Source: a virus (Duplodnaviria; Caudoviricetes). From it: a DNA stretch of 64,000 bases. The stretch lies in the IMG/VR virus record IMGVR_UViG_3300025316_000016, positions 977-64,976 of that record. One strand, given 5' to 3'. The translations under genes were made by a program, and so were the position numbers. Numbering within the stretch: the stretch's first letter is position 1; the number at the start of each line of letters is the position of its first letter. The notes beneath the pieces are model-generated. The model was not told the DNA's origin. It did no database searches and worked only from the letters and a program-made list of their open reading frames with translations. Shown here in pieces: positions 1 to 64,000 of this stretch.

Positions 1-281
1 TTACCTTCTTCACGAAGACCTACAATTAAATGTGAAACACGATCAAGATTAATGCTTGGTGTATCTGGATGTCCTAACTCACCAAAAGCACGTTTCTTAT
101 CTATATATGCTTCTGTATAACGAGCAACTTCTTTACTCATTGTATGTTGTTCATACAAACGACCATTGCGGTTCTTTACACCAGCAACTAGGAATGGTCC
201 TTCAATGAATAGAGACTTTTTACCATCAACATCTTCTGTTAGATAGTTTACTGTTTCGTTTATTTCTTTTATTAGCTTCAT
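1..281 (-). CDS. gp21: Prohead core scaffold/protease (5' part; runs off the window)
   Basis: Not in the ORF track. Manual translation from ATG at 281 gives MKLIKEINETVNYL...FIEGPFLVAGVKNRNGRLY...RAFGELGHPDTPSINLDRVSH, the typical gp21 motifs. Confidence 0.95.
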   Translation of the reverse strand, partial: MKLIKEINETVNYLTEDVDGKKSLFIEGPFLVAGVKNRNGRLYEQHTMSKEVARYTEAYIDKKRAFGELGHPDTPSINLDRVSHLIVGLREEG

Positions 282-314
282 ACTATTCCTGTGTTATAGT
301 GTCCAGACGGTCTA

Positions 315-860
315 TTATGGCGTGATTGCATAAATCCCGTATGAAAATGCTGCGGGATCATTAAATTGTCCGCGTTGATACATAGCATTATCTTTTCTGA
401 AGCTACAGATTATTGTATAACTGCAATTTGCGGCAGCGCCGGTAGTAGCAATACCAAGATTTCCATTTGGGTTTGTTGCGTTATTTGGTATAGATACCAT
501 ATTCTCGCCACCATATGTTCCTGCATAATTCAGGTGGAATATTGTTGCTGAGTTTGCATATTGCTGTGCAGTATTCGCACCACCACCAGTCCAGAACAAT
601 TCTACTGCTCCAGCACCTTGTGGCATATTTACAAAATACTCTACGTTTGTTAGCTGCAAATTATAATATGGTAAAGCTGTATTACTCTTACTTAGTCCAG
701 AATACAAAGGTACACTGTTAGCATCTAACGCTCCATACATAGTATTTGCTGATATTCTAGAAGTGTTTAACTCTTGTGTCGCAGAATCAAATGATCCAGT
801 TAATTTAATAATGACATCTGTTGTAGAATCTCTTAATGTCTGTGTCGTGAATTTGTTCAT
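315..860 (-). CDS. Hypothetical virion-associated protein in the head operon
   Basis: 181-aa ORF co-directional with the head genes; N/S/T/G-rich. Confidence 0.7.
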   Translation of the reverse strand: MNKFTTQTLRDSTTDVIIKLTGSFDSATQELNTSRISANTMYGALDANSVPLYSGLSKSNTALPYYNLQLTNVEYFVNMPQGAGAVELFWTGGGANTAQQYANSATIFHLNYAGTYGGENMVSIPNNATNPNGNLGIATTGAAANCSYTIICSFRKDNAMYQRGQFNDPAAFSYGIYAITP

Positions 861-871
861 TTTCTATCCTA

Positions 872-1174
872 TTATTCGTCTATATCCAGAGACTCTTCAA
901 CAGGTCCCTTCGACCATTGAGAACTTGTGTACGGTACTGTTACGTATTGTTTAATCTTATCAGCGAAATATAGAGCAACTCTTTGGTTATTAGGAAACTG
1001 TCTAATAGACTTTCGTTTCATAACAATGATCGCTGGTGGATCCATAGAATCATTCTTAGCAGCTTCACATATATCGGGTTTCACTATCTTAGGTTTCTTC
1101 TTTGGCACTTCAGACAAATTACTGAAATGTGCCCCTATTTCATCTAACTGGTTAAATTCCTTGAATGATTTCAT
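872..1174 (-). CDS. Putative prohead core/internal protein
   Basis: Likely start at 1174 (ATGA overlap with the upstream stop). N-terminus MKSFKEFNQLDE. Lies between gp67 and gp21. Confidence 0.65.
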   Translation of the reverse strand: MKSFKEFNQLDEIGAHFSNLSEVPKKKPKIVKPDICEAAKNDSMDPPAIIVMKRKSIRQFPNNQRVALYFADKIKQYVTVPYTSSQWSKGPVEESLDIDE

Positions 1175-1572
1175 TTCTTCTTCGAGTACCAAGATGGTTG
1201 TTTGTTCTGGTCTACTGGTCTATATACTCGCCCAGAACCTCTACAGTTTTCACAAGACGAACCACTACCACGTCCCTCTCCAGTACCATCACACGCACGA
1301 CAATCTACCTTGCCCTCATCAGATTCGCTCAATCCAACTTCAAATTTAGCATTCTGCACAGCATCAGCCTTTGTGTCGTGGTATGATATTGATTTATCAC
1401 CTACATGTTTACCATCTTTATAATGGTGTACTTGGTATTCGTTATATTCTTTACTATGGCGAACTACGGCAGTGTGTCCATGATCACCATCGAATGATGC
1501 AATTTTACGAGTTCCTGTAATAGAACTAGCTTTTGCTTCATCTAATTGCGAAAACTCTTTAAATGATTTCAT
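1171..1572 (-). CDS. Putative internal head protein with DnaJ-type CxxCxGxG zinc finger
   Basis: Likely start at 1572 (MKSFKEFSQLDE). Contains CRACDGTG and CENCRGSG. Confidence 0.65.
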   Translation of the reverse strand: MKSFKEFSQLDEAKASSITGTRKIASFDGDHGHTAVVRHSKEYNEYQVHHYKDGKHVGDKSISYHDTKADAVQNAKFEVGLSESDEGKVDCRACDGTGEGRGSGSSCENCRGSGRVYRPVDQNKQPSWYSKKK

Positions 1573-1573
1573 A

Positions 1574-1909
1574 TTAGAAATTCCATGGTTTTGCGCCATG
1601 ATCTTTAGCGACTTGTTTTGCATGAGATTTACTATTCACAGGAACCACTAAACCACCAGTTGGTTGCATAGAATCTGTTACTCTAACAGTATATCCTTTA
1701 GCCTTACTGCCTGTATAATGGGCAAATTTTTCTGTGCTATTCTCATCTAATTCTTCAACAGATTCTTCTTGCTTGCCCATGTAACCAGAAGCAATTTCTT
1801 GCTTTTTAGATTCTATGTGAGCAGCGACTTTATCATGTATAGCACTGTATAATTCTTTTCTAAAATCTGTACCATTATCTTGGTATGCGTAATCGATTAA
1901 ATTTTTCAT
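1574..1909 (-). CDS. gp67: Prohead core protein, gp67-like
   Basis: Small helical protein directly after the portal (LIDYAYQDNGTDFRKELYSAIHDKVAAHIESKKQEIA), preceded by a late promoter. Confidence 0.7.
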   Translation of the reverse strand: MKNLIDYAYQDNGTDFRKELYSAIHDKVAAHIESKKQEIASGYMGKQEESVEELDENSTEKFAHYTGSKAKGYTVRVTDSMQPTGGLVVPVNSKSHAKQVAKDHGAKPWNF

Positions 1910-1929
1910 TTATTTCTCCGTTATTAATC

Positions 1930-1937
1930 TATTTATA
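1930..1937 (-). promoter_or_regulatory. T4-type late promoter TATAAATA
   Basis: Exact TATAAATA about 20 nt upstream of the gp67-like start. Confidence 0.85.
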
Positions 1938-1942
1938 AAACG

Positions 1943-3568
1943 TTACAATACACGTTTAATGGTATCAAATGCACTATACTCTTCTGGTATAGGCTGATCA
2001 ACTGGTGGATCTAATTGATTCATCATTTGCTGTTGTGTTACAGCATTTGTCACTTCAACAGGAACATCAAAACCTTCTTTCTTTTCCTTTGCGATTTCTG
2101 CTGTCATATCTTCGATCTGAACATCTGTTAATCTTAATACTTTACGTTGAATCCAAGATTTAGAATAGTATGTTCCAGTATAAGGATCGACTTGACTCAA
2201 TAACGACAATCTTTCTTTCATCAATTCAGCATCTTTCATTTCAGCAAAGTTATTATCTCTGATGAAATCGTAGTATATATGTTCTTTAAAGTCTTCCCAC
2301 TCTTCGGCTGTGCATATGCCTTTCAACACACACTGTGCGCGTAATGCTTGGTTAAACATGTCAGAGAATTTGTTTCTAAGTCTATCAATAAACTTAGCGA
2401 ATTTCAGCTCATCTCTTGTCACTTCTGATACACGACCCAGTGCAAAACCTTGGTTTGGTTCTAAACGTGAAACAGGAACACTTAATGCTTTGTATAGTTT
2501 TCTCTCGAAGTATTTAACATCTTCAAGTTCACCCAAGTTTTGTCCACCTGGTAGTGTAGTAATCTCGGTACCTTTACCACCTTCTCTACGTGGTAACCAG
2601 AAATCTTCCATCATTGACATGAATTTACGATCATCTCGTACTTCACCTGTCGCGGCATCATACACAAGCTTATTCTTGTACTTTGCCATGATGTCACGTA
2701 GGTACTGTTCAGCTTTTAGCTTAGGTAGATTACCCACATCGATATAGAAAATTCTACGTTCTGGTGCTCTAGAAATACGATAGATTACCGTAGCATCTTC
2801 AATCATTCTCAATTGGTTTAGAGGTTTAATTGCTTTGTGTAGATACGACAACACAACTGAACGTCTAGAATCCATTAGTCCAGACACAACTGAAATAATA
2901 GAGTCTGTTGTAATTCTAACACCGGCAGGACCGAAGCTTGATGAACCGCCACCAGCAACTTTATCATTGAATATGTAATACTCATTGATAACATTCATTA
3001 CATCAACTCCAGTACGATCATCCTTCTTCTTTTTAATTTCTCGTACTTTCCTTAGTTTTCTTGGGTCGATATAACGTAATGCTTTAATACCTTCTGTTGG
3101 ATTTTCTTTGTCTATAATGATGTGATAGTACATTTTCCCATCAACATAGTATCTACGAAAGATATCCTGTGCCATATTTTTGTAGTTCAGTAGTTTTAAT
3201 ACTGTAGCAAATTCTTCCCGAATTGCTTTCTTAATCTTATCTGGCTGTTTTAAATCGTCCAGTACGATATCTGTAATTCTTCCATCGTCATCTATACTAA
3301 TTGCTTCATTGACGATATCATCTAGTGCTGATTCAATTTCAGGTTGCATAGCCATTTCACGATAACGAGAAATAAGCTCTACCTCATTTTTGGCAGTACC
3401 ATCCATATCAACATACACACCCATGTGTGCGTTTGATGTGATCGTAATGGCCCCATCTTCGTTGGTTGGCGGGCTAAAGCTTGGCTGTGTCTTTTGGTCT
3501 TCCTCATGCTTTTCACGAGAAAACGTGAACCCAAATAAACTAAATTTTGTCGCACCTTGTGTTGACAT
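1943..3568 (-). CDS. gp20: Portal vertex protein
   Basis: SYLHKAIKPLNQLRMIEDATVIYRISRAPERRIFYIDVGNLPK and EDFWLPRREGGKGTEITTLPGG. Confidence 0.99.
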   Translation of the reverse strand: MSTQGATKFSLFGFTFSREKHEEDQKTQPSFSPPTNEDGAITITSNAHMGVYVDMDGTAKNEVELISRYREMAMQPEIESALDDIVNEAISIDDDGRITDIVLDDLKQPDKIKKAIREEFATVLKLLNYKNMAQDIFRRYYVDGKMYYHIIIDKENPTEGIKALRYIDPRKLRKVREIKKKKDDRTGVDVMNVINEYYIFNDKVAGGGSSSFGPAGVRITTDSIISVVSGLMDSRRSVVLSYLHKAIKPLNQLRMIEDATVIYRISRAPERRIFYIDVGNLPKLKAEQYLRDIMAKYKNKLVYDAATGEVRDDRKFMSMMEDFWLPRREGGKGTEITTLPGGQNLGELEDVKYFERKLYKALSVPVSRLEPNQGFALGRVSEVTRDELKFAKFIDRLRNKFSDMFNQALRAQCVLKGICTAEEWEDFKEHIYYDFIRDNNFAEMKDAELMKERLSLLSQVDPYTGTYYSKSWIQRKVLRLTDVQIEDMTAEIAKEKKEGFDVPVEVTNAVTQQQMMNQLDPPVDQPIPEEYSAFDTIKRVL

Positions 3569-4185
3569 TATATATTTCCTTTCATTTTACAGTTATCGAA
3601 ATGCCATCTTTTAGCATTGCCTCTATTGGTACTAATGTTACAGTATGGACATTCTATTAATATCTTCGCAGCATCACTTATATTTAGTAATGATTTTTCT
3701 GTGTGATAATTTGTAATGCCATTGTTCCAAGAAGACGTTCCCTTTCTGTTTTGTCCCATCAATATCTTTGATTCGTCAGAATGTGTTTTCCCAAGATTTT
3801 TACCCATAGAAGATGATCTGATCTTTTCTATACTTTCTCTAGTGTGGGTCGGATAATATCCAAATGTACCCTCTCCACCCAACGTCATATTATATCCATT
3901 AGAATTTTTGGACTTGATATATGAATTATTCTCAACAATAAAGTAATTTTCCATTACATTTTTACAATAGTTTAGTTCTAGTGATTGATATAAAATAGAC
4001 CAATAAAAGTTGCTCCACCCATATTTTCTTATAGACCTATGAAAATATGTTTTATATCCTGGTTGACCAACACAATTGGCTTCTATCTTATGCCTACCTT
4101 TTCTTCTTTCAAAATCCTTAGCAAAACCAATATAGCATTTACCGGTGACTTTGTTTGTTGCTTTGTATATAGTATATATAATCAT
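3568..4185 (-). mobile_element. Free-standing GIY-YIG homing endonuclease (Seg-like) with NUMOD3-type repeats and C-terminal zinc finger
   Basis: True start at 4185 (AGGAG SD). Motifs TIYKATNKVTGKCYIG, GYNMTLGGEG, HSDESKILM and C-terminal CPYC...RWHFDNCK. Confidence 0.9.
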
Positions 4186-4241
4186 GCTGTATCTCCTATA
4201 AGATATAGAGTTAGTGGATGCTGATACATCTCGACTAACAC
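4186..4241 (-). ncRNA. Structured leader motif, copy 1 (before GIY-YIG gene)
   Basis: GTTAGT-CGA-GATG-loop-CATC-C-ACTAAC, then a second hairpin covering AGGAG, then CAGC-ATG. Covaries with the copies at 60711 and 63968. Confidence 0.65.
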
Positions 4242-4245
4242 TTTC

Positions 4246-4275
4246 AAATAAAGGAGAGAACCGAAGTCCTCTCCT
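4246..4275 (-). terminator. Rho-independent terminator after gp19
   Basis: GGAGAGGAC-TTCG-GTTCTCTCC-TTTATTT with a C(UUCG)G tetraloop. Confidence 0.85.
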
Positions 4276-4282
4276 ATGATGT

Positions 4283-4828
4283 TTATGATGTTGTTGCTGC
4301 ATCCCAGTATTGGTATGCAAAAGTAACGCCATATTCTTCTATCTTATCGTTGTCGCCCCAATCTAGATCAATAGGTGCGATATCAACAGGAAACATACCA
4401 ATAAAGTTGTATGTTTTTAGTATATCACCTTGTTTGCCATACTGAGTAACCATTGCATCAACAGTATATGCAGATGCGCTGCTACTACCACCGGCAGCTC
4501 TAATATTGCTCACATGGGTATTAATACCATTTGACCAAGATTCTAGTGCATTTCTTATAGTGAAATCTTCATCATTAACGATCTGTAATGACCAGTCAGC
4601 GAAAGTTCTGTTACCAGCAAATTTCATTTCACGACCAAAATAATACATTGGAATTGAACCCAAAGATGATCCTGGTAGTTGAGCACCTTTTGCCATGAAT
4701 GTAGTTTTCTGTCCTGCAACAGAACCATTAGCGACAAAAGTTGGGAATGTTAGTGTTACCGAAAATAGATTGGGACGAGCACCGTCACCAATCAGATTCG
4801 AACGAAATTCATTTACATTAAAAGACAT
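4283..4828 (-). CDS. gp19: Tail tube protein
   Basis: GARPNLFSV, FGREMKFAGNRTFADW, IDLDWGDNDKIEEYGVTFAYQYW. Confidence 0.97.
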   Translation of the reverse strand: MSFNVNEFRSNLIGDGARPNLFSVTLTFPTFVANGSVAGQKTTFMAKGAQLPGSSLGSIPMYYFGREMKFAGNRTFADWSLQIVNDEDFTIRNALESWSNGINTHVSNIRAAGGSSSASAYTVDAMVTQYGKQGDILKTYNFIGMFPVDIAPIDLDWGDNDKIEEYGVTFAYQYWDAATTS

Positions 4829-4843
4829 TTGTATTTCTCCTTA

Positions 4844-6589
4844 TTAGACTGAACCGACAACTTCAGAGAAATTGACCGCTGTTCCAACCGCTATAAAGTT
4901 CAACTTAATGAAGTTAATAGATCGAGCTGGTTTAATGTATATATCACCAACAAATTGATTATTGTCTATAACATAACCGGTATTATTTGTAGTATCACAA
5001 ACAACTTTGAAGTCTGTAATACCGCGTCTACCCTGAACATCTCTTAAGAAAGGTGCTACTAAAGAAATGAACTGTGCACGAGTAAAGTCATCATTGAATT
5101 CAAACAATGAATATTTAGCTGCTAATGCGATAGCTTTCTCTAATACGATGAACAAACGTCTAACATTAATTCTATCAAATGCTGATGGTTTAGCTTGAAG
5201 AGTTTTGTCGCCGTATAAAATGATACCATTACCTGGGAATGACACGACTGGATTCACACCTTGTGGGTATAAAATGTCACGATTCATTTGATTAGGGTTC
5301 CATGCTAACTTAACAGCATTCTTGATATTACCGCGATTATAACCAGCTGGTGACCACCAAGGATCTCTAATAGCATCTGTGAAAGCACATAAACCAGCAA
5401 CATCACCATTTAATGGGATCCAGCGATACACATTGTTGTACTTGTCGTACATGTATTTCCAGCCAGAATCCACAACAACGTATGAAGATGAGCGTTGTAA
5501 ACCAGTTCCATTGTCATTTAACCATGTCATGATATTAGTAGATTCAAGACCATGTTGATTAACAACAGCAGAGATTGGTGGTGAGAAGAACGCTACTGCA
5601 TCACCAGAACGACCAGCAACACTTCCAGCAGGAGTTACGATGTTATCAGCAATATGCTGCAATACAGTAACATCAGCATTACCCGTGATTACTAATGAGA
5701 TATCGATCAGATCTTTATTTTCGAACAAATCATATGCATTTATTAGATCGCCATCAGAAACATCGGCATCAGTACCACCAGCAAGTTGGATTTTTACATG
5801 ACCACTTGTTGAATACGCTCTAGCAAAAGTAGTATTTGCTGCTACAGATCCCCATGTTGCTGTAGTATTTGCGTAATCAACTGAATCTATTGCATAAATG
5901 TATTGTGATTGTGATTCTAGTACATTTCTATAATATGTAGAAACTCCGTTACCATCAATAGCATCCGATGATTTAGATACGTAAGGATATGCTTCTAATA
6001 ATGCACCTTTAGTGCCAGTGATAAGGCCAAGAGTATCTGTTACGATAATGTGTATTTCGTCATTAGCACCATTAACATTAGTAGCGTATGAAGATGTTGT
6101 TGTTGGTCCACTGAAATTACCAGCAAATTCCCAAGCTTTGAATAGAGTAGTATTAGCAGAATCCCAAACATCAATAGAGATAGAATTACCTAATGCTCCA
6201 GCATAACGTGCAGCGAATGCTCCTAATGAGTTTGTAGCACCACCATGAAAATATTCATAGTCGTATATTGATTTGTTTGCTATTTGTACATTAGTTGTTG
6301 ATGTGTTAGCATCAGCATTTAAACTATTAGCACTTAAAGCTCTAACAACTCTTAAGTCATTACCATAAGCTAGAAAGCTAGATGCGGTCATGAATGAAAT
6401 TGCTGTGTTATTGTTAGGTGCGCCAAATGTTACTGATAATTGGTTTTCATCAGATACTGGTATTGCTTGTAACGCTGGTCCCCAAACAAAATTTCCGGCG
6501 AATGCGCCAGTAGATGAAGACACCGCAGGTACGACTGTTGTTAAGTCATACTCTGTTACACTTACACCTGGAGATAACTGAATTGCCAT
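4844..6589 (-). CDS. gp18: Tail sheath protein
   Basis: SPGVSVTEYDLT, WWSPAGYNRG, GDKTLQAKPSAFDRINVRRLF, YIKPARSINFIKLNF. Confidence 0.98.
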   Translation of the reverse strand: MAIQLSPGVSVTEYDLTTVVPAVSSSTGAFAGNFVWGPALQAIPVSDENQLSVTFGAPNNNTAISFMTASSFLAYGNDLRVVRALSANSLNADANTSTTNVQIANKSIYDYEYFHGGATNSLGAFAARYAGALGNSISIDVWDSANTTLFKAWEFAGNFSGPTTTSSYATNVNGANDEIHIIVTDTLGLITGTKGALLEAYPYVSKSSDAIDGNGVSTYYRNVLESQSQYIYAIDSVDYANTTATWGSVAANTTFARAYSTSGHVKIQLAGGTDADVSDGDLINAYDLFENKDLIDISLVITGNADVTVLQHIADNIVTPAGSVAGRSGDAVAFFSPPISAVVNQHGLESTNIMTWLNDNGTGLQRSSSYVVVDSGWKYMYDKYNNVYRWIPLNGDVAGLCAFTDAIRDPWWSPAGYNRGNIKNAVKLAWNPNQMNRDILYPQGVNPVVSFPGNGIILYGDKTLQAKPSAFDRINVRRLFIVLEKAIALAAKYSLFEFNDDFTRAQFISLVAPFLRDVQGRRGITDFKVVCDTTNNTGYVIDNNQFVGDIYIKPARSINFIKLNFIAVGTAVNFSEVVGSV

Positions 6590-6641
6590 TTTTTTCCCCT
6601 TAATTAAAATTACTATATTGATACATGGAATATCATAATCT

Positions 6642-6649
6642 TATTTATA
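6642..6649 (-). promoter_or_regulatory. T4-type late promoter TATAAATA
   Basis: Exact match in the gp17-gp18 intergenic region. Confidence 0.85.
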
Positions 6650-6673
6650 TAAAACTTGATCTATAAGTACCAA

Positions 6674-8461
6674 TCAATTTCTCATCAACTCACGAAAAAA
6701 TCCAGCATATACTTCACCACTATCAGCTTTCTCCCATACATCACCATCTATCACATCAAACTCATTAGCGAATCCATCTTCAATGATGGGAGCTGGTAGG
6801 GATTCATCATCAACCTGGTTGAGACTCTCAAGCTGAATTTGTTTTCTTATGTCATGTGCAACTATATCACGAAAGTATTTCTGTGTGGTAACCCATGCAA
6901 ATATTACAAGAGTCATTGCTAAATCATCATGTGCATCAGATTCGGCGGCAAATGAAGTTTTGTTAGCAACGAATGTTGTCAGTTCCGATACTGTTTCGAA
7001 GTCACAAATTTGTAGTTTGTTTCCCTCGATCAGAGTCTTTAAATTTGAACAACCTATTCTCTTCACGGCTGGTGACATTTTAAGTCCCATCTGCACACCC
7101 CTACCGAAACCACCACACAACTGCTGAGGTTTCTTGTTTCCGGTCATTATTTTGAACAGGTTTTCGTACTCAAGATCCTGGTGGATAATATCGGCAACTT
7201 GTGGGTTGTTATTTATTTCAACCAAGATGTATGCATCATTATACAAACGTGCTGCATTGTAAATGATAGTTGGGAACAATATCGGTGATATATTTGAGTT
7301 GCAATATGTTGCTACTTGTTTGTATGGTGTCGATGATATGTCAAATACAGAAAACGATGATGCGTCCATGTTCCGACCTTCCGATACATCTACAGAGATA
7401 CAATACAGATGGTCTTTTATTCCATCATCATCGCCTTTGATTGGATACTCATAAATCTTTGTGTCATCGTGTTGTGTGATTGGGTCTATGAACACCAATT
7501 GTTGTAATTTAGTGCTTGATATCAGTGTATTAGTACTGCCGAGGAAATTACAATTAAACTCTTGATCAAAGTTATGATCACCGATGTTCTTTCGTGTTTC
7601 ATCTTCCCACGCCTCATCACGGCCAGGCACTTGTGACCAATGCACCTCATACGTCACATAGTTGTTTCTTTTATTAATAGCATCTGTCCAAATCTTGTAG
7701 AACAGATTCATACCATTTGGTGTAGATACTATTATGATTTTAGTTTTAGTACCGGCAGTAATAACAGGATATACAGACTGCATAAACTCGTTAGCGATAC
7801 TAGATGGTACGAATGCGAACTCATCAAGAAAAACAGTGTTGTATGAACCAGATCGAGATGCTGATGATGACGTTGATGAAGCTACAATCTTTGATCCATT
7901 CTCTAATTCAATAAAACTTTTGTTCCATGTTATAATGCCTTGTTGTAACCAGATAGGAAGATTTTCATATGCTAACTGTAGCTTTCCTAAAATGTCTCGT
8001 GCAGTCTGACCTTTGTTAGCTAGAATTGCTGTATTATGCGCGTCATGGAATAGTACTTCCCATAGCAGATATGCTACAGAAGTTGTTGTATTATGTGATA
8101 GTATGTCGTTAGTATAATATCTATGATGGTCTGAGGCTACTGTTATATCATACATATTATCATCATAACCAAGATTTTGTATGTTCATAATGAGATCAAC
8201 GCCATACCTAGTGATGATCTTAGACTTATTGGGTATTAAATCTTTGCAGAATATTTCTGAATAATCCTCTAAAAATACTATATGGTTATCCGCACACAGA
8301 AATTCTAGACCAGATTCTGTGACTAATTTGAAAACTGTGTATGGAATAGTTTTATGTATTTGAGTTGCGTCACACCACCCGGAATCTGTATCTATTTCCC
8401 ATTCAGTTATATCATAAGACTCTTCAAATTTTCTTGTTACTGTGTCAGAAATTATCTTCAT
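6674..8461 (-). CDS. gp17: Terminase large subunit, C-terminal fragment (split-intein IntC plus C-extein)
   Basis: First 124 aa are intein-like (CADNH; MYDITV...YYTNDILSHN). Then TTTSVAY, Walker B VFLDEFAF, IIVSTPNG, DVSEG, HDDLAM. Confidence 0.95.
   Translation of the reverse strand: MKIISDTVTRKFEESYDITEWEIDTDSGWCDATQIHKTIPYTVFKLVTESGLEFLCADNHIVFLEDYSEIFCKDLIPNKSKIITRYGVDLIMNIQNLGYDDNMYDITVASDHHRYYTNDILSHNTTTSVAYLLWEVLFHDAHNTAILANKGQTARDILGKLQLAYENLPIWLQQGIITWNKSFIELENGSKIVASSTSSSASRSGSYNTVFLDEFAFVPSSIANEFMQSVYPVITAGTKTKIIIVSTPNGMNLFYKIWTDAINKRNNYVTYEVHWSQVPGRDEAWEDETRKNIGDHNFDQEFNCNFLGSTNTLISSTKLQQLVFIDPITQHDDTKIYEYPIKGDDDGIKDHLYCISVDVSEGRNMDASSFSVFDISSTPYKQVATYCNSNISPILFPTIIYNAARLYNDAYILVEINNNPQVADIIHQDLEYENLFKIMTGNKKPQQLCGGFGRGVQMGLKMSPAVKRIGCSNLKTLIEGNKLQICDFETVSELTTFVANKTSFAAESDAHDDLAMTLVIFAWVTTQKYFRDIVAHDIRKQIQLESLNQVDDESLPAPIIEDGFANEFDVIDGDVWEKADSGEVYAGFFRELMRN
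8090..8461 (-). other. Split intein C-fragment (long IntC, 124 aa)
   Basis: Block B CADNH, block F MYDITV, terminal His-Asn followed by Thr+1. Confidence 0.9.
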
Positions 8462-9731
8462 AATTTAACTTAAAACTCTCCTTAAATATTATTGTGGTTT
8501 TTACTTTGTCGCCCATCAGTTCATTGATCTTATTTATCAACACATCAAGATCCACATTTTTAAGAGTTTCTGTCCAACCAAAATTGCCAACCATCTCCAT
8601 TTTTGAAATTATATTGTCTTTAAAAAATACTTGCTTTAATAATTGCTCTGTTTGGAAGCAATGGCTTATATGCGAAACTATCTCTATAATAGTTGTGTAA
8701 TCACCATTCCTAGAGTTTCGTTCTTTTACAGATTTTGATGTTATTCCGATCTTGTAAAAACCATTAGGTAACTCCAATAGATAAAAAATACCATTTCCTA
8801 TAGATTTGTTGGTCCATAAATTTACATATGATAACGAATTTGATTTCTTCTTGTTTATAGCATCAATCTCAGCTTGCGGCCTATCGTTAACAGATTCCTG
8901 CCACTTTTCCTGACGATTTTTCCACACAACAAACCCATTCACATCACCATGTTTTTCTATGCATTTTTTTAATGAGAATGTTGACTGCCTATCTGATAAT
9001 AGCTCTTTAGCCATTCCAACGTCACCGTCAGTTTTCTTTAGCCAGTATCCTATACACGTACTGTCATTACCATTATCTTTTCTAGTTTTTGCTGCTATAT
9101 AACTGAGGTCGGAATAATCTTTATTGTGTGGATTAATAAACTTTATAGAAAATGGTGATAATTTACCTCCATGCTGATACGCGGGATTTTTATCGCCTAA
9201 TACATTATCTCGAATTTTTTGGCACTTTATGGAGCTTATTTTGTATTTGTGTTTATAATCATCTATGTCCATATTATGAACATGCATAATGTGAGGCCCT
9301 AGGTCTCCGCATTTAGCGCCACATTCACCACAGATCAAATAATCATAACCATCAATTAACGAAACATCATCATATTTAGTTTGTCTTTTATTATATTCAT
9401 GGACAGCGATTAGCCTCTTTCTTTCGGTGTCATAGTCAGAACCGCCAGTATTACACCCAAAACATATTGTTGATGATTTCTTTAATTTTTTGAACTTGTT
9501 GCCACAACCAACACAATCCGCAAAGTATCTGGTATAAAATCGATTATCCATAGACAAATCTATTAAATATCCTATGCGCTTAGATATAGAAAAGTCTTCT
9601 GGTACTAGCCCATTTGTATGCTCGATTATATCTTGTGTATGTGCTTTGTATAAGTGGTGTGTCGCTTTATTGTATTTGTTTGTTTCTTTCGCGATTGTTT
9701 GGCAAATCTGTGTTATTTCTAGTATATTCAT
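8445..9731 (-). mobile_element. Putative homing endonuclease between the terminase halves (zinc fingers plus C-terminal GIY-YIG/T5orf172-like domain)
   Basis: CVGC..CFGC and CGEC..H..HVH zinc fingers; C-terminal GIFYLLELPNGFYKIGITSKSVKER...GWTE. Overlaps both gp17 fragments. Confidence 0.7.
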
Positions 9732-9810
9732 AAAATTCTCCTATAGTGATTTCCATTATATCACCAGTTGCTTTATTACGCAACCGTATAGTAGTATTTA
9801 TATCGCAGCA
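9667..9810 (-). other. Split intein N-fragment (short IntN; 47 aa, core about 28 aa)
   Basis: Cys1 immediately follows the Walker A Lys: CCDINTTIRLRNKATGDIMEITIGEFYE. Confidence 0.85.
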
Positions 9811-10068
9811 CTTTCCAACTTGGCGTGGACACTTGGTAATAACGAATCTGTTATCATGGAATGATTTTATCATTTCCTTTTGGAAATCGTACATTTCGAA
9901 AGGTACTAAACCATGATCTAGTGTGATAATTTTGATGTATCTAGAGAAGTATATTGGGTCTCTAGCACACTTCACAAATTCTTCTACTTGTTGCTGTGTA
10001 TAGTCTACATCGACACCAATTTTCTTTAGTAGGGGGTTATCACGATATGCTGTAGATTTAGTAGCCAT
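9667..10068 (-). CDS. gp17: Terminase large subunit, N-terminal fragment (N-extein plus short split-intein IntN)
   Basis: YRDNPLLKK...KCARDPIYF...FEMYDFQ...CPRQVGK, followed by intein block A CCDINTTIRL. Confidence 0.95.
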   Translation of the reverse strand: MATKSTAYRDNPLLKKIGVDVDYTQQQVEEFVKCARDPIYFSRYIKIITLDHGLVPFEMYDFQKEMIKSFHDNRFVITKCPRQVGKCCDINTTIRLRNKATGDIMEITIGEFYEYTRNNTDLPNNRERNKQIQ

Positions 10069-10469
10069 TACTCACCTTTTAATAATAATTGTAACTCTTT
10101 TGTACTACCAACAAATATTGCTTTGTCTATCTTAGTATTAGATTCTTTCTTATTATCCATATCACGCATTTGTTTCTGCATGGCAATAAGTTCTTTGTTT
10201 GCTTCGACTACGTTCTTCAACAGAGTACCAAACACCTCAAATGCTCTTGGTTGCTCGGATTCCTTAGCAATTCGTAGTATATCATCCATAGCATCTTTGC
10301 CTTGGTCGATAACATCCTGGAGATTGTCTCGTGATTGTTGATACGCATCAGCGAGATCTTGTTCTAGATTTAAGTTGCTTGGTTGGTCTCGTATAATCAC
10401 AGGTTTTTCTGTGGTAATACTAGGTGTCACATCAAAAATCTTTGACATTGAATCATCAAATTTAGTCAT
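10068..10469 (-). CDS. gp16: Terminase small subunit
   Basis: DAYQQSRDNL, AKESEQPRAFEV, AIFVGSTKELQ; synteny. Confidence 0.93.
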   Translation of the reverse strand: MTKFDDSMSKIFDVTPSITTEKPVIIRDQPSNLNLEQDLADAYQQSRDNLQDVIDQGKDAMDDILRIAKESEQPRAFEVFGTLLKNVVEANKELIAMQKQMRDMDNKKESNTKIDKAIFVGSTKELQLLLKGE

Positions 10470-10471
10470 AA

Positions 10472-11209
10472 TTAGTTATATTCTTTTATTGTTGTATTTG
10501 CAGTCCAATTGGAGTTCACATTTGCGTTTAGTGGGCTGGGTACCACATTTATCTGTACTAGTTCTTTATTAGTATCTTCGTCAATGATATTAGTGATTGC
10601 GTGTTTAATCAATCCAGCAGTAGTAACATCTCTATATAGAAACGCTTTCGCTTTGAAATTCAGCGACCAAATAACCATTCTAGTATCTGAGCTGCTATCA
10701 CCTTCATAAGTTATCTCATAATTGGTGTCGGTCAGGATTATTGGAATTTCCTTTGTGATATCCATCTCAGGAATCAAATTAATCTTAATAGTATAATCTG
10801 GTGTGAAGAACGGTAATATATGTTCTATGATCTGAGTACCATCTTCAATATTCCTAACATAAATGTATAATGAATAATCTATATCGTATGGAACTGGATT
10901 GTACTGTGCATTAATCGTGCCAGGTCCGACCAGATTAAAGTTTCTTGTATTAGTATTTTGTTTTCTAGCATGGTCATACGAAATGCCAGTCATTTCAAAC
11001 GACATTCTAGGAAGTGTTATTTGGATTTTCTTATCTGCGTCAGGATCACTCTGGAGTCTCATTACATACAATTCTTTCGCTGCATGTGCAATAGGAACTA
11101 TAAAACGTTCTTGTTCAGTATCATCAGGATTGTATCGAACTAATGTTATGTTCGAAAATAAATCAGAAAACCCAGTAGTGACATTACGAATAACTCTGTT
11201 ATAACTCAT
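10472..11209 (-). CDS. gp15: Tail sheath stabilizer/terminator
   Basis: ITLPRMSFEMTGISYD, QIIEHILPFFTPDYT. Confidence 0.95.
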   Translation of the reverse strand: MSYNRVIRNVTTGFSDLFSNITLVRYNPDDTEQERFIVPIAHAAKELYVMRLQSDPDADKKIQITLPRMSFEMTGISYDHARKQNTNTRNFNLVGPGTINAQYNPVPYDIDYSLYIYVRNIEDGTQIIEHILPFFTPDYTIKINLIPEMDITKEIPIILTDTNYEITYEGDSSSDTRMVIWSLNFKAKAFLYRDVTTAGLIKHAITNIIDEDTNKELVQINVVPSPLNANVNSNWTANTTIKEYN

Positions 11210-12087
11210 AATGATCCGAATGAATTTGTTTCAGATGTGTTTAGTATACTACTAGCAGACACATTGATAAATTGGTTGTCATAGTTCTCTTTAACTGCTG
11301 GTGAATGTAGTGGGTCGAATGTGGTAAGTAGATATTGTGCATTGCTAGAACTTCCTATAATTGCATTACCATCAATAAACTCGCCAAATATATTAGTCAC
11401 CGATAGAATGTGTGATGATGGTATCCATGATTGAACAGTACCATAGGATGTGGCATTAGCGATTGTGCTATCCGGTGATTGGAATACTATTTCTTGGATA
11501 TTGTATGCTCCTGTACCAGTTCCTGTATTAAGGTGTATTGTGTATGCGGAATCTGTAACGATAGAATCGATGTCTGGCATACCAGTACTGATAATCTCTT
11601 GTGAGTACTTGAACTTTTCCATTTCTAACTCATAGAAGTACGGCACTTTTCTACCGAGCATACTAAAGTCTTTGTTCTGATTAGTGAATTTGATTTCAAA
11701 CAATTCACCAACACCATTAGTAACCGGTATATAAACCAAATCACCCTCTCGTGGTCGTGTAAACGTGTTCTGTGGTACTCTTTGTGAGAATGCTCTCTTA
11801 GATAGAATAACACTAACAGTATTCTTGATTTCCAGACCAAACTTAGAGAAGAAGTCTTTCTCTCCACCGTAGTCAGAAACATTAGAAAGATACATCTCAA
11901 CAGGAAAAGCAGAGTTGAACATCTTCACGGGATCTTCTCCGTAGAGCAAATCTCTTGCTGCATCGTTGTCATTAGGCAGATAGAACGCATCAAATCCCAT
12001 GATCTTAATGCTTTCGCAAATCAAATCCTCAATGATTCGTTGCTCACCTACGTTGTTATAATTCCCGAAGTAATGAGAAATTGCCAT
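11206..12087 (-). CDS. gp14: Neck protein
   Basis: EQRIIEDLICESIKIMG, FFSKFGLEI, RPREGDLVY. Confidence 0.95.
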   Translation of the reverse strand: MAISHYFGNYNNVGEQRIIEDLICESIKIMGFDAFYLPNDNDAARDLLYGEDPVKMFNSAFPVEMYLSNVSDYGGEKDFFSKFGLEIKNTVSVILSKRAFSQRVPQNTFTRPREGDLVYIPVTNGVGELFEIKFTNQNKDFSMLGRKVPYFYELEMEKFKYSQEIISTGMPDIDSIVTDSAYTIHLNTGTGTGAYNIQEIVFQSPDSTIANATSYGTVQSWIPSSHILSVTNIFGEFIDGNAIIGSSSNAQYLLTTFDPLHSPAVKENYDNQFINVSASSILNTSETNSFGSL

Positions 12088-12088
12088 A

Positions 12089-12862
12089 CTAATTTGTGAA
12101 AAATTCTAAAGGAGAGCCAAAATTAGATTCCATTTCGCGCTCTAATCTTTCTATTTCAACTAGTGCTTCATCATACATTTTAGTACCATTAAGACTAACA
12201 CCACCAGGTAATTGTAACCCTTCGAACTTAGACATATTAGCACCCCAAGTTCTCTTTATTAATGCTGTGGCATATTCTTTGAGCCAACGATCACTCCAAA
12301 CACCGGAGTACACATCTGGATTAATAGCGGCATAACATTCAGCAATAACAACAGTACCAACTGGACATTCTTGTGGACCCCATGACCAATCAATGAATAA
12401 CTTCTGCATATGTCTCTGGAAACGAATCATAACCTCTCCAGTAAACATTATCTCAAGGTCACGCAAATGTTGCATAGTCATGGTATAGTTGATATATGAT
12501 GTAGATGTGAAATCGTACAATTCATTCAATCTAAGTTGATACCTAAGATCGAACATATTAACTGTTGATTGTGAATCTGATACTGGAAATATCCGTGTAA
12601 CACCAACGATTTCCATTGGGTTACCAAGTGCATCTTTAGATTGACTCAGATCTAGAAATTTGTTGTCGATATCTGATTGTTCTATTTGTTTAATGTAGTA
12701 TACTTTCTGCATACCATCAAAATGGGTATCTGTCCAGTACTGGAGTGCATCATCTATACGATCTTCTATTTGATCTTCGTCCACATTTATTTCAATTACT
12801 GGAGCTCCTAATCTTCTTAGACAATAATTCTTAAAATCTTCTCTACTACTGATAGTTGCCAT
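12089..12862 (-). CDS. gp13: Neck protein
   Basis: YCLRRLGAPVIEINV, WLKEYATALIKRTWG, LPGGVSLNG. Confidence 0.96.
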   Translation of the reverse strand: MATISSREDFKNYCLRRLGAPVIEINVDEDQIEDRIDDALQYWTDTHFDGMQKVYYIKQIEQSDIDNKFLDLSQSKDALGNPMEIVGVTRIFPVSDSQSTVNMFDLRYQLRLNELYDFTSTSYINYTMTMQHLRDLEIMFTGEVMIRFQRHMQKLFIDWSWGPQECPVGTVVIAECYAAINPDVYSGVWSDRWLKEYATALIKRTWGANMSKFEGLQLPGGVSLNGTKMYDEALVEIERLEREMESNFGSPLEFFTN

Positions 12863-12886
12863 ATTGAACTCTTTAGTTTATTATAC

Positions 12887-12894
12887 TATTTATA
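12887..12894 (-). promoter_or_regulatory. T4-type late promoter TATAAATA
   Basis: Exact match about 25 nt upstream of gp13. Confidence 0.85.
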
Positions 12895-12957
12895 TAAGTT
12901 AAAATTTATACGATAGGTCGACAAATGCTGCTCTACCCAACACATCCGTTGATGATC

Positions 12958-13593
12958 CTAATACTCTACTCCAGATTCATTAATATTCACACTATCAATA
13001 GTATTTTCAGACTGTGTTGCTGTGGCAGACCCTGCTTCTGTAATAGCTGCCGTTGCACTCATGTTTTGTGAAACTACATCTACTGCTGATATTATTTCTA
13101 CAATAGAAATAGGTGCTGTCATGTTTTCAGATGTGGTATCTGTTGCAGAAACTGATTCAACAATGTTGGCTGCCGCACTCATTGTTTCTGATTGAATAGC
13201 AACCGCATTTCCAGCTTCTGTAATTGAAGCTGTAGCGCTCATGTTTTCTGAAACTACATCTATTGCTGATACTGTTTCTGTAATTATTACAGGAGCGCTC
13301 ATGGGTTCATATTGAGTATCCACAGCAGATCCTACTTCTGTTATAGAAGTAGACGCGCTCATAGCTTCTGAAATAGTATCTACGCCTGAACCAACTTCTG
13401 ATATAGAAACTGGAGAAGACATGCTTTCCGATACAACATCTATACCAGAGCCTATTTCAGTTATCGATACAGCATCACTTGTGTTTTCAGATTGAGTTGA
13501 TTGGGCATTTCCCGTTTCATTAATATTTATTACAAAGACCTGTACGCCAAGTGTAGCAAAGGGCTTTGTTGATATGGGAGATATGCCAAACAT
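12958..13593 (-). CDS. Acidic repeat protein (about nine 20-aa repeats)
   Basis: Repeating SI(T/S)E.GSA.D..SE.MSA unit; no Lys or Arg after residue 10. Confidence 0.6.
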   Translation of the reverse strand: MFGISPISTKPFATLGVQVFVININETGNAQSTQSENTSDAVSITEIGSGIDVVSESMSSPVSISEVGSGVDTISEAMSASTSITEVGSAVDTQYEPMSAPVIITETVSAIDVVSENMSATASITEAGNAVAIQSETMSAAANIVESVSATDTTSENMTAPISIVEIISAVDVVSQNMSATAAITEAGSATATQSENTIDSVNINESGVEY

Positions 13594-13596
13594 TGA

Positions 13597-13758
13597 TTAA
13601 ATATCTTTTGCTACTTCTTCTTTAGGCAACGCTTCAACTTGAGGCGTGGCTTGTGTTCTTACTTTATCAATGATGTCTGCTACTTGTACATAGGGTGCTT
13701 GGCCTAGCGCTTGTAGGATTAAGTTAATTTCTTGTACGCTTAATTCTAAATCAATCAT
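13597..13758 (-). CDS. Small hypothetical protein (53 aa), tail-fibre locus
   Basis: Not in the track. MIDLELSVQEINLILQALGQAPYVQVADIIDKVRTQATPQ...; fills the gap between neighbours. Confidence 0.75.
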   Translation of the reverse strand: MIDLELSVQEINLILQALGQAPYVQVADIIDKVRTQATPQVEALPKEEVAKDI

Positions 13759-13760
13759 TT

Positions 13761-14093
13761 TTATACAGTCCAAGGTAATGGTGGAGTGACGATAGTAGGG
13801 TTAATTTGTGCTTCTATTTGACTTGCTACATTTGCTTCATATGATGCTACTTGTTCTTCACCTAATGCAGCTTGTGTCCAAGCGATAACTTCTTCCAAAG
13901 TTAAGTCTGCATACTGTGTATAGTTAGGTTTAGTAGGATCAACTTCAAAAGACGCTGTGCCGTAAACAGAACCTGTGTAAGTTCCGTCTGTACCGCTGAG
14001 AGTCCAGTGAGACATACAAACATAATCTGTAAAATTTCCAGCTTTTGGAACACAATTAAGAGTCCCGATATTCCAAGTATAAATTATTGACAT
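13761..14093 (-). CDS. Conserved tail-fibre-associated small protein
   Basis: YTWNI...HWTLSGTDG...YADLTLEEVIAW...PPLPW pattern. Confidence 0.7.
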   Translation of the reverse strand: MSIIYTWNIGTLNCVPKAGNFTDYVCMSHWTLSGTDGTYTGSVYGTASFEVDPTKPNYTQYADLTLEEVIAWTQAALGEEQVASYEANVASQIEAQINPTIVTPPLPWTV

Positions 14094-14095
14094 TT

Positions 14096-14602
14096 TTAAA
14101 CTCCATGATTTGCAAAGTTACCACAATATTTTTCTCGTGCTTCAATAGCAACAAGACCTGCTAAACCTAAATCATCAAAAAAACCTATATGCACTTGTTT
14201 ATTATTAATAGTTAGTTTACATTGCCATTTAGATTTTTGATTACTCCAAAGAACATTTTTATATCCTGAAGTATTGCTTATCGGAATTTTACTATTTAAG
14301 GCATTTTCAGACTTTGTGCAAGATCTCAAGTTTTCTATATGATTATTTTCTCTATTACCATCTATATGGTCAATGTGTTCTGGTATAAATCCATAAGCCA
14401 TTAGATACACTATTTGGTGGGCATACATTCGTACTTTTCCTATACCAACTTTAATATATCCATGCCCACTATGGCATCCTACTGGCTTACCTGACCTTAC
14501 TGAAATTCTGCCTAAGCTAATAACCCTAGTTTTCCAACACAATACTCCATCAATCACTTCATATCTAGCTAAGGCTTTTTCTTGGGTTAAAATTGATTCC
14601 AT
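14096..14602 (-). mobile_element. HNH homing endonuclease with C-terminal AP2-like domain
   Basis: YAHQIVY...IDHIDGNRENNHIENLR; NTSGYKNV.W...KW...HIGFFDD. Confidence 0.92.
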
Positions 14603-14603
14603 T

Positions 14604-14696
14604 TCAATTAACCTGTGAGGTCACGACATAATCAAGCATACCGTTGACATCCGGTTTGCAATTCATCGCTACGATGTTCCAAGTGTTTGTAATCAT
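14604..14696 (-). pseudogene. Truncated 5' fragment homologous to the 13761-14093 gene
   Basis: MITNTWNIVAMNCKPDVNGMLDYVVTSQVN* aligns with MSIIYTWNIGTLNCVPKAGNFTDYVCMSHW. Confidence 0.75.
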
Positions 14697-14698
14697 TT

Positions 14699-14893
14699 TT
14701 ATTTTCCCTTTAAAGCTTCTTGTTCAATTAAGTTAGCAAAAGCAGCAAGTATTTTTACAAGTTTTTCATCGTTTACATGGGTTTCTTGCTCAAACAATTC
14801 TTGATTAGTCACATACGATATATCTTCCTCGCTATCATATCTATGATGTAATCCTGCTTGTTTTGCTAATATTAATATTTGTTCGTTAGTCAT
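14699..14893 (-). CDS. Hypothetical protein
   Basis: 64-aa ORF packed tightly between neighbours. Confidence 0.6.
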   Translation of the reverse strand: MTNEQILILAKQAGLHHRYDSEEDISYVTNQELFEQETHVNDEKLVKILAAFANLIEQEALKGK

Positions 14894-14894
14894 T

Positions 14895-16526
14895 TTATTT
14901 AGCCTCTAGTGCTGTTAGTCTCGATGTCAATGCTTCGATGAGGGTTTGTTGTTCTTGGATTGCCTTGACTAATCTTGGCGTTAATTTGCCAAAGTCTACG
15001 CTCATCATTTCATCTTCATTAAATGGAATATGTACTGCTTCTGGTACAACCTCTAATAGCTCTTGAGCAATATATCCATACTCTTGATGTTCACCAGTCG
15101 ATTTCCAATCAAAAGACCTAACTTTAATTGCATTAACTGAAGCAAGTGCTGATGGGGCATCAATAATATTAGTTTTTAGGCGTTGGTCTGAGGTTGTGTT
15201 GTATAAAGTTAATGACCCGCTGTAAGTTATTGACCCTATAACGGCAGAGGTTAGCCCCCCCGCATTAAATTGAATTAGCGTCGGTGAGCCTGATGTAACT
15301 TTATTATTTACATATAAAACAGAATTTAGTGAATTTCTAGCAAAAATCCCTACCCCATTTGCTGATGAACCCATAAGCGATATCCCTACCGGATCATTAT
15401 ATACGCCTGATTGTGCAGCCGTAGTCCCCACCAGCAAATTGCCGTAGGTGTCGATGCGCATGGCTTCTGCATTGGAAGTCATAAACCCAAGACTATTCCA
15501 AGCTCCTCCACTAGATTGTCCAGCTGAAATAGCAGGAATAGTTCCGTCAGTAAGCTGAGTAATATTTAATGGAGCTAATATTGAATTAGCACAAAAAGAT
15601 GCGATAACATAAGAATTACCTCTATAAGTACTAAATCCTTGTGCATTTAACTTAGCAGACGGACTACTCGTCCCAATCCCCACATTGCCGGAGGCATCTT
15701 TATAGACTTGACCTGAGCCTATGTTCAGTATGCCTGTAGAGCCTGTGAGTGTGCCTGTGTAGGCTAGATTAGTAAATGCACCAGTATTTGCAGTTGTTGC
15801 ACCAACTGTTCCATTAATATTAATAGAAGCAGTACCAGTTAAATTTGTTACTGTTCCTGAAGATGGAGTACCTAAAGCACCACCATTCGTGACAAATGCT
15901 CCGGCAGAACCCACTGCCACACCCAAAGCGGTAACAACACCAGTACCAGTGGTTATTGTACTTGGTGCCACGCCAGTACCACCACCTATCATCAGCGCAT
16001 TAGCAGTTAATGCTGCTGATGACGCCCATGTTGATGCTGATGAAAAGTATGTGATACCACCAGAAGTACCTGCTACTGTTAGAGCTGGTGTTGATGTTGG
16101 GGTCCCGACTGATATCAACCCACCAGTAAATGAAACATTTGTGACAGTACCAGTACCAACACCACCGACCGGTGATACTGATATCCATGTTGTCCCATTG
16201 GATGTCAACACATTACCTGATGTGCCTGGAGCAACCAAACCAATACTAATAGATTTTGATGTTGAGTTGCCGGTTACATATACACCATTATTACCAGAAA
16301 ATCCCAGGGTATCTGTTTGTGATGTTGCTAATATTAGAGTGGAACTGGCATTAATAGTAGTAAAAGAGTTTGTGTTTGTTATGTATGCCAACGATCCCGT
16401 GGGTGTCGAATAATACAACTTGCCATCTGCTGAGTTTATGGCAATTTCACCATTGGCTAATGTTGATGGGACATTACCTGAAATTACCGATTTTTTGATT
16501 CGTATTGTTGTATTAGCGATAGCCAT
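14895..16526 (-). CDS. Tail fibre protein with C-terminal intramolecular chaperone (peptidase S74)
   Basis: N-terminal IRIKKS...LANGEIAIN..DGKLY; G/S/T-rich shaft; TSDQRLKTNI...GYIAQEL...LVKAIQEQQ. Confidence 0.9.
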   Translation of the reverse strand: MAIANTTIRIKKSVISGNVPSTLANGEIAINSADGKLYYSTPTGSLAYITNTNSFTTINASSTLILATSQTDTLGFSGNNGVYVTGNSTSKSISIGLVAPGTSGNVLTSNGTTWISVSPVGGVGTGTVTNVSFTGGLISVGTPTSTPALTVAGTSGGITYFSSASTWASSAALTANALMIGGGTGVAPSTITTGTGVVTALGVAVGSAGAFVTNGGALGTPSSGTVTNLTGTASININGTVGATTANTGAFTNLAYTGTLTGSTGILNIGSGQVYKDASGNVGIGTSSPSAKLNAQGFSTYRGNSYVIASFCANSILAPLNITQLTDGTIPAISAGQSSGGAWNSLGFMTSNAEAMRIDTYGNLLVGTTAAQSGVYNDPVGISLMGSSANGVGIFARNSLNSVLYVNNKVTSGSPTLIQFNAGGLTSAVIGSITYSGSLTLYNTTSDQRLKTNIIDAPSALASVNAIKVRSFDWKSTGEHQEYGYIAQELLEVVPEAVHIPFNEDEMMSVDFGKLTPRLVKAIQEQQTLIEALTSRLTALEAK

Positions 16527-16528
16527 AT

Positions 16529-17035
16529 TTAGAACATTCCACCATCTTTGATGTTTTCTGGTACAATCTCAGCAACCTTTAAATTATCTATTTTTTTTCT
16601 TTGTGCTGGTGTTAATTGTAGATATTTTATTTTATCATTTAGTTCGGATATTATATTCTCATAATAATCCTTCATATCTTCTGTTTCTTTTCTCGCCTTA
16701 ATCAACTCATTTCTAAACGTATCAACATGTGCTATTTGGTGCTCTGAATTTTTATATTCAGATGCGAGTTGGTTTAGTGTATTAATCTTACTATTTAGAT
16801 CATTAATAGTATTTTGATAATTTTCAGAAACATTTTTATGTTCTGCTATAGAATTGTTGATTGAATTGGATGCTTGTTCTGATTTTGCTGTTAGGTCTTG
16901 TATTTGTTGTTGTTGTTCCGCAATAACATCTTCACTAATTCTAGAATTCGCTTGTAGTGAGATGTTACGCAGAACGACATCGTTTACAGTTGAAGATAAT
17001 AATTCAACATAATAATTAAGGTACTTTTCAGACAT
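16529..17035 (-). CDS. Coiled-coil protein ending in DGGMF
   Basis: Heptad-like Q/E/N/K-rich sequence. Confidence 0.7.
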   Translation of the reverse strand: MSEKYLNYYVELLSSTVNDVVLRNISLQANSRISEDVIAEQQQQIQDLTAKSEQASNSINNSIAEHKNVSENYQNTINDLNSKINTLNQLASEYKNSEHQIAHVDTFRNELIKARKETEDMKDYYENIISELNDKIKYLQLTPAQRKKIDNLKVAEIVPENIKDGGMF

Positions 17036-17066
17036 GATCTCTTCCTATAAATCAATTATATATGTC

Positions 17067-18932
17067 TTAGAATTGACCACCATCTAATGAAGTAGACCAA
17101 ACAGGAACACCAGCATTTGTTACAGTTAATATTTGGTTTGACCATGTTTGATCAGAAGTACCAGCAGCGGCAGTAACACCAAGAGCACTTGTACCATTAC
17201 CAAACGTGATTCCGTTGGTAGTTGCAGTAGCAAATCCAGTACCACCCTGAGCAACAGTTAATCCGGAAATTGATGAATAAGTTGCAGCTGTTGTACGACC
17301 ATAAGCATCAACAGTTAGTGATGTGATAGTACTATTAGTAGCACCAGATCCGGTTGCGGTATAAGTGGTATTTGCTAATGATATGAAACCAGTTGCTGAT
17401 GCAACTAATATTTGACCAGTAGTATATGTGGTTGAACCAGTACCACCACGAATGAAGGGTAGTGTGTTTGTTACGGATGTACTAGTTAAATCTAATACAA
17501 CTTGAGTATTGGCAACACCAGAAACACGACCATATACATCTGTAGTAATAACAGGATGATATGATGCAGAACCGTATGTACCAGCAGTACCTGTATTTGC
17601 TAATGGTTGTAAAGCACCTGTGCCGTTGCCTATTAGAAGGTTGCCAGAAGTGAATGTAGCAGAACCAGTACCACCCTGAGCAACAGTTAATCCACCAATA
17701 GCAGAATAAGTTGCAGCTGTTGTACGACCATAAGCATCAACAGATAGTGATGTGATAGTGCTGTTTGTAGCACCAGAACCTGTGGCAACATAAGTGGTGT
17801 TTGCTAATGGCTGTAATGCGCCTGTGCCGTTGCCTATTAGAAGGTCGCCAGAAGTGAATGTTGCAGCACCAGTACCACCAGAAGTAACTGGTAGTGCATT
17901 TGTTAATGTTAGATTACCAGCAGTCGCAGAGAACGCATTGATATTGGTGTATAACGTTGCTGTATTAGCTTGTGTGAACAGATTAGATGTAATAACATTA
18001 GATGAACCGAATGTGCTTGAATATGCTACATTACTAAACAGATAATAGTTCTTTGATCCAGCATCACGAACAAGACCAGTAATGATGTTTGATGTTCCGT
18101 TGTTCAACACACCATAGAACCCAATATCAACAACGTCGCCAGTGGTGTTATTGTTTGCCAATTGGATCATTGAATCGTTAGTTGCAACTGTACTAGAATT
18201 TATGATTGTTTGTGAACCAAGAACAATCAAATTACCAGAAACCTGTAGATCTGTTCCTATTGTCTGTACGCCAACAAGAGCTACATTAGACCGTACTACA
18301 GTATTATCTGTATTGATTGTAACAACCGGAGAACCCGCAGAACCGGTTATTGTGGTGTTGATACCTGTCGCTCCACCCTGAACCGTTATTGTACTTCCTG
18401 TGGTCAGTGTATCTGTACCAGTATTACCAGAAACTGTAATAGTAGATGATATAGCCGCTGATGTTACTGAAAGGATGCGGCCATTAGCACCATATTGAAT
18501 TACAGGAACCGATGTAGCAGAACCGACAGTGTTATTAGATAATCCAGGAACAGCATTTAGATTGGCACCCAATACAATTGCATTATTACCAGAGAACAGA
18601 ACGGCCGGTGCATTTAGATCACCAGAACTTACCGAGAAGTTTTGTGGATACAATAATGATGATGTACTAGTAGAGTTACCAAGTAAGTTACCAGAGAACT
18701 GACCATTGACATCACGTTTTACTATTGTTGATGCTGTATTAGCAGTTGTTGCTGCATCTATTGCTGCCGTGTATAATACACCACCAATCTTGAGTACACC
18801 AACACCATCAGAGTTACCAATGAACGCTGTATTAGATGAATATGAATATGCTAACTCACCAGACTGTAATGAACTATTGGTTGGTGTTGCGGTGGTTGTC
18901 GAACGTTTTACTAGAATATGAGTATTTGCCAT
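17067..18932 (-). CDS. Tail fibre-like structural protein with internal repeats
   Basis: N-terminal ILVKRS...LQSGELAYS; repeated TVDAYGRTTAA and V..GGTG units; ends DGGQF. Confidence 0.8.
   Translation of the reverse strand: MANTHILVKRSTTTATPTNSSLQSGELAYSYSSNTAFIGNSDGVGVLKIGGVLYTAAIDAATTANTASTIVKRDVNGQFSGNLLGNSTSTSSLLYPQNFSVSSGDLNAPAVLFSGNNAIVLGANLNAVPGLSNNTVGSATSVPVIQYGANGRILSVTSAAISSTITVSGNTGTDTLTTGSTITVQGGATGINTTITGSAGSPVVTINTDNTVVRSNVALVGVQTIGTDLQVSGNLIVLGSQTIINSSTVATNDSMIQLANNNTTGDVVDIGFYGVLNNGTSNIITGLVRDAGSKNYYLFSNVAYSSTFGSSNVITSNLFTQANTATLYTNINAFSATAGNLTLTNALPVTSGGTGAATFTSGDLLIGNGTGALQPLANTTYVATGSGATNSTITSLSVDAYGRTTAATYSAIGGLTVAQGGTGSATFTSGNLLIGNGTGALQPLANTGTAGTYGSASYHPVITTDVYGRVSGVANTQVVLDLTSTSVTNTLPFIRGGTGSTTYTTGQILVASATGFISLANTTYTATGSGATNSTITSLTVDAYGRTTAATYSSISGLTVAQGGTGFATATTNGITFGNGTSALGVTAAAGTSDQTWSNQILTVTNAGVPVWSTSLDGGQF
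17239..17845. repeat. Internal direct repeats in fibre gene
   Basis: GAATAAGTTGCAGCTGTTGTACGACCATAAGCATCAACAG near 17275 and 17703; CCTGTGCCGTTGCCTATTAGAAGG near 17617 and 17821. Confidence 0.8.
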
Positions 18933-18941
18933 TTTTGTTCC

Positions 18942-19208
18942 TTAGAAGATTCCGCCATCAACGGTTGCAATAGTTACATTAGTTTTTCCATTGGTATCTC
19001 GCAATACTATGGTACTTGGAGTATTTATAGAAGTAGAAGAGTCTATAACATTGGTGTAATATTGACCACCAACTTTTATGATGTCAGATGACTGATCACC
19101 AATAAACATTGTATTGGATAAGAATGAATATGCTAACTCACCATCTTTTAGCGTTGTTGGAGTTGTTACTGCATATGATCTTAGTATCTGTATATGTGTA
19201 TTTGCCAT
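18942..19208 (-). CDS. Short paralog of the 17067-18932 fibre N-terminus
   Basis: MANTHI...GELAYS..SNT.FIG....KVGG..YT...T.STIV.RD.NG; ends DGGIF. Confidence 0.75.
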   Translation of the reverse strand: MANTHIQILRSYAVTTPTTLKDGELAYSFLSNTMFIGDQSSDIIKVGGQYYTNVIDSSTSINTPSTIVLRDTNGKTNVTIATVDGGIF

Positions 19209-19408
19209 TAGAAGTATCCTGCATCGACATCTCTAATAGATGTCGTGAAATCTTCGACAGTGAATGTGTTTGTGTTTGCGTTATAAACGACAACAGAACC
19301 ATCAACAGCACTGGTCATATTGACATCATTAAGATGGCTCAATGTGTTTATTCCAGTACCAACCCTAACCCGTATTGTTGACGGGGGATTTACCTTTACG
19401 ACTGGCAT
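19208..19408 (-). CDS. Small structural protein
   Basis: TLSHLNDVNM..AVDGSVVVYN motif typical of phage fibre modules; ends DAGYF. Confidence 0.65.
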   Translation of the reverse strand: MPVVKVNPPSTIRVRVGTGINTLSHLNDVNMTSAVDGSVVVYNANTNTFTVEDFTTSIRDVDAGYF

Positions 19409-19746
19409 TATCTGGTTACCGAAGGTGATACTTCAATGATACCCTCTAATATTCGTGTGGTAACATTGGATATTGTGTCTGTTATGTTTGCATCATACAC
19501 ATATCTACCACCGGCAATGTTGGCGGTAGTATTAGCACTAAGTTCTAATGTGACTGTGCCACTACCATTATTTACTGATGTGGTGAATATTGCAGTAGCA
19601 TTAGCCGAGGTATATGAATTCCTCATTTGACTATTCACAACAATATTAGATAGATCATATGAGTTACCATATGCATCATCTAAAACTATAGATGTTTCAA
19701 ATGTTGACCCCTGATCAATAAAAAGATTTGAGTATGCTGCTGACAT
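19408..19746 (-). CDS. Conserved virion beta-sandwich protein (fibre attachment-like)
   Basis: NLFIDQGSTF...SQMRNSY...GRYVYD...TRILEGIIEVSPSVTR. Confidence 0.75.
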   Translation of the reverse strand: MSAAYSNLFIDQGSTFETSIVLDDAYGNSYDLSNIVVNSQMRNSYTSANATAIFTTSVNNGSGTVTLELSANTTANIAGGRYVYDANITDTISNVTTRILEGIIEVSPSVTR

Positions 19747-19774
19747 TGTGCTTCCTTATGACTCCTGTATTATC

Positions 19775-19782
19775 TATTTATA
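19775..19782 (-). promoter_or_regulatory. T4-type late promoter TATAAATA
   Basis: Exact match upstream of 19746. Confidence 0.8.
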
Positions 19783-19911
19783 TCATTTTTATATTGATGA
19801 TTCCCATTCATCACCATCAACATACCAGCCAAACATCCCCACGTTTTAGGACTAGCTAACGTTTTACCATTTTCCAATGCAGGTGATAGATTTAAAAGTA
19901 GTTATAGTATT

Positions 19912-20229
19912 TTACCCATTGTCAATTAACCTCGTATCTTTTGGTCGTGCTTGCATTAATAAAATTTGTTGCGTTGTTTGGTTAGCCTGAACAGTCTCAT
20001 TTCTAAAAGATTCAACCGCTGCGCTGGTACTACGTTGTTGCATAGAGTTTTCAATCATTAGCATCGGCATCCAAGTCATACTGCATCCGGCTTCGTCCAT
20101 CACTTCACCTGTATTAGGATTAGTTCCAGCAAGTTTTGTATACCAAGCACAACGGTGTATAGCGCCGTCTTTTATTTCTTCACATTTTGCCCCTAACGGA
20201 CATGTCAATACTGTTTTTATTTCACTCAT
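19912..20229 (-). CDS. Conserved Cys-containing phage protein following tail fibres
   Basis: CPLG.KC...CAWY...NPNTGE..DEAGC...LMIENS.QQRSTSAAVESFRNE. Confidence 0.75.
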   Translation of the reverse strand: MSEIKTVLTCPLGAKCEEIKDGAIHRCAWYTKLAGTNPNTGEVMDEAGCSMTWMPMLMIENSMQQRSTSAAVESFRNETVQANQTTQQILLMQARPKDTRLIDNG

Positions 20230-20450
20230 GCTGGCGCATAAGGGTTAGGTGGAAAGGCTTCTTTATCTACCACAGACCACGCAGTACCATCCCATAAAGC
20301 ATCTTGGTTTTCAGTTAAAGCAGGTGGTGCTATTAATGTTGTGTTAGGCGGTAAGTGTATTGGGTCTTGGTCTTCATGTTGAGGGAACTTATAAACGCTA
20401 GTAAAACGCTTAGTGTCACCGTATTGATACCCAGTAATTAAAATTTCCAT
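20226..20450 (-). CDS. Putative tail fibre assembly protein
   Basis: LPPNTTLIAPP...WDGTAWSVV, directly after a fibre gene. Confidence 0.6.
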   Translation of the reverse strand: MEILITGYQYGDTKRFTSVYKFPQHEDQDPIHLPPNTTLIAPPALTENQDALWDGTAWSVVDKEAFPPNPYAPA

Positions 20451-20459
20451 TATTGATCC

Positions 20460-21494
20460 TTAAGATTTATAACACATGATGTTTGCTAAATATCTTGGTG
20501 CCCAGTTTGTTTGGCTTGAACCCCCATCTGTACCACCTGAGTGGGTATGGTTTGCTGAGGCCCCGCCTATTGCTGCATATCCTACTTGGGTTGTTTGGGT
20601 ATATGGGCCTTGTGCCACCCCTAGTGGACCTCCTGTGGTTTGTCCGTTTAGAGGCGCACTATATTGATGGGTGTGCCCAGAATCATAATGGACGTGGTCT
20701 GCAGATACATTACCAGTAGTAAACCCATGTGTATGGTAAGGGACAACATTCATTACTGTTGGTGAGTTAGACCCTGCACCATATCCACCTGCCCCTGATA
20801 CTATATAAAGCATAAAATCATTTAGGTCTGTGCGCTGAACCCAACCTGTTGGCGCTGCTGCTTGGTAGAAGTTTGTTACTGTCCCTGCGGGCATTTGTGC
20901 CCAAGTGCCATTTAAGTTTGATGCTGTAGTAGCATTACCTACTGTTAAGCTTGCGGCTGTGCCTGTTATGTTCGTACCAACAAGGGTGGTAGGTGTGCCT
21001 AAGTTTGGAGTTACTAATGTGGGGCTTGTACTTAATACATTATTTCCAGACCCAGTAGATGTAGTTACACCAGTACCACCAGAACCAACCGCTAATGTAG
21101 CAGATAACCCAGCGGCATTAGTTGCACTTGTCGCGTTTGTCGCGTTTGTCGCGTTTGTCGCGTTTGTCGCGTTTGTTGCATTAGTAACAGCTGTGGCACC
21201 TATTGCTGCAACTATTTGAGCGGCGGAAGCGGCTGACATTGCACCAGTGCCGTTACCATAAGCAACACCTGTGAGTGTTCCTGCATTACCAGTACCACCA
21301 GAACCAACCGCTAATGTAGCAGATAAACCGGCGGCAGTACCACTAGTATTTTGATTCCATGTTGGAACAGTTCCAGTTAATCCTGAATATGGTAATGTGC
21401 AATTAGTTAATGTTCCACTTGTAGGAGTTCCTAATACTGGAGTTACTAATGTTAGACTGGCACCTAATACTGACGAACCTACTTTAGTTGTCAT
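20460..21494 (-). CDS. Short tail fibre protein
   Basis: ATN repeats; collar-like MPAGTV..FYQAAAPTGW; HTH/HVH metal-binding tip repeats. Confidence 0.85.
   Translation of the reverse strand: MTTKVGSSVLGASLTLVTPVLGTPTSGTLTNCTLPYSGLTGTVPTWNQNTSGTAAGLSATLAVGSGGTGNAGTLTGVAYGNGTGAMSAASAAQIVAAIGATAVTNATNATNATNATNATNATSATNAAGLSATLAVGSGGTGVTTSTGSGNNVLSTSPTLVTPNLGTPTTLVGTNITGTAASLTVGNATTASNLNGTWAQMPAGTVTNFYQAAAPTGWVQRTDLNDFMLYIVSGAGGYGAGSNSPTVMNVVPYHTHGFTTGNVSADHVHYDSGHTHQYSAPLNGQTTGGPLGVAQGPYTQTTQVGYAAIGGASANHTHSGGTDGGSSQTNWAPRYLANIMCYKS
21130..21174. repeat. Perfect 9-bp tandem repeat (GTCGCGTTT x5)
   Basis: Directly visible; encodes an Asn-Ala-Thr run in the fibre. Confidence 0.95.
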
Positions 21495-24413
21495 TTATAT
21501 GTTTCCTTTTAAAATATCGATTTCTTTTGACAAATCTTTAATGGCTTCGATCAGTAATCCAACCATGTTGCCGTAATCTACTGAATATATACCGTCAGCA
21601 TTTTCAAACACCACTTCTGGTAATACCGCGAGTACTTCTTGTGCAATCACACCAGTATATAGCTTAGTTGAATCTTCCTTATCGTTTCTGGTAAAAGTAA
21701 CACCTCTAATAGATTTGACCTTCTCTAATGAGTTAGGTATAACATTAACATTCTCTTTTAATCTAGCATCAGAATATGCTGTGATGTTGCCTGATGCTAC
21801 GATAGTACCAGCAACGGCATTTGATACACCTACACCAAGAGCATTCATCTGAAAGCTATTAGCTGTGTTTGTTGCATTAGCAGTACCTGCTGTCGTGGCA
21901 GTACCTGCTGTCGTGGCAGTACCTGCTGCTGCTGCTGTACCAGAGCTTATAGCCGAAGATACTTGGGCAGCAGTCTGATAACCTGTGGGATTTGTACTAT
22001 TATAAGGAGTGAATCCTAATCCTGTAGTTACTTGCGAACTAGTTATAGTACCAGCATATGTACCGGTGATATTTGCTGCTGTACCAGAGCTGATAGCCGA
22101 AGATACTTGTGCAGCTGTTTGATAACCAGTTGGGTTGGTGCTATTATAAGGAGTGAATCCTAATCCTGTAGTTACTTGCGAACTAGTTATAGTACCAGCA
22201 TATGTACCACTAATATTTGCTGCTGTACCAGAGCTGATAGCCGAAGATACTTGGGCAGCAGTCTGATAACCTGTGGGATTTGTACTATTATAAGGAGTGA
22301 ATCCTAATCCTGTAGTTACTTGTGAACTAGTTATAGTACCAGCATATGTTCCGGTGATATTAGTTGCAGTACCAGAAATATTGTGTGTATATGTTGCTGC
22401 TGTGTTAGCAAGTGCTCCATACACAAACCCAGTAGTAGCAATCATTGTATTACTGGTAGTTAGTGCTGGTGTTACTGCTAATGGCACACCCGTCAATTGT
22501 GGTGATATTTTTGGTGCAGCAACAGAATACAAGCCATCAATGGCTAATTGTATAGTATTAGCTGTGCTTGATATTCCAGAGTTAATTGTATAACCAATGT
22601 TATTGGCATAATATGGATTGATTACATATCCATCAACCTCGATCATTACAGTATCATTAACGGCAGCACCAGTTAATAGTGTTACTGATGTGTTACTTGT
22701 TTCTGTATAGTCAGAAGGATATTGTCGCACACCATCAACATAAACTCTTAATTGACTAGAACCAATAAGGTAAGATGGTGCTGTGAATAGTGTTTGTCCA
22801 GCAGTAGCTGTATAGTTCAGTCTTGATGAGTTGATTGTTGTTCCTGGTACTGCACCACTGCCACCACCCGTGCCACCAGCTGCCCAATAATAACTTCCAA
22901 CACCACCAGTTGTCAACACATACCCAGCTGTTGTTCCTGCTGGTAGAATGTTAGTTAATGCACCACCAGCTGATTGTGCACCAGTACCACCATATGCTAA
23001 TGGTAAAGCGTTTACCAGTGATAATGCATTAAACGCTGGAGATGCAGTTGTTCTAATATCTTGTGCAGTATTGATAGTAATTGTATTACCAGAACCAACT
23101 GCTGTGACACCATTACCACTAGTTAGATTAACTATTCCTGCTGTTGGTGTAGCAGAACCGGTGGTGCCAACAAATGAGTTTGCCGAAGTATTTGCTCTTG
23201 CATATGCAGAAGTTGCATAAACGTTCAGTGTGCTTACATTAGAATTTAATGTGCTTATGCTATTATTTAATGCGATGGTTACTGATGAAGATGCTAATGT
23301 GTTAGATGTCATCAGTGGAGAATATACCCCAGAATTCACATCCAGAACATCCCAATATGTGTTTATTTCATTCCATCTTATTGATGCGTTTGCACCAGAA
23401 ATACCTCTACTAACATTAATATACGCAGGAGTTGCTGTTGTCACACTAGAGTTTAATGTGAACGTATTTGCGTTATATACAGTTGCCCCGTTAATAACAA
23501 AATTACCACCAACAGACAATTGTTGATTTGTTATTATATTACCAAAGTATGCGGTGGCTGAATTTGCATCAACTAGTGACGATACTATTATTTTTGGTGC
23601 TGTTACAACAGTATTGGCTTGTAGTGTATTAGTATAACTAGTACCAGTAACACTTGATGTTGCTGTGTTTGTGCTGGTGTTAGCTTGTAATATGTTTGTA
23701 AAGCTAGTACCAGTAACACTTGATGTTGCTGTGTTTGTGCTGGTGTTAGCTTGTAATACGTTGGTATAACTAGTACCAGTAACACTTGAGGTTGCAGTAT
23801 TTGTGCTAGTGTTAGCTTGCAACACGTTCGTGAAGCTGGTGCCTGAAACTGCTGATGTTACTGTATAGATGTTATCGTTTGCTCGTAGTGAATTAGTAAA
23901 TGTTGTATTCACTACAGATAAGTCATTATTTATTTGTGCATCGGAAAGTATCGATAGATTATTAGATGTTGTTCTAGCACCAACAACCACATTATTAGAA
24001 ACATTAAGAGCATCACCAGAAGCCAATACTGACACAGTTCCATAATGGATAGTATTATTAGCAACGATAAGACCATTACCTGGACCATTAGCCAATAGTA
24101 ATCCACCAATATTAGCAGTTCCGTATGTAACTAGACTTAGTCCGGTATTGGCAAGATATGTTTGGCCACCTGTCCATAGGTTATAGGTAACGTTTGCAGA
24201 ACCGGCAACTAATTGACCACCAACAGTAGCACCATATGCAACAGAAAGTCCGGTACCAACACCGTTTAGGATAAGTATTCCAGAATCTTTGGTGTATGGC
24301 AATCCAGATGCACCACCACCCAAATTATTAATTTCTTGTGCTAGTGCGTTTGTATTGACTACCCAATCACCAAACGTGTTGTTATATGTTAATTGACTTA
24401 CTGTATTTGCCAT
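21495..24413 (-). CDS. Long tail fibre protein with C-terminal S74 chaperone
   Basis: N/T/S/A-rich repeats; AYSDARLKENV...GVIAQEV...GLLIEAIK. Confidence 0.9.
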   Translation of the reverse strand: MANTVSQLTYNNTFGDWVVNTNALAQEINNLGGGASGLPYTKDSGILILNGVGTGLSVAYGATVGGQLVAGSANVTYNLWTGGQTYLANTGLSLVTYGTANIGGLLLANGPGNGLIVANNTIHYGTVSVLASGDALNVSNNVVVGARTTSNNLSILSDAQINNDLSVVNTTFTNSLRANDNIYTVTSAVSGTSFTNVLQANTSTNTATSSVTGTSYTNVLQANTSTNTATSSVTGTSFTNILQANTSTNTATSSVTGTSYTNTLQANTVVTAPKIIVSSLVDANSATAYFGNIITNQQLSVGGNFVINGATVYNANTFTLNSSVTTATPAYINVSRGISGANASIRWNEINTYWDVLDVNSGVYSPLMTSNTLASSSVTIALNNSISTLNSNVSTLNVYATSAYARANTSANSFVGTTGSATPTAGIVNLTSGNGVTAVGSGNTITINTAQDIRTTASPAFNALSLVNALPLAYGGTGAQSAGGALTNILPAGTTAGYVLTTGGVGSYYWAAGGTGGGSGAVPGTTINSSRLNYTATAGQTLFTAPSYLIGSSQLRVYVDGVRQYPSDYTETSNTSVTLLTGAAVNDTVMIEVDGYVINPYYANNIGYTINSGISSTANTIQLAIDGLYSVAAPKISPQLTGVPLAVTPALTTSNTMIATTGFVYGALANTAATYTHNISGTATNITGTYAGTITSSQVTTGLGFTPYNSTNPTGYQTAAQVSSAISSGTAANISGTYAGTITSSQVTTGLGFTPYNSTNPTGYQTAAQVSSAISSGTAANITGTYAGTITSSQVTTGLGFTPYNSTNPTGYQTAAQVSSAISSGTAAAAGTATTAGTATTAGTANATNTANSFQMNALGVGVSNAVAGTIVASGNITAYSDARLKENVNVIPNSLEKVKSIRGVTFTRNDKEDSTKLYTGVIAQEVLAVLPEVVFENADGIYSVDYGNMVGLLIEAIKDLSKEIDILKGNI
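21931..22361. repeat. Three near-identical 144-bp (48-aa) tandem repeats
   Basis: GTACCAGAGC at 21937, 22081 and 22225; unit NITGTYAGTITSSQVTTGLGFTPYNSTNPTGYQTAAQVSSAISSGTAA. Confidence 0.93.
23615..23850. repeat. 60-bp (20-aa) tandem repeats, three to four copies
   Basis: Unit LQANTSTNTATSSVTGTS(Y/F)TN(V/I). Confidence 0.9.
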
Positions 24414-24416
24414 TTC

Positions 24417-24635
24417 CTAGACCTTGTTGATTAGTGCGACCATTAACTGCTTTATTTCGGACATATCACTTCGTATAATGTCGATTTCGTCTTTTAATGT
24501 ATTTATCTCTTGTTTCTGTAGACTCAATAGCTTGACTTTATTATAGTATTCATTCTTATCATTGACGTCCGTGTTAATGATTGCCATTGAGTTTGTGTCT
24601 CGGACAAAGTTGGTTCCCGTAACTTTTACATACAT
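24417..24635 (-). CDS. Small conserved T4-like protein following VrlC-like gene
   Basis: KVTGTNFVRDTNSMAIINTD, then a coiled coil ending SDMSEIKQLM. Confidence 0.75.
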   Translation of the reverse strand: MYVKVTGTNFVRDTNSMAIINTDVNDKNEYYNKVKLLSLQKQEINTLKDEIDIIRSDMSEIKQLMVALINKV

Positions 24636-26812
24636 TAGGTGAGTGTACCTGGTGGAAGTGCTAATGCTCTGATGTCAGATATTAGTGGGACTACAGTATT
24701 ATCTGATGATGCCAACACTATTTTTATAGCAAATTGTATGAATGAATTATATGATTGTCCGTTGATGTTTGTATATGATATAGAATTATTTGCCATACCA
24801 TTTAGTCCAGGAGCACATTCAAATTCAATAAGATCTGATTTTGAAGAAGAATATGTGTTTGTAGTTCCTGTAATTTGTGTCATTAATTGCCAGCTACCAG
24901 AATCAAATGTGTTTGTATCATTTGAATTTAGTATTTTATAATACACATAAACACCTGTCCCTGATGGTTTATATGCAGTATAATAAACTCGTAGATCGCC
25001 AGAATCATTTCCTGGTGTCATTACTACCTTTTTGGTTAGATATTTGGAGTATGAATTACCACCAGACTGACCAGTTTCACCTGAAGCAATGACAACTGCT
25101 TGTGTGGTGTTTGCTCCATATATTGAAATTGCGGGACTAGTCAAATAACCAGATCCAGGTGATATCACATTAATGGTAGAAATCGCGCCATTGCTAGTTA
25201 AGTTTGCGGTTAATACTGCTCTATCAGTTCCAATATCTGGCATAGAAACATATACATTACATGTGCTATTGCTATAACCAATACCAGTATTTGCGATAGC
25301 AATTACGTTGTGAAGGATACCCATGTTATTGATCATGTACCTTATGTTAAATAACGATATCCCATCATCCGAAATTATTGGACTAACATTAGGATCTTTA
25401 GATTCTAGTGTAGCCGAAAGTGAGAACGAATTATTAGAAGTTGATATCAATAATCTTTCGCCTAATCCATCATCTAAGTCTATGTTTGTTGGTGTTGGGC
25501 ACCCAAACTTTCCTGGAATAATTGGGAAAGGCCCAATAGGAACATTTCCTGCTGCTAGTGTTGAATTGTATTGGTATCCAATTGAAGTTTGAGTTGGCGT
25601 GAAATCTGTTGTTGTTACATTATATGCATCTGATCTCATGTTCTGAGTAAAATTACCCATTGTATTATTAACAACAGATGCGTCTATTTTGTGTTGTATG
25701 TCGTTTATGCCAAGCTTTCTAGCAGGAAGACCTTGAACCACATTGAAATCGATCAATGGTGTTTTAGTAATATCGAAAACGCACTGAGTTATTACAAACA
25801 TCAAGTCCTTTGATTGTTCTGCTGTCCATGTTATAGCATTTTGAGATTCGAACAAAGATCCAACATAAGGTGCTGCACCAATTTTAGTTATACTAGCTGG
25901 TGGCGTTACTGATGGTAATGGCGATACCGTTGAAGGTATGGCGATAGAGTTTTGCTCGGCCATGTATACTGTATACAAAGGAGAGTTTGCTTTCAGTAAG
26001 AACGCATACAACACACCAGACTGTACATATACAGGAGCACTAAACATGAATTCTGTATATGTTGTTGAATCCAGATAATGTGGATTTGATGTGGGTTGAT
26101 TTATTTGATTTGCTTGTAATGTAACTGTAGAATAATCTAAAGTTGCCCCACTAGGAATTCCATTTAGTGTCGGTACAATAGAAAGAGTTACTGGAATCTG
26201 TCCCACTGGTTTTGTGCAGAAGAATATTTTTACCGATTTTAAGAATACGCCATTTGGATAATTCTCTGGATCGATGATAAATGATTGTGCTATTGGATCA
26301 TATGGTGAGTATGTTGTTATGGTACTCACCACTGTCTGTGGTGCTGACGCTACAGATGTAAATGTTGTTGAACTTGAATCGGTAGATGGTGAAAAGTTTG
26401 CTTGTGTAGACTGTGCAGACAAACCAGAAGCAGTAAATGTAGCTTCTGCATAGCATGTTGCTGTCTTTTGGTCTGTAGTCACAGTTCTATTATCTACTCG
26501 GAATACTCTTGAACCAGTCTGAAATATTGCTGGTGGCACGTTAAATATTCCGTGAAAATTACCAGCCTCATCAGTTGATAGACCTGGCAAACCAGCACCA
26601 GATTTAACTGCCTCTGCAAGAGTTGCAATATTTCCTATGATATTGTATGTTGATCCAACCATACCAAGAGTCGTATTATAACCAAGAGATACATTGACAG
26701 GAGCATCTAGATATGCAATTTTATTCACACCATCGTAATTACTTATGGTTGCAGTATAATCGGATATACTAGCTATAGTTTGTGTTTGTCCCGATGCATA
26801 ATTGTATGGCAT
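24635..26812 (-). CDS. VrlC-like large structural protein, C-terminal part
   Basis: DPIAQSF...GVFLKSVKIFF, GSLFESQNAITWT...DLMF, FAIKIVL...IRALAL. Confidence 0.85.
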   Translation of the reverse strand: MPYNYASGQTQTIASISDYTATISNYDGVNKIAYLDAPVNVSLGYNTTLGMVGSTYNIIGNIATLAEAVKSGAGLPGLSTDEAGNFHGIFNVPPAIFQTGSRVFRVDNRTVTTDQKTATCYAEATFTASGLSAQSTQANFSPSTDSSSTTFTSVASAPQTVVSTITTYSPYDPIAQSFIIDPENYPNGVFLKSVKIFFCTKPVGQIPVTLSIVPTLNGIPSGATLDYSTVTLQANQINQPTSNPHYLDSTTYTEFMFSAPVYVQSGVLYAFLLKANSPLYTVYMAEQNSIAIPSTVSPLPSVTPPASITKIGAAPYVGSLFESQNAITWTAEQSKDLMFVITQCVFDITKTPLIDFNVVQGLPARKLGINDIQHKIDASVVNNTMGNFTQNMRSDAYNVTTTDFTPTQTSIGYQYNSTLAAGNVPIGPFPIIPGKFGCPTPTNIDLDDGLGERLLISTSNNSFSLSATLESKDPNVSPIISDDGISLFNIRYMINNMGILHNVIAIANTGIGYSNSTCNVYVSMPDIGTDRAVLTANLTSNGAISTINVISPGSGYLTSPAISIYGANTTQAVVIASGETGQSGGNSYSKYLTKKVVMTPGNDSGDLRVYYTAYKPSGTGVYVYYKILNSNDTNTFDSGSWQLMTQITGTTNTYSSSKSDLIEFECAPGLNGMANNSISYTNINGQSYNSFIQFAIKIVLASSDNTVVPLISDIRALALPPGTLT

Positions 26813-26824
26813 ATATTATCCTGA

Positions 26825-29800
26825 TTATTTGTTTTCTTTTTGGAATAGTGTACTGATAGAATACAGTACCGAGAATAATACCCACATACCATAACCAACC
26901 AATATTCCTGGTTTCTTATTATTTATCAACAGATTTGCCACCTTACAAACAGGAAACCCAACAGCCATTATAAATTTACCTAGCTTGTTGTCCTTTTCTA
27001 TAGCACCCATTTTATAAGCCATATGTTCAGCCCAAGGGGTAGCTATTCTCTGAGTCCATCTAGTCACCATTTCTTGCTGGGTAGATTTTCTACGCTCATC
27101 GTCCTTTATCCAAAACATGATATCTGGACCACTACCATTCATCCAATCAACAACAATGGATGCCCAACGAATATATCCTTCATATACTTTAGGGTTATTC
27201 TCGAACACCATTTTACCAAATGCTGCATCGGCATCATATATTCTTTTGTCTAGCAAACCTAGTTCGAACAGTTTAGTACAGATAATGGTACCACCGCCAC
27301 CGCCACCACCGCCCCATGAAGCTACGGGTGGAGCTGGAGCAACATATGTTGCTGTATTTAGTGTGTACTGGTATACATATTTAGATGTTACGTTAATTTC
27401 AGCACCATTGTAATAACCATTAATAGATGAACTATTTTGGTCTAATGCGATTGCTCTAACACCAGTAAACCAAGCACCACCCAAAGGCATGACTAATTCT
27501 ACGGCACCAGCAATATTGTTGTTATTGTACGTAATCCCTGGTGGGTTTGTTGATGAGAATATCATATTACTACTTGGATCTTTTATTGTCAGAGCAAATC
27601 CGGCAGGACCACCGGTATTTGTTGCTGTCCAACTAATAGTATGGTCTCCTGCTGCCACATATATTACAGGGTATATTGGTGATGTGAATGATGAACCACT
27701 GTTATTGTTGATTATTTGCGTGCCATTTAAATATACTATAGCAGAATTATCAACAGCATTACCAAATGTATAATTACCAGCTACAGGGAAGTTTACTGTG
27801 AATGATGCTGAATATGTTGCTGATTGATTAAGGTCGCCCCAAACACCATATTGGTTTAAGAATGAACACCAGTCATTGGGGTCTTGTACTTGATAAATGC
27901 TACCAGTAGTTCCTGCACCATTTAACGTATATGTTCCACCAACAGCGGTAACTTGTCCACCGGTATGTATAGGAGAAACACCAACAGTAAGAGATCCACT
28001 AGCAGTAGTGCCGCTGTATGAACCACTGGCGTCATATTGGCCATTCTGTATTGACGTTGATGTTGAATATGTTGGAGAACCTAGTACAGTAGAAACATAC
28101 AACCTAACATTTGTAGTTCCTGGATAGTTATACACCCCTTCTACTCTAGCAATAGGTTTAAAATTTGGAGATACATATGTACCAACAATATCACCAGCAC
28201 TAAATTCTCCAGTACCAACAACATTAGCTAACTCAATTGTCTCGCAAGATGATATGTATCTATCAATATTAGTACCATCAAACCAAGTTGATATTGGTGT
28301 ATTGATAAGGAGACCACTAACATTTAATCCTATTTGTTGAGGTCTAATGTATGGTAGAATTGAAATATTAGTCAAGTATCCATTGTTCACATTTAGCGAT
28401 GTTGATGCTGGTATTGAATTGGATATGTTACTCAGCACACTTGAATATGTTGAAGTTGTTGTTGTTGTTGCGGTATACCCAACTTGGCCACCAAATATAC
28501 CGTTAAACGCGCCGTGATTAGTAACACTATTAGATGCTGTTGAAGTTGTTGAGCTTGTTGTGCCAGGAATAATTGCAAAATCTCCAGCATTTATCACGTT
28601 AACGCCATTAGTTTGTTGACTAACTTGCATTCCTGGATTTGCTGATAGTATTGCTGGGTTTTGTGTAGTGTCTACCCAGTTATCCATAGGAGGATACAGT
28701 TCTGCTGTTCCTTGATATATGGTAACTGCGAATGGATTTAAACTTACAGTACTTGACGCAAGTTGCTGAACTATAATGTTATTTGCAGTATATGGTAGCG
28801 TGTATATATTAGAATGAGTTCCCTTGATACTATTAATAGCAAATGTGTTGGTTCCTGTTACTGTACCAAGACTTGCTAATACGATAGGGTTTTGCAACTG
28901 AAAGTTATCAACAAGAGTTATTGGTGATAATTTCTGAGTTCTTATGTTGATGTTACTAGTAAAGTCCATATTTCCGGTATCAGCCGTTGAATATGACGAG
29001 AAATCATCAACCAGTATACCATTCTTAAATCTATTGAATCCATTAGCATCGGGTATTTGTAATGAATGTGCATTTTGTTCCAACACACTTAATGCAGTAT
29101 AATACTCCAGATTATTAACCCTTGATTGTAAATCTGTGATATCCGACTTTGCCCATCTGTTATGTGGAATAGTATTGATAGACAAATTTGAACGTGTTCC
29201 GGATGGATTTTCTCCAGGAATATATGCTGTATATGGTTCGAGTTCCAATTTAGCAAGAACTAATGCTCCTACTGGTTCCGATGGGAATATAGGATTTGTT
29301 GAAGGTGTTCCTTCAATTATTTGGAAACTCTTATCCTTGCTCAATATCAATATATCTTTTCTTGCTAAGTAATATGAATATGTGCTTTGGAATTGTGATA
29401 AATCTGTTGGTAACAGAACCCCACCATCAGATGCGGTAGATAGCGCATACTCAAATGTTCCATTGCTTTGTGCAGATGCTCTTACCGGTCTAAAATCTAA
29501 AGAGTCTGCCAAGCTATACACTTTACCACTTTTAGCAGTATATGATGGTATATTATTGTATTGTTCTGGATTTGATGAGATACCACCATTGGTAGATGTA
29601 TATGATAATACACTAAAATAACCATCACCAGCACCACCACCTGTATGGGCATATCTGTCAAACACAACTACTAGAATTCCTCTAGCTGTAGCGGCACCTG
29701 GCATCAAAGATATACTAGCGTGGTCATAAAATGAATCTCTTTGACCGTTGTCCAATAAGTATTGTGCAGTAACATCAAAAGCTTTCGATGTCAGCATGTC

Positions 29801-32182
29801 TAATGTTGGTAGTGTTGTTGGTGATCCAGTATCAATTATTTTTGATATTGATTTTATATCTGAAACATATAAAGAGATTTTAGCTGCGTGAGCACCAACC
29901 GCTGTGATTTGTACTTGTCCGTTTGTTAAATCTACATTTGAAGTAGCGACAACAGTATTTGAAGTGCTTAATGCAGCACTATTTCCTATGACTAGATTTT
30001 TCGCTTTCAATACACCGTTAGTACCATCGGCACTAGTAACATTTACAGTAGATATAATGTTTACCGTTTTACCAGCATATCCAGCAGCAGTTATTGTTAG
30101 CTGTGTATTATTTTGAGTTACTGAAACAACAGCTGTACCGACATCAATATTCAATATTTGGTTAGTTGATGTGTCGATAAGTGTATAGTATGGTTTTATG
30201 TTGCCAGATGTTAATGTGCCAGACCCAATGAACGTTAGTGGTGTTCCTGTAGGTATAGTAATTGGACCAAGTACACCCGCACCAGAAAACGTTTTATTTC
30301 TCCAATTCTTAGTTGAAGTATATGATGATCCAGAAATCCCTGATACATATGGATTACCTATAGTAAACAACATTTCAGGATTTTGTGTACTTTCTAAAAT
30401 AGCATTACCTGTTACAATACCCGAAGTCTTTCCGAATGCTGTATTGATATTTGAATTTGCTGTTAGTACATATGATCCACCACCGACTGTTTGAACAACA
30501 GATTCAGCATTGGTGGAGTTCATGAACAAAGTAAATATTGATGTTGAATCTGGAGTAATTGTAAATGGTGAATTAACAACTACAGTTTTCACACCACCAA
30601 TAACGGTATATGAGTTTACTGTGCGGATGTCACCACTAGAACCACCAACACCACTAGTCAATGACAATTGCATGTTGTAGTATGCATTATTGGCAGTTGA
30701 GAATAGTGAACTTGAATCGTTTATTATGAATGTTGTATTAGATGTTGCTGATGAAACGCTACCAACTAGATTATTTCTAGAAATGCCACCAGTCAAGTAT
30801 GCTTTATAAACATACTGCAATGGTGATGCACTACCAGCATCATATACATATTGTAGGTTTCTTATGTTAGTAGTTCCTATCAGTGTTGATGCATATGTAT
30901 TTGCAGATGAACTAACAATGCTTGCTGAAGGTACGCAATGAACATCAACTCTAGGTTGTGTTGTTGTGTCGAAGAAACCATTGATAGTATCAACATAGAA
31001 ATAGTTACCATATGATATTGATACATCATTTGTTTGTATTGTTGAAGTAGATCTAGATCTGTCTGATGTCAATATAAGATTAGATTGATTTTCTATTCTA
31101 TATCCATGAACATATGCAACCCCTTTGCCAATATTCAAATCGTATTTATCAGCATCACCCAAAGAATTTGGTGCTGGTGTAAACTTAAATTGGTTTACAA
31201 TATAGTCGCCATTCGTTTCAAAGTCTCTCTTTGAAAAGTAATCATCTATCGCAGAATACACGGTTTGGTCTGTTTGCTTAACTACAGAACCTTTTACTAT
31301 TCGAACTAATTCTATGAATTGGTCATCATCACCGGTGGTAAGTTGTCTGTTTTCTAGTGCCAATGATATCTTGTATCTATCAGCACCTGGTGCTTGGAAG
31401 TTAGATGCACCAATAGCGGGATCTAACAAAGATATGTCGGTGGAACTATTAACAATAGATTCAGTTATGTTTAAACCAACTCTCATTGATGGTATTGAAT
31501 CATACGCATCAAGAACAATCGTTTGTGGTAAAACATTAACGAAGTTACCTACATTATAACTAGTATTAACACCAGCTTTCTGAATATCAGTATAACCATT
31601 AATAACATAATACACACCAGCAGAGATAGATGCGACCGAAGATGTACCAACAGAAGTAGTGTATTTGGTTAACACACTATTAATAGTTGCTGGCGGAGAA
31701 CCTATAGTTGTGCCAATGACTTTACCACCAACATATACAGACATACCATCATAAAAGTGCTGACCAGATTGGTATGAAATTACTAATGTTGGTAATAGTC
31801 CAGTCACCTTTCCAGTAGTTGCATCGATGGAAGATGAACCATAGTTTTGATTAGCTACTAGTATCGTGGCAATTATAACACCAAACTCATCAGAAACTAA
31901 CTGACCAGCTAACCCATCAATATTGATGTTTGTTCCAGCATATGTACTATTTAAAATAACATAATTACAATTAAGATTAGTAGTTACTTTACCACCAGAT
32001 ATGGGCGTGTTTTGGGAATATATTGCAGAAGCAAATTGTGTAATTTGGTTTTGAATAATAGTCTGAGACTGTGTTAATTCCCTTGCTTGAACCGAATATC
32101 CTGGTTGGAAAAGGATTCGGTGGTAGTTATCAGATGGATTAAAGTCATCAAAATATGGATAGTTATTAAAGTTCAATGCCAT
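26825..32182 (-). CDS. VrlC-like (DUF4815-type) large structural protein, N-terminal part, ending in a poly-Gly/IICT module
   Basis: NNYPYFDDF...RILFQPG.SVQARELTQSQ, APGADRYKISL, NLEYYTALS.LE, NRFKNGILVDDF; PA14-like segment; G8-TIICT tail. Confidence 0.88.
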   Translation of the reverse strand: MALNFNNYPYFDDFNPSDNYHRILFQPGYSVQARELTQSQTIIQNQITQFASAIYSQNTPISGGKVTTNLNCNYVILNSTYAGTNINIDGLAGQLVSDEFGVIIATILVANQNYGSSSIDATTGKVTGLLPTLVISYQSGQHFYDGMSVYVGGKVIGTTIGSPPATINSVLTKYTTSVGTSSVASISAGVYYVINGYTDIQKAGVNTSYNVGNFVNVLPQTIVLDAYDSIPSMRVGLNITESIVNSSTDISLLDPAIGASNFQAPGADRYKISLALENRQLTTGDDDQFIELVRIVKGSVVKQTDQTVYSAIDDYFSKRDFETNGDYIVNQFKFTPAPNSLGDADKYDLNIGKGVAYVHGYRIENQSNLILTSDRSRSTSTIQTNDVSISYGNYFYVDTINGFFDTTTQPRVDVHCVPSASIVSSSANTYASTLIGTTNIRNLQYVYDAGSASPLQYVYKAYLTGGISRNNLVGSVSSATSNTTFIINDSSSLFSTANNAYYNMQLSLTSGVGGSSGDIRTVNSYTVIGGVKTVVVNSPFTITPDSTSIFTLFMNSTNAESVVQTVGGGSYVLTANSNINTAFGKTSGIVTGNAILESTQNPEMLFTIGNPYVSGISGSSYTSTKNWRNKTFSGAGVLGPITIPTGTPLTFIGSGTLTSGNIKPYYTLIDTSTNQILNIDVGTAVVSVTQNNTQLTITAAGYAGKTVNIISTVNVTSADGTNGVLKAKNLVIGNSAALSTSNTVVATSNVDLTNGQVQITAVGAHAAKISLYVSDIKSISKIIDTGSPTTLPTLDMLTSKAFDVTAQYLLDNGQRDSFYDHASISLMPGAATARGILVVVFDRYAHTGGGAGDGYFSVLSYTSTNGGISSNPEQYNNIPSYTAKSGKVYSLADSLDFRPVRASAQSNGTFEYALSTASDGGVLLPTDLSQFQSTYSYYLARKDILILSKDKSFQIIEGTPSTNPIFPSEPVGALVLAKLELEPYTAYIPGENPSGTRSNLSINTIPHNRWAKSDITDLQSRVNNLEYYTALSVLEQNAHSLQIPDANGFNRFKNGILVDDFSSYSTADTGNMDFTSNINIRTQKLSPITLVDNFQLQNPIVLASLGTVTGTNTFAINSIKGTHSNIYTLPYTANNIIVQQLASSTVSLNPFAVTIYQGTAELYPPMDNWVDTTQNPAILSANPGMQVSQQTNGVNVINAGDFAIIPGTTSSTTSTASNSVTNHGAFNGIFGGQVGYTATTTTTSTYSSVLSNISNSIPASTSLNVNNGYLTNISILPYIRPQQIGLNVSGLLINTPISTWFDGTNIDRYISSCETIELANVVGTGEFSAGDIVGTYVSPNFKPIARVEGVYNYPGTTNVRLYVSTVLGSPTYSTSTSIQNGQYDASGSYSGTTASGSLTVGVSPIHTGGQVTAVGGTYTLNGAGTTGSIYQVQDPNDWCSFLNQYGVWGDLNQSATYSASFTVNFPVAGNYTFGNAVDNSAIVYLNGTQIINNNSGSSFTSPIYPVIYVAAGDHTISWTATNTGGPAGFALTIKDPSSNMIFSSTNPPGITYNNNNIAGAVELVMPLGGAWFTGVRAIALDQNSSSINGYYNGAEINVTSKYVYQYTLNTATYVAPAPPVASWGGGGGGGGTIICTKLFELGLLDKRIYDADAAFGKMVFENNPKVYEGYIRWASIVVDWMNGSGPDIMFWIKDDERRKSTQQEMVTRWTQRIATPWAEHMAYKMGAIEKDNKLGKFIMAVGFPVCKVANLLINNKKPGILVGYGMWVLFSVLYSISTLFQKENK

Positions 32183-32258
32183 TATAGTTATACCTTTTTA
32201 AGTCTTTGTTGTCATCTACCCAATTAAAATTCCGAGAATAGACCGCTATGTTTTATAT

Positions 32259-32266
32259 TATTTATA
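32259..32266 (-). promoter_or_regulatory. T4-type late promoter TATAAATA
   Basis: Exact match between gp8 and the VrlC-like gene. Confidence 0.8.
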
Positions 32267-32276
32267 TCACCGAAAT

Positions 32277-33662
32277 TTAGAACGATAGCACAAATTTGAA
32301 CTGTTCAATTCCATCGTTGCTTCTTTGTATTCCTGGTCTATTCTCTATATATGATATATATCCAGACTGTGGTACGAAGTTTGTTGGGTTCGTGTTTAAT
32401 AGCGTCCTGACACAGCCAGAGGTTGTACCAAATACAGGAAGATTTTCTATTGGTGTTCCGGTTATATTTATGACACTGATTACGTTAGTTGATAACATAA
32501 AGTCTAGCATTGTGGCAGAGAAAGTTACTGCTCCACTAGTGTCTACTTGATATATTATTTCATCATTAAGATAAGTACCAGCACCTTGAGCTACAATTAG
32601 ATCGGTCGATATCTTGTATATTGATTGAGTACCTGTTGATAAAGATGTAGTTGATGTTGTGTCAACTGGATTTGTCAACAGTCCAACTTGTCTATATGCA
32701 ACATCTGTTGGTATAGTACCACCCTCACTCCCATTGAACGTACATGTGTACATTATGTAGCAGCATCCTAATTCCGCAATTGGATCATTGCCATGACCAC
32801 CAACAGGAGATATTGGTGCTATGATAGTTGCACTAGAACCGCCTGTACCAATCGTTGGTGATACAGAAACTGTTGCTGTCGTATAATTAGCCCCAGGATC
32901 GTTCATAATGACATCAGTTATAGCACCATTAGACAAGTTTACAAATGCTGACGCACCAGTTCCATCTCCTGTGATAGTAACTGTTGGTGGTGTTGTTGCT
33001 GAATATCCAGTACCACCAAACGTGACATTAATCACATCTATGCTACCATATCCAGGAGTTGTTAATAATGGGTCATTAAGATCAGATGAATTATTGCCAA
33101 TAGGAACAGGCATCCACGAAGAGTCCATGAAATTGATCTGTGCTCCAGTATCTATGCTATAGAGATATTTCCATTTATAGCCGTCAGCACTAGTGTAAAT
33201 GTTGTTTATTCCATACGCACCTGGTTGGAACATGGGTTCATTTATCGAATACCCACCATTGTTGTTCCACAAGCATTTGAATACCTGATTATAGCTATTG
33301 TTGACATAGAAGTTATATACATTATATCCATTAGCATCCTTGGCATTGATATTAACGGTATCTGAGTAGTAATCATATATAGTGTTTGCTGTCCAGTTAT
33401 TCCTTCTTATTACTGGACTCATATCAGATGAATCGATTCGTTTAGCCACAAACATATTCTTACACACACTCTTAAGGTATGCTGGAGAGTCTACTGGCAC
33501 TTCTGGTGCTAAATCATTAGCCCACGAATCTGTTCTTGATAGGAAGCAATATGTGGAAGTTATCACGTTAGTAGATCCTAGCACAACAGATACTGGTGCG
33601 TAGTATGCTTGATCTACTAGAGATACTTTTGCATAAGCCGTTAATATATTTTGATTAGCCAT
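32277..33662 (-). CDS. gp8: Baseplate wedge subunit
   Basis: VFKCLWNN, DGYKWKYLY, GGHGNDPIAELG, YRQVGLL.NP, YIENR..IQR...E.FK.VL.F. Confidence 0.92.
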   Translation of the reverse strand: MANQNILTAYAKVSLVDQAYYAPVSVVLGSTNVITSTYCFLSRTDSWANDLAPEVPVDSPAYLKSVCKNMFVAKRIDSSDMSPVIRRNNWTANTIYDYYSDTVNINAKDANGYNVYNFYVNNSYNQVFKCLWNNNGGYSINEPMFQPGAYGINNIYTSADGYKWKYLYSIDTGAQINFMDSSWMPVPIGNNSSDLNDPLLTTPGYGSIDVINVTFGGTGYSATTPPTVTITGDGTGASAFVNLSNGAITDVIMNDPGANYTTATVSVSPTIGTGGSSATIIAPISPVGGHGNDPIAELGCCYIMYTCTFNGSEGGTIPTDVAYRQVGLLTNPVDTTSTTSLSTGTQSIYKISTDLIVAQGAGTYLNDEIIYQVDTSGAVTFSATMLDFMLSTNVISVINITGTPIENLPVFGTTSGCVRTLLNTNPTNFVPQSGYISYIENRPGIQRSNDGIEQFKFVLSF

Positions 33663-33681
33663 ATTGTATTTCTCTGTTATT

Positions 33682-36600
33682 TTAAGCAGGGTTATAAATT
33701 GTTACATTAGAACTTGTTGCAACCAAAGTTTTGTTTACTGACAACAATGAAACCACATTGCTTGATATGTTTGTAGTTATTACAATAGTATTACTAGTAA
33801 CACCAGATACCGTTAACGCTGAATTATTAGCTATTAATACCTTGTCACCGACATTAACAATATCCGTAATTGGACTATTGGTATTAGTGTATATGCCATT
33901 ATTTATAATGTTATAAGAATTGGTTATGGAAGTAATGTGAATGACATTACTGCCAGCATTAGCAGTTATGTTAGCCACATTAGCTATATTCACCCAAGTT
34001 CTATTAGATAGAGTGATCGCTGTATTAGAATTTGATGTGATCCCAGTAACCATACCTGATATTTTGGTTCCGTTATCACATACAATACTTAATGTGGTTT
34101 GATTAGGTATTATGTAAGTATTTGCATTTGGTATCAATATGTTCACGGTATTGCTACTTATTGATACATTAGACACATTAGCAGACATAGAAGTTATTGT
34201 ATCATTATTTCCTGTATAATGCTGTAATGTTTTACCTGTACTTAAGTAGTCTGACGCACCAAAATTTACAGATGCATTGGAACTCATTGCGCATCTACCA
34301 ACTACTCTCATTCCTGTTGGATGTAGTAGATTAAGCAATGTTGTTCTGTACTTGGCTATCTCTTTATCTAGTGTTATCTGATAGGTGAACGTGTTATAAT
34401 CTTTGCTTTGTAGAACATTGAACGAACTCAGTTGTCCGGAAGTATCTAAATACTGACCATTTCCTATAGTTAAACCATTCAAGAAGATAGAATTTGCCTT
34501 TGCTAATCCGTCTCCGTATATGATTATACCTGGGTTAACTGGATTATTGAATCTGTTGAAATCCAACCCAACAAATGTATTCTTTACAGCAACATCTAAC
34601 TCATTGATAACTAAACTACCAACCAAATTCATCGAAATGCTCTTGTCTGATACCAGTAATGGACCAGAAGCTGGATTTGATGTATAGTTATAGACTCTGA
34701 CAATATGTGTAGTTGCAGTAAAATCGTTAGTGTTTGATATCGCTGGATATATAGAATCTACATATGCGACATAATGTGCGGTTTGTAGGTCGTCCCCTTG
34801 ATATACAACATCGCCTCTTTGGGGAAGCTGTGATTGATTTGGTCCTAACAATCCATTGACCAGAATATCTTGTACCCTTAGTGATATAGATGGTGCTGAC
34901 ACATAATCTTCGCCATAGTCACTGATGTTTATTTGTGTGATAGTACCAACGCCATTATATATTGGAGTTAGTATAGCACCCGATCCTAATATACCAGGAA
35001 CAACTAATACAGCATTTGCTGCATATGTATTTGCTGACGATACCCTTAATACTGGCAACCCAGAGCTTAGTTTATATCCACCAGCAGCAATTATGGTATT
35101 GATGACATTAGTATTGGCAATATTTTGTGTTGGGTAAACTGTGCCTATGGTATATCCATTGCCACCCATTGAAATGATACCATTCGCGGTATATCCGACT
35201 GAAGTGATGATGCCACTAGTAGTCACATTGGTTACATATGCATTAGCACCGTATCCAGTTCCACCAAGAATATTAATCTTATCATTAACCCTATAACCAG
35301 TACCACCAGATATTATTTGTATCGGTGATAGTATTCCCATATTGGCAAGGCTTGCTAATATTGGTGGTGTGATAGATGTATTTGCGTTAGTGCCGTAAAC
35401 AGATCGCGCTGTTACTGCTGGTAATATGTCTCCACTGATACCACCACCACCGTTATCAACAACTACTGACGCAAGGTATCCTGTATTGAATGATGTAAAA
35501 GTGAAAGCGTTGGCTAAAGTAGTGTTCCAGTTTGCTGAAGTATTATTTGCAAACACACTATGATAACTCAATAAATTTGACGAATTGCCGATAGGAATAG
35601 TATTGGCTAAAGTGGCAAGTATAGTAGTCCCTGGAGCACCATACATTGGGATACTATCAGTAGGTATGAACGTGACTGTAGATTTACTACTTGGTGTTTG
35701 TGCAATATCACCAGCATGTGCTATAGCACCACCAGAATTAGCAGAGATAACGATCATTGTGTTTGCGTTGCCTGATGTAGTTATGATCGAACTATTAGCA
35801 TATCCATATCCACCATTAACAACAATGATCTTCTGAATTGAACCTAAAGTTGTCTGACCAACAGTTGCTGTCGCACCATGACCATGTGGGGTATTCAATC
35901 CACCAAAAGCAATTACTGGATCACCAGCATATCCGGTCACTGTGTTAGCAGCCCCATATTTGGTTCCTTGATTCTTTGGGTCAAGTTTAATCTGACTAAT
36001 TTGTCCTAGTATTTTTGCGCGTAATGGTTTATTATTGTTTCCTGGTACCAATACGTCTTCGTTATTACCATCAACTATTCTAACATATTCACCAGACACA
36101 AACAGTCTTTCTATATTAGACAGGAACACTTCCATTCTGGTTCCGCTTAGTATAACATTCTCAACTGTCGCTATGGTCTGAGAGGTTTCACCAAACACTC
36201 TGAGATTTTTTGTTTGCAGGAAGTTTTCATTGACGTATCCGTGCGGAAGATATACCGATGCACCAGAAATATCTAATACTCCTGTTGGCACATTGTCTGA
36301 TATAAATGAAAACGATGTCAAAGAGGGTATTGCAGAAACTATCCATGAACCATTAGGTGCATTTGTGCCAGTTACTCCAGACACCACCACAGTATCACCA
36401 ACCGCTAGATAATGTGATATAACTGTAGTTATTGATATATTATTACTGGTGTTTATATATGCATTGCTTGATGGTGATATGCTTGAAATGTATATCACAT
36501 CTGTTGACAACTTAATACTTTTCGTGACATACCATTGTCCCGATGATGCTTTAAGTGTCACATCATTGGTATTAAGGAAATCCACATCGGAATTGTATAG

Positions 36601-36948
36601 TATCCTGAACAACATTTTATATGATGCAGGAGTTCCCTTAGATTGGTATAGTTGCTTCGCTAATTTAACTACTTCTGTTTTATTCACCAATATATCTGTC
36701 GGGAAATATGATAGGAAGTCGTTATAGAAATACTGTATAAATTCTGTTGTTGTCTGATCTATGTCTTTGTATTTTAACAGATTCTTTGTCTGTTCTGTTA
36801 CATTACCATTCAGCTCTAACCATTCATAGTATGCTTGCAGGAACAATACAAAATTTGAATATGAGGGATCGTCCCTAATGTATTCAGGTAGTTGTGAAGG
36901 TATTAGAAGACTTGTTAGACTATGATTAGTTATCGTGTTTGCTATCAT
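33682..36948 (-). CDS. gp7: Baseplate wedge initiator, gp7-like
   Basis: SQLPEYIR...FLQAYYEWLE, LYQSKGT..SYKMLFRILYN, LLHPTGM; lies between gp6 and gp8. Confidence 0.8.
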   Translation of the reverse strand: MIANTITNHSLTSLLIPSQLPEYIRDDPSYSNFVLFLQAYYEWLELNGNVTEQTKNLLKYKDIDQTTTEFIQYFYNDFLSYFPTDILVNKTEVVKLAKQLYQSKGTPASYKMLFRILYNSDVDFLNTNDVTLKASSGQWYVTKSIKLSTDVIYISSISPSSNAYINTSNNISITTVISHYLAVGDTVVVSGVTGTNAPNGSWIVSAIPSLTSFSFISDNVPTGVLDISGASVYLPHGYVNENFLQTKNLRVFGETSQTIATVENVILSGTRMEVFLSNIERLFVSGEYVRIVDGNNEDVLVPGNNNKPLRAKILGQISQIKLDPKNQGTKYGAANTVTGYAGDPVIAFGGLNTPHGHGATATVGQTTLGSIQKIIVVNGGYGYANSSIITTSGNANTMIVISANSGGAIAHAGDIAQTPSSKSTVTFIPTDSIPMYGAPGTTILATLANTIPIGNSSNLLSYHSVFANNTSANWNTTLANAFTFTSFNTGYLASVVVDNGGGGISGDILPAVTARSVYGTNANTSITPPILASLANMGILSPIQIISGGTGYRVNDKINILGGTGYGANAYVTNVTTSGIITSVGYTANGIISMGGNGYTIGTVYPTQNIANTNVINTIIAAGGYKLSSGLPVLRVSSANTYAANAVLVVPGILGSGAILTPIYNGVGTITQINISDYGEDYVSAPSISLRVQDILVNGLLGPNQSQLPQRGDVVYQGDDLQTAHYVAYVDSIYPAISNTNDFTATTHIVRVYNYTSNPASGPLLVSDKSISMNLVGSLVINELDVAVKNTFVGLDFNRFNNPVNPGIIIYGDGLAKANSIFLNGLTIGNGQYLDTSGQLSSFNVLQSKDYNTFTYQITLDKEIAKYRTTLLNLLHPTGMRVVGRCAMSSNASVNFGASDYLSTGKTLQHYTGNNDTITSMSANVSNVSISSNTVNILIPNANTYIIPNQTTLSIVCDNGTKISGMVTGITSNSNTAITLSNRTWVNIANVANITANAGSNVIHITSITNSYNIINNGIYTNTNSPITDIVNVGDKVLIANNSALTVSGVTSNTIVITTNISSNVVSLLSVNKTLVATSSNVTIYNPA

Positions 36949-39026
36949 GTTTTAGCTACTATATTAACGGTGATTGCAGATGGATCAAAAGGATCTATAG
37001 TGATAATTCTATTAAATGTGGATGAAATGATAGTCGAGACTGGATTAACAGTTATTTTAAGATCCCCGAACACGTTATCAACACCAACAGGGGCGAAGTT
37101 ATTCAACTGTACCACACCATTAACATAATCAATGGTACCAGCATTAGCATTCAGTACTGTTTTCACTAGGTCCGAGTTTATGTAATATGTTCTTAGTGTA
37201 CCAAGAGCACCTTGCAATGATACCACACCAACCGCCAATTTACCAGTGGTATCGTTTGATTGGTTTGTAAAGGACACGATTGCTGATGTGTAACCTATTC
37301 CAGCTGAGTCAATTACAATTGAATGCACACTACCATTACCTGATAGTATTGCGTGTGCTGTTGCTCCGGTACCATCACCCAATATCTTCACAAGTGGTGC
37401 TGCTGTGTATTGCATACCTGGATTTATCATCAATATAGAATCTACTCCATTAGACATCACAGGAACTTCTTCAATAAACACTCCATTAATTATATTAGAA
37501 TAACTAGTAGGATCAACAAATTTCATTGATGGTGAGCTTGTTACCCCACTAGACAGAATACCTTTAGATAATGATGTATCAAAGTTTAATGTGTAATTTT
37601 GACCAACAGTTAAATTTGGATATATCTTCTTCTGTATCTTTATACTAATATCATCTGATATGATTGATGGATCTGTATCTATGACACACATAGAAAATCC
37701 ATATGAACTAAATGTTGAATTGAACGTATTTAACGTGTTTGCTGCACACAAACCAATAGCATCCACACAGCCTAGTTGTAATTGTTGTGATGTTAGAGGT
37801 GTCTTTCCTGGTGAATATAGAACATCGGCAGTCAGCATTATGTATGTGTAGTCTGGATCAACAATAGTAGGTTTTACTGTCATAACACTAATAGGATTAA
37901 TTACCCTAGAGATGATCATATTCTTTTGTGTATCGGTAATATTATATGCTCCGGCAGGTTTTAGTGATATAAACACTTTACCATATACAGGAACATCATT
38001 TTCCTCACCACCCCAAACACTAACTGCATCAAATGTGATACCTAGTTTGTTTTGCTGAATTGCTGTTATGTAATCATCTTTAGTAACAGCTCTGCCCTGT
38101 GCAGAGAATGCTTTTGGTGCTTGAAATTTTATGGACGAAATTGACTCATGTGCTGAACCATTGGTAGCTTCTGCTATTGGAAATACACTAGTATTAGCAT
38201 ATCCACCCAGAGGTTGCATCAGGGTGAAATTGTTAGCACCTTGTGCAGATTTGCCGTGTGTTGAAATGTAGTCAACATTGATTATGTTACCGGTAGTCAA
38301 CATCTTACCTAAAATGCCATCCCCAAAATATATTTGGTAATTACCAGAAGAACCTTCCTGTACAAAGTACACCATAGACGTGCCATCTAGGGTAAGATAA
38401 TTAGCTGATATTTCAAACACTTGCTCGTATGTATTTGTGTTTGATTGCTGTACAGTAACCAATAATGAAGATACATCAATATTAGCATCTGGTATATCAA
38501 ACATAAGATTTGGATTTGCTACTGTATCTACTACAAACGAATACTTATTGTGTACACCTTGCTTTAACATCACATTACTAAATGTTACTGTTCCAGATAC
38601 TGTATTGTTTGATGTAGCATCTTCTGTTAAGAATGTGTAGTTGACACCATTGATGGCGCGAGAAACGAATTGAGTATATTTGTCTAGTGTTAGTGATGTA
38701 TCTGTTACTCCATAAACCACTAGATCGATGATAGCAGTTGGTGCTACCGCTGATTGTGGTGTGTAACCCAGTAATTTTGCTTGAGAAACAACAGAACTTC
38801 TTTGCAACGCTGTATCTAGGAACATCTCATTAGCAACCATGTTCAAATAGTATGCGTTGTACTGAGTGTTTAGTGCTAGTACGTCTAATAGAACAGATAA
38901 CCCAGAGCCAGCAAAATTATAATCCTTGAATACTGCTTGCTGTGATAAGAAGTTAGATAAACTGTGTTTGATATCAACAAAATCCAAACCTGCCATAGAT
39001 ACTGTTGTATTGCTTGTAGAACCCAT
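36945..39026 (-). CDS. gp6: Baseplate wedge subunit
   Basis: LDFVDIK..L, DYNFAGSGLSVLLDVLA.NT, NEMFLDTA..RSSVVS.AK.LGY, QGRAVTKDDY. Confidence 0.96.
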   Translation of the reverse strand: MGSTSNTTVSMAGLDFVDIKHSLSNFLSQQAVFKDYNFAGSGLSVLLDVLALNTQYNAYYLNMVANEMFLDTALQRSSVVSQAKLLGYTPQSAVAPTAIIDLVVYGVTDTSLTLDKYTQFVSRAINGVNYTFLTEDATSNNTVSGTVTFSNVMLKQGVHNKYSFVVDTVANPNLMFDIPDANIDVSSLLVTVQQSNTNTYEQVFEISANYLTLDGTSMVYFVQEGSSGNYQIYFGDGILGKMLTTGNIINVDYISTHGKSAQGANNFTLMQPLGGYANTSVFPIAEATNGSAHESISSIKFQAPKAFSAQGRAVTKDDYITAIQQNKLGITFDAVSVWGGEENDVPVYGKVFISLKPAGAYNITDTQKNMIISRVINPISVMTVKPTIVDPDYTYIMLTADVLYSPGKTPLTSQQLQLGCVDAIGLCAANTLNTFNSTFSSYGFSMCVIDTDPSIISDDISIKIQKKIYPNLTVGQNYTLNFDTSLSKGILSSGVTSSPSMKFVDPTSYSNIINGVFIEEVPVMSNGVDSILMINPGMQYTAAPLVKILGDGTGATAHAILSGNGSVHSIVIDSAGIGYTSAIVSFTNQSNDTTGKLAVGVVSLQGALGTLRTYYINSDLVKTVLNANAGTIDYVNGVVQLNNFAPVGVDNVFGDLKITVNPVSTIISSTFNRIITIDPFDPSAITVNIVAKT

Positions 39027-39418
39027 TATCTGCTCCTCTCTAATAGAATGTTCACCGCAGAGGGTGCTGTGTTGTTACCTATGTAAAATGACAGATTCAC
39101 ATGAAATGCGTTTGCGTCTGGTATAGCTACTACCTGAACATTCTCTATAGTTGCTCGTGGTTCGTAGTTGTTTATTACATTAGTTATTTCTGTTTCTATT
39201 GAACTTGCAGTGATTGCACTGATAGGTTCAAATAATAAAGCGTTTAAATTAGAACCAAGTGTTGGTTGAAATGGTCGCTCATAGTAATTGGTCATCAATA
39301 GATTTCGTACAGAACGAATGACCGACTGTTCATCGTAACTTATAGAAACATCGCCCGTAGCAGGTGATGCGGTAAAAGTTAAGTCTAAATCTGAATATAT
39401 TTTTTGTAATGTGGCCAT
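39026..39418 (-). CDS. gp25: Baseplate wedge subunit
   Basis: YSDLDLTF, SVRNLLMTNYYERPFQP, NYEPRA. Confidence 0.95.
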   Translation of the reverse strand: MATLQKIYSDLDLTFTASPATGDVSISYDEQSVIRSVRNLLMTNYYERPFQPTLGSNLNALLFEPISAITASSIETEITNVINNYEPRATIENVQVVAIPDANAFHVNLSFYIGNNTAPSAVNILLERSR

Positions 39419-39425
39419 GTTCTAT

Positions 39426-40229
39426 TTATGCTGCGTTAGGTGCACCAGTATTACCGCCTTGGGCATCTGGGTGAGTATGGTTATCGAGACTTATTTTATT
39501 TGCTATCATGTCACCACCAGAAGTAACTGTAGTACCGACAGTGACAGCACTACCAACACTAGTATTTACCGCAACTGATGCATTTCTCCCAACAACTAAA
39601 TCTATATTAGCTACCACGTTTTGGTTAGCAACAACATTACTTTGAGTTAATATATTGCCAGTAGTTGATAGGTCGCCTATCTGATTTACCGGACCAATGA
39701 AGTTGAATGATGTTGCTTGTGCGGTGAATATTCCACCCACTTTCATAAGCATGTTTCCACCAACCTCCCACTCTACATCACCATCAACTTGTATCTTTGC
39801 ATCACCCTGAACATATATCTTAACATCGCCTTGTATAGTTTCTTGACTATCACCAAGTATGTAAATACTGTTATCCTGTACAACTACCTTAAAATTGTTG
39901 TTCATCACCTTTTCGGTCATAGAACCATCAGGACCAATTTCTTGAAAAGTTCCTGTCCTATGTGCTATATTTATTCGCTCACTTCCTGGGGTATCATCCA
40001 GTTCAAACACATGACCAGAAGGAGTTGTCTGTGCATTGTTGTATGGATACACAGCATCATATGGCGAGTCTGGTTGACTAAATGTGTTGTTCGGGTTAAT
40101 TACAGCATCTAACTCATTAGACTTTAGCTTGTAATTCTTCTTGTTCGTCACGATTTCTGTCAAAATAGCACCTTGTGCTAATGATGATTCGAACGCCATT
40201 TGTAAATCTTGTATTGTTGGGGTGCTCAT
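39426..40229 (-). CDS. gp5: Central spike, C-terminal part (beta-helix plus HxH apex)
   Basis: YPYN...SGHVFELDDTPGSERI...HRTGTF.EI.PDG; (V/I)xGD repeats; ends LDNHTHPDAQGGNTGAP. Confidence 0.85.
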   Translation of the reverse strand: MSTPTIQDLQMAFESSLAQGAILTEIVTNKKNYKLKSNELDAVINPNNTFSQPDSPYDAVYPYNNAQTTPSGHVFELDDTPGSERINIAHRTGTFQEIGPDGSMTEKVMNNNFKVVVQDNSIYILGDSQETIQGDVKIYVQGDAKIQVDGDVEWEVGGNMLMKVGGIFTAQATSFNFIGPVNQIGDLSTTGNILTQSNVVANQNVVANIDLVVGRNASVAVNTSVGSAVTVGTTVTSGGDMIANKISLDNHTHPDAQGGNTGAPNAA

Positions 40230-41737
40230 ATTACGTATCCTGATGGTAGTGTGCTAAGAGCTGCCTGTACTCTTGCTATATATGGTGCACGAAAAGTTTC
40301 CAATTCACTTATTATATTTGGATTGTTATATGCCTTAGCCATATTTTGTTCATCTAGTGGTGGATTTGTGTTCCAATTTTGTACGTAGAGTCTTAACCCA
40401 AGTGCTGACCTACTATCGACTGTACCACCCGAACTAAATATGTTCTCTGACCAAGATGAGTTGACACCCTTTACATACCCTTCTACTGCTATTGTGGTAG
40501 TAACAATAGCAGCTTTGAATATGGCAACAGTATTTTCCAGTGATTTTATCTGATTGCTAGGAGCATGTACAATATGTGTTTCTGCTGGTATTACATTAGG
40601 CACAGTAACGTTTGGTGGCATTGGTGCAGAACCAACCACGATATGTGCTTGATTATTAACAACTACTACTGGCTGTTTCACAGTAACCATTGCAGGTGAT
40701 ATGCCAGCTAACCCAGCAAGTATAGTACAACCAACATGACCACTAGAATCAGTTAGATCAGTTAACAATTTACTGGCAGCATCTTCTGCTATAGCCAATT
40801 CTTCCGCCGCAAATTTTTCAGCACTTGCTATCTGTTCATTAACTGCCGCAGATGCATCACTCAGCATAGAGTTGAAGCTATTAGAAGCTGATGATACCGC
40901 ACCAGATACTGCACTTGTTGCTGAACCTATAGCACCAGTAACTGCGCTTGTTGCTGTATCTATAGCACCAGTAACTGCGTTCTGCGCAGACTGTTCTAGA
41001 CCAATAAGATACGATTCAGTTTCACTCAATAAATCTGATGCTGATGTGAAGAATCCGGCAACTTCACCTAACATACTATTAGGATCAAGACCACATGGAC
41101 TACCTGCTGCTGGCACACCATCTTTACCGGTAGGTGGTGGGGTTGGTGCAGCACCAGCATTACCAGACACCAGTAATTGTGTGCCTAATGATTCTGCTCT
41201 AGGTCCATATATATCATTAAATTTACTATCAATCTTCTGTGTTACTGATAGTGGTTTATCTGTGGTAAGATTTAGTGCGTCAAGATTAGTAGACGGTTTC
41301 CCCGGCAACTGTGGTGTTGTCACATAAGGATTACTAGTAAATGTAGAACCAGAACCATCTATATTTTGTGTTGGTGTTGTTGTAGTAGCACCAGATGTTG
41401 AAGGGTCGGTAAATCCTTGTGTTGGGTTCTTATTAACGGTTGGTGATATGACACCAGGCAACACACCGAAGTACGCAGGAAATTGTCCAGACTTACCATC
41501 AAAGAAATAACCAGTAACCCAATCCCCCATTGATGGTACAGAGAATGACTTTGAGTTATTAATAGGTAACACTGCATGAGACCAAGGCAAATCCGCTGTG
41601 GGTATCAGATTCTTGTCATCGGTGTGCCACCCGAATATCCGTACTTGGCACCTACCTATCTTGACTGGGTCGTTGTTATTTTCAACAACACCAATCCACC
41701 ACACAAACCCATTCATCCCCAAAAACGTATTATCCAT
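40226..41737 (-). CDS. gp5: Central spike/hub, N-terminal OB-fold part with variable extension
   Basis: FVWWIGVVENNNDP.KIGRCQVRIFGWH...LPW...GDWVTGYFFDG; no lysozyme motif recognised. Confidence 0.85.
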   Translation of the reverse strand: MDNTFLGMNGFVWWIGVVENNNDPVKIGRCQVRIFGWHTDDKNLIPTADLPWSHAVLPINNSKSFSVPSMGDWVTGYFFDGKSGQFPAYFGVLPGVISPTVNKNPTQGFTDPSTSGATTTTPTQNIDGSGSTFTSNPYVTTPQLPGKPSTNLDALNLTTDKPLSVTQKIDSKFNDIYGPRAESLGTQLLVSGNAGAAPTPPPTGKDGVPAAGSPCGLDPNSMLGEVAGFFTSASDLLSETESYLIGLEQSAQNAVTGAIDTATSAVTGAIGSATSAVSGAVSSASNSFNSMLSDASAAVNEQIASAEKFAAEELAIAEDAASKLLTDLTDSSGHVGCTILAGLAGISPAMVTVKQPVVVVNNQAHIVVGSAPMPPNVTVPNVIPAETHIVHAPSNQIKSLENTVAIFKAAIVTTTIAVEGYVKGVNSSWSENIFSSGGTVDSRSALGLRLYVQNWNTNPPLDEQNMAKAYNNPNIISELETFRAPYIARVQAALSTLPSGYVI

Positions 41738-43143
41738 TATTTCTTAACTCCTGCCACTGTATTCTTCCATATTTGTGATGTGTTATCGACATCAGCATAA
41801 GGTTTGTTGTTGCTATCCTTAATCAATTCCAACACAGTATTATAACCACGGTTTTGTACTGTGTGTCGGATAGATGATATCAGGTACTTACCCGAATAGA
41901 ATTTATCATTTTCTTTTTGTGTTTCTGGTGTATTAGAGTTTATGTTGAACATTACGGTAGTGCCAACGGATAGTGTAGGATTACCGGCAACAACCAACTT
42001 CAATCGTGTGTAATTGTTTATTGCTAATTGAGATTTCCTATGTGTTAGATAATCTTCCATAAATGCGTCTGGCTGTACCGAACCAGGATGTGCTGCTATA
42101 AACTCGTTGTCGTATTGATTGGAATTCGATATTGATAACCTCAGCAAGCTATCTGGTGCTTCATATAGTGCATTACCAAACCTATTGCTTAGATTGTTCA
42201 CCACAGCATTTTTGTTTAGTGTTGCTGAGTTCGCGCTATTATGCATGTAATTGAAATCGGTGATGTTCACCACATGCTGCATGATATCTAGAGAGATTAG
42301 TCTATTAGCGAATGTTCCATTATGTATACCACCAAGAACATCAAAGTTTTTATCATACTCATATGATTGTACATTGAAGAAATAGTCATTGAGATTATCG
42401 TAGCTCTCTGTTGGTAAATTCTTAGCACTAAAACTGAATGTGCAGAACGGTTTTTGTTTGAATAGTGACTGCATAGATGCCAGAACATATCCCTGTTTAG
42501 CATTTTCAAAAAACAACATATCGCTACCCTGACCAACCATTGGTCTAGCATAATTGGTTAGCCATTGGATTGCTTCGAACGGTTTAAAGTTCGGCACTAT
42601 CAACGAGTATGTTCCTAAAGTTTCTTCTATATTAACATCACTATACTTGGTGGTCGGTACCTTTAGATAATTGACCAACACATCGGTAATGATGCTCTTT
42701 ATGGTTGTGTTTGGATATGATTTACTTACTCTACTTTGGTTAGATAGTAATAGCTCATCTGAACAGAAGTGTATTGTGTATAATTCCGTTTGATCATTAT
42801 CCATCTTTGATCTAGTGTCTATCTTAAATATTCGGAATAGTTTATCAATATATAGATCGGGCGAATCTGTCACCTTACCAAAAGAAATTCTCAGATACTC
42901 ATTACCATGTAACTGCGCCTTCTCTATGATACCTTGTGCATCGGACATCAGAATCTTACCTGATGTCGTGTGGCTATATATGTCTTCGAAGTATGATAAT
43001 TCCACCATCATATACTGCAAGTCTATAGTTGCACCAATACCACCAGACAATAAGTTCACCGATCGAATAGTATAGTCTTTGTGGCCTCTGGTGCCGTCCG
43101 TAGTTTCTGAGTATTCCACTACCGGTGATTGTGAATTTGTCAT
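41737..43143 (-). CDS. Baseplate hub protein, gp27-like
   Basis: YFEDIYS...GNEYL.I.F, LFFEN..GY, GNPTLSVG, YSGKYLISSIRH...ELIKDS; lies between gp53 and gp5. Confidence 0.7.
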   Translation of the reverse strand: MTNSQSPVVEYSETTDGTRGHKDYTIRSVNLLSGGIGATIDLQYMMVELSYFEDIYSHTTSGKILMSDAQGIIEKAQLHGNEYLRISFGKVTDSPDLYIDKLFRIFKIDTRSKMDNDQTELYTIHFCSDELLLSNQSRVSKSYPNTTIKSIITDVLVNYLKVPTTKYSDVNIEETLGTYSLIVPNFKPFEAIQWLTNYARPMVGQGSDMLFFENAKQGYVLASMQSLFKQKPFCTFSFSAKNLPTESYDNLNDYFFNVQSYEYDKNFDVLGGIHNGTFANRLISLDIMQHVVNITDFNYMHNSANSATLNKNAVVNNLSNRFGNALYEAPDSLLRLSISNSNQYDNEFIAAHPGSVQPDAFMEDYLTHRKSQLAINNYTRLKLVVAGNPTLSVGTTVMFNINSNTPETQKENDKFYSGKYLISSIRHTVQNRGYNTVLELIKDSNNKPYADVDNTSQIWKNTVAGVKK

Positions 43144-43144
43144 A

Positions 43145-43765
43145 TTATTTCAACAAAGTGGTTAGTTGATTTTCCATATCTTTGGCGTATATCTCATTCA
43201 ATATATTAACCGATCGTTTATTTTCATTAATCAGTACTTCATGATCAAATATTGTTTGTGAATATGTTGTTATTGTCGTGGTTACTGTAGACATATCTTC
43301 CAATGTGGTTGTCCACTGCTCGTGTTGCGGTGTGGCTAGATATGTAGCATAGTCTAGCTGATAATCATTAGTAGACGTTGTTTGTGATACTGGATCATAT
43401 GATGATATGGTTTTGTAGTATCCATTTATTGTGCTCTGGGTGTATTGTAACACAGTCTGGTTCAATAGCAGTGCTGCGGCAGAATATTTAGCATTTATGT
43501 ATAAATTGAAGTTGGTTTCTGATAGCGCCAAATCCCATTGTGGGTCCATGATATTGTTACCATACAAGAACAACCAATATCTATATGGATCTCCGTAGTA
43601 TTTGTTTGCTATAATTTCCGGAGTATCCCCGTCCTGCATATCATACTTGTAGAATAACGATCCGTTGTTCATTAGTGATGGTATTATGTCTGTCCTAACC
43701 ATAAGATTAGTGACATAATTGCCATTGTCATCTAGAATTTTTGGAAATGATCTGAAGAATTTCAT
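43145..43765 (-). CDS. gp53: Baseplate wedge protein
   Basis: FFRSFPKI, DGDTPEIIANKYYGDPYRYW..L..NNIMDP..D, E...NENKR. Confidence 0.92.
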   Translation of the reverse strand: MKFFRSFPKILDDNGNYVTNLMVRTDIIPSLMNNGSLFYKYDMQDGDTPEIIANKYYGDPYRYWLFLYGNNIMDPQWDLALSETNFNLYINAKYSAAALLLNQTVLQYTQSTINGYYKTISSYDPVSQTTSTNDYQLDYATYLATPQHEQWTTTLEDMSTVTTTITTYSQTIFDHEVLINENKRSVNILNEIYAKDMENQLTTLLK

Positions 43766-44841
43766 TATCTGATAGCCCCACTGGTCAATCTTCCTCTGTT
43801 AACTATATGTATCTCACTAAAATTCATAGTTAATCGTGTTTGGATCGGTGCTCCGCCTGGATGTGCTGACCAACCGCCTGGTGCATAATCTACAGTAACA
43901 TTCTCTAATACACAATCACCAACTTTAAATAATCTGGTATTTTCATCGGCACTAGTACCTCCACCAATTGATCCTAAATTTACTCCTGGTATCAAACTAT
44001 TGCCCGCTTTCTTCAACATGGCACTAAATCCACTAAGATCGGTATTCTTGGCCATCATCATTTTTATGTTGAATATAGACGGTGGTGTGAAATACATACC
44101 AGAACCAGTAGACAGTGTTGGTGAAGATGCATAAACAAATGTGTTGCATATGGCGGAAATTTGATCAGACTCACTCTGTGATTTTGCGGTCATTATAAAT
44201 TCTAATTGGAATTTTCTGAAACCATTACCGCGATATAGCATCTGTATTTGTGGGTTGAATGCAAATCCTTGTGCTTTCAGCATAATATCACCGGTGTCTT
44301 TGTCAAAACCAAGCTTGTCAGAAATTCCCCTAAAAGCATAATCTACTAAAAATGGGTCTGTGGTTGCCATAGATTTCAATCCATTAAACCTACCTTCTCC
44401 AGACCCAACAGCTGCATCGATCGCACCACTAACAAGTTCGGTACCCTTTGCCAACATTTTAAACCCCATAGGAGTGGCTATGTCATCATAAAAGTTGTCA
44501 TATGAAATGTTCAGTGTATCTGGCATGTATAGGCAGACCTTGGTAGCACTAAACTTCTTACTTTTTTCCATCTCCTGCTGGAATGATGCTCCCTCTGTTA
44601 CCATAGCATTAGGACTTTTTAGATAATTTAATATAGCACTACCATCAGATAGCGTGACTGGTGTTATATTAGATATTGTGAACTCAATGAAGTGCATCCT
44701 TGATGGATCATTTGCTAGATCGTCCGGATATTGGTAGCTGGTCATTCCAGTCTTTTTCTTGAACAATGATCCTAGTGGACCACTCAATACGTTGGTGATA
44801 CTACTGGTAGAAATACCACCGATTTGTGTGAATATAGCCAT
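43765..44841 (-). CDS. gp48: Baseplate tail tube cap
   Basis: YQYPDDL, LYMPD, NPQIQMLY.G..FR.F, CVL.NV.VDY.P.G, P...RLTM.F.E. Confidence 0.88.
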   Translation of the reverse strand: MAIFTQIGGISTSSITNVLSGPLGSLFKKKTGMTSYQYPDDLANDPSRMHFIEFTISNITPVTLSDGSAILNYLKSPNAMVTEGASFQQEMEKSKKFSATKVCLYMPDTLNISYDNFYDDIATPMGFKMLAKGTELVSGAIDAAVGSGEGRFNGLKSMATTDPFLVDYAFRGISDKLGFDKDTGDIMLKAQGFAFNPQIQMLYRGNGFRKFQLEFIMTAKSQSESDQISAICNTFVYASSPTLSTGSGMYFTPPSIFNIKMMMAKNTDLSGFSAMLKKAGNSLIPGVNLGSIGGGTSADENTRLFKVGDCVLENVTVDYAPGGWSAHPGGAPIQTRLTMNFSEIHIVNRGRLTSGAIR

Positions 44842-44852
44842 TGACCATCTCG

Positions 44853-44880
44853 TATAAATAATTGATTACAAGTATTTATA
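44853..44880. promoter_or_regulatory. Face-to-face pair of late promoters
   Basis: TATAAATA (+, 44853-44860), 12 bp, then TATTTATA (-, 44873-44880), at the strand switch. Confidence 0.85.
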
Positions 44881-44925
44881 ATGGAGAAACAATGAGAAAT
44901 ATTAGCAACACAGAGAGGAAATTAT

Positions 44926-45573
44926 ATGTACCACTGTAAAATTTGTGGTGCAGACATGCATAGCAACGTAAAACTGTCTATACACATCAGGAAAGAACAT
45001 GATATGTCCACAAAAATGTATTATGACACATATGTAAAGAAATGTGGTGATGAATTTTGTGTTGTATGTGGAAAATGTGCAATTTATAAGAGCTTTGTTT
45101 TCGGGTATTCTAAAACTTGCTGTCGATCATGTTCCGCTAAAAATTTCAGGAACGAATTAAAGAACGACCCAATTAGAAATCAAATATTTGTTGATAAAGT
45201 TAGTGACAATATGGTAAAGATTTGGGAAGATCGCGCCATATCAGGTGAAATGGAAGTTATTATCGAAAAGGCAACCAAGACTATTAGAGAAAACAATAAA
45301 ACTTTAACTGTCCAAGAGAGAAAAGAGAGGTTTGGTTGGTTAAACAAACTATCTGGAGAAGAGAGGGAAACAAAAATAAAAGAGATGATTAAACCACTTC
45401 AAGATTTTTATGAAAATATTTCAGAAGAAGAATTGGTCGCTTTGGTTAAGAAAAGAACAGCAACTTTTATGGAAAGATATGGAAATACCTATCCGGAATA
45501 TTTGAGTGAGATATCCGAAGATGGGAATATGGGATTATGTCGTATATTTGGTATTCAGTATGTTCCATTATGA
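44926..45573 (+). CDS. Zinc-finger protein resembling homing-endonuclease DNA-binding regions; no nuclease domain recognised
   Basis: C2H2 CKIC...HIRKEH; CVVC...CCRSC; KRTATFMERYG; ATGA overlap with gp4. Confidence 0.6.
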   Translation: MYHCKICGADMHSNVKLSIHIRKEHDMSTKMYYDTYVKKCGDEFCVVCGKCAIYKSFVFGYSKTCCRSCSAKNFRNELKNDPIRNQIFVDKVSDNMVKIWEDRAISGEMEVIIEKATKTIRENNKTLTVQERKERFGWLNKLSGEERETKIKEMIKPLQDFYENISEEELVALVKKRTATFMERYGNTYPEYLSEISEDGNMGLCRIFGIQYVPL

Positions 45574-46019
45574 GTAGACCAAAACCACATATGTGGTACC
45601 CAAGAAATCCTAATAAATACATGGGAAACCCTAATAATATTTGTGTTAGATCTTCGTGGGAAACCAAGGTATGTGTGTGGTTAGATACATCAATAAACAT
45701 ATTAGAATGGTCATCTGAAGAAATAGTGATACCTTATATATCACCTGTAGATGGTAAATATCACAGATACTTTCCAGACTTCTTTGTACGAGTAAAGCAA
45801 CAAGATGGTACAGTAAAATCAATGATACTTGAAGTCAAGCCTCACTCACAAATCATAGAACCAAAAATTAAAAAGAGGATAACCAAGGCATATATAAATG
45901 AGGTAGCTACCTATGGAGTTAATCAAGCAAAGTGGAGAGCCGCAATAGAATACTGTCTAGATAGGGGGTGGGAGTTTAGAACCCTCGATGAATATGATTT
46001 AGGAATTAAACAGAGATAA
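45570..46019 (+). CDS. gp4: Head completion nuclease
   Basis: PRNPNKYMGNP, RSSWE, WSSEEIVIPYISPVDGKYHRYFPDF, EVKP, NQAKW; start at 45570. Confidence 0.95.
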   Translation: MSRPKPHMWYPRNPNKYMGNPNNICVRSSWETKVCVWLDTSINILEWSSEEIVIPYISPVDGKYHRYFPDFFVRVKQQDGTVKSMILEVKPHSQIIEPKIKKRITKAYINEVATYGVNQAKWRAAIEYCLDRGWEFRTLDEYDLGIKQR

Positions 46020-46027
46020 ATACACGT

Positions 46028-46705
46028 ATGAAACAATCAAAACTTACAGATCTCGCCAACCAACACTCAGCACTTCAATTAGGCATTCTAACCAGAGCGT
46101 CTGTTGATTGGTTGAAATCTAATGTCCAGAAATTGAGAGGTGCTAGAAGCATATCAAATGGAATTGTTCAGGAACCTGGTAGGGGTGCCGCTAAACTTGA
46201 AAAGGGCAAATTGTACTTTTTCAATTATGACCCAAAGCACAAAGAGACTTTACCATACTATGACATATTCCCATTGGTATTGATTCTAGAGATATACCCA
46301 AATGGTTTCCTTGGGTTGAATTTGCACTATCTGCCAATTAAGATGAGAGCAGCATTTCTTGATCAACTATTACAAGCTGGCAAAATTGAGTCTCCCGATG
46401 GTTCTGTAGAGAAGCATGGTGGTAGATACAAAATGTCTGGTGATATTAGAAAGATACAAGTTACCTATAATATTCTACAAAATGTTAGTAGACTCAAGGC
46501 ATTTGAACCTTGTTTGAAAAGATACTTAAGTAATGGTGAATATTTAAAGTCACCATTATTACAAATATTACCACACGAATGGCCTACTGCTGTATTTCTA
46601 CCGGTAGAACAGTTTAAGAAAGCAACTAAAAGTAAAGTACAAGCTGCCTCTTTAATGGCAATAAAAGACAATGCTAAACGAGAGGGTTCTACCGACAATG
46701 GCTAA
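46028..46705 (+). CDS. gp2: DNA end protector protein
   Basis: YDPKHKETLPYYDIFPL, GFLGLNLHYLP, PCLKRYL, LPVEQF. Upstream GATAAATA late-like promoter at 46015-46022. Confidence 0.95.
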   Translation: MKQSKLTDLANQHSALQLGILTRASVDWLKSNVQKLRGARSISNGIVQEPGRGAAKLEKGKLYFFNYDPKHKETLPYYDIFPLVLILEIYPNGFLGLNLHYLPIKMRAAFLDQLLQAGKIESPDGSVEKHGGRYKMSGDIRKIQVTYNILQNVSRLKAFEPCLKRYLSNGEYLKSPLLQILPHEWPTAVFLPVEQFKKATKSKVQAASLMAIKDNAKREGSTDNG

Positions 46706-47396
46706 CATAAATGATTTTCTTGCTAGTTTTAAAACCGATGTAGCAAGACCAAATAGATTTGATGTGATGATACCTATACCAGTACAGTTAATGGCGTATT
46801 ATGGTACAGCAAAAAATCTAACATTTAGGTGTGAGACAGCTGAATTACCAAGTGTTACATACGAGACATTTGAGCAAAAGATCTATGGTCCAACTGAAAA
46901 GTATCCACACCAAAAGAACTACAATGAATCGACATTCACGTTCATGGTGTCGGATGATATGAGTGAGAAAGTGTTCTTTGATGCTTGGATGGAACTTATA
47001 AACCCAAGCTCAACGTATGACTTCCCATATAAGATGGATTATGTCACTGAAATAACAGTAAATCAGTATGACGTTAATGGTAATGTGTCATACTCCATAT
47101 CATTAGATGACGCTTTTCCAATTTCAGTAAACCAATTAGATTTAGATTGGAGTCATGTCGATGGGTATCACAAACTATCTGTAGTCTTTGCTTATAAGAC
47201 ATGGAGCAATAAATCTGTAACACAACTGGGTCTTGGGTTGTTAACTCAGGGCATGAGTTCATTAACATCATTGGCACAAGGTGCTATGACATCATCAAAA
47301 TCGGGTGGATTACCTAATGGTGCTATGGGACCAACTAGCAAAACGCCATTTTGGGATATGAAATCTGTTGGTGGCGGTGTAGAAAAGACACAATAA
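46698..47396 (+). CDS. gp54: Baseplate tail-tube initiator (gp19/gp54 family)
   Basis: ARPNRFDV, CETAELP, FFDAWM..I, AFPIS....L.W; likely start MANIN at 46698. Confidence 0.8.
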   Translation: MANINDFLASFKTDVARPNRFDVMIPIPVQLMAYYGTAKNLTFRCETAELPSVTYETFEQKIYGPTEKYPHQKNYNESTFTFMVSDDMSEKVFFDAWMELINPSSTYDFPYKMDYVTEITVNQYDVNGNVSYSISLDDAFPISVNQLDLDWSHVDGYHKLSVVFAYKTWSNKSVTQLGLGLLTQGMSSLTSLAQGAMTSSKSGGLPNGAMGPTSKTPFWDMKSVGGGVEKTQ

Positions 47397-47421
47397 TTTG
47401 AATTGAAATAGGAGATATAAT

Positions 47422-48147
47422 ATGGCTTTGCCGAAAATAGATGCACCAGTATATGAGATAGTGCTGCCGTTATCTAAGAAGAAATTGAAGTACCGACCAT
47501 TCTTAGTCAAAGAGCAGAGGAATCTGTTGATGGCTATGGAGTCTAAAGATTATGATACGATAGAACAGAACATAAAGCAAGTGCTGCACAACTGCACATT
47601 AACTGAAAACGTTGATGTGGACGAGCTTCCCGTTATTGATATTGAGTATTACTTCATTCAGCTAAGAGCAAAATCTGTCGGTGAGATAAGTGAAAACAAG
47701 TATGTTTGTAATAATCTAGTTGATGGCGTTGAGTGTGGGTCTATCATGAATGTCGAGGTTAACTTACTAGACATAGAAGTAGTTAAGGACGATGAAGTAA
47801 AAGACACGATAAAACTTAATGATACATTTACCATAAAATTGAATTATCCAAAGTTCTCGATAGTATCTCAGGCAGCTAATATCGACAACGTGAGTGACTT
47901 CGCCTTCGAAATGATTGCTAGTAGCATTGAGTACATCCACGATGGTGAACAGTTTTATTATGCGAGAGATTCATCTAAAGAAGAGATGATTGATTTCATA
48001 GAGCAACTAAATCAAGAGCAATTCCTAAAAATAGAATCGTTCTTTAGTAATCTACCAAAGTTGAAGAAAGATGTTGACGTAACGTGCAAAAAATGTGGTT
48101 ATGAGCATCATATAGAGGTGGAGGGACTAGAATCTTTTTTCGACTAA
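47422..48147 (+). CDS. gp26: Baseplate hub assembly chaperone
   Basis: MALPKI..P.Y, YRPFLVKEQ..LLMA, DIEY.F..LRAKSVGE, CKKC...EGLESFF. Confidence 0.93.
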   Translation: MALPKIDAPVYEIVLPLSKKKLKYRPFLVKEQRNLLMAMESKDYDTIEQNIKQVLHNCTLTENVDVDELPVIDIEYYFIQLRAKSVGEISENKYVCNNLVDGVECGSIMNVEVNLLDIEVVKDDEVKDTIKLNDTFTIKLNYPKFSIVSQAANIDNVSDFAFEMIASSIEYIHDGEQFYYARDSSKEEMIDFIEQLNQEQFLKIESFFSNLPKLKKDVDVTCKKCGYEHHIEVEGLESFFD

Positions 48148-48323
48148 TATTTTGTCATGATAACTTGAGAAGCTACTATAAAACAAATTTTGCACTAATG
48201 CAACACCACAACTACAGCTTGAGGGAGTTAGATGATATGATTCCTTGGGAAAGAGATGTGTATGTTGCTATGTTAACACAATACATCGAAGAAGAAAACC
48301 AAAAACTAAAGGATCGCACATAA
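48135..48323 (+). CDS. gp51: gp51-like segment, probably reached by -1 frameshift from gp26 (first ATG at 48198)
   Basis: Not in the track. The -1 frame reads FRLIFCHDNLRSYYKTNFALMQHHNYSLRELDDMIPWERDVYVAMLTQYIEEENQKLKDRT*; slippery T TTT TTC at 48135-48141. Confidence 0.8.
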   Translation, partial: FFRLIFCHDNLRSYYKTNFALMQHHNYSLRELDDMIPWERDVYVAMLTQYIEEENQKLKDRT

Positions 48324-48324
48324 C

Positions 48325-49611
48325 ATGAAATGGGATTTGTCACAAAATAAGTCAGAAGACACACCAACAGGTTCTGCTGCCTTGGATGTGAACAAATTCC
48401 AACCAATAAAGGATGGTTTTAATTATGCACAACCATCTAATGATGTCACCGAACCTAAATTAACTTCTGCCGAATCACCGCTCTATACTAAAATCACCCC
48501 AGGAGTAAAGCGACCAATCAGGATGGGCGATTCTGTAGCCGATATTGTATCTAAGCTATACAACCTGATTAAGTTCCATGATAAAGACAACAAAACACAG
48601 CACGAGATAGAACATAACTTCCAAAAAGAGTTATTTGATAATGAAGACCATAGAAGAAATGAAATACTGAAGATATTCAAGAAGAAGAAACAGATATCAA
48701 CTCTACATAAAACAAAATCAACTAAAAAAAAGAAAGACAAGTCTGGCCCTGGTGGTATTTTGTCTAGTATGTTATCTAGATTAGCGACAGCCACGGAATC
48801 ATTGTTACCACTAGCCAAGACATTTGCTAAAGGTGCTGTAGTTGGTGCTGTAACTGGTGCTGGTATTGGTATTTACGAACAATTAAAAGCTAGTGAAGGA
48901 CTTGGTAAAGCAGGAAAACCTGGAGTAGCTTATGGTGATGTTGGCGGCAAGCAAACAATTGGAGTTGGTCATTTAATAACTAAAGACGAAAAGAAACAAG
49001 GGTTCATACAAATTGGTGATGAGCAGGTTAAGTTAGGTGCTACATTATCTAATGATCAGATGGATGTGCTATTAAAGCAGGATGTCGAGAAGACCACTAA
49101 TATAGTGAAAAGTCAGATAGGTAAATCTTGGGACAAACTCAACGATAACCAAAAAGATGCGTTGGTATCATATGCATATAATATTGGTGGTGTTAAATCA
49201 TTAATAAAAAAAGGATTAATAGAATCGATAGAGTCTGGTAATACCGAGAAAGGTGCTTCAATAGTCGGACACGGAATAAATACGGTTGATGGTGTTGCTC
49301 ATGAGGGTTTAACGAAACGAAGACACGATGAAGAAAATTTGTATAAAACTCCACCGAGCATACGCAACATTGCACCAAATCCTAACACACTAGCACCAAT
49401 ACAAACGAGTCCACGATTACAGCCAGAGCAAAAACCCGACAATCTTGGGGCAAAATCTGTTGCTGTGGCGGATGGTAAAAATGCAGTGACCGAAAACAAT
49501 AATACAAAATTGGTCGTTGTAAAGACTGGTGGAAACGTATTGGTTAATAATACCACATCACCCAGAATACAAAAAGACGCAAATCCATTAGAAAATTGGG
49601 GACTAAACTAA
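48325..49611 (+). CDS. Tape-measure/hub-like protein with GH24 lysozyme domain
   Basis: LKASEG...AYGDVGGKQTIGVGH, LNDNQKDALVSYAYNIG, GLTKRRHDEENLY. Confidence 0.8.
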   Translation: MKWDLSQNKSEDTPTGSAALDVNKFQPIKDGFNYAQPSNDVTEPKLTSAESPLYTKITPGVKRPIRMGDSVADIVSKLYNLIKFHDKDNKTQHEIEHNFQKELFDNEDHRRNEILKIFKKKKQISTLHKTKSTKKKKDKSGPGGILSSMLSRLATATESLLPLAKTFAKGAVVGAVTGAGIGIYEQLKASEGLGKAGKPGVAYGDVGGKQTIGVGHLITKDEKKQGFIQIGDEQVKLGATLSNDQMDVLLKQDVEKTTNIVKSQIGKSWDKLNDNQKDALVSYAYNIGGVKSLIKKGLIESIESGNTEKGASIVGHGINTVDGVAHEGLTKRRHDEENLYKTPPSIRNIAPNPNTLAPIQTSPRLQPEQKPDNLGAKSVAVADGKNAVTENNNTKLVVVKTGGNVLVNNTTSPRIQKDANPLENWGLN

Positions 49612-49612
49612 G

Positions 49613-51463
49613 ATGGCAAAGATCAAAAAACCAAATACCGGATATTTGACACTAGTAACCCAAAAGTTTGCGGAAGAAAATGGAATAAATTTTGTTTATG
49701 TTTTATCACAAAGGGAGATAGACAACTTCTCTCGGATGAAAGGATCATTAGATCCAATCACTATGGCTAAGAAACTTGGTGGTAGCATAGGCACCCAGTT
49801 TAATGCAACCCATAGCGGAACTAGTAATGCGCAACACATTACAGAACACAAGGTTGGTAAGAAAAAAATAACATCTGCAAGTAAGAACCCAGGCATAAAC
49901 CCACTATATACAAAAATTTCATCTGTATCGGTAACCCCTGTTAGGAAGAATGACTCTATTGCTGATATTCTGTCTAAGATGTATAACTATATAAAACTCA
50001 ACCATGATCAGGAAATAAAGCGCAAGGAGTTGCAGCACAACTTTAAGAAAGGTGTATTGGATGATTCTAATCTGGAATTCTTGAAGTTATTAAAGAGTGC
50101 TAAGTCATATTCTTCGGCTGATGATAAAAAGGGTCATTCAGGCGATAATATTTTAGGTAATATGCTGGACTCTCTTTTGTCAACAGTGGAGTCTGTAATA
50201 GCTGGACTTGCTGCTGCCGCAATAGCATTAAAAGCAATAAAACCCCCTGCTGAGAAATTGTCAAAACAAAATAAGAGTAAATCAGCGACAGAAAAAGTAC
50301 CACCGGAAAAGATTCACGCGAAAGAAAAATCAAAAAAGACAGTTGGTTTGGTACCAAAAACCGGTACTGAAAAGGTTGATAAGCTAAAGACTGATGATGC
50401 TGCAAAGTTAAGAGCAAAGGATATTGATGAGAGAGCGAAAAAGTTACAGGCTGAACCGGAAACACCAGGAAAACCAGCTGCGCAGGAATATCATGCCAGA
50501 ACACCAACTCCGGAGAGCACAGCAACTAAAGTAACAGAAGTGCCACCAGAACCACCTAAAACGGCTAGTAAAGTTTCCGGTGCTGCTGGTAAAGTTATGC
50601 GTGGAGCAAATATCGCAGCAATAGCTGTCTACATATATCAAACGTGGGAAGAGGTTTCTGCGCTTGATCCTAAAGACTTTCCGAGCAAAGACGCATACCA
50701 TAAGAAAGTGGCATCGTTGATAGGTAAGGCATTTGTGGACTATGGTTTTGTCGCTGTTGTGTCAATCATCGGTGGTGCATTAGGTGGTCTTATTGGTGGA
50801 AAAAACATAAAAGGAAAGGTGTTGGGAGTTATTGTCGGTCTTGCTTCTGGTTTTGCTGCTGGAGTCTGGATATCCGAAGAGAGACAGAAGGAATACATAG
50901 AAAAGCTAACTGATTTGGTGGTTGATTTTTTTTGGGATATGGCTACGAGCACAGAAATTAGCTCACCAAAAGAGAAAGATTTTATTATGAAGGACCTCAA
51001 AGGACCTAATAACGAACAGTCTACATTAAACGATGATCTATTGGGGTATAGTGGACAAGACCAACAATTCCATGCATATAGTGATGACGAGATAAAACAG
51101 TCTAGGAATAGATACAAAGACACAATATCCGCAGAAGCGGCTACTAGGGGCGAACCAAATGCTGCTGGGTCTGGAGATAAATCTATCGCAGGATCTATTT
51201 CTGATAAATTTAATGATATAATAAACTCTAAGAGTTTGACTCAATTGAAGTTGGAAAAGGGTGGTCAACTAGCTAATTTGATAGATGAGTATTTAAGTGC
51301 TAAATCTACTCCAACAGGAAAAAATACTTCGTCATCAACAACAATTGACGCAACTAGCAAGTCAGCACCAATTAATAATGAAGCACCGGCTACAACTGGT
51401 GGTACTCGCCACGATGTCATGGGTCCGTATATATCTAGTGGTCTAGATAGAGTAACTGGCTAA
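49613..51463 (+). CDS. Tape-measure-like protein with hydrophobic Gly-rich helices
   Basis: Shares a roughly 60-aa domain with the upstream gene; VAVVSIIGGALGGLIGG and VLGVIVGLASGFAAG segments; follows gp26/gp51. Confidence 0.6.
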   Translation: MAKIKKPNTGYLTLVTQKFAEENGINFVYVLSQREIDNFSRMKGSLDPITMAKKLGGSIGTQFNATHSGTSNAQHITEHKVGKKKITSASKNPGINPLYTKISSVSVTPVRKNDSIADILSKMYNYIKLNHDQEIKRKELQHNFKKGVLDDSNLEFLKLLKSAKSYSSADDKKGHSGDNILGNMLDSLLSTVESVIAGLAAAAIALKAIKPPAEKLSKQNKSKSATEKVPPEKIHAKEKSKKTVGLVPKTGTEKVDKLKTDDAAKLRAKDIDERAKKLQAEPETPGKPAAQEYHARTPTPESTATKVTEVPPEPPKTASKVSGAAGKVMRGANIAAIAVYIYQTWEEVSALDPKDFPSKDAYHKKVASLIGKAFVDYGFVAVVSIIGGALGGLIGGKNIKGKVLGVIVGLASGFAAGVWISEERQKEYIEKLTDLVVDFFWDMATSTEISSPKEKDFIMKDLKGPNNEQSTLNDDLLGYSGQDQQFHAYSDDEIKQSRNRYKDTISAEAATRGEPNAAGSGDKSIAGSISDKFNDIINSKSLTQLKLEKGGQLANLIDEYLSAKSTPTGKNTSSSTTIDATSKSAPINNEAPATTGGTRHDVMGPYISSGLDRVTG

Positions 51464-51464
51464 T

Positions 51465-51491
51465 AAAGAAAAACCCTGCCGGAGCAGGGTT
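51465..51491 (-). terminator. Terminator hairpin between convergent transcription units
   Basis: AACCCTGC-TCCG-GCAGGGTT-TTCTTT on the minus strand. Confidence 0.85.
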
Positions 51492-51502
51492 AGTGTTACA
51501 TC

Positions 51503-52378
51503 TTAATCAGCATCAACAAGTGATTCGAAGTACGACATGTCGAAGTCTGATTCTTCTTCATGTGATTCATCAACCACCTTTGGTTTTGGTGCCATTCTTG
51601 ATTGTTCCATAGTGGTTCTTACTGTACCACCAATACCAAGAACTTTGTCCAGTCTAGCTTGAATTTCTTCAAACGTCTTGAATTCTTTATCATCAATAAG
51701 TGCGGCAATTGAATGTCCGACTAATCCAGTGAGTTTATCCATATCATCAAATATAGGTGATTGTGATTCAAACTCAGATCTATCATAGTTCTGATATCCC
51801 TCTACCTTACGAATCTTCAATTTGAAGTTTGCACCGGTATCAAGATTGAATGGGCTGAATGCAACTTCATCAGGAAATTCTGGTGCAATAGCAAGCTCAA
51901 TCTTATTGAATATTTTAGCACCATATCTAAACAAGAACACTTTACCGTTGTTCTCTGGGTGTTTAGGGTCATCAATCATGTAGATGTTTGAAACAAAACT
52001 CAATCTTCTTTTACGTGAACTAGCAACTTTTCTATTATCTGGAATCTCTGATTTCCACAACGCACTATTGCTTTCACAAACAGGACATTGTAGTCCTTTA
52101 GTAGTAAGACAATTGTCGATCAACCAACCACCAGGACCTTGAAATCCATGTGAGTAGATCTTTACCCAAGGATCAATAAGACCATCAGCACCATCAGCAT
52201 CGATTATTGGTAAGAATCTGAACGTAGCCATACCATTACCAGATTTATCTACATCGGGTTTCCAATAATTATCTTGAGAACCATTATCACCACCAGTGCT
52301 CTTAGCACTCATCTTTTCAAGTGATTTGGTCAAAAGTGCTAAATCATTGTTGTTACGTTTTATATTTGAAAAACTCAT
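51503..52378 (-). CDS. gp32: Single-stranded DNA-binding protein
   Basis: WKPDVDKSGNG.A..RFLP, HGFQGPGGW.I.NCLTT...CPVCE, GANFKLKIRKVEGYQNYD.SEF. Confidence 0.98.
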   Translation of the reverse strand: MSFSNIKRNNNDLALLTKSLEKMSAKSTGGDNGSQDNYWKPDVDKSGNGMATFRFLPIIDADGADGLIDPWVKIYSHGFQGPGGWLIDNCLTTKGLQCPVCESNSALWKSEIPDNRKVASSRKRRLSFVSNIYMIDDPKHPENNGKVFLFRYGAKIFNKIELAIAPEFPDEVAFSPFNLDTGANFKLKIRKVEGYQNYDRSEFESQSPIFDDMDKLTGLVGHSIAALIDDKEFKTFEEIQARLDKVLGIGGTVRTTMEQSRMAPKPKVVDESHEEESDFDMSYFESLVDAD

Positions 52379-52433
52379 TTTATTTCCTTCGGTTGTATTT
52401 TCGGATTTATTTCAGATTTACTTCGGTTGTATT
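52379..52433 (-). promoter_or_regulatory. Repetitive A-rich leader, probable gp32 autogenous translational operator
   Basis: Four related units (AATACAACCGAA x2, TAAATCYGAA x2) directly before the gp32 start. Confidence 0.65.
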
Positions 52434-52680
52434 ATTTACTCATTACTTTCTTGAACATATTATCTAATTTTGCATTAGTTTCTTGGGCATATTTTGCTGC
52501 CAAAGTTGCTGATGCTTCTGCTGATTTAGCTTTAGATAATGCATTCTTTACATCTTCTGCTACTTGTGTAACAGTCATATTTAGTGCAGTAATTTGCAAC
52601 TGAACATTTTCGACATCACTATTAGTAGCACAGCCACTTACTAATGCTGCCACTACCATTGCTAACATAATTTTCTTCAT
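52432..52680 (-). CDS. Lpp/OprI-family alanine-zipper outer-membrane lipoprotein
   Basis: Signal peptide with lipobox VSG-C; Ala-zipper; C-terminal TNAKLDNMFKKVMSK. Confidence 0.85.
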   Translation of the reverse strand: MKKIMLAMVVAALVSGCATNSDVENVQLQITALNMTVTQVAEDVKNALSKAKSAEASATLAAKYAQETNAKLDNMFKKVMSK

Positions 52681-52695
52681 TTTGATTTTCCTTGG

Positions 52696-53187
52696 TTAAA
52701 TATACATTTTTAAAATAGAGAGTGTTTCTGGTATCGTATGATGCCATATCGCAATTCCTCCAGCATTGCGCCAATCCTCAATGACAGATAATGTGTCATC
52801 GATAATGATTGAATCCGGTGTTGCAAACTTGTACTTGAATCGCTTTCCAGGAACAAAGTTTTGCTTAAATGTTATGTTGTGAGTATCAAGCCATATCCTC
52901 TTCTGCTCAGATATTGACTCATAGCTATCTTGTCTACCTGTAGATGAAAGAATCTCGGTAGGTATTGGTAGAGTTTTAAGAAAATTAACAAGAACCATTG
53001 CGTCAGGCATTAAATCTAGTGTAGCGAATTCTTGATTGGCAATAAATTCTTTGAATTGAACATCAAACTTCTTGTGCTTCTCTGCTTCTCTCGGTTCCAT
53101 ATGATATAACTCTTTGTATCTCTTAGAGAAATCTGCCACCACACCATCTAAATCAAGATATATCTTACTAATTGTTGGTTTATTCAT
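52696..53187 (-). CDS. HAD-family 5'(3')-deoxyribonucleotidase-like protein
   Basis: IYLDLDGVVADF, ILSSTG, K..W, IIIDD...W..AGG.AI.H. Confidence 0.88.
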   Translation of the reverse strand: MNKPTISKIYLDLDGVVADFSKRYKELYHMEPREAEKHKKFDVQFKEFIANQEFATLDLMPDAMVLVNFLKTLPIPTEILSSTGRQDSYESISEQKRIWLDTHNITFKQNFVPGKRFKYKFATPDSIIIDDTLSVIEDWRNAGGIAIWHHTIPETLSILKMYI

Positions 53188-53792
53188 TATGTTCTCATGT
53201 GTTTAAGTAGGATCTGTCTACATTTAATTTCATCGAATCTCATTAGCGGTAGATATTTAGTGCACTTCATATAATATTGTGGCCAGATTATGTCATCATC
53301 TATCTTATTGTTCCACATTGGGAAGAAGTTCATAAAATACTGTAATATTACCATAGTTTCTAACGCTATTCTACTGCCCATTGCTTCTACTAAGAGTATT
53401 GGAAATCTACCTTCATGAACAACTAGCATATCGTTAGGATTATCCACAGAATTGATTAGGTCAATTATATCATTTTCGAATACATATGTCAAACTTTGCT
53501 TAGTCTTTAGCCATCTTCTATAGTTGTCTTCACCTATGTAACTAGCCAAATCACCTATCCATAAACTAGTATCCACCAATAGATTGGCGAGTATAAAGTC
53601 TCTCACTTCGGTGATACTATACTTACTAGCTAACCTATGGAAATATACCTGATCATTTCTGAGTATAAATGTTTCCGGTTTAACCGTGGCCATGCCAATT
53701 GTCTTATTGAAGTCAAAATGCATGGTAGTTAGGTGAAGTTTTATTGCTTGGAATACCCGAAACGTTATATACGCGGTATTCTTTTTAATCAT
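53187..53792 (-). CDS. gp59: Helicase loader
   Basis: AIKLHLT...FDF.K, F.RLA.KY, W.K..QSL.Y.F..D, I.LET..IL; synteny with gp32 and gp33. Confidence 0.85.
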   Translation of the reverse strand: MIKKNTAYITFRVFQAIKLHLTTMHFDFNKTIGMATVKPETFILRNDQVYFHRLASKYSITEVRDFILANLLVDTSLWIGDLASYIGEDNYRRWLKTKQSLTYVFENDIIDLINSVDNPNDMLVVHEGRFPILLVEAMGSRIALETMVILQYFMNFFPMWNNKIDDDIIWPQYYMKCTKYLPLMRFDEIKCRQILLKHMRT

Positions 53793-54006
53793 ATAGGCTA
53801 GATTCTTTCCTAATAAGATTCACATCAACACATTGAACTCTAATCTTCTCCTTTAGTGCTGAAGATATTAGATCAGACGCAGTATCATATTCTAATTTGG
53901 ATTCTTCGCAATAGTGCACGATAGCATCAAGAATATCAATACGTTCATTGTCCGCAAATTGCTCGATCATTCTTGAGAAGGATAGTATCTCGTCTTCATT
54001 TGGCAT
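53785..54006 (-). CDS. gp33: Late transcription coactivator
   Basis: FSRMIE...LDAIVHYCEE..LE......LIS..LKEKI. Confidence 0.9.
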   Translation of the reverse strand: MPNEDEILSFSRMIEQFADNERIDILDAIVHYCEESKLEYDTASDLISSALKEKIRVQCVDVNLIRKESSLYD

Positions 54007-54172
54007 GTTTATATTCCTGTATAGTTTTCAAAAACTCATCGATATTTTCTTTCTCGATAAATAGTACATTATGTGAGACAGTAGGTAATCCCATTGGCAT
54101 ATTAGGAAAGTCTAATCGATCTTCCTGCAATACTTTGATACCCCCATTTATCCATTCTACTATAGAAAACAT
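53996..54172 (-). CDS. Small hypothetical protein (58 aa)
   Basis: Not in the track. MFSIVEWINGGIKVLQEDRLDFPNMPMG...; fills the gap between the SleB-like gene and gp33. Confidence 0.55.
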   Translation of the reverse strand: MFSIVEWINGGIKVLQEDRLDFPNMPMGLPTVSHNVLFIEKENIDEFLKTIQEYKHAK

Positions 54173-54174
54173 AA

Positions 54175-54675
54175 TTATGCAACATTAAGTGATTTGTAGA
54201 AGAAATGATTGCCTATCTTGACGCTACCTTTCTTGTGCTTCTTATCCACGAATGAATCAAACGAATCTCTATCACCAATAAAATTCCTATACTGACCAAG
54301 CATGATATTCTTTGCTAGTGTATGAAATTCTTGTAGTTCTTCGGCAGGTATACGTTTCTGTGTATATTGTTGCTTTACTACATTACATGGTGGTTGGTGC
54401 AATATCCTTAATGATCTGTTCATAATAGTTATACCAACAGCTGCCTTACCTGCTAGTGGTTCGCCCCTACTTTCGGAGTAGATGGTCTCAGCGACACAGG
54501 ATATCTGTTTTCGGTCTAAAATTATATCGGAATGTCTTGATATAATAGTTCTGTGTATTATTATATCGGTATTCTTAGTTGATATAATGCGTACTTTGTT
54601 TGTTTCTGCATTCGCCACCATTGACAAACACATGACTAATAAGAGCATCGATTTAATTGATTTATTTGCTCGCAT
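54175..54675 (-). CDS. SleB-like cell wall hydrolase (Hydrolase_2), signal peptide
   Basis: CVAETIYSESRGEP..GK.AV...IMNR, C.VV.Q, KIGNHFFY. Confidence 0.85.
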   Translation of the reverse strand: MRANKSIKSMLLLVMCLSMVANAETNKVRIISTKNTDIIIHRTIISRHSDIILDRKQISCVAETIYSESRGEPLAGKAAVGITIMNRSLRILHQPPCNVVKQQYTQKRIPAEELQEFHTLAKNIMLGQYRNFIGDRDSFDSFVDKKHKKGSVKIGNHFFYKSLNVA

Positions 54676-54825
54676 AGTTTTCTCCTATTTCTTCAGTTGC
54701 CATGATGTAAAACGACATCATAGTTTCCCTAGTTCTTCGGTTAGACTTTGTGATTTTGAACTTTTGAACGGGATTGGTACTTCAGTTATCTTATAAGCTT
54801 TCCTCTTTGTTAAAAATATAGGTAC

Positions 54826-54853
54826 ATTATATCACAAATGTACCTACTGTCAA
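54826..54853 (-). promoter_or_regulatory. Sigma70-consensus promoter with overlapping inverted repeat
   Basis: TTGACA-16 bp-TATAAT with extended TGn; 10-bp inverted repeat TAGGTACATT/AATGTACCTA at 54819-54846. Confidence 0.75.
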
Positions 54854-54855
54854 GT

Positions 54856-55572
54856 TTATTGAACTAATCCAAACTTCATGTGCGTAGCTTCTTCAACAGC
54901 AGAAACCTGTACTTCGTATTTTGGAAGATCTTTGACTGGTAATGCTGTATTAGGCATCAACCAAGCGTGTATTTTGTTACTCTTCTTTTCGATAACTATT
55001 TTATATAGTCGTGTAGGAATACCCAAACCATTTCCTGTTATGGGATGTCCCTCATCGTAAATACCACCAGATATGATGTAATAATCAGTGCCAACAGTTG
55101 ATGCCAATTGGCGTTCATACGTCTCTAGTTGTTTCCAAATCCCACGATTATTTCCTGACACCTGTGCTACCATATTACTAAGATTAAAACTCTCACTCAT
55201 GATGCCAGCATTTAGGGTGTTATTTCCTGCTGGTGCCATATGACCACGATCGTGTGTTTTACCAACAGTGGCATAATCAGCTAATGTGGCAGAACATTCC
55301 GGTGCAATCAATGCGTCTTGGTGGAAATTGTCCTTACGCTTTGCAGGACCAGTCATCTCTGCAATGGTCAAGTGTTCGAACACAGCCACTGGTGCCTTAA
55401 CAGAACATTTATGAATCACCGCATAATTCAGGTGACAAAGTTCTTGATCACCCGATTGTGCTTGATATGTTGGGGTACCATTAGCAGTGAATTGTGGGCA
55501 GTTATCATCAATTTGACCGGCATATACATGTGATGATAATAACAATGTACATACTAATAATAATTTACTCAT
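54856..55572 (-). CDS. DNA/RNA non-specific endonuclease (DRGH family) with signal peptide
   Basis: HDRGHMAPAG, ESFNLSNMVAQ...NNRGIWKQLE, IPTRLYKIV. Confidence 0.92.
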   Translation of the reverse strand: MSKLLLVCTLLLSSHVYAGQIDDNCPQFTANGTPTYQAQSGDQELCHLNYAVIHKCSVKAPVAVFEHLTIAEMTGPAKRKDNFHQDALIAPECSATLADYATVGKTHDRGHMAPAGNNTLNAGIMSESFNLSNMVAQVSGNNRGIWKQLETYERQLASTVGTDYYIISGGIYDEGHPITGNGLGIPTRLYKIVIEKKSNKIHAWLMPNTALPVKDLPKYEVQVSAVEEATHMKFGLVQ

Positions 55573-56171
55573 CTAAATTCCTTTGCTCCTGGTATACGAC
55601 TCAACTCACGATTAGTGTATCTTTTACCTGTGACAGTACGAGCATTGGCATCCTTAACTAATCCGGCCGCATGTTTCACTAATGCTTTGTGGTAGTTATG
55701 TGCAGCTGCTATGTGCGCGTGTGCAGCAAGTGCTTGCTTCATTTCTTTTCTTGCTTTATGTGCTGACCAGAAGGTGTGGTCTGGACTATCTAACTCAGCT
55801 TGTGCTGCCTTAACTCTTTCCGCTGCCGGAGCAAGTTTTTCTTTAGAAGATGCTGCCAGAGATTTAGTGCGGTCATGGTAATGTTGCATTTTTGTGGCAA
55901 TGTTCTTTGCGTGTTGATGCTTAGAGAATATACCACCAATACTAGCACCGAGACTAACACCATACTTCTCTTGTACAAGAACAAATTCTAATAATGTTTC
56001 ATTAAAATCTTCTTCTGTAGCCGACTCTATTAATGTTGAGTATTGTTCATTAACTGCTGTATACAGGTCATCAATAAACTTCTGATCAAGCATAGATGCA
56101 TCTTCATAGAATATGTCGATGGTGTCTATGATCAATTGTTCGTATAAATCGAAATCTAAATCGGTATTCAT
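55569..56171 (-). CDS. Hypothetical protein: acidic N-terminus, basic His/Ala-rich C-terminus
   Basis: Sharp charge switch near residue 68; second gene behind a late promoter. Confidence 0.7.
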   Translation of the reverse strand: MNTDLDFDLYEQLIIDTIDIFYEDASMLDQKFIDDLYTAVNEQYSTLIESATEEDFNETLLEFVLVQEKYGVSLGASIGGIFSKHQHAKNIATKMQHYHDRTKSLAASSKEKLAPAAERVKAAQAELDSPDHTFWSAHKARKEMKQALAAHAHIAAAHNYHKALVKHAAGLVKDANARTVTGKRYTNRELSRIPGAKEFR

Positions 56172-56887
56172 TAGATTGAACCGGCAACTCTACCAGCAAC
56201 AGACGCTAGTTTGTGTGCACCAGAAGTGACTTTAGTTTTGATCTTATCTTTCAGTGCTGAAATGTGTGAATCAATTTTACTAGCAAGATCTTTAGTGTGT
56301 TGATGATGTGTATCAAGTGCAGTTTTAGTATTTCTTTGGTGTGCCTGTAAATGGCCAGTTAATTCTTGTGCTGCTTTATGTTTAGATATTAGAGTATCTA
56401 ATTTTGATTGTTGGTAAGTGCCTTTCAATCCACTAGCTTTTACTTTAGTATTCTTAGCAGAGTATTCTTTACCTGTAAATTTTCTAGCCACAGAAGATTT
56501 CTTTCTACCAATGCTTTTTTGTTTATCACTGGCAGAAGAAGCAGCTTTACCAGCTTTAATGTTCTTGCGTTTTGCGATATAGTTTTTGTAACCATGTGCA
56601 GCACCAGCAACAAATGAACCGAGAGATTCATCTAGCATCATAGTAATCATTTCTTCGTATAATGCTTCGTTGGCATCAACACCGGTCAATGCTTGGTATG
56701 CTGATTCTTTTAGTGTTAGGTGCTTATAGTTCTCTACGAAATGTTCCATGAAGATTGACGTGATATACGCATCTTCATCGGTCATTTCATATTCTTCGTT
56801 CATGTCATAGTATTCATCAGCAACGGCCTCGACCAATGACATGAATAAATCTTCAGAGTGTAATTTTTGTTCTTCGGTTAAGTACAT
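56171..56887 (-). CDS. Hypothetical protein: acidic N-terminus, Lys/His-rich C-terminus
   Basis: Charge switch at MLDE-SLG; late promoter upstream. Confidence 0.7.
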   Translation of the reverse strand: MYLTEEQKLHSEDLFMSLVEAVADEYYDMNEEYEMTDEDAYITSIFMEHFVENYKHLTLKESAYQALTGVDANEALYEEMITMMLDESLGSFVAGAAHGYKNYIAKRKNIKAGKAASSASDKQKSIGRKKSSVARKFTGKEYSAKNTKVKASGLKGTYQQSKLDTLISKHKAAQELTGHLQAHQRNTKTALDTHHQHTKDLASKIDSHISALKDKIKTKVTSGAHKLASVAGRVAGSI

Positions 56888-56916
56888 AGCGGTTCCTATT
56901 ATTGTGTGGTATTAAG

Positions 56917-56924
56917 TATTTATA
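56917..56924 (-). promoter_or_regulatory. T4-type late promoter TATAAATA
   Basis: Exact match overlapping the phoH stop codon. Confidence 0.8.
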
Positions 56925-57690
56925 ACCCCAAATCTTCACACGTAATGATGAATGATTTGACGAATTTTGATCTAACTATATCGGCGGTATCGAATTGTAT
57001 TAATGTAAACTCGTTCATGGCATTAGCAACAGATAACATAGAATTAAACCCAGTAGAATCATTTCTAGTTTTTAGCAAATCTGTCTGAGAATAATCACCA
57101 CAAAGGATTATTTTAGTATTTTTTCCTAATCGTGTCATAATGGTTTTAATTTCCGCCCAATTAGCATTCTGGATTTCATCAAATATTATTATACTATTAT
57201 CGAATGTTGTGCCTCTAAGAAAGCTTGAGCTGACGAATTCTATGTGGTTTTGTTCGACCAATCGGGAATATGCATCCTTACGATTAAATAATTCTGCACA
57301 CAATTTCATATAAGGGTCACTATATACTGCCAGTTTTTCATCGGCATCACCCGGAAGATATCCCAATTCCCTTGTTGGGACACATGTCCTTATGATAACA
57401 ACTTTTTGAAAACTATTGCCTTTGTCTAAAACCTGTTCTAGTGCTCGATAAAGTGATATTGCGGTCTTACCTGTTCCGGCAGAACCGTACAACATAATAG
57501 CTTCATCTTCATTGGCGTATGCCTCGAAGAATAATTTCTGGTTCTTTGTTAATGGTTTAAATGTTTTTAAATCCTCTATTCGTAACTTGAGTCTATTTGA
57601 TGGTGGTGCTGATCGGTCATTACTTGCTTGGTATTTTGATAAATCTTCAAAATGTGTGTCCACTAGTCGAGATGCCGGTTTACGAGCCAT
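56920..57690 (-). CDS. phoH: PhoH-like ATPase
   Basis: GSAGTGKT, ELGYLPG, SFLRGTTF, IIFDEIQN, TRLG, GDYSQTDL, DIVRS; probable start MARK at 57690. Confidence 0.95.
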   Translation of the reverse strand: MARKPASRLVDTHFEDLSKYQASNDRSAPPSNRLKLRIEDLKTFKPLTKNQKLFFEAYANEDEAIMLYGSAGTGKTAISLYRALEQVLDKGNSFQKVVIIRTCVPTRELGYLPGDADEKLAVYSDPYMKLCAELFNRKDAYSRLVEQNHIEFVSSSFLRGTTFDNSIIIFDEIQNANWAEIKTIMTRLGKNTKIILCGDYSQTDLLKTRNDSTGFNSMLSVANAMNEFTLIQFDTADIVRSKFVKSFIITCEDLGL

Positions 57691-57816
57691 AATTTTCCTT
57701 GTTAGTTTGGGGGAATGTGCCAGAACATTTTCCAGCACTAATTATATATGAGTTTCCTATTTTGGTTAATATTTTCTCCATAGCTAGTTTTTGTGTGTTA
57801 TAAATCAATAACTTAG

Positions 57817-58098
57817 CTACCATTCTCTAGGACATATCGTTTTGTGTCCGGACTTCATAGTATTTTCGCCTACCCTCTCCATCATAGGTCGCACAACGTA
57901 TTTTTCAAATGACGAATCTGCCTTTTTAGTTCCTGGCACACTCATTCTCATAGCATCAGAAAGTACTGGCAAATGTGCAGCACCAAAATACATTTCTAGA
58001 TCAGGGTTAGCTGCTTTGAATTCCTCTAGTTTAGTATAAGACATAGAGTATTCTTTCACTTCACCAGTAACTTTGTTCATAAAATCGTAGTCGCTCAT
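57817..58098 (-). CDS. Conserved small protein (FmdB-like N-terminus, no CxxC)
   Basis: YDFMNKVTGEV...LEEFKAANPDLE; lies upstream of phoH. Confidence 0.7.
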   Translation of the reverse strand: MSDYDFMNKVTGEVKEYSMSYTKLEEFKAANPDLEMYFGAAHLPVLSDAMRMSVPGTKKADSSFEKYVVRPMMERVGENTMKSGHKTICPREW

Positions 58099-58268
58099 TG
58101 TATATCCTCATAAAACACATCATTTAAAATATTTTCGATAATTGTCGGCATTCTTGGTGCTCTTTCTAAAGTTGGATTATCTATCAAAAATTGATCGTAA
58201 TCTTTATTAGGTAGTCTAACCCATATGCTCTCGTTGGTCTCCTTGTTCATGTACTCATATCGAGGCAC
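58095..58268 (-). CDS. Small paralog of 57817-58098 (57 aa, GTG start)
   Basis: Not in the track. MPRYEYMNKETNESIWVRLPNKDYDQFLIDNPTLER...; AGGA SD; ATGA overlap downstream. Confidence 0.65.
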   Translation of the reverse strand: MPRYEYMNKETNESIWVRLPNKDYDQFLIDNPTLERAPRMPTIIENILNDVFYEDIQ

Positions 58269-58277
58269 AATATATTC

Positions 58278-59612
58278 CTATTTAAATTTCCAATCGTTGC
58301 AATAATCAAATTTGTGTAACTGCTTTAATCTATCTTCACATGAGTCACCGATATCTGTACGATATGCAGGATCATTACCTAATTTTACCTGTTTCACTAC
58401 TTTATAAGCAGCATCTTTTGCCTGTGTTATCGTGTCGCCAATGCCCATACACACACATATGTAAGTACCAGCAGTGCCCCACTCAGGGTAGTTTTCTACA
58501 ACTTCATCATCAACCATCTTAATAGTAGATGATAGCTTGATTTCACACGGTGATACCATAGAAATGTCTTTCACATCATCAGTGATTACCGGATAATCTA
58601 GATAGTCTTCGATAGGTTTCTTTGCAAATGGGAAGTCTGAACACGCCATGACAACACCAAGAGCAGTCTCGCCGCCAATAATTTCAAATGTGTCCTTCCC
58701 ATTGATTAGATCGACCATCCATTGAGCAGGATCACCAACGATTAATGATTGTTGAATATTGTGTATAGGGTAGCCTGGACGTTGTGTAAATTCCATTGGC
58801 CAAGGAGTACCATCGTTTTCATCTACTATAACACTAATATCAACGAAACCAACATATTTCAATTCGTGCAATAGCTTTTCTAGGGGTTTCAGCATTATAT
58901 CAGCTAGTTTAGAATCTTTAGTGTATCTTAGCGCCGTCCCCATTTCTCCAGTGCTAACACCAAGATCCCCGTTCATCAGTTTCTTGTGCTCGAAGTTCTC
59001 ACAGAACACGCTATTGAATCCATTAGGACCAAACATACCCATAACAGCAAGTTCAGTACCTTTCTTGAATTCTTGAAGAATGAACTTCGTGATACCTGCT
59101 TTCTTACCAACTTTCTTCATACGAGTAAGAAACCCGATCATGTCTGCTGGATCTTTAGCTAGATACGTTAAAGATTTATCTTCTACAGATCCACAAGGTT
59201 TGCAGCAGTATCTATTTGGATTTGCTTTGACGAAAGCTATTGCTTGGTCATAATTGGAAAATTCGGTTGATGGTATTACTTTGTTGCCACAATCTTTTAT
59301 AGCGTTTTGACCATACATTCTATCTACTTCTAATCGTGCAGATCTTTTATCTGGTCCAAAAACTGGCAACCCTTTTTTGCGAAGTTCTAGAACTTCATCC
59401 ATGAAATCTACATTATCTGCCACGAATATCAAATCGCAGTGTTGTGCATATGATTTAGCTTGTTGCCAGTTGTCGAACTTGTCAACAAGTCCTTGGCCAA
59501 TGGGTTCGGCGATAGGTCCTACTGTGATTAATTTAACTGTGTGTCCAGCGGCGATGCAGTCTAGGCACCAGTGCACACTTAGTGCATATGGATCGATACT
59601 CAAGATATTCAA
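58278..59612 (-). CDS. Divergent PurD (GAR synthetase)-like ATP-grasp ligase
   Basis: VFGP...ARLEVDR, FILQEF..G.E, FEHKKL.NGDLG..TGEMG, MEFTQRPGYP, YRTDIG; TTG start with GGAG SD; no GSGGREHA motif. Confidence 0.8.
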   Translation of the reverse strand: MNILSIDPYALSVHWCLDCIAAGHTVKLITVGPIAEPIGQGLVDKFDNWQQAKSYAQHCDLIFVADNVDFMDEVLELRKKGLPVFGPDKRSARLEVDRMYGQNAIKDCGNKVIPSTEFSNYDQAIAFVKANPNRYCCKPCGSVEDKSLTYLAKDPADMIGFLTRMKKVGKKAGITKFILQEFKKGTELAVMGMFGPNGFNSVFCENFEHKKLMNGDLGVSTGEMGTALRYTKDSKLADIMLKPLEKLLHELKYVGFVDISVIVDENDGTPWPMEFTQRPGYPIHNIQQSLIVGDPAQWMVDLINGKDTFEIIGGETALGVVMACSDFPFAKKPIEDYLDYPVITDDVKDISMVSPCEIKLSSTIKMVDDEVVENYPEWGTAGTYICVCMGIGDTITQAKDAAYKVVKQVKLGNDPAYRTDIGDSCEDRLKQLHKFDYCNDWKFK

Positions 59613-59677
59613 TTTACTCTCCGATAAATGTCTAATATATCAGTATTTAGACATATTAGACACTCGTGTTGAACTGC

Positions 59678-59992
59678 TTAAATTTTAGGTGGTCTACCGC
59701 GACCTCGTGGTGATTCTGCCACAGCATCATCCAATACCGGATATTCTTCCAGAGTTGGACCTTTTAATGACTGCACTCTCTTTGCAATATCATCTGACGA
59801 TATTGTTTGTACGATGAACTGCTTAAACTCGTGGTACCCATTAGTGACATTCATTGGCGCGACACTAGTATCTTTGGTGAAGAACAACGCACACCCACCA
59901 ACACTCAGTGGTGCAACTTCAATGACAGCATCCAAATCAATAATACACAAACACCCTTTATCTTTACTAAAAACTTCTACCTTCACGCCCAT
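59678..59992 (-). CDS. Hypothetical protein with C-terminal AT-hook-like motif
   Basis: Ends PRGRGRPPKI. Confidence 0.65.
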   Translation of the reverse strand: MGVKVEVFSKDKGCLCIIDLDAVIEVAPLSVGGCALFFTKDTSVAPMNVTNGYHEFKQFIVQTISSDDIAKRVQSLKGPTLEEYPVLDDAVAESPRGRGRPPKI

Positions 59993-60288
59993 TAATTACT
60001 CCTCATAGTTGAAAAAAACTCATACACCTTCATTGATATATCAGATACAAACATATGTATAACATCGAAATACATGTACGACAAGGCACCAAAAATCGTC
60101 ACCACGCCCGATAAACACAAAAGTAATGCTATAGACTCACTTCTATACCATTCAATCTCAAGTTCTATCATATCTCTCTGTGCTAGAAAGACATAATTCT
60201 CACCATCATCTTTTAGTATATCCACATTTAGTGCTGACAGTCTTTTATTGGCATACCACCAATAGTATGGAGCAAATAATTTATTCAC
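59992..60288 (-). CDS. Hypothetical membrane protein
   Basis: One hydrophobic segment, IALLLCLSGVVTIFGALSYMYF. Confidence 0.6.
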   Translation of the reverse strand: MNKLFAPYYWWYANKRLSALNVDILKDDGENYVFLAQRDMIELEIEWYRSESIALLLCLSGVVTIFGALSYMYFDVIHMFVSDISMKVYEFFSTMRSN

Positions 60289-60446
60289 CAGTAATTCTCA
60301 CTAAGTTCAAAAGGTTTCTTTGATTTTTGTTTATTGGGTTTGCGGACAGATCTAGGTTCATATCCAGCAAGTTTTTCTTTATTTCTACGAATACCACAGT
60401 CATCTTCTCGACTTCTTTTTGGTAATACATAATCATCTATATTCAT
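60285..60446 (-). CDS. Small basic hypothetical protein
   Basis: Likely start at 60446; overlaps the next gene by 4 bp. Confidence 0.5.
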   Translation of the reverse strand: MNIDDYVLPKRSREDDCGIRRNKEKLAGYEPRSVRKPNKQKSKKPFELSENYW

Positions 60447-60453
60447 TTCGTTC

Positions 60454-60669
60454 TCAAAAATCCCATACAATTTCTAACTTCTTTATGTGTTGATAGTCTT
60501 CCAGCGCATCATTGATATTGCTTTTGTTCGGTGGAATGAACACATAATCAATATCACCTTCTTTTGCTGCAAGCTTTTCGTTTAGGTATTCTATTGCCTC
60601 TAATGCTGTACTAAAGGTTTTCATGTCCTTGTTATTAGCTAGGACGGGTCTGCACACGTATTTTATCAT
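60454..60669 (-). CDS. Hypothetical protein
   Basis: Likely start at 60669 after AGAG. Confidence 0.55.
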   Translation of the reverse strand: MIKYVCRPVLANNKDMKTFSTALEAIEYLNEKLAAKEGDIDYVFIPPNKSNINDALEDYQHIKKLEIVWDF

Positions 60670-60699
60670 GTATATTCTCTTTATCAAATACTAATTTGT

Positions 60700-60767
60700 T
60701 ATAAATAGTTATAGGTCGCGATACTAGACATATCCACCTATTCTAATAACTTACTAGGAGTATCAGC
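60700..60767 (+). ncRNA. Late promoter plus structured leader motif, copy 2
   Basis: TATAAATA (60700-60707), then ATAGGT-CGC-GATA-loop-TATC-C-ACCTAT, an SD-covering hairpin and CAGC-ATG. Confidence 0.7.
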
Positions 60768-61376
60768 ATGAGTATATATGTACCAACATATCTTTATGTC
60801 AAACATCATTCAGTTACAGGTCTAAAATACTTCGGTATGACCACCAGAACAGATCCAATTAAATATCTAGGGTCTGGTAAATACTGGAGATCTCACACCA
60901 AGAAACATGGAGTAACGTTCGTTGAAACCTTGTGGTTAAAATTATTCGATACCCAAGAATTACTAACAGATTTCGCATTATTATTTTCAGAACATTGGGA
61001 CATAGCAAATTCCAATGACTGGGCTAATCTTATACCAGAAAACGGTGTGGGTGGTGTGCGAGGGCTTGTACATTCGGACGAATCTAAATTAAAGATGTCA
61101 CTATCTAAGCTCGGCATACCAACAAAACCACATTCAGCAGAAACCAAATTAAAAATGTCTATCTCACACAAAGGTAAAATTCATTCACCGGAACATGTGG
61201 AAAAGATTGCAGCAACCAAAAGAGGCATACCTCAACCAATTGAACGAAATTTACTACAATCTATCGCCACGAAAGGAATACCAAAACCAATATTGATGTG
61301 TCCGCATTGTAATAAAGTTGGTGGTATTCCGGGTATATATAGATGGCACTTTAATAACTGTAAGTTAAGGGTATGA
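60768..61376 (+). mobile_element. Free-standing GIY-YIG-like endonuclease with NUMOD3-type repeats, antisense to its neighbours
   Basis: TYLYVKHHSVTGLKYFG...YLGSGKYW..H.KKHG; HSDESKLKMS and HSAETKLKMS; CPHC...RWHFNNCK. Confidence 0.85.
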
Positions 61377-61553
61377 TTCGCGCCCCCACTCTACATATTC
61401 TCTCGTTTTTGGATTAAAATAATTTCCGTTTGTAGGATCATAATAATGGACAGTGCCGAATATTCTAATCGGCCCAATAAACCCTTCTCTCTTAGTATAA
61501 CCATCTAAATCCCCACATGTATCTTTTGCTATCGGTTTGAACTGAAGTTTCAT
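61365..61553 (-). CDS. Hypothetical protein
   Basis: Y..REG..GP....G.V.YYDP..G.Y..P.T pattern of small phage proteins. Confidence 0.6.
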   Translation of the reverse strand: MKLQFKPIAKDTCGDLDGYTKREGFIGPIRIFGTVHYYDPTNGNYFNPKTREYVEWGRESYP

Positions 61554-61560
61554 GTGTTCC

Positions 61561-62637
61561 TTATTTGATAGTTGTCAACAAAACTACATCACAATTAATC
61601 CTCCCATTCAAAGGAGACGCGACAGATGTGATGTTAGCCATAATCTTTTTAAGAATCGTTTTCTTACCCTTCACAACATCAGGTATAACTTCCAGTGGCT
61701 TCCTTACTATTTTATTTATGGATAATGTTTCGTCATAATTCTCAATGGTAGTACCTTTGACACTCAAACCAGCCCCATCCTTAGCAACATATACACCTAG
61801 CTTTCTGGTTTTAGTATTGAACACCCATAGTGACTGACACCCAATAATACTCTCTGGTTTGACCGACACAATCTTATATTCAGGATCATCTTTCTTGAAT
61901 ACAAGTTTCAGTATCTTCTTGGATAACGGAACCACTTTCTTCTTGCGTGGTATTTTAGCGACCTTTGCATTAGAAGTAAACTTATTACAATCTGCCAACA
62001 CTAATTGCAGAAACTGATTAAGCTTCTTTATTTCGGTCTTGTTGTAGTTCGAGTACCCCTCAACGAGCTGTTCATCTTTACCAGCAACAACTTCTTTAAC
62101 CTCAATACTTAATGGTTTAAAATGGTCGATGATTTGTTTTGTATGAACAGCCTTACACACTTGCGCTGATAGAAACTCATACACTTTTAATGTGTAATCA
62201 CGTATATCAATAGCATCCTCGATGGTGTTGATGATCTCTGTACAATGGTTGTATATCTTATCCTGGAGAGATACCTTTGGTTTAGTGGGTATCGTGTCGG
62301 GTTTATCCACTACTGGAGCAATATAATTGAACAGCTCATTGATCCTAACATCGATCCAAGAGATTTGTTCAAGTGTTGGTTGGTATCCACGAGAGATCAT
62401 TCTAACAACATACCCAACATTTTTGACTTCCCATTCTGAAACTGATGATATTTTACTAATCATCTTTGGGTCGTATTTGTTGAGTTTCATGTGTGTCACA
62501 AGATACACACGAGAATCTTTGTAGTCCTTCGTGCGAGAATACCAACTTAGACACTCAGTGAAATTGTATGTGTTATCGAATGACGGCTCTTTACCATATA
62601 CAAGATCATCAATGTTTACACGTTTCTTTTCAGCCAT
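61561..62637 (-). CDS. Conserved T4-like hypothetical protein
   Basis: DEQLVEGYS; SVKPESIIG...LWVFNTKTRKLGVY...GLSVKGTTI..YD...S..K.VRKP...NGRIN. Confidence 0.8.
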   Translation of the reverse strand: MAEKKRVNIDDLVYGKEPSFDNTYNFTECLSWYSRTKDYKDSRVYLVTHMKLNKYDPKMISKISSVSEWEVKNVGYVVRMISRGYQPTLEQISWIDVRINELFNYIAPVVDKPDTIPTKPKVSLQDKIYNHCTEIINTIEDAIDIRDYTLKVYEFLSAQVCKAVHTKQIIDHFKPLSIEVKEVVAGKDEQLVEGYSNYNKTEIKKLNQFLQLVLADCNKFTSNAKVAKIPRKKKVVPLSKKILKLVFKKDDPEYKIVSVKPESIIGCQSLWVFNTKTRKLGVYVAKDGAGLSVKGTTIENYDETLSINKIVRKPLEVIPDVVKGKKTILKKIMANITSVASPLNGRINCDVVLLTTIK

Positions 62638-62638
62638 G

Positions 62639-63019
62639 TCAATATACAATTTCCATAGAAGTTACTGAATCAACTCTAAATGATCTGTAACCATCGTTCT
62701 CTACATCGAATACCACGACCACATTATCATTAATCGCTTTTCTTTCTTGTGTTTCAGAAATTAGCTCGATATCGACACCAGATGGATCAACTTCTTTTTG
62801 TGGTAGGTATTGGTCTAATAATGTACCTTTCAATACGCGAACATCGCCGTTAACTTTCGTGAATGTAATATTAGCAACGTTATTATGTAGTATATCAATA
62901 ATCTCATCTCTGTTCATAGTTTTCTCTTTCTTACCCCAAATTAAGTCCCAATTGGCGTTGAATTTGTCTGTATCCACCGCCCTAGCATTACTACCTTTAC
63001 CACCAGCCCACGCTGCCAT
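62639..63019 (-). CDS. WYL_2/Sm-like SH3 beta-barrel protein with N-terminal extension
   Basis: ITFTKVNGDVRVLKGTL...VFDVENDGYRSFRVDSV; possible internal start at 62917. Confidence 0.75.
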   Translation of the reverse strand: MAAWAGGKGSNARAVDTDKFNANWDLIWGKKEKTMNRDEIIDILHNNVANITFTKVNGDVRVLKGTLLDQYLPQKEVDPSGVDIELISETQERKAINDNVVVVFDVENDGYRSFRVDSVTSMEIVY

Positions 63020-63027
63020 AATTTCTC

Positions 63028-63225
63028 CTATGCTACTGAATTAGTTAATGGTGATTTGATATTAACCACCACATCGTTTTCATACAATTCATCGACAATC
63101 AACAATTTTGATTTAGTAATACAATGATTGCAAATGACCGCCCCAGTTTCTGCTATAATCAATATCGTGCCTTGCTTCTTTACAGCTGCACAGAAGCTGC
63201 ATTTTACCTCAGAATCCATGATCAA
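63028..63225 (-). CDS. Stand-alone ClpX-type C4 zinc-finger protein
   Basis: CSFC......LIIAETGAVICNHCI matches the ClpX N-terminal zinc-binding pattern. Confidence 0.7.
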   Translation of the reverse strand: MIMDSEVKCSFCAAVKKQGTILIIAETGAVICNHCITKSKLLIVDELYENDVVVNIKSPLTNSVA

Positions 63226-63874
63226 AATTTACCTCTGCATATGTATCAACTTCCACAACGGGTTCAACTGTCATCTTAGCATACAAGTCAAGGAAACCTG
63301 CTTTGGTTTCATCATCAAAACGATTAGTACATAGAGTGATAGCTTTCATCTTATCATTAAAGATGTTGTATGACTTAGCAATATGTACAAGTCTACGAGT
63401 ACTTATAATCTCGTCAATAGCACCTTCCATATATGTCTTTCTGATAACATCTGCCCACTGAACCAATTCATCGATGAATGATTTGTCGGTAATCAATGGT
63501 GATAGAATCTTCTTCTCTGTCTTAGTATCAGGAAATTCTTGTTCAATAGTAATAACGAAACGTTCCAAGAATGCTGAGTCAAGTATCTGTGATAGATAGT
63601 TTCCATCTTCAGATCCCTTACCCTTTGTGTTAGCGGTAGCGATAATGTTGAATCCAGCTTTAGGATGAATCATTTCACCAGTCTTCTTGTTATAGTACGA
63701 AGCACCTTCAAGGATACCCTGCAAACACATCAACTTAGCACCATTACCACGATCAACCTCATCGCAATTATGTGTTACTACACCATTATATGATACAAAT
63801 GTGTGGTTTTTTCTGACAGTTAATGTTCTGACTGTACCAAGACCCATCTTTGTAATTTTTTTTATTTGTTTCAT
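63209..63874 (-). CDS. Split-intein IntC fused to the C-terminal half of a CobS/MoxR-like AAA+ ATPase
   Basis: 36-aa IntC ending HTFVSYNGVVTHN, then C-DEVD (Walker B), CLQGILEG, FNIIATANTKGKG, AFLERF, ISTRRLVHI. Confidence 0.9.
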   Translation of the reverse strand: MKQIKKITKMGLGTVRTLTVRKNHTFVSYNGVVTHNCDEVDRGNGAKLMCLQGILEGASYYNKKTGEMIHPKAGFNIIATANTKGKGSEDGNYLSQILDSAFLERFVITIEQEFPDTKTEKKILSPLITDKSFIDELVQWADVIRKTYMEGAIDEIISTRRLVHIAKSYNIFNDKMKAITLCTNRFDDETKAGFLDLYAKMTVEPVVEVDTYAEVNFDHGF

Positions 63875-63903
63875 GTTATTCTCAATTGGATTAATGAGGT
63901 TTC

Positions 63904-63931
63904 ATTATACATCATTTTATAAAATTATCAA
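63904..63931 (-). promoter_or_regulatory. Sigma70-like promoter for the IntC-ATPase fragment
   Basis: TTGATA-16 bp-TATAAT about 30 nt upstream of ATG 63874; the region is AT-rich, so a chance match is possible. Confidence 0.55.
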
Positions 63932-63957
63932 CTTTTATGTGCAATTTCTTATATATG

Positions 63958-64000
63958 CTAAATAGGTATAGGTCACGATACCGCAAATATCTACCTATTC
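63958..64000 (+). ncRNA. Late-like promoter plus structured leader motif, copy 3 (cut by the window edge)
   Basis: CTAAATA, then ATAGGT-CAC-GATA-loop-TATC-T-ACCTAT-TC. Confidence 0.65.

Follow-up and report, generated by a model that had tools for sequence, protein, structure and literature searches.

The window analysed here is a stretch of 64,000 nucleotides from a virus (Duplodnaviria; Caudoviricetes), in which two open reading frames of one strand, ORF A and ORF B, follow one another between a baseplate gene and a gene for a small virion protein.

32277..33662, minus strand: gp8-like baseplate wedge gene upstream of ORF A, in synteny with the gp8-VrlC order of phiM9 and S-CAM9
26825..32182, minus strand: ORF A (1785 aa), N-terminal part of a split VrlC/DUF4815 protein, followed by a linker and the IIC module
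26813..26827, minus strand: TAA stop of ORF A and 12-nt spacer TCAGGATAATAT, with a Shine-Dalgarno-like AGGA in the spacer
24635..26812, minus strand: ORF B (725 aa), C-terminal part of the split VrlC
24417..24635, minus strand: 72-aa virion structural protein (phrog_473), adjoining ORF B

The ATG of ORF B lies 12 nt past the TAA of ORF A, with AGGA 6 nt upstream of it; both ORFs share one frame, and a second in-frame TAA stands between them. ORF A matches DUF4815 (4.3e-54) and PA14 (2.4e-05) in Pfam, and domain searches found no Hint match in it. On phrog_358 (2056 positions), ORF A occupies positions 5-1290 and ORF B positions 1321-1629, and jointly they are colinear, end to end, with the unsplit VrlC/DUF4815 baseplate proteins (PF16075, phrog_358) of T4-like cyano-, pelagi- and rhizobiophages. 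Unlike the window, phiM9 and S-CAM9 encode VrlC as single ORFs (1737 and 2508 aa, respectively). By blastp, ORF B is 24% identical to phiM9 VrlC aa 1138-1734, and ORF A aa 1311 and ORF B aa 74 correspond to phiM9 aa 1131 and 1138. The segment of ORF A that leads up to this point is the following.

28250..28375, minus strand: ORF A aa ~1270-1311 (ILPYIRPQQIGLNVSGL..FDGTNI), aligned by blastp with the unsplit VrlC of phiM9 and S-CAM9

This segment and the one starting at ORF B aa 74 are only about 6 aa apart in phiM9 VrlC. The order gp8 - VrlC - small ORF is common to the window, phiM9 and S-CAM9, the small ORF after the unsplit VrlC genes taking the same place as the phrog_473 gene. In two papers (PMC7029224, PMC4621102), VrlC is described as part of the baseplate, where it takes the place of gp7. 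Homology and gene order thus indicate that ORF A and ORF B are a T4-type baseplate protein (VrlC/DUF4815) made as two polypeptides, which differs from the single-ORF VrlC proteins in being split and in the foreign module that ends the first polypeptide. The split is not an artefact, since it recurs across loci with different junction sequences: it was seen again, with differing junctions, in 10 loci of one set of relatives, and in a second set in 10 of the 12 loci whose sequence reaches upstream.

We then examined where in the protein the break falls. A small domain that is intact earlier in ORF A appears to be divided between the two ORFs.

30518..30703, minus strand: intact small domain of ~59 aa ('AYYN..ITSG..R.I..Y'), ORF A aa 494-555, HMM 78 bits
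27383..27424, minus strand: first part of the split small domain (INGYYNGAEINVTS), ORF A aa 1587-1600, weak match to HMM positions 4-20
26699..26770, minus strand: second part of the split small domain (SISDYTATISNYDGVNKIAYLDAP), ORF B aa 15-38, HMM 8.1 bits

In the window and four relatives, an HMM of 59 positions made from intact copies placed its positions 2-20 in the ends of ORF A and 21-43 in the starts of ORF B. The scores of the ORF B starts were equalled by 0-2 of 300 shuffles (2 for the window), and those of the ORF A ends of the four relatives by 0-5 of 300. For the window itself, the ORF A end scored 0.5 bits, equalled by 52 of 300 shuffles, and we read it as a half-domain because it aligns with the clearer ends of its relatives. 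These complementary matches indicate that the break falls inside a small repeated domain. The first-pass annotation had proposed exactly this, a VrlC-like gene interrupted within one fold of which an intact copy lies earlier in the protein, and its reading of the end of ORF A and of the gap to the next ORF was also correct.

A complex model of ORF A aa 1255-1623 with ORF B aa 1-140 scored 0.72, and the best of three controls 0.00. It passed a mark that 58 of 80 solved complexes reach, against 2 of 110 mismatched pairs, counts that are only approximate here because our own alignments were used. The runs shared at least 89% of contacts, with a partner pLDDT of at least 74. In the model, the strand GYYNGAEINVT in the ORF A half of the split domain is predicted to pair with YTATISNY and TYNI of ORF B (aa 19-26 and 55-58), and ORF A aa ~1270-1311 to contact ORF B aa 75-110. 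The two proteins are therefore predicted to rebuild the divided domain between them. Two halves of a single protein are prone to pass such a prediction, and the predictor may have seen baseplate structures that include distant VrlC homologues.

Past the half-domain, ORF A ends in ...SSSINGYYNGAEINVTSKYVYQYTLNTATYVAPAPPVASW-G8-TIICTKLFELG..., and its last part is made up as follows.

27314..27382, minus strand: conserved linker KYVYQYTLNTATYVAPAPPVASW before Gly8, aa 1601-1623, common to all split relatives
27290..27313, minus strand: Gly8 joint, aa 1624-1631, a mix of GGC and GGT codons
26828..27289, minus strand: IIC module (154 aa), aa 1632-1785, six predicted helices
27281-27283, minus strand: invariant Cys1634 of the IIC module
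26843..26908, minus strand: tail-anchor-like C-terminal hydrophobic helix of the module, aa 1759-1780, Kyte-Doolittle 1.5-1.6

Hydrophobic 19-mers in the module lie at aa 1735-1753 and aa 1759-1780. The module found no sequence match in Pfam, PHROG, NCBIfam or PDB and was present in 1 of 50,697 GenBank phage records, and phmmer (E<=1e-3) gathered 789 representatives at 50% identity. Judged by these searches, it is a previously undescribed, widespread and unnamed Cys-led helical family. The AF2 model (pLDDT 89.5) is all-helical, with a five-helix core and the invariant Cys in the first turn of helix 1. All 135 complete matches have the leading Cys, and 133 have the module at the C-terminus of its protein; Lys stands at -3 of the Cys in 109, and a CxxxC ('CKIIC' or 'CSIIC') occurs in 27. 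Asp36, Tyr54 and Trp57 are conserved across subtypes, and the 'RVICT' subtype has lost a Pro-Trp. No His is invariant in the alignment (position 104 is His or Glu), nor does any other residue stand out as a catalytic partner. A separate helical unit that has a hydrophobic tail and a conserved Cys and lacks Hint motifs had been anticipated, and the model, domain searches and alignment bear this out.

Most members end in a tail-anchor-like manner; the long forms (n = 108) have a median tail Kyte-Doolittle value of 1.83, with 3 Lys/Arg among the 12 aa that precede the helix and a median of 8 aa past it. The hydrophobic tail is missing from about 24 of the 135 modules, from the RVICT subtype and from copies fused to a neighbouring protein, P1. 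Membrane tethering, as the first-pass annotation had it, therefore cannot be the core function. Further, in about six members a second hydrophobic stretch immediately precedes the module, a poor fit to a simple cytoplasmic tail anchor. The module is under strong purifying selection (dN/dS 0.05-0.12). In the comparison with relative L002, dN/dS was 0.047 for the module, 0.205 for the body of ORF A and 0.153 for ORF B, and synonymous sites in the module were as saturated as in its flanks. Such selection on a 115-aa core is more than a mere anchor needs. The window's protein cluster comprises 77 member sequences on 8 contigs.

Comparison of relatives at the VrlC joint showed that the linker pattern 'S.YVY....ATYVPPPP' is kept in all split relatives irrespective of the module behind it. 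The shared 'ATYVPPPP..GGGG' is followed by IIC type 1, IIC type 2, the soluble 'RVICT' subtype, a module called CCVVAT, Hint arrays with a helical tail, or no module; in one relative the VrlC gene is unsplit. CCVVAT is unrelated to IIC, although it has a similar six-helix build with a Cys just before helix 1, and it matches CFI_box_CTERM faintly (E 0.16; 11.8 bits, cut-off 40). One close relative (L088/L089) has no module at all, which makes the module accessory and dispensable for VrlC; this variant's protein ends 14 aa past its Gly-rich run. The distribution of IIC type 1 on the ORF B tree requires at least two changes. At this joint, IIC thus appears from these alignments to be both accessory and exchangeable. 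The expected swap with Hint at the same site was found in L094, which has tandem Hint at the window's joint, the junction between VrlC body and first Hint lying outside the sequence covered; more often, Hint sits between a carrier and IIC or CCVVAT (P0020, P0024, P0084, P0104, P0185). Likewise, a Gly run does not always precede the module: in 66 of the 135, the 20 aa upstream contain four or more Gly in a row, a further 17 joints are Gly-rich, and others consist of poly-Pro/Arg, of Cys-Asn repeats or of hydrophobic sequence. Overall, the earlier interpretation is partly supported.

The carriers of IIC are VrlC fragments with three different split points, N-terminal parts of gp5, Gly_rich_2 proteins and Cys-Asn-repeat proteins. 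Five records of 104-236 kb had one IIC gene apiece, one of them with a P1 paralogue in addition. We tentatively favour a reading of IIC as a C-terminal device for tethering or assembly that can be exchanged and is probably removed. The fission point lies in a surface loop of the small beta domain, where insertions are concentrated in this lineage, and ORF A and ORF B would most likely reassemble non-covalently through the split fold and through a second fold, uninterrupted in phiM9. At the C-terminus that the split gives ORF A, behind a Pro-rich linker and poly-Gly joint, IIC would serve as a transient assembly or sorting device that may hold the baseplate fragment at the membrane, gather copies, or both. 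Release of IIC from the mature protein close to the poly-Gly joint might follow, brought about by its own Cys, by Hint where present, or by a host or phage protease. Such removal is plausible, given that the module-less L088/L089 protein stops soon after its Gly-rich run and that Hint stands between carrier and module in several proteins. Hint and BIL domains are established to cleave at their N-terminus, so a carrier would end just before the first Cys of Hint, and where this Cys directly follows a Gly run (P0020) the cleaved carrier would end in Gly. CTERM sorting domains (GlyGly-CTERM, PEP-CTERM, CFI-box-CTERM NF041770) consist of a signature motif, a hydrophobic helix and basic residues. 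IIC resembles them in its Gly-rich or Cys-led motif followed by a hydrophobic helix near the C-terminus, but has a 115-aa folded core between the two, no NCBIfam match, and carriers that are virion proteins made in the cytoplasm and lack a signal peptide.

The strongest competitor, though itself unlikely, is that IIC stays on the particle as a payload directed at the host envelope during infection. It would insert into the membrane or work as a Cys-dependent enzyme, an effector carried by spike, baseplate or fibre proteins much as type VI secretion effectors are on VgrG, PAAR or Rhs. The gp5 hub parts (P0009, P0036), VrlC, the fibre-like Gly_rich_2 proteins and two Rhs-like proteins with an IIC domain (P0147, P0150) would suit such delivery, as would the single IIC gene per phage record and the hydrophobic character of both last helices. 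Like polymorphic cassettes (Rhs/PT-HINT toxins with immunity genes; fibre tips with chaperones), IIC loci combine a conserved trunk, C-termini that are swapped at one joint, PT-HINT or other Hint domains upstream in some members and, in many, a tightly coupled downstream gene, here P1 (25 loci) or P2 (22 loci), which would be a chaperone or antidote; long forms of P1 contain a tail-less IIC-like domain. However, P1 shows no relation to P2 (hhalign probability 0.1%) and the two vary with carrier type, and neither adjoins the module in the window or its VrlC relatives, nor occurs anywhere in the window, where the remainder of the carrier forms the next ORF. VrlC and fibres remain outside the cell, some subtypes lack the hydrophobic tail, and sequence and structure searches found no known toxin or pore former similar to IIC and no recognised toxin or immunity family. 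Least probable of all is a selfish or neutral cassette that split the gene, or an assembly or annotation artefact, with no role for the phage. The three VrlC split points and the swapping at Gly-coding joints fit a cassette, but the purifying selection with equally saturated synonymous sites, the lack of a nuclease or recombinase domain, the size of the protein cluster and the persistence of the split in many independent contigs with different junctions argue against it.

Improbable, too, is that IIC is a novel all-helical domain for Cys-dependent autoprocessing or transfer, in which the Cys would attack the joint and free a carrier ending in Gly, perhaps as a thioester to be resolved by hydrolysis or by another nucleophile. 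An invariant Cys in the opening turn of helix 1, the conserved Asp36, Tyr54 and Trp57 and a position equivalent to that of Hint are consistent with this. Like Hint domains (PF01079, PF07591, PF05203), IIC starts with Cys after a Gly-rich C-terminal joint and is found at the same VrlC joint, but Hint is a beta fold and the IIC Cys is preceded by Lys-Ile-Ile, not Gly. Self-cleavage would also make Hint and IIC in one protein redundant, and no His is conserved. In its favour, the top VIA-align matches of both the IIC and the CCVVAT model were NEL (novel E3 ligase) domains of IpaH/SspH/SlrP effectors, all-helical and Cys-dependent, but the Z values (6.5, 6.3 and 4.5 for IIC; 4.1, 3.7 and 3.7 for CCVVAT) are below the noise level stated for helical folds. 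IIC and NEL have no sequence similarity, and the IIC Cys, at the extreme start of the aligned range, presumably does not sit where the catalytic Cys of NEL does.

An oligomerisation or intramolecular-chaperone module is likewise unlikely, ranking after the payload and ahead of autoprocessing. Gp5 and fibres are trimeric, and a C-terminal IIC could put three chains of such carriers or VrlC in register, its axis Cys binding metal or forming a disulfide, and be discarded later. The strictly C-terminal position on proteins of trimeric classes, the replacement of IIC by other helical modules or its loss, the Hint in front of some members, the CxxxC motifs and the similar build of CCVVAT would all fit. 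On the other hand, long flexible joints (Gly8, Pro34-Arg8) decouple IIC from the fold to be nucleated, and just one carrier per phage has it. The Peptidase_S74 chaperone domain (PF13884) of tail spikes and fibres is discarded after assembly and, like IIC, is a C-terminal, largely helical accessory on phage fibre proteins; it differs in its Ser nucleophile, and IIC, with its Cys, flexible joint and hydrophobic tail, has no sequence match to it. The annotation of phiM9 places a Peptidase_S74 domain in a neighbouring fibre gene.

The window is a fragment of a T4-type myovirus with a G+C content of about 37%, and its parent IMG/VR record of 64,976 nt is rated 39% complete. A baseplate gene block lies on the minus strand, in which the upstream part of a split VrlC/DUF4815 gene (ORF A) is positioned after gp8, as expected of VrlC, and is followed by the downstream part (ORF B).

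Baseplate gene block of the window, in gene order
39426-41737, minus strand: gp5 homologue, likewise two ORFs, with an ATGA overlap
minus strand: gp6-like and gp8-like wedge genes
26825-32182, minus strand: ORF A, 1785 aa
24635-26812, minus strand: ORF B, 725 aa
minus strand: 72-aa structural protein
minus strand: 972-aa tail-fibre gene

Passages of two papers describe VrlC as a baseplate component that replaces gp7 (PMC7029224, PMC4621102). ORF A matched PF16075 (DUF4815) at 4.3e-54 in Pfam, and the 2056 positions of phrog_358 were shared between ORF A (5-1290, 4.4e-210) and ORF B (1321-1629, 1.4e-87). The first-pass annotation had read the two ORFs as one VrlC-like protein that is interrupted by a module and then restarts, and this was borne out by alignment with an unsplit VrlC, the single-ORF protein of Sinorhizobium phage phiM9 (1737 aa). 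The alignment runs to residue 1311 of A (phiM9 1131) and resumes at residue 74 of B (phiM9 1138), so that A residues 1312-1785 and B residues 1-73 together form an insertion relative to phiM9. Unlike the gene in the window, VrlC of Synechococcus phage S-CAM9 is one ORF of 2508 aa at the same place, behind gp8 and ahead of a small ORF. A literature search on DUF4815 returned nothing relevant.

Before the joint, ORF A ends in ...INGYYNGAEINVTSKYVYQYTLNTATYVAPAPPVASW, followed by eight Gly (residues 1624-1631) and a 154-aa tail, which begins TIICTKLFELG and has a hydrophobic stretch at its end (the IIC module). ORF B starts 12 nt past the TAA of A; the spacer is TCAGGATAATAT, with AGGA 6 nt ahead of the ATG, and both ORFs are in one frame with a second TAA in between. 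Joining of A and B by trans-splicing or read-through is ruled out by the two in-frame TAA codons, by relatives in which the ORFs lie in different frames with an 11-nt overlap, and by a split variant without a module. A split intein was also rejected, as Pfam scans gave no intein match and two loci (L088 and L089) are split yet carry no module. A C-intein signature was not found at the start of B, where the leaders differ between loci (MPYNYASGQTQ.. vs MTTLTYSS..) and the conserved His-Asn is absent. Across lineages VrlC is cut at three distinct sites (on phrog_358 after about position 944, between 1290 and 1321, and after 1424), with the IIC module always on the upstream part.

In the gp5 homologue, the first ORF (503 aa) comprises an OB-fold N-terminal part (phrog_430 positions 9-137) and about 370 aa of unassigned Ala/Ser-rich sequence, and the second (267 aa) is the beta-helix part (positions 321-518). 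Neither a lysozyme match nor an IIC module was found in these two ORFs.

The break had been placed within a fold of which an intact copy lies earlier in ORF A, and this proved correct when examined with a 59-position HMM derived from intact copies of the small 'AYYN..ITSG..R.I..Y' domain (for example, A residues 494-555). HMM positions 2-20 were found at the ends of A and positions 21-43 at the starts of B in the window and in four relatives (L002, L004, L005 and L010). In shuffle controls, the B starts were equalled by 0-2 of 300 shuffles and the A ends of the four relatives by 0-5 of 300; the A end of the window was equalled by 52 of 300 and is therefore weak by itself. A complex model of A residues 1255-1623 with B residues 1-140 reached a score of 0.72, where the highest of three controls was 0.00, and its runs shared at least 89% of contacts, with a partner pLDDT of at least 74. 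Of 80 solved complexes, 58 attain the mark for this score, as do 2 of 110 mismatched pairs; these counts apply only roughly here because the input consisted of our own 7-row alignments, and tests of this kind tend to be passed by the two halves of a single protein. The predicted contacts of lowest error bring GYYNGAEINVT of A together with YTATISNY and TYNI of B, and likewise join A residues 1275-1317 to B residues 75-110, stretches that are adjacent in phiM9. The complex model supports binding between A and B, and the two halves should re-form the cut fold. Here a baseplate protein withstands being cut in two within one of its folds.

A phmmer search with the 154 residues against 1.84 billion representatives gave 789 matches at E<=1e-3, of which 268 reached 1e-10 and 64 reached 1e-30. 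These 789 are clusters at 50% identity and make IIC a large family of domains, unnamed in every library searched. Family statistics were taken from the best 150 of the 789 matches, 135 of which span the module start, and from 120 proteins listed in a second search. The module had been described as Cys-led, and the Cys is present in all 135; a Lys three residues ahead of it occurs in 109 of them. IIC is C-terminal in 133 of the 135, where the Cys lies 101-175 aa from the end. Whether a Gly run always precedes the module, as in the window, had been posed as a check, and this held for part of the family: at least four consecutive Gly occur within the 20 residues upstream in 66 of the 135 and a further 17 are Gly-rich there, but the rest have other contexts, among them poly-Pro, Cys-Asn repeats, the His-Asn end of a Hint domain (five) and hydrophobic sequence (three).

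Tail anchors were recognized by a single hydrophobic helix no more than about 30 aa from the C-terminus, basic residues before it and a short tail after it. The 108 long forms have this appearance (Kyte-Doolittle median 1.83; the 12 aa ahead of the helix include three Lys/Arg, and a median of 8 aa follow it), and about 24 short forms are without a hydrophobic tail. The window tail fits the pattern, with residues 1759-1780 (Kyte-Doolittle 1.6) preceded by NNKKP and followed by QKENK. Against L002, dN/dS was 0.047 for the module (pN 0.11, pS 0.73), 0.205 for the body of A and 0.153 for B; against L004 the values were 0.124, 0.219 and 0.157, with synonymous sites saturated throughout. These values, together with the saturation, indicate that the module is functional coding sequence and has diverged together with the regions on either side.

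An AF2 model of IIC from a 45-row alignment (pLDDT 89.5, pTM 0.82) places the Cys in the first turn of helix 1 of six helices and contains no strand, whereas the Hint, intein and BIL fold is built of beta-strands. The absence of Hint motifs, read earlier by eye, was upheld by profiles covering the N-terminal Cys block, the TxxH block and the C-terminal HN: neither A nor the module matched a Hint family up to E 10, in a scan that detected Hint domains in L094, P0020 and P0104. CFI-box domains had been named as another likeness; neither the window module nor protein P0012 matched CFI-box-CTERM (NF041770) in NCBIfam, and a literature search on the CFI-box gave nothing relevant. No family was assigned to the module or to distant members by Pfam, PHROG or NCBIfam, and the module matched no known toxin family. 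Peptidase_S74 (PF13884), the intramolecular chaperone with a Ser-Lys dyad, was unmatched in the Pfam scans of A and the module, and at the fold level it was not among the matches listed for the IIC model. PDB sequences compared with a profile of the window module and nine close relatives gave a best E of about 1, to a primase Fe-S domain, which we took as chance. A BFVD search returned only uncharacterised phage relatives, the ESM Atlas unnamed viral clusters, and megablast of 24000-33000 against GenBank phages nothing. A narrow test of two peptide patterns against 185,579 prokaryote species genomes gave 54 pattern matches, none of them a relative.

We compared the joint in thirteen loci related to ORF B, 12 of which include upstream sequence. 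The linker 'ITS.YVY....ATYVPPPP..GGGG' is kept in the nine split loci that have the joint inside the fetched sequence, and what follows it differs.

Sequence following the linker
IIC type 1: L085, L093 and the window
IIC type 2, 'IICNKLAQMGYFD': L090, L095, L097
unrelated module of about 115 aa (CCVVAT) with its own hydrophobic stretch: L087, L092, L096
no module, ending in GGGGSGGWWSWSDWFDNQQGE: L088, L089

In L094 (L094:1-2973), the end of VrlC part A is made up of at least three Hint domains in tandem, then a Hint-like domain and a helical tail, with the joint upstream, outside the fetched sequence; Pfam matched Hom_end_hint (5.5e-12), PT-HINT (9.9e-11) and Hint (1.5e-10). Each of these Hint domains reads '...LVHNK' followed by 'CFIAGT...', the Hint-like domain has no His-Asn, and the helical tail of about 95 aa also occurs in P0192 and P0194. 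L091 is unsplit and carries a soluble insert of about 190 aa exactly at the split site; DUF4214-like 'LGR.P...GL..W' motifs were seen in it by eye (L091:1-3150), with a second such motif further upstream. CCVVAT was found in 35 protein clusters, 30 of them on DUF4815 proteins, and in P0185 a Hint domain precedes it. A soluble IIC subtype, RVICT, is common on VrlC parts of 1767 aa (the IIC HMM matches it at E about 1e-12). On the ORF B tree, IIC type 1 requires at least two changes. Unrelated Cys-led modules, Hint domains included, are traded between close relatives at the poly-Gly joint. What is firm is the anatomy of the split VrlC, in which the module is strongly conserved, accessory, exchangeable and attached by a flexible joint.

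IIC and CCVVAT show no profile homology (hhalign probability 0.8%), and CCVVAT scored 11.8 bits against NF041770, for which the cut-off is 40. The CCVVAT model (pLDDT 89.9; the two models are m8b1f9ea66b34 and mf67d32fc9c88) also has six helices, with Cys-Cys just before helix 1. Foldseek found nothing in the PDB at E<=0.001 for either model. The top VIA matches of the IIC model were 4puf_B (Z 6.5, rmsd 4.0, 110 aligned) and 9h6w_A (Z 6.3, rmsd 3.4, 109 aligned). The NEL domains of SlrP, SspH1 and IpaH were the top three VIA matches of both IIC (Z 6.5, 6.3 and 4.5) and CCVVAT (3.7, 3.7 and 4.1), all values under the noise level stated for helical folds, and IIC has no sequence similarity to NEL E3 ligases. 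These shared matches hint that IIC and CCVVAT may have a common fold without detectable sequence homology.

A census of 80 viral loci showed that IIC is borne by several kinds of protein.

Carriers of IIC
VrlC fragments: 13 loci
glycine-rich proteins: 25 loci
Cys-Asn-repeat proteins of about 130 aa: 34 loci (10 missed by motif search, 5 of those 10 inspected)
gp5 N-terminal parts: 5 loci
Hint-containing protein: 2 loci
other protein: one locus

Among the 120 proteins listed in the second search, DUF4815 was found on 18, Gly_rich_2 on 30 and a Hint family on 3, and their names are only 'hypothetical protein' or a DUF4815 label. The first ~100 residues of P0009 and P0036 match profiles of gp5, the baseplate hub; the gp5 beta-helix part was not found within 8 kb of the gp5N-IIC genes. 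Cys-Asn-repeat carriers (L013, L022, L028 and about 30 further loci) are proteins of about 300 aa with a body of about 130 aa dense in these repeats up to IIC, and one of them comes from a record of 235.8 kb with a completeness rating of 100%. P0147 and P0150 are Rhs-like ('DPDGF' and 'DPTGL' core ends), with IIC internal and followed by several hydrophobic segments and a further domain; they look cellular rather than viral.

The genes downstream differ with the carrier. Glycine-rich carriers are followed by the P1 family (25 loci), mostly with an ATGA overlap, and Cys-Asn carriers by the P2 family (22 loci); the two are unrelated (hhalign probability 0.1%). P1 proteins (L014:8456-9298 and 24 further loci) have an N-terminal Cys/His cluster, C..C..HC, and the long forms of 273-280 aa contain a tail-less IIC-family domain at residues ~152-270 (E 1e-13 to 1e-18). 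Six-frame searches of the window with HMMs of P1 and P2 gave no match (best E 0.31 and 0.7, respectively). A universal partner gene is ruled out, as the downstream families track the carrier type and are missing from the window.

The first-pass annotation had proposed a self-processing or sorting domain. We favour a reading in which IIC is a transient tethering or assembly device: it would hold its carrier and then be removed close to the joint. This is suggested by the module-less variant, which ends right after the Gly-rich run, by the self-cleaving Hint domains, which in L094 occupy the corresponding end of VrlC part A and elsewhere separate carrier from module, and by the tail-anchor-like ends of most members. 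Tail-less subtypes count against it, as do the few members with a second hydrophobic stretch ahead of the module. If IIC cleaved itself, moreover, a Hint domain and IIC in one chain would be redundant, and no catalytic partner residue is invariant in the family. IIC may be a true new autoprocessing domain. In an elaborate form of this idea, to which we give little credence, IIC and perhaps CCVVAT would be all-helical Cys-nucleophile processing domains that replace Hint at poly-Gly joints of baseplate and fibre proteins, giving a membrane-held precursor and then a Gly-terminated mature protein. Its release might involve a thioester that another nucleophile could take over, with covalent attachment inside the virion or to a component of the host as the result. 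Membrane-bound baseplate assembly is reportedly an idea from electron microscopy of the 1960s. It is not mentioned in sections of a review of the T4 tail (PMC3004832).

IIC may instead be a virion-borne payload. Variable C-terminal domains behind a conserved trunk, a trait of polymorphic toxins, are present; polymorphic toxins also have a cognate immunity gene directly downstream, whereas ORF A of the window is followed by VrlC part B. It may also be an oligomerisation or chaperone module. It is unlikely that IIC domains on different virion proteins dock with each other, given that a single IIC gene was found in each of five records of 104-236 kb, one of which has a paralogue in addition. In abundant uncultured aquatic myoviruses, the family occurs on the machinery that contacts the host. 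If the module is removed or membrane-active, it would represent a new way in which phage tails are assembled, sorted or delivered, and could serve as a self-removing tag or membrane tether.

Literature searches on glycine-rich, transmembrane or intein-bearing tail fibers of cyanophages, and on bacterial intein-like domains with phage tail fiber, gave nothing relevant. A tblastn search of two modules against 50,697 GenBank phage records found one only, gene _028 of Synechococcus phage SynMITS9220M01, on which the literature found comprised a genome announcement. As this phage is cultured, the function of IIC is open to bench study. Among cultured phages the module was found in this one alone (genes _028 and _029, L001:7672-9863), and its joint reads Pro34-Arg8-Gly-Ser. 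The gene after _028 encodes 113 aa, in which P1-like 'DNC.IYN' and 'EYY.R' motifs were seen by eye.

What the first reader, a model, noticed from the sequence alone, without database searches (positions are those of the whole stretch)
60700..61376. Mobile unit of late promoter, covarying two-hairpin leader and GIY-YIG gene with RWHFxNCK finger
Seen: three dispersed copies of one structure. The outer stem is ATAGGT/ACCTAT (twice) or GTTAGT/ACTAAC. A 3x1 internal loop (CGC/C, CAC/T, CGA/C) follows. The inner stem is GATA/TATC or GATG/CATC with a variable 6-7 nt loop. In the two complete copies a second stem pairs with the AGGAG SD and the leader ends CAGC-ATG. Both stems show compensatory changes. 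The two downstream proteins have divergent nuclease domains but share a C-terminal CPxC-x11-RWHF(D/N)NCK zinc finger. Inference: a family of selfish elements with a conserved cis RNA (or DNA hairpin), perhaps bound by the shared finger for autoregulation, or acting as an end signal or RNA cofactor for mobility. I cannot match it to a named RNA family.
Basis: partly seen in the sequence, partly recalled or inferred. Interest (0 to 1): 0.85.

Follow-up and report, generated by a model that had tools for sequence, protein, structure and literature searches.

The report
Antisense-folding control module of phage homing endonucleases
A short two-hairpin control module sits in front of many different selfish nuclease genes in lake-water T4-like phages, and its pattern of mismatches suggests that it folds on the strand opposite the gene, perhaps as a small antisense RNA that keeps the nuclease in check.

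Summary
The window holds three copies of a bulged hairpin (60711-60741 +, 63968-63998 +, 4210-4239 -). The two complete copies are followed by a second stem that overlaps the SD, then CAGC-ATG and a Seg-like homing endonuclease gene.

The same module is widespread in uncultured T4-like phages. All 70 loci found with a hairpin-blind pattern carry it. Single phage records hold up to 9 copies. It precedes at least 94 distinct proteins of several nuclease families.

Both stems covary strongly. The shared zinc finger is not the partner: 12 of 94 proteins have it.

New point: non-Watson-Crick pairs are almost all A.C on the gene strand, which means G.U on the opposite strand (102 against 3 cells). 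The opposite strand folds better in 78 of 78 modules. It also carries a NATAAATA late-promoter core at a fixed distance before the first helix and a U-rich tail after the second.

Best reading (about 0.5): a roughly 70-nt cis-antisense RNA that covers the SD and AUG. No RNA data exist. Dassa et al. 2009 probably saw related hairpins. There is no Rfam match.

The parts
60700..60707 (+). Sense late promoter TATAAATA of copy 1, 3 nt before the hairpin. Read on the other strand, it is the U-rich tail after the antisense hairpin.
   Evidence: In this window, 11 of 12 TATAAATA sites are followed by an ORF with an SD.
60711..60741 (+). Helix 1 of copy 1: 6-bp outer stem, bulged C, G:C pair, bulged C, 4-bp inner stem, 7-nt loop.
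   Evidence: R1 scores 52.8 bits. Covariation.
60743..60766 (+). Helix 2 of copy 1. The 5' arm is 60743-60751 (one extra base) and the 3' arm is 60759-60766. The 3' arm includes the AG of the SD GGAG (60757-60760) and the CAG of CAGC-ATG.
   Evidence: Row 1 of alignment A6. Pair counts.
60773..60779 (-). Place of the antisense late-promoter core (codons 2-4 of the gene). This copy has the variant TATATAT instead of TATTTAT, and its activity is unknown.
60768..61376 (+). SegD-like homing endonuclease gene (202 aa) with NUMOD3 and a C-terminal CPHC-x10-RWHFNNC finger.
   Evidence: About 30% identity to KVP40 SegD and the Acj61 Seg-like gene.
60682..61525 (.). Segment absent from a related phage contig, where 121 other letters stand in its place. 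It holds the promoter, both helices, the endonuclease gene and most of the small minus-strand ORF 61365-61553.
   Evidence: table 5: run X7, one contig of 5344 nt.
4210..4239 (-). Helix 1 of copy 2 (GTTAGT/ACTAAC outer stem). It follows the gp19 terminator and has no late promoter upstream.
   Evidence: R1 scores 46.6 bits.
4187..4208 (-). Helix 2 of copy 2 (CTATATCT / AGATACAG), compensated at three positions relative to copy 1. The SD is at 4196-4193 and the ATG at 4185-4183.
3568..4185 (-). GIY-YIG-type endonuclease gene (205 aa) between gp19 (tail tube) and gp20 (portal). It has NUMOD3 and a CPYC-x10-RWHFDNC finger, and its stop overlaps the gp20 start.
63957..63998 (+). Copy 3: GCTAAATA followed by helix 1 (63968-63998). 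The rest is lost at the contig end.
   Evidence: R1 scores 33.6 bits with filters off and 41.8 bits as a truncated hit. This copy was not in the model.

Best explanation
The three copies belong to a portable control module of about 80 bp. It travels with free-standing homing endonuclease genes (HEGs) in a group of uncultured aquatic T4-like phages.

On the gene strand the module reads:
- a late promoter (NATAAATA);
- a bulged hairpin (helix 1);
- the box UCUAAYACU, which pairs with AGNNUCAG (helix 2, overlapping the SD);
- the AUG;
- then TATTTAT.

Shown here: both helices are kept by compensatory changes. Their non-Watson-Crick pairs are almost only A.C on the gene strand, which is G.U on the opposite strand. 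So selection for folding acts on the opposite strand.

Inferred: that strand carries its own late-promoter core (the reverse complement of TATTTAT), 6 nt before helix 2, and a U-rich tail after helix 1. The module therefore most likely encodes a cis-antisense RNA of about 65-75 nt with two hairpins. This RNA would be fully complementary to the SD and start codon of the endonuclease mRNA.

Its likely role is to hold down synthesis of the nuclease, by occluding the ribosome site, by duplex cleavage and/or by convergent-promoter interference. Because the target stretch is nearly the same in many cassettes, it could possibly act in trans on other cassettes. The logic resembles IS10 RNA-OUT/RNA-IN or hok/sok. 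The sense promoter drives the endonuclease mRNA late in infection.
For: Reality and spread:
- A hairpin-blind pattern found 74 stretches. All 70 new loci carry the hairpin (77 hits).
- A search of 12 long phage records with the hairpin model alone gave 36 hits in 10 records, up to 9 in one record. All 30 fetched sites show the full module.

Covariation:
- Helix 1: 11 of 11 pairs have double changes; score 0.968 against 0.29 shuffled and 0.09-0.18 slid. The rows were preselected for pairing.
- Both helices on a structure-blind MAFFT alignment of 49 antisense rows: 98.8% paired against 79.1% shuffled, and 13 of 19 pairs have double changes.
- RNAalifold predicts the same two hairpins.

Strand of folding:
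- Helix 1 in 66 distinct rows: 705 Watson-Crick, 13 A.C, 0 G.U on the gene strand.
- Helix 2 in 69 modules: 435 Watson-Crick, 115 A.C, 0 G.U. Three of the eight pairs were partly fixed by my pattern.
- Alignment A6: 102 antisense G.U cells against 3 antisense A.C cells, or 53 against 3 without the invariant pair.
- The antisense fold is more stable in 78 of 78 modules, mean -18.0 against -12.5 kcal/mol.

Promoter and terminator geometry:
- The antisense 8-mer is NATAAATA in 39 of 49 rows.
- TATWTAT lies exactly 5 nt from CAGC in 138 of 145 modules, while the start codon sits in at least four different registers. The constraint is therefore on nucleotides, not on codons.
- At least 5 U in the 9 nt after helix 1 in 66 of 78 modules on the antisense strand, against 3 of 78 on the gene strand.
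- Modules with a distant sense promoter have an A-tract (a U-tract on the antisense strand) directly at the stem.

Precedent: CfrI, an antisense RNA over an endonuclease gene in cyanophage S-PM2, and the NATAAATA late promoter of cyanomyoviruses (passages of PMC2984593).
Against: - No RNA evidence of any kind was available, so promoter and terminator activity are inferred from sequence alone.
- The two complete copies in this window carry TATATATA, not NATAAATA, at the antisense promoter place. In this window that variant precedes no structural gene. The variant occurs in 8 of 49 aligned rows.
- The putative terminator is not canonical. Its stem is bulged, and in the near-promoter class the U-rich tract starts a few bases after the stem. 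The simple terminator scan does not flag it.
- Both promoters are of the late type, so sense and antisense RNA would be made at the same time. The regulatory gain is not obvious.
- The sense-strand layout (late promoter just before the hairpin, SD partly inside helix 2) also fits published endonuclease control, and the two readings may both hold.
- Many rows are related, so cell counts overstate the number of independent events. By my own count from the rows printed (no call tallied it), about 19 independent A.C backgrounds stand against 0 G.U.
Confidence: 0.5

Rival explanations
1. A sense-strand 5' leader of the endonuclease mRNA. Helix 2 partly hides the SD, helix 1 stabilises or scaffolds the 5' end, and the late promoter pairs with codons 2-4 in read-through transcripts. 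Translation would then be confined to late transcripts, as in I-TevI, segB and Aeh1 mobE.
For: - The orientation relative to the gene is constant.
- The promoter lies 3-5 nt before helix 1 in 117 of 184 loosely found sites.
- The AG of GGAG lies in the 3' arm of helix 2.
- The promoter core and TATTTAT are complementary. RNAfold gives this long-range stem P > 0.5 in 25 of 58 leaders.
- The flanking pair N1-N12 is paired in 62 of 112 cases against 50.9 expected.
- The published model for T-even endonucleases and the GOS hairpins were read this way (passages of PMC2988022 and PMC2677866).
Against: - The gene strand has 0 G.U and many A.C in both helices, and it folds worse in 78 of 78 modules.
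- Predicted SD pairing is the same in read-through and late transcripts (0.70 against 0.71), so a late start frees nothing.
- Swapping partners barely changes the promoter-to-start duplex energy (-6.78 against -6.32; median rank 27 of 58).
- The promoter lies outside helices 1 and 2.
Confidence: 0.3
2. A DNA-level element. The hairpin or the conserved cassette would act in single-stranded DNA or as a homology patch for recombination, shuffling nuclease genes behind a common head. This would be a late-promoter counterpart of the PeSL cassettes.
For: - The same head (promoter to codon 4) precedes several unrelated nuclease families. Of 69 proteins, 32 match NUMOD3, 7 HNH, 7 DUF7487 and 5 GIY-YIG.
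- Records hold up to 9 copies.
- Other metagenome contigs match the leader alone.
- Pairing is almost purely Watson-Crick plus G.T on one strand.
- PeSL papers describe promoter plus stem-loop cassettes that mediate shuffling (abstracts of PMC2839356 and PMC4122927).
Against: - The conserved one-sided bulges, the invariant G.U and the promoter and U-tail geometry are features of a transcript, not of a homology patch.
- The stems differ widely between copies, which reduces homology.
- No recombinase is associated.
- Shuffling may be a consequence of the shared head rather than its function.
Confidence: 0.12
3. On the antisense strand helix 1 is only a terminator that stops antisense transcription running out of the endonuclease gene. 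No discrete small RNA has a function.
For: The antisense U-rich tail (66 of 78 modules) and A-tract variants such as CAAAAAAT directly before the hairpin.
Against: This does not explain helix 2 with its invariant G.U, the fixed 5-nt spacing of the promoter core to CAGC (138 of 145), or the conserved bulges.
Confidence: 0.08

Closest known systems
Hairpins in the 5' untranslated regions of free-standing endonuclease genes in 'fractured genes' of ocean metagenomes (Dassa et al. 2009, PMC2677866; passages read)
   Same: - Hairpins occur upstream of 15 of 16 endonuclease ORFs, and 10 include TATAAATA.
- Two conserved motifs are complementary in the stem.
- The endonuclease 3' ends overlap the next gene. 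Here overlaps of 1-68 nt are seen.
- The hosts are T4-like replication genes and split inteins. Here 2 of 72 flanking proteins match Intein_splicing, and others match gp32, gp59, gp44, UvsW and polB.
   Different: Their sequences are in figures and supplements that I could not see, so identity with this module is not proven. They read the hairpin as a sense-strand hairpin that hides the RBS. No covariance model, strand analysis or antisense reading is given in the passages I read.
RBS-sequestering hairpins with an internal late promoter (I-TevI, I-TevII, I-TevIII, T4 segB, Aeh1 mobE; review PMC2988022, passages)
   Same: Endonuclease genes, a late promoter directly upstream, and RNA structure at the ribosome site.
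   Different: There the promoter lies inside the inhibitory hairpin, so late transcripts cannot form it. Here the promoter lies outside both covarying helices, and predicted SD pairing does not change with the start site. The hairpin of seg43 in Aeromonas phage 25, mentioned in that review, is unrelated in sequence and is not found by the model.
CfrI antisense RNA of cyanophage S-PM2 (Millard et al. 2010, known to me only through the review PMC2984593)
   Same: An antisense RNA over the start of a free-standing endonuclease gene in a T4-like phage.
   Different: CfrI is about 225 nt, links the endonuclease gene to psbA, and was detected experimentally. The module here would give about 70 nt, is dispersed in many copies, and has no RNA evidence. 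I did not compare sequences.
IS10 RNA-OUT/RNA-IN and hok/sok (recalled from general knowledge; no call)
   Same: A mobile or selfish gene carries a short, structured, convergently transcribed antisense RNA over its own SD and start codon.
   Different: There is no homology. The promoters here would be phage late promoters, and the function is inferred, not shown.
PeSL cassettes of T4-type phages (PMC2839356 search listing; PMC4122927 abstract)
   Same: A dispersed composite of a promoter plus a stem-loop at the borders of variable genes in T4-like genomes.
   Different: A PeSL has an early promoter and a terminator stem-loop and is not tied to endonucleases. This module has late-promoter cores on both strands and two covarying helices.

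Membership tests
Any Rfam 15 family | Score at or above the family's gathering threshold. | tested here: not met
   0 matches in the whole window on both strands. With E up to 10 on 60600-60900 there were only two chance-level hits, a snoRNA and a lncRNA.
RBS-sequestering hairpin of T-even endonuclease genes (I-TevI / mobE type) | The SD lies inside a stable stem. | tested here: inconclusive
   Only the AG of GGAG is in helix 2. On the sense strand that helix has A.C mismatches. Predicted SD pairing probability is about 0.7.
RBS-sequestering hairpin of T-even endonuclease genes (I-TevI / mobE type) | The late promoter lies within the hairpin, so late transcripts lack one arm. | tested here: not met
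   The promoter is 3-5 nt or 8-40 nt upstream of helix 1. Only a weak A-U long-range stem includes it (25 of 58), with little covariation.
cis-antisense regulatory RNA (RNA-OUT / Sok / CfrI kind) | An own promoter on the strand opposite the target gene. | tested here: inconclusive
   The NATAAATA core is present in 39 of 49 aligned modules at a fixed distance. Activity was not tested, and the window's own copies have TATATATA.
cis-antisense regulatory RNA (RNA-OUT / Sok / CfrI kind) | A structure conserved on the antisense strand, with a terminator. | tested here: met
   98.8% standard pairs with covariation. G.U cells outnumber A.C cells 102 to 3. The U-rich tail is present in 66 of 78 modules. 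As a terminator it is non-canonical.
cis-antisense regulatory RNA (RNA-OUT / Sok / CfrI kind) | The RNA is detected and represses its target. | not testable with these tools
   No run on record as RNA holds the stretch.
PeSL | A sigma-70-type early promoter joined to a terminator stem-loop. | tested here: not met
   The promoter is TATAAATA/NATAAATA. There is no U tail on the sense strand (3 of 78). No sigma-70-like site lies at the module on the + strand.
GIY-YIG / Seg homing endonucleases (the two window proteins) | A GIY-YIG catalytic domain plus NUMOD-type DNA-binding modules. | tested here: inconclusive
   NUMOD3 is above the cut-off in both proteins. GIY-YIG scores 18.6 bits against a cut-off of 22.6 in the copy-2 protein and gives no hit in the copy-1 protein. 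The copy-1 protein is about 30% identical to annotated SegD/Seg-like genes over 95-100% of its length. Activity was not tested.

The most novel reading that the evidence does not exclude
Free-standing homing endonuclease genes of a large group of aquatic T4-like phages carry a built-in small antisense RNA gene. It has face-to-face late promoters and two covarying hairpins, and its terminator tail doubles as the sense promoter. The target stretch (SD to codon 4) is nearly identical across cassettes that encode unrelated nucleases. These RNAs could therefore act in trans as a shared copy-number or immunity system among selfish nuclease genes, within one genome and between co-infecting phages.
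Probability: 0.35. Interest if true: 0.85.

Novelty: new variant of a known kind. Interest (0 to 1): 0.68.

Why it matters
Homing endonuclease genes must be expressed without harming their phage. The known controls (late promoters, RBS hairpins, autorepression) come from a handful of T-even phages.

This module is one structured unit that can be modelled and is reused before dozens of unrelated nuclease genes, up to 9 times in one phage record. It gives a clean handle for finding such genes and their borders in metagenomes.

If the antisense reading holds, it would add an RNA-OUT-like layer to endonuclease biology. It would also show a compact design in which one 8-mer serves as a promoter on one strand and as a terminator tail on the other.

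The mismatch-asymmetry test (A.C against G.U) is also a simple general way to tell which strand of a covarying helix is the functional one.

Tried and rejected
**Finger binds hairpin.** Rejected. Only 12 of 94 downstream proteins have the strict finger.

**Module as a general trait of SegD-like genes.** Rejected. Of 45 loci found through the copy-1 protein, only 2 have a model hit at E <= 0.1.

**Long-range promoter-to-start stem as the main structure.** Weakly supported only.

**Weak model hit at 45082-45118.** It lies inside an ORF and was treated as noise.

**seg43 hairpin of Aeromonas phage 25.** Different sequence, and the model gives no hit in the first 50 kb of the record.

**Named phages.**
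- Megablast of 60400-61700 found nothing.
- blastn with words of 11 bases, using a whole module and then a leader, gave only AT-rich or short chance matches.
- I therefore found no cultured phage with the module. This covers GenBank phage records up to August 2025, at blastn sensitivity.

**RNA evidence.** No RNA holder was listed for window:56000-64000. The 17 runs listed are DNA runs.

**Simple terminator scan of 60300-61600.** Nothing flagged.

**Literature.** Searches found no paper that describes this module as an antisense RNA. The catalogue of more than 10,000 candidate viral RNAs (PMC10690425) mentions endonucleases only in its reference list.

**Rows left out.**
- Alignment A6 used 49 of 93 modules. 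I dropped 44 with long helix-2 loops to keep the MAFFT alignment clean.
- My pattern missed modules whose outer stem ends in CCTA, so window copy 1 was added by hand.
- The loose finder includes false hairpins (the 'none' class), so I use only its spacing figures.
- A1 rows were preselected for perfect pairing.

Full report
**1. What is in the window**

The window is almost the whole of a 64,976-nt contig of an uncultured T4-like myophage.
- It carries gp18, gp19 and gp20 at 1943-6589 on the minus strand.
- Its portal protein is at most about 53% identical to those of cyanomyoviruses.
- DNA runs that hold it are lake, freshwater and sediment metagenomes.

- Copy 1 follows a perfect TATAAATA (60700-60707).
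- Copy 3 follows GCTAAATA.
- Copy 2 follows the gp19 terminator and has no promoter.

Copies 1 and 2 run on into a second stem, an SD, CAGC-ATG and a gene.
- The copy-1 gene (60768-61376) is SegD-like: about 30% identical to KVP40 SegD and the Acj61 Seg-like gene.
- The copy-2 gene (4185-3568) lies between gp19 and gp20. It has a sub-threshold GIY-YIG hit.
- Both proteins have NUMOD3 and a C-terminal CPxC-x10-RWHFxNC finger.
- They are 26% identical.

**2. The module elsewhere**

An exact pattern for the ATAGGT-type hairpin found 8 viral contigs (6 distinct). All 8 have TATAAATA 3-5 nt upstream and an SD plus ATG downstream. The genes are SegD-like or HNH.

A second pattern named only TATAAATA and GGAGTATCAGCATG and left the space between them free.
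- It found 74 stretches and 53 distinct leaders. Each has the bulged hairpin, with very different stem sequences.
- A covariance model of helix 1 (R1) hits all 70 new loci, 77 hits in all.
- In the window, with filters off, R1 hits only the three copies.

By contrast, only 2 of 45 loci found through similarity to the copy-1 protein have the hairpin. The module therefore marks a lineage of cassettes, not a protein family.

A search of 12 long phage records with R1 alone gave 36 hits in 10 records.
- One complete 210-kb genome has 7, and two partial records have 9 each.
- All 30 fetched sites show the promoter or an A-tract, the hairpin, the leader and the conserved gene start.
- Of 26 of their proteins, 13 match the PHROG 'homing endonuclease' family 314, 5 match family 655, and others match HNH families.

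Of 69 downstream proteins from the earlier loci, 32 match NUMOD3, 7 HNH, 7 DUF7487 and 5 GIY-YIG.

Flanking genes are T4 core genes: gp23, gp20, gp32, gp59, gp44, UvsW, UvsY and polB. Two carry intein splicing domains.

A related phage contig in a sediment metagenome joins 60681 to 61526 with 121 other letters between. The promoter, both helices and the gene are therefore one insertion or replacement unit.

**3. Structure**

Helix 1 has a 6-bp outer stem, a bulged C, one R:Y pair, a bulged C and a 4-bp inner stem that starts G:C.
- On 54 preselected rows, all 11 pairs show double changes.

Helix 2 is 8 bp. The box CTAAYACT directly after helix 1 pairs with AGNNNCAG, which is the end of the SD plus the CAG of CAGC-ATG.
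- A fourth scan brought leaders with other arm pairs: ATGCT/AGCAT, ACACT/AGTGT, AATCT/AGATT, ATTCT/AGAAT, AAACT/AGTTT, GTTCT/AGAAC and TGTCT/AGACA. Window copy 2 has TATCT/AGATA.

**4. Which strand folds**

On the gene strand the non-Watson-Crick cells are almost only A.C or C.A, with no G.U in the direct counts on that strand.
- Helix 1: 13 against 0 in 66 distinct rows.
- Helix 2: 63 against 0 in 113 leaders, and 115 against 0 in 69 modules. In the latter count one pair was fixed by my pattern.
- My filters treated G.U and A.C alike.

On a MAFFT alignment of 49 antisense-strand rows:
- 98.8% of cells form standard pairs;
- 102 cells are G.U and 3 are A.C;
- one G.U is invariant;
- RNAalifold finds the same two hairpins.

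The antisense fold of the core is more stable in 78 of 78 modules, -18.0 against -12.5 kcal/mol. An RNA that worked on the gene strand should show the opposite pattern.

**5. Signals on the antisense strand**

Codons 2-4 of the genes read NNT-ATT-TAT in most cases.
- This gives M-x-I-Y in 77 of 94 proteins, also in HNH and other families.
- The conserved block is exactly TATTTAT, the reverse complement of the late-promoter core ATAAATA. The base next to it is free, as in the NATAAATA promoter of cyanomyoviruses.
- It lies 5 nt from CAGC in 138 of 145 modules, while the start codon is found in at least four registers. One whole leader class starts 9 nt upstream (MSSxxIY), and single cases are shifted by one base, with other residues as a result. 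The constraint is therefore on nucleotides.

On the antisense strand the order is: NATAAATA (39 of 49 rows), 6 nt, helix 2, one A, helix 1, then a U-rich tail (6.0 U in 10).
- Where the sense promoter is close, it supplies that tail.
- Where it is 16-40 nt away, an A-tract (a U-tract on the antisense strand) abuts the stem.

This is the layout of a small RNA gene of about 65-75 nt that is complementary to the SD and AUG.

**6. Limits**

- There is no RNA evidence.
- I found no cultured phage with the module.
- The window's own complete copies have TATATATA at the antisense promoter place. That variant is seen in 8 of 49 rows and is not used before structural genes here.
- The terminator is not canonical.
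- The sense reading is not excluded. The promoter core and TATTTAT can pair in read-through RNA (25 of 58 leaders), with slight excess pairing of flanking bases. However, partner swapping hardly matters, and SD pairing is the same with a late start.

**7. What is known**

- T-even endonuclease genes use late promoters and RBS hairpins (PMC2988022, passages).
- Dassa et al. 2009 reported hairpins with TATAAATA and two complementary motifs before endonuclease genes in ocean metagenomes (PMC2677866, passages). This is probably the same or a related element, read on the sense strand.
- CfrI shows that an antisense RNA over an endonuclease gene exists in a T4-like phage (PMC2984593, passages).
- There is no Rfam match, at the gathering threshold over the window or up to E = 10 on 60600-60900.

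**Verdict**

The feature is real and widespread. It is a new variant of known endonuclease control. The antisense-RNA reading is the best supported mechanism, at about even odds.

Noticed in passing
window 44853-44880: Two late-promoter 8-mers face each other 12 nt apart: TATAAATA on + at 44853 and on - at 44880. They lie between the divergent genes 43765-44841 (-) and 44926-45573 (+), so each promoter lies in the other's transcribed leader.
   Followed up: partly
window 44926-46019: A cysteine-rich 215-aa ORF with no Pfam hit is followed, and overlapped, by a TnsA-like endonuclease N-terminal domain protein (45537-46019, E = 1.3e-22). TnsA-like proteins also flank two modules in other phages.
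   Followed up: partly
window 58278-59612 (-): A phage-encoded protein similar to phosphoribosylamine-glycine ligase (PurD/GARS), with weak hits to the A, C and N domains.
   Followed up: partly
window 62639-63019 (-) and 63209-63874 (-): A WYL_2 (Sm-like SH3 fold) domain protein and a CbbQ/CobS-like AAA protein lie next to the third module copy.
   Followed up: partly
window 21100-24000 and 17100-17900: Long in-frame tandem repeats with periods of 9, 66, 144 and about 204-432 nt, and repeated 'ACCAGTACCACC' blocks. They lie in what look like large structural (fibre-like) genes on the minus strand.
   Followed up: no
window 61365-61553 (-): A small 62-aa ORF with a weak OCRE-domain hit. Most of it lies inside the segment that a related phage replaces by 121 other letters, so it may belong to the variable unit.
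   Followed up: no
L212/L213, L064, L234, L030 (gene starts): The TATTTAT block is kept at the same distance from CAGC, but the start codon is shifted by one base. The proteins then begin MSYL, MIYL or MIFI instead of M-x-I-Y.
   Followed up: yes
L005, L090, L073, L226: Some modules are followed by truncated ORFs of 87, 49 and 63 aa, or by a short ORF of under 30 aa (L226). These are possibly decaying endonuclease genes that keep an intact module.
   Followed up: no

Follow-up and report, generated by a model that had tools for sequence, protein, structure and literature searches.

A putative naturally split intein at Walker B of a CobS-like AAA+ ATPase in an uncultured freshwater T4-like myovirus

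The ORF of 221 residues that lies closest to the end of the viral DNA studied here is very probably the genuine C-half of a cobS-like gene that is naturally split ('fractured') and belongs to an uncultured freshwater T4-like myovirus, the complete protein presumably being made from two polypeptides by trans-splicing through a mobile intein of the clamp-loader lineage. The kind of element is known, but both its host protein and its cut site are new. The DNA analysed, referred to below as the window, is a stretch of 64,000 nucleotides corresponding to bases 977-64976 of a 64,976-nt IMG/VR record, the end of the record coinciding with window base 64000. A PHROG scan of 74 ORFs in the window revealed a T4-like myovirus gene set consisting of portal, sheath, tube, baseplate, TerS/TerL, gp32-like SSB and PhoH. 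A sequence-only reading of the same DNA had proposed a split intein with its IntC on a CobS/MoxR-like ATPase at Walker B, and this proposal is now supported by the score against an intein family model, by intein-free relatives, by the partners found in relatives and by a controlled fold prediction. The features under discussion are collected in Table 1.

Table 1. Positions in the window of the split cobS-like gene, the split TerL gene and other elements mentioned in the text
Feature	Coordinates	Strand	Description
IntC-headed ORF	63209..63874	minus	221 aa; begins MKQIKKITKMGLGTVRTLTVRKNHTFVSYNGVVTHN, then C, then DEVD
IntC (Met1-Asn36)	63767..63874	minus	36 aa; blocks F and G (VRTLTVRKNHTF ... 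NGVVTHN), penultimate His35, terminal Asn36
Cys+1 codon	63764..63766	minus	first C-extein residue; occupies the Ile position of LLIDEVD in intein-free relatives
C-extein	63209..63763	minus	CobS-like AAA+ ATPase, C-half; starts at Walker B residue Asp38 (DEVD) and runs to the stop; CbbQ_C-like lid included
Leader	63875..64000	minus	126 nt, up to the contig end
Sigma-70-like promoter match	63904..63931	minus	TTGATA-16-TATAAT; 11/12 to consensus; consensus match only
Zinc-finger gene	63028..63225	minus	65 aa, directly after the cobS half; ClpX-type C4 zinc finger (PF06689, 33.3 bits)
WYL_2 / Sm-like gene	62639..63019	minus	126 aa, after the zinc-finger gene; PF10902
Homing-endonuclease gene	60768..61376	plus	202 aa; phrog_314
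Stretch holding this gene	60682..61394		713 nt
Adjacent ORFs	57817..58268	minus	93 and 57 aa; match phrog_385 (transcriptional regulator) positions 1-62 and 1-37
HNH endonuclease gene	14096..14602
TerL N-half	9667..10068	minus	133 aa; Walker A, ...CPRQVGKC plus short Cys-led IntN
ORF between TerL halves	8445..9731	minus	428 aa; no PHROG match
TerL C-half	6674..8461	minus	IntC of ~124 aa ending SHN, followed by T, before Terminase_6N match
GIY-YIG-type homing-endonuclease gene	3568..4332	minus	254 aa; phrog_314, phrog_5123; between portal and tail-tube genes

The IntC and its CobS-like extein

Translation of the ORF bears out the description of a short basic IntC that is followed by Cys+1 and DEVD, as does the NCBIfam model TIGR01443 (intein_Cterm), which scores 19.7 bits against the whole ORF and 22.9 bits against its first 45 residues, both above the cut-off of 15.6, and aligns to residues 18-37. 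Pfam returned no match to the short IntC stretch. All of the weak look-alikes are inteins, both in the PDB, where the Spl DnaX mini-intein (7cfv; E 0.27) comes first as a point of likeness to the DnaX clamp-loader inteins and is accompanied by the Pol II large-subunit intein and DnaB, and in NCBIfam (RFC, DnaE-C and DnaB models). The IntC contains seven basic and no acidic residues. When residues 1-45 were used to search a set of 5.8 billion proteins for IntC joined to a CobS C-half, all six candidates matched and all had this arrangement. The closest known relatives of the window IntC are those of P0002-P0004, from which it differs at two of 36 residues. Across the CobS C-half proteins, the IntC regions share 83-94% identity and the C-exteins 57-98%; for the window against P0006/P0007, the figures are 83% and 57%, respectively.

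His35, Asn36 and Cys37 are invariant in all seven CobS IntC sequences. Block F had been read as lacking its usual Asp, and the HMMER alignment agrees: in the Spl DnaX and DnaB inteins, the Asp of block F is aligned with Thr17. Thr17 is likewise invariant (7/7); in the clamp-loader relatives the residue here is Asn. The Asp is usual in block F but lies outside the TIGR01443 cut-off. Judged from the aligned residues, then, the catalytic set is not fully canonical, with Thr17 in place of Asp.

Beyond the IntC, residues 37-205 match positions 199-359 of the 380 in phrog_249 ('porphyrin biosynthesis', CobS-like) with an E-value of 2.2e-57, and Walker A is absent from the ORF, just as had been stated. 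In Pfam, the extein also matches CbbQ_C (23.8 bits, cut-off 20.6), together with the final portion of AAA_5 (positions 73-133 of 139). The CobS equivalog model TIGR01650 gives 39.3 bits against a cut-off of 558.55 and only half of the protein is present; we therefore refer to the product as CobS-like, or MoxR-type.

The position of the intein is defined by relatives that do not contain it. In all 20 of the IMG/VR loci that were read, cobS runs uninterrupted through Walker B as ...GA[IV]LL[IV]DEVD..., at up to 93% identity, and none of 80 related IMG/VR loci matches any residue before 37. Two loci (L041 and L042) read ...LLCDEID... and thus have a native Cys at the Cys+1 position, so that Cys appears to be tolerated there. 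In blastn, homology extends from 63763, where the Asp38 codon starts, for L006 (91.6% identity), L007 and L012, and from 63764 for L008, which places the intein between LL and the residue preceding DEVD (Cys here, Ile or Val in the intein-free alleles). L006, L007 and L008 each contain a whole, uninterrupted cobS of ~380 aa, and the C-extein of the window is 93% identical to those of L006 and L007. A small contig from sequencing run X5 departs from the window after 63737 and then, on a reading of its loose letters, continues into an uninterrupted Walker B, indicating that intein-free relatives occur in the same waters.

Among GenBank phages the C-half ORF matched 469 records, of which 40 were listed; 39 of these 40 align only from residue 38 and none contains a credible IntC match. 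The remaining listed record aligns from residue 27 and was rejected as an IntC candidate, its gene being an uninterrupted cobS. A megablast search with window positions 55000-64000 gave no match.

Partner N-halves and predicted docking

That the N-half does not lie directly upstream, as the sequence-only reading had it, holds for the whole 64,976-nt record: tblastn with the complete L006 cobS finds only the C-half (residues 200-382), and a scan of the record for AAA_5 in search of an N-half gave nothing. A weak phrog_249 P-loop match at 56920..57738 was rejected as an N-half and is a PhoH-like gene.

Candidate partners are present in relatives. The N-extein of L006, searched against the 5.8-billion-protein set with the length restricted to 108-345 aa, gave 951 matches at E <= 1e-10. 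Seven of the 951 were fetched, of which three (P0008, P0009 and P0010; 296-297 aa) terminate in ...LL plus an IntN of 100 residues that has the form CLEKDEEV...TSDHPV...VVSL, the other four being truncated, intein-free CobS fragments. A search with the IntN region itself produced eight matches among 40 candidates, and all eight are CobS N-halves of 274-297 aa (P0008-P0010 and P0128-P0132) with an IntN of 100 residues that carries Cys1 and the block B motif TSDHP. With 6-8 basic and 21-24 acidic residues, these IntN regions are acidic. The match of P0008 to Pfam Intein_splicing is below threshold (E 0.00039; 20.7 bits, cut-off 35.8), and the NCBI entry for P0130, from an uncultured phage, bears the name 'ATPase, dynein-related' and no intein annotation.

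Three N/C pairs have a longest contig of the same size, namely P0008/P0002 (14124 nt), P0128/P0007 (14093 nt) and P0129/P0006 (88552 nt), the members of the last pair occurring on 21 and 22 contigs. The equality of these sizes suggests that the two halves share a contig in all three. No other split cobS locus was found in IMG/VR using the IntN, the last 30 nt of the window, the N-half alignment or the C-half alignment as queries, the matches to the two alignments being clamp-loader loci or intein-free cobS. The N-half alignment found none in GTDB genomes; in GenBank phages, none of 490 records matching the N-half P0130 covers at least 80% of the query; and a JGI metagenome scan returned the source contig as its only split-cobS locus.

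The association of the two intein pieces was modelled using the IntN region (alignment A2, residues 188-297 of P0008), which comes from relatives and not from the window phage, together with the first 48 residues of the window ORF (alignment A1). The fold score was 0.72, compared with 0.11 for the best of three controls, and so passes a mark that 116 of 157 solved complexes and two of 215 mismatched pairs also reach, although structures of split-intein complexes have already been solved, and this result may stem from resemblance to them and not from binding by the present copy. Contacts agree between the runs to at least 91%, the pLDDT of the partner is at least 70, and residues 1-37 of the IntC are all at the predicted interface.

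The chemistry by which split inteins splice, and the 'capture by charge' that brings their halves together, are established intein biochemistry. From these precedents we infer the following course of events. One polypeptide, encoded outside this fragment, would comprise the N-extein with Walker A and the acidic 100-aa IntN. The other, the product of the window ORF, would contribute the basic 36-aa IntC, Cys+1 and the remainder of the ATPase from DEVD onwards. The oppositely charged intein pieces would meet to form one HINT domain, in which Cys1 would form a thioester that is transferred to Cys+1; cyclization of Asn36 would then release the exteins ligated as ...GAILL-C-DEVD.... Only the spliced protein would unite Walker A with Walker B on a single chain, and ATPase activity would therefore be expected to depend on splicing.

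The two chains might instead dock through their intein pieces and operate as a non-covalent two-chain ATPase with no splicing at all, as the departure from Asp in block F could be taken to imply. This we regard as very improbable, given that Cys1 and TSDHP are kept in 8/8 IntN sequences, that the three residues at the IntC junction are kept in 7/7, and that Cys+1 replaces the native Ile only in intein-bearing alleles, as expected of a nucleophile. Trans-splicing is the reading that we favour. Many of its attributes are familiar from the cyanobacterial DnaE split inteins (Npu/Ssp), which are split 102/36: the canonical split site, the long acidic IntN, the basic IntC of 36 residues, Cys1, His-Asn and Cys+1 are all common to both, and positions 3-37 of the NCBIfam model for the split DnaE C-half align to residues 3-37 of the ORF (E 0.018). 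The similarity in sequence is nonetheless weak, the host protein is a different one, and block F of the CobS intein has Thr instead of Asp. Furthermore, the CobS intein is phage-borne and is present or absent among near-identical alleles.

The locus, its ends and its neighbours

The missing N-half, together with Thr17, might also be taken to indicate that the ORF is a decaying remnant or pseudogene, its N-half having been lost or never linked and its IntC-tagged C-half being non-functional. Decay of this kind is very improbable in a reading frame that is intact over 221 aa, with a C-extein as close to its intein-free counterparts as described above, invariant residues at the splice junction and matching N-halves in eight protein clusters. 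The record is, in addition, only 39% complete (CheckV), and the DNA continues beyond it. A Logan contig of 53,040 nt from run X1 is identical to window positions 62000-64000 over its positions 38211-40211 (0 differences) and extends 12,829 nt past 64000, while another from run X3 (4,412 nt) extends 1,219 nt past the window end. On our preferred reading of a functional split gene, the partner would be encoded by this phage elsewhere in its genome.

An assembly artefact, in which the contig end has truncated a complete mini-intein or a chimeric join, is scarcely credible: the IMG/VR record and the source metagenome contig (JGI) do terminate at the same base, 126 nt upstream of the ORF, and a contig of run X5 ends at 63897, but in-frame stops lie 9-10 codons upstream of the ATG at 63874, so that the IntC ORF stands alone and does not continue a longer frame, all seven IntC homologues (the window included) begin MKQIK, all eight IntN proteins end at the same residue (...[VI]SL), and the IntC/extein junction recurs in Logan contigs of two studies (X1 and X3 in P1; X5, with one difference, in P2), two of them running past 64000; run X1 may be the source sample of the window DNA.

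The leader upstream of the ORF has no homology to the intein-free relatives in blastn. Stops interrupt it in the frame of the ORF. A different frame stays open over 27 codons, beginning at the contig edge and closing with a TGA at 63916-63918; this may represent the end of an upstream or intervening gene, or chance alone. The suggestion that the ORF has its own promoter stands as far as the site itself is concerned, the 11/12 match at 63931..63904 being located ~30 nt before the ATG, whereas the upstream region as a whole contains four promoter-like sites against a mean of 5.1 in shuffles and thus shows no excess. On this consensus match, separate transcription of the two halves, as the sequence-only reading proposed, is a possibility. 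For a divergent element that had also been placed upstream, nothing nameable was found in this region. The segment 63897..63923 around the -10 box recurs with three mismatches on an otherwise unrelated 42-kb contig from run X6, and the end of the X5 contig at 63897 is close to the record end. It is possible that this segment is a shared cassette carrying a promoter, and that assemblies break at it.

On the other side of the cobS half, the zinc-finger and WYL_2 / Sm-like genes have their counterparts in the intein-free relatives, since their DNA adjoins cobS in the DNA alignments of L006-L008 as well. The 202-aa homing-endonuclease gene lies 2 kb away on the opposite strand to the cobS half, within a stretch that is missing from the close relatives L006 and L007, whose alignments skip from 61395 to ~60680; from these alignments, the stretch 60682..61394 is best described as a free-standing mobile insertion. 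With the GIY-YIG-type and HNH genes listed in Table 1, the fragment is rich in mobile nucleases. The two adjacent ORFs that match the start of phrog_385 possibly arose by tandem duplication, or else represent a copy that has been broken.

Mobility, clamp-loader relatives and a second split intein

The IntN regions of P0008 and P0010 are identical at 100 of 100 residues, whereas their N-exteins are only 78% identical, and each has an intein-free twin: L006 is 97% identical to the N-extein of P0008, and L008 is 97% identical to that of P0010. Identical IntN sequences across such lineages, alongside intein-free twins, give the appearance of an element that is mobile now.

The wider family of this intein resides in another AAA+ protein. 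The JGI scan covered 262 stretches that resolved into 11 loci, consisting of the source contig, one intein-free cobS-like locus and nine in which a related IntC heads a different AAA+ protein. PHROGs identifies this protein as a clamp loader (phrog_168), cut near profile position 109, in three of the nine and in L100, the remaining six being assigned as clamp loaders by likeness only. At Walker B of the clamp-loader genes the intein is whole in L093 and L095 and split in L087, L089-L092, L094, L096, L098 and L100. The whole intein is 144-145 aa in length, and both halves of it align to the CobS intein (E 3e-16 and 5e-10). An ORF of 63-499 aa lies between the halves in all six of the split clamp-loader loci that were read (L089, L090, L091, L096, L098 and L100); a TnsA-like endonuclease domain (PF08722) was found in three of four such ORFs tested, and the ORF of L090 has only 63 residues.

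In seven of eight aligned loci, the clamp-loader gene is cut between hhLDE and CD, the cut of L096 being further downstream. The CobS cut, between hLL and CDEVD, is two residues earlier in the motif, such that the CobS inteins differ from those of phage gp44-like clamp loaders both in the cut point within Walker B and in forming a shallow clade of their own. In an IntN tree of 15 sequences, seven from CobS form one such clade (support 99/98, end branches <=0.22), and the clamp-loader sequences fall into three deeper groups. The tree is unrooted, and a direction of movement that places the clamp loader first is consequently one that we infer. In this scheme, an intein lineage whose main site is Walker B in the clamp-loader genes of phages would have entered cobS once and would now be spreading among related phages.

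At the level of sequence, the window contains a second split intein of different architecture, as had been claimed, with a short IntN and a long IntC in the two halves of TerL (Table 1). The latter matches VidaL (E 2.8e-05), gp41-1 and CatC in the PDB. The ORF between the halves has a sub-threshold match to a ROS/MucR zinc finger (25.0 bits, cut-off 25.4). Because this atypically split intein is found in the same phage, both pairs have presumably evolved so as not to cross-react.

The closest precedents in kind are the fractured genes of environmental DNA. In the accessible text of Dassa et al. 2009 (PMC2677866), the hosts given are gp41, IMPDH, DnaE, NrdA, NrdJ, ligase and terminase, with no occurrence of 'ATPase', 'chelatase' or 'clamp'. 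As far as that text goes, the present case resembles gp41-1, gp41-8, NrdJ-1, NrdA-2 and IMPDH-1 in that the break in a phage gene falls at a conserved catalytic motif and leaves one ORF with an IntN and another with an IntC, in its origin from T4-like phages in environmental DNA, and in the opposite charges of the intein halves. In fractured genes of this type the two halves share a locus and are usually separated by a homing-endonuclease gene that stands free; the clamp-loader relatives of the CobS intein likewise have a free-standing nuclease ORF in that place. The differences are the CobS host gene and the nuclease of the clamp-loader relatives, which is TnsA-like (PF08722) and not GIY-YIG. 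The accessible part of Novikova et al. 2016 (PMC4760082) places the intein of DnaX (PolIII gamma) right after Walker B and describes clamp-loader inteins that are whole and that occur in bacteria and archaea, none of them phage-borne or split; 'CobS', 'chelatase' and 'MoxR' occur 0 times. In the literature as far as it was accessible, with InBase and subscription journals outside the scope, no report was found of an intein in the CobS, cobaltochelatase or MoxR family.

These data seem to capture an intein in the course of spreading and suggest that it has jumped from one ATPase family to another. We tentatively put forward the possibility that a clamp-loader intein lineage located at Walker B jumped into CobS two residues off-register and may now be sweeping through freshwater T4-like phages in split form, beside the TerL split intein and with no cross-reaction between the two. 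If true, this would be a rare traceable move of an intein to a new target, and the two split inteins would also constitute a natural pair, available as it stands, that does not cross-react.

Few split inteins occur in nature, and it is these that serve as the working parts in tools for protein ligation. The CobS pair adds to them a new host enzyme, a new cut site in Walker B of a MoxR/CobS-type ATPase and an unusual block F, in which Thr stands for Asp. For the biology of the phage, it would mean that this ATPase becomes active only once both halves have been made and spliced.
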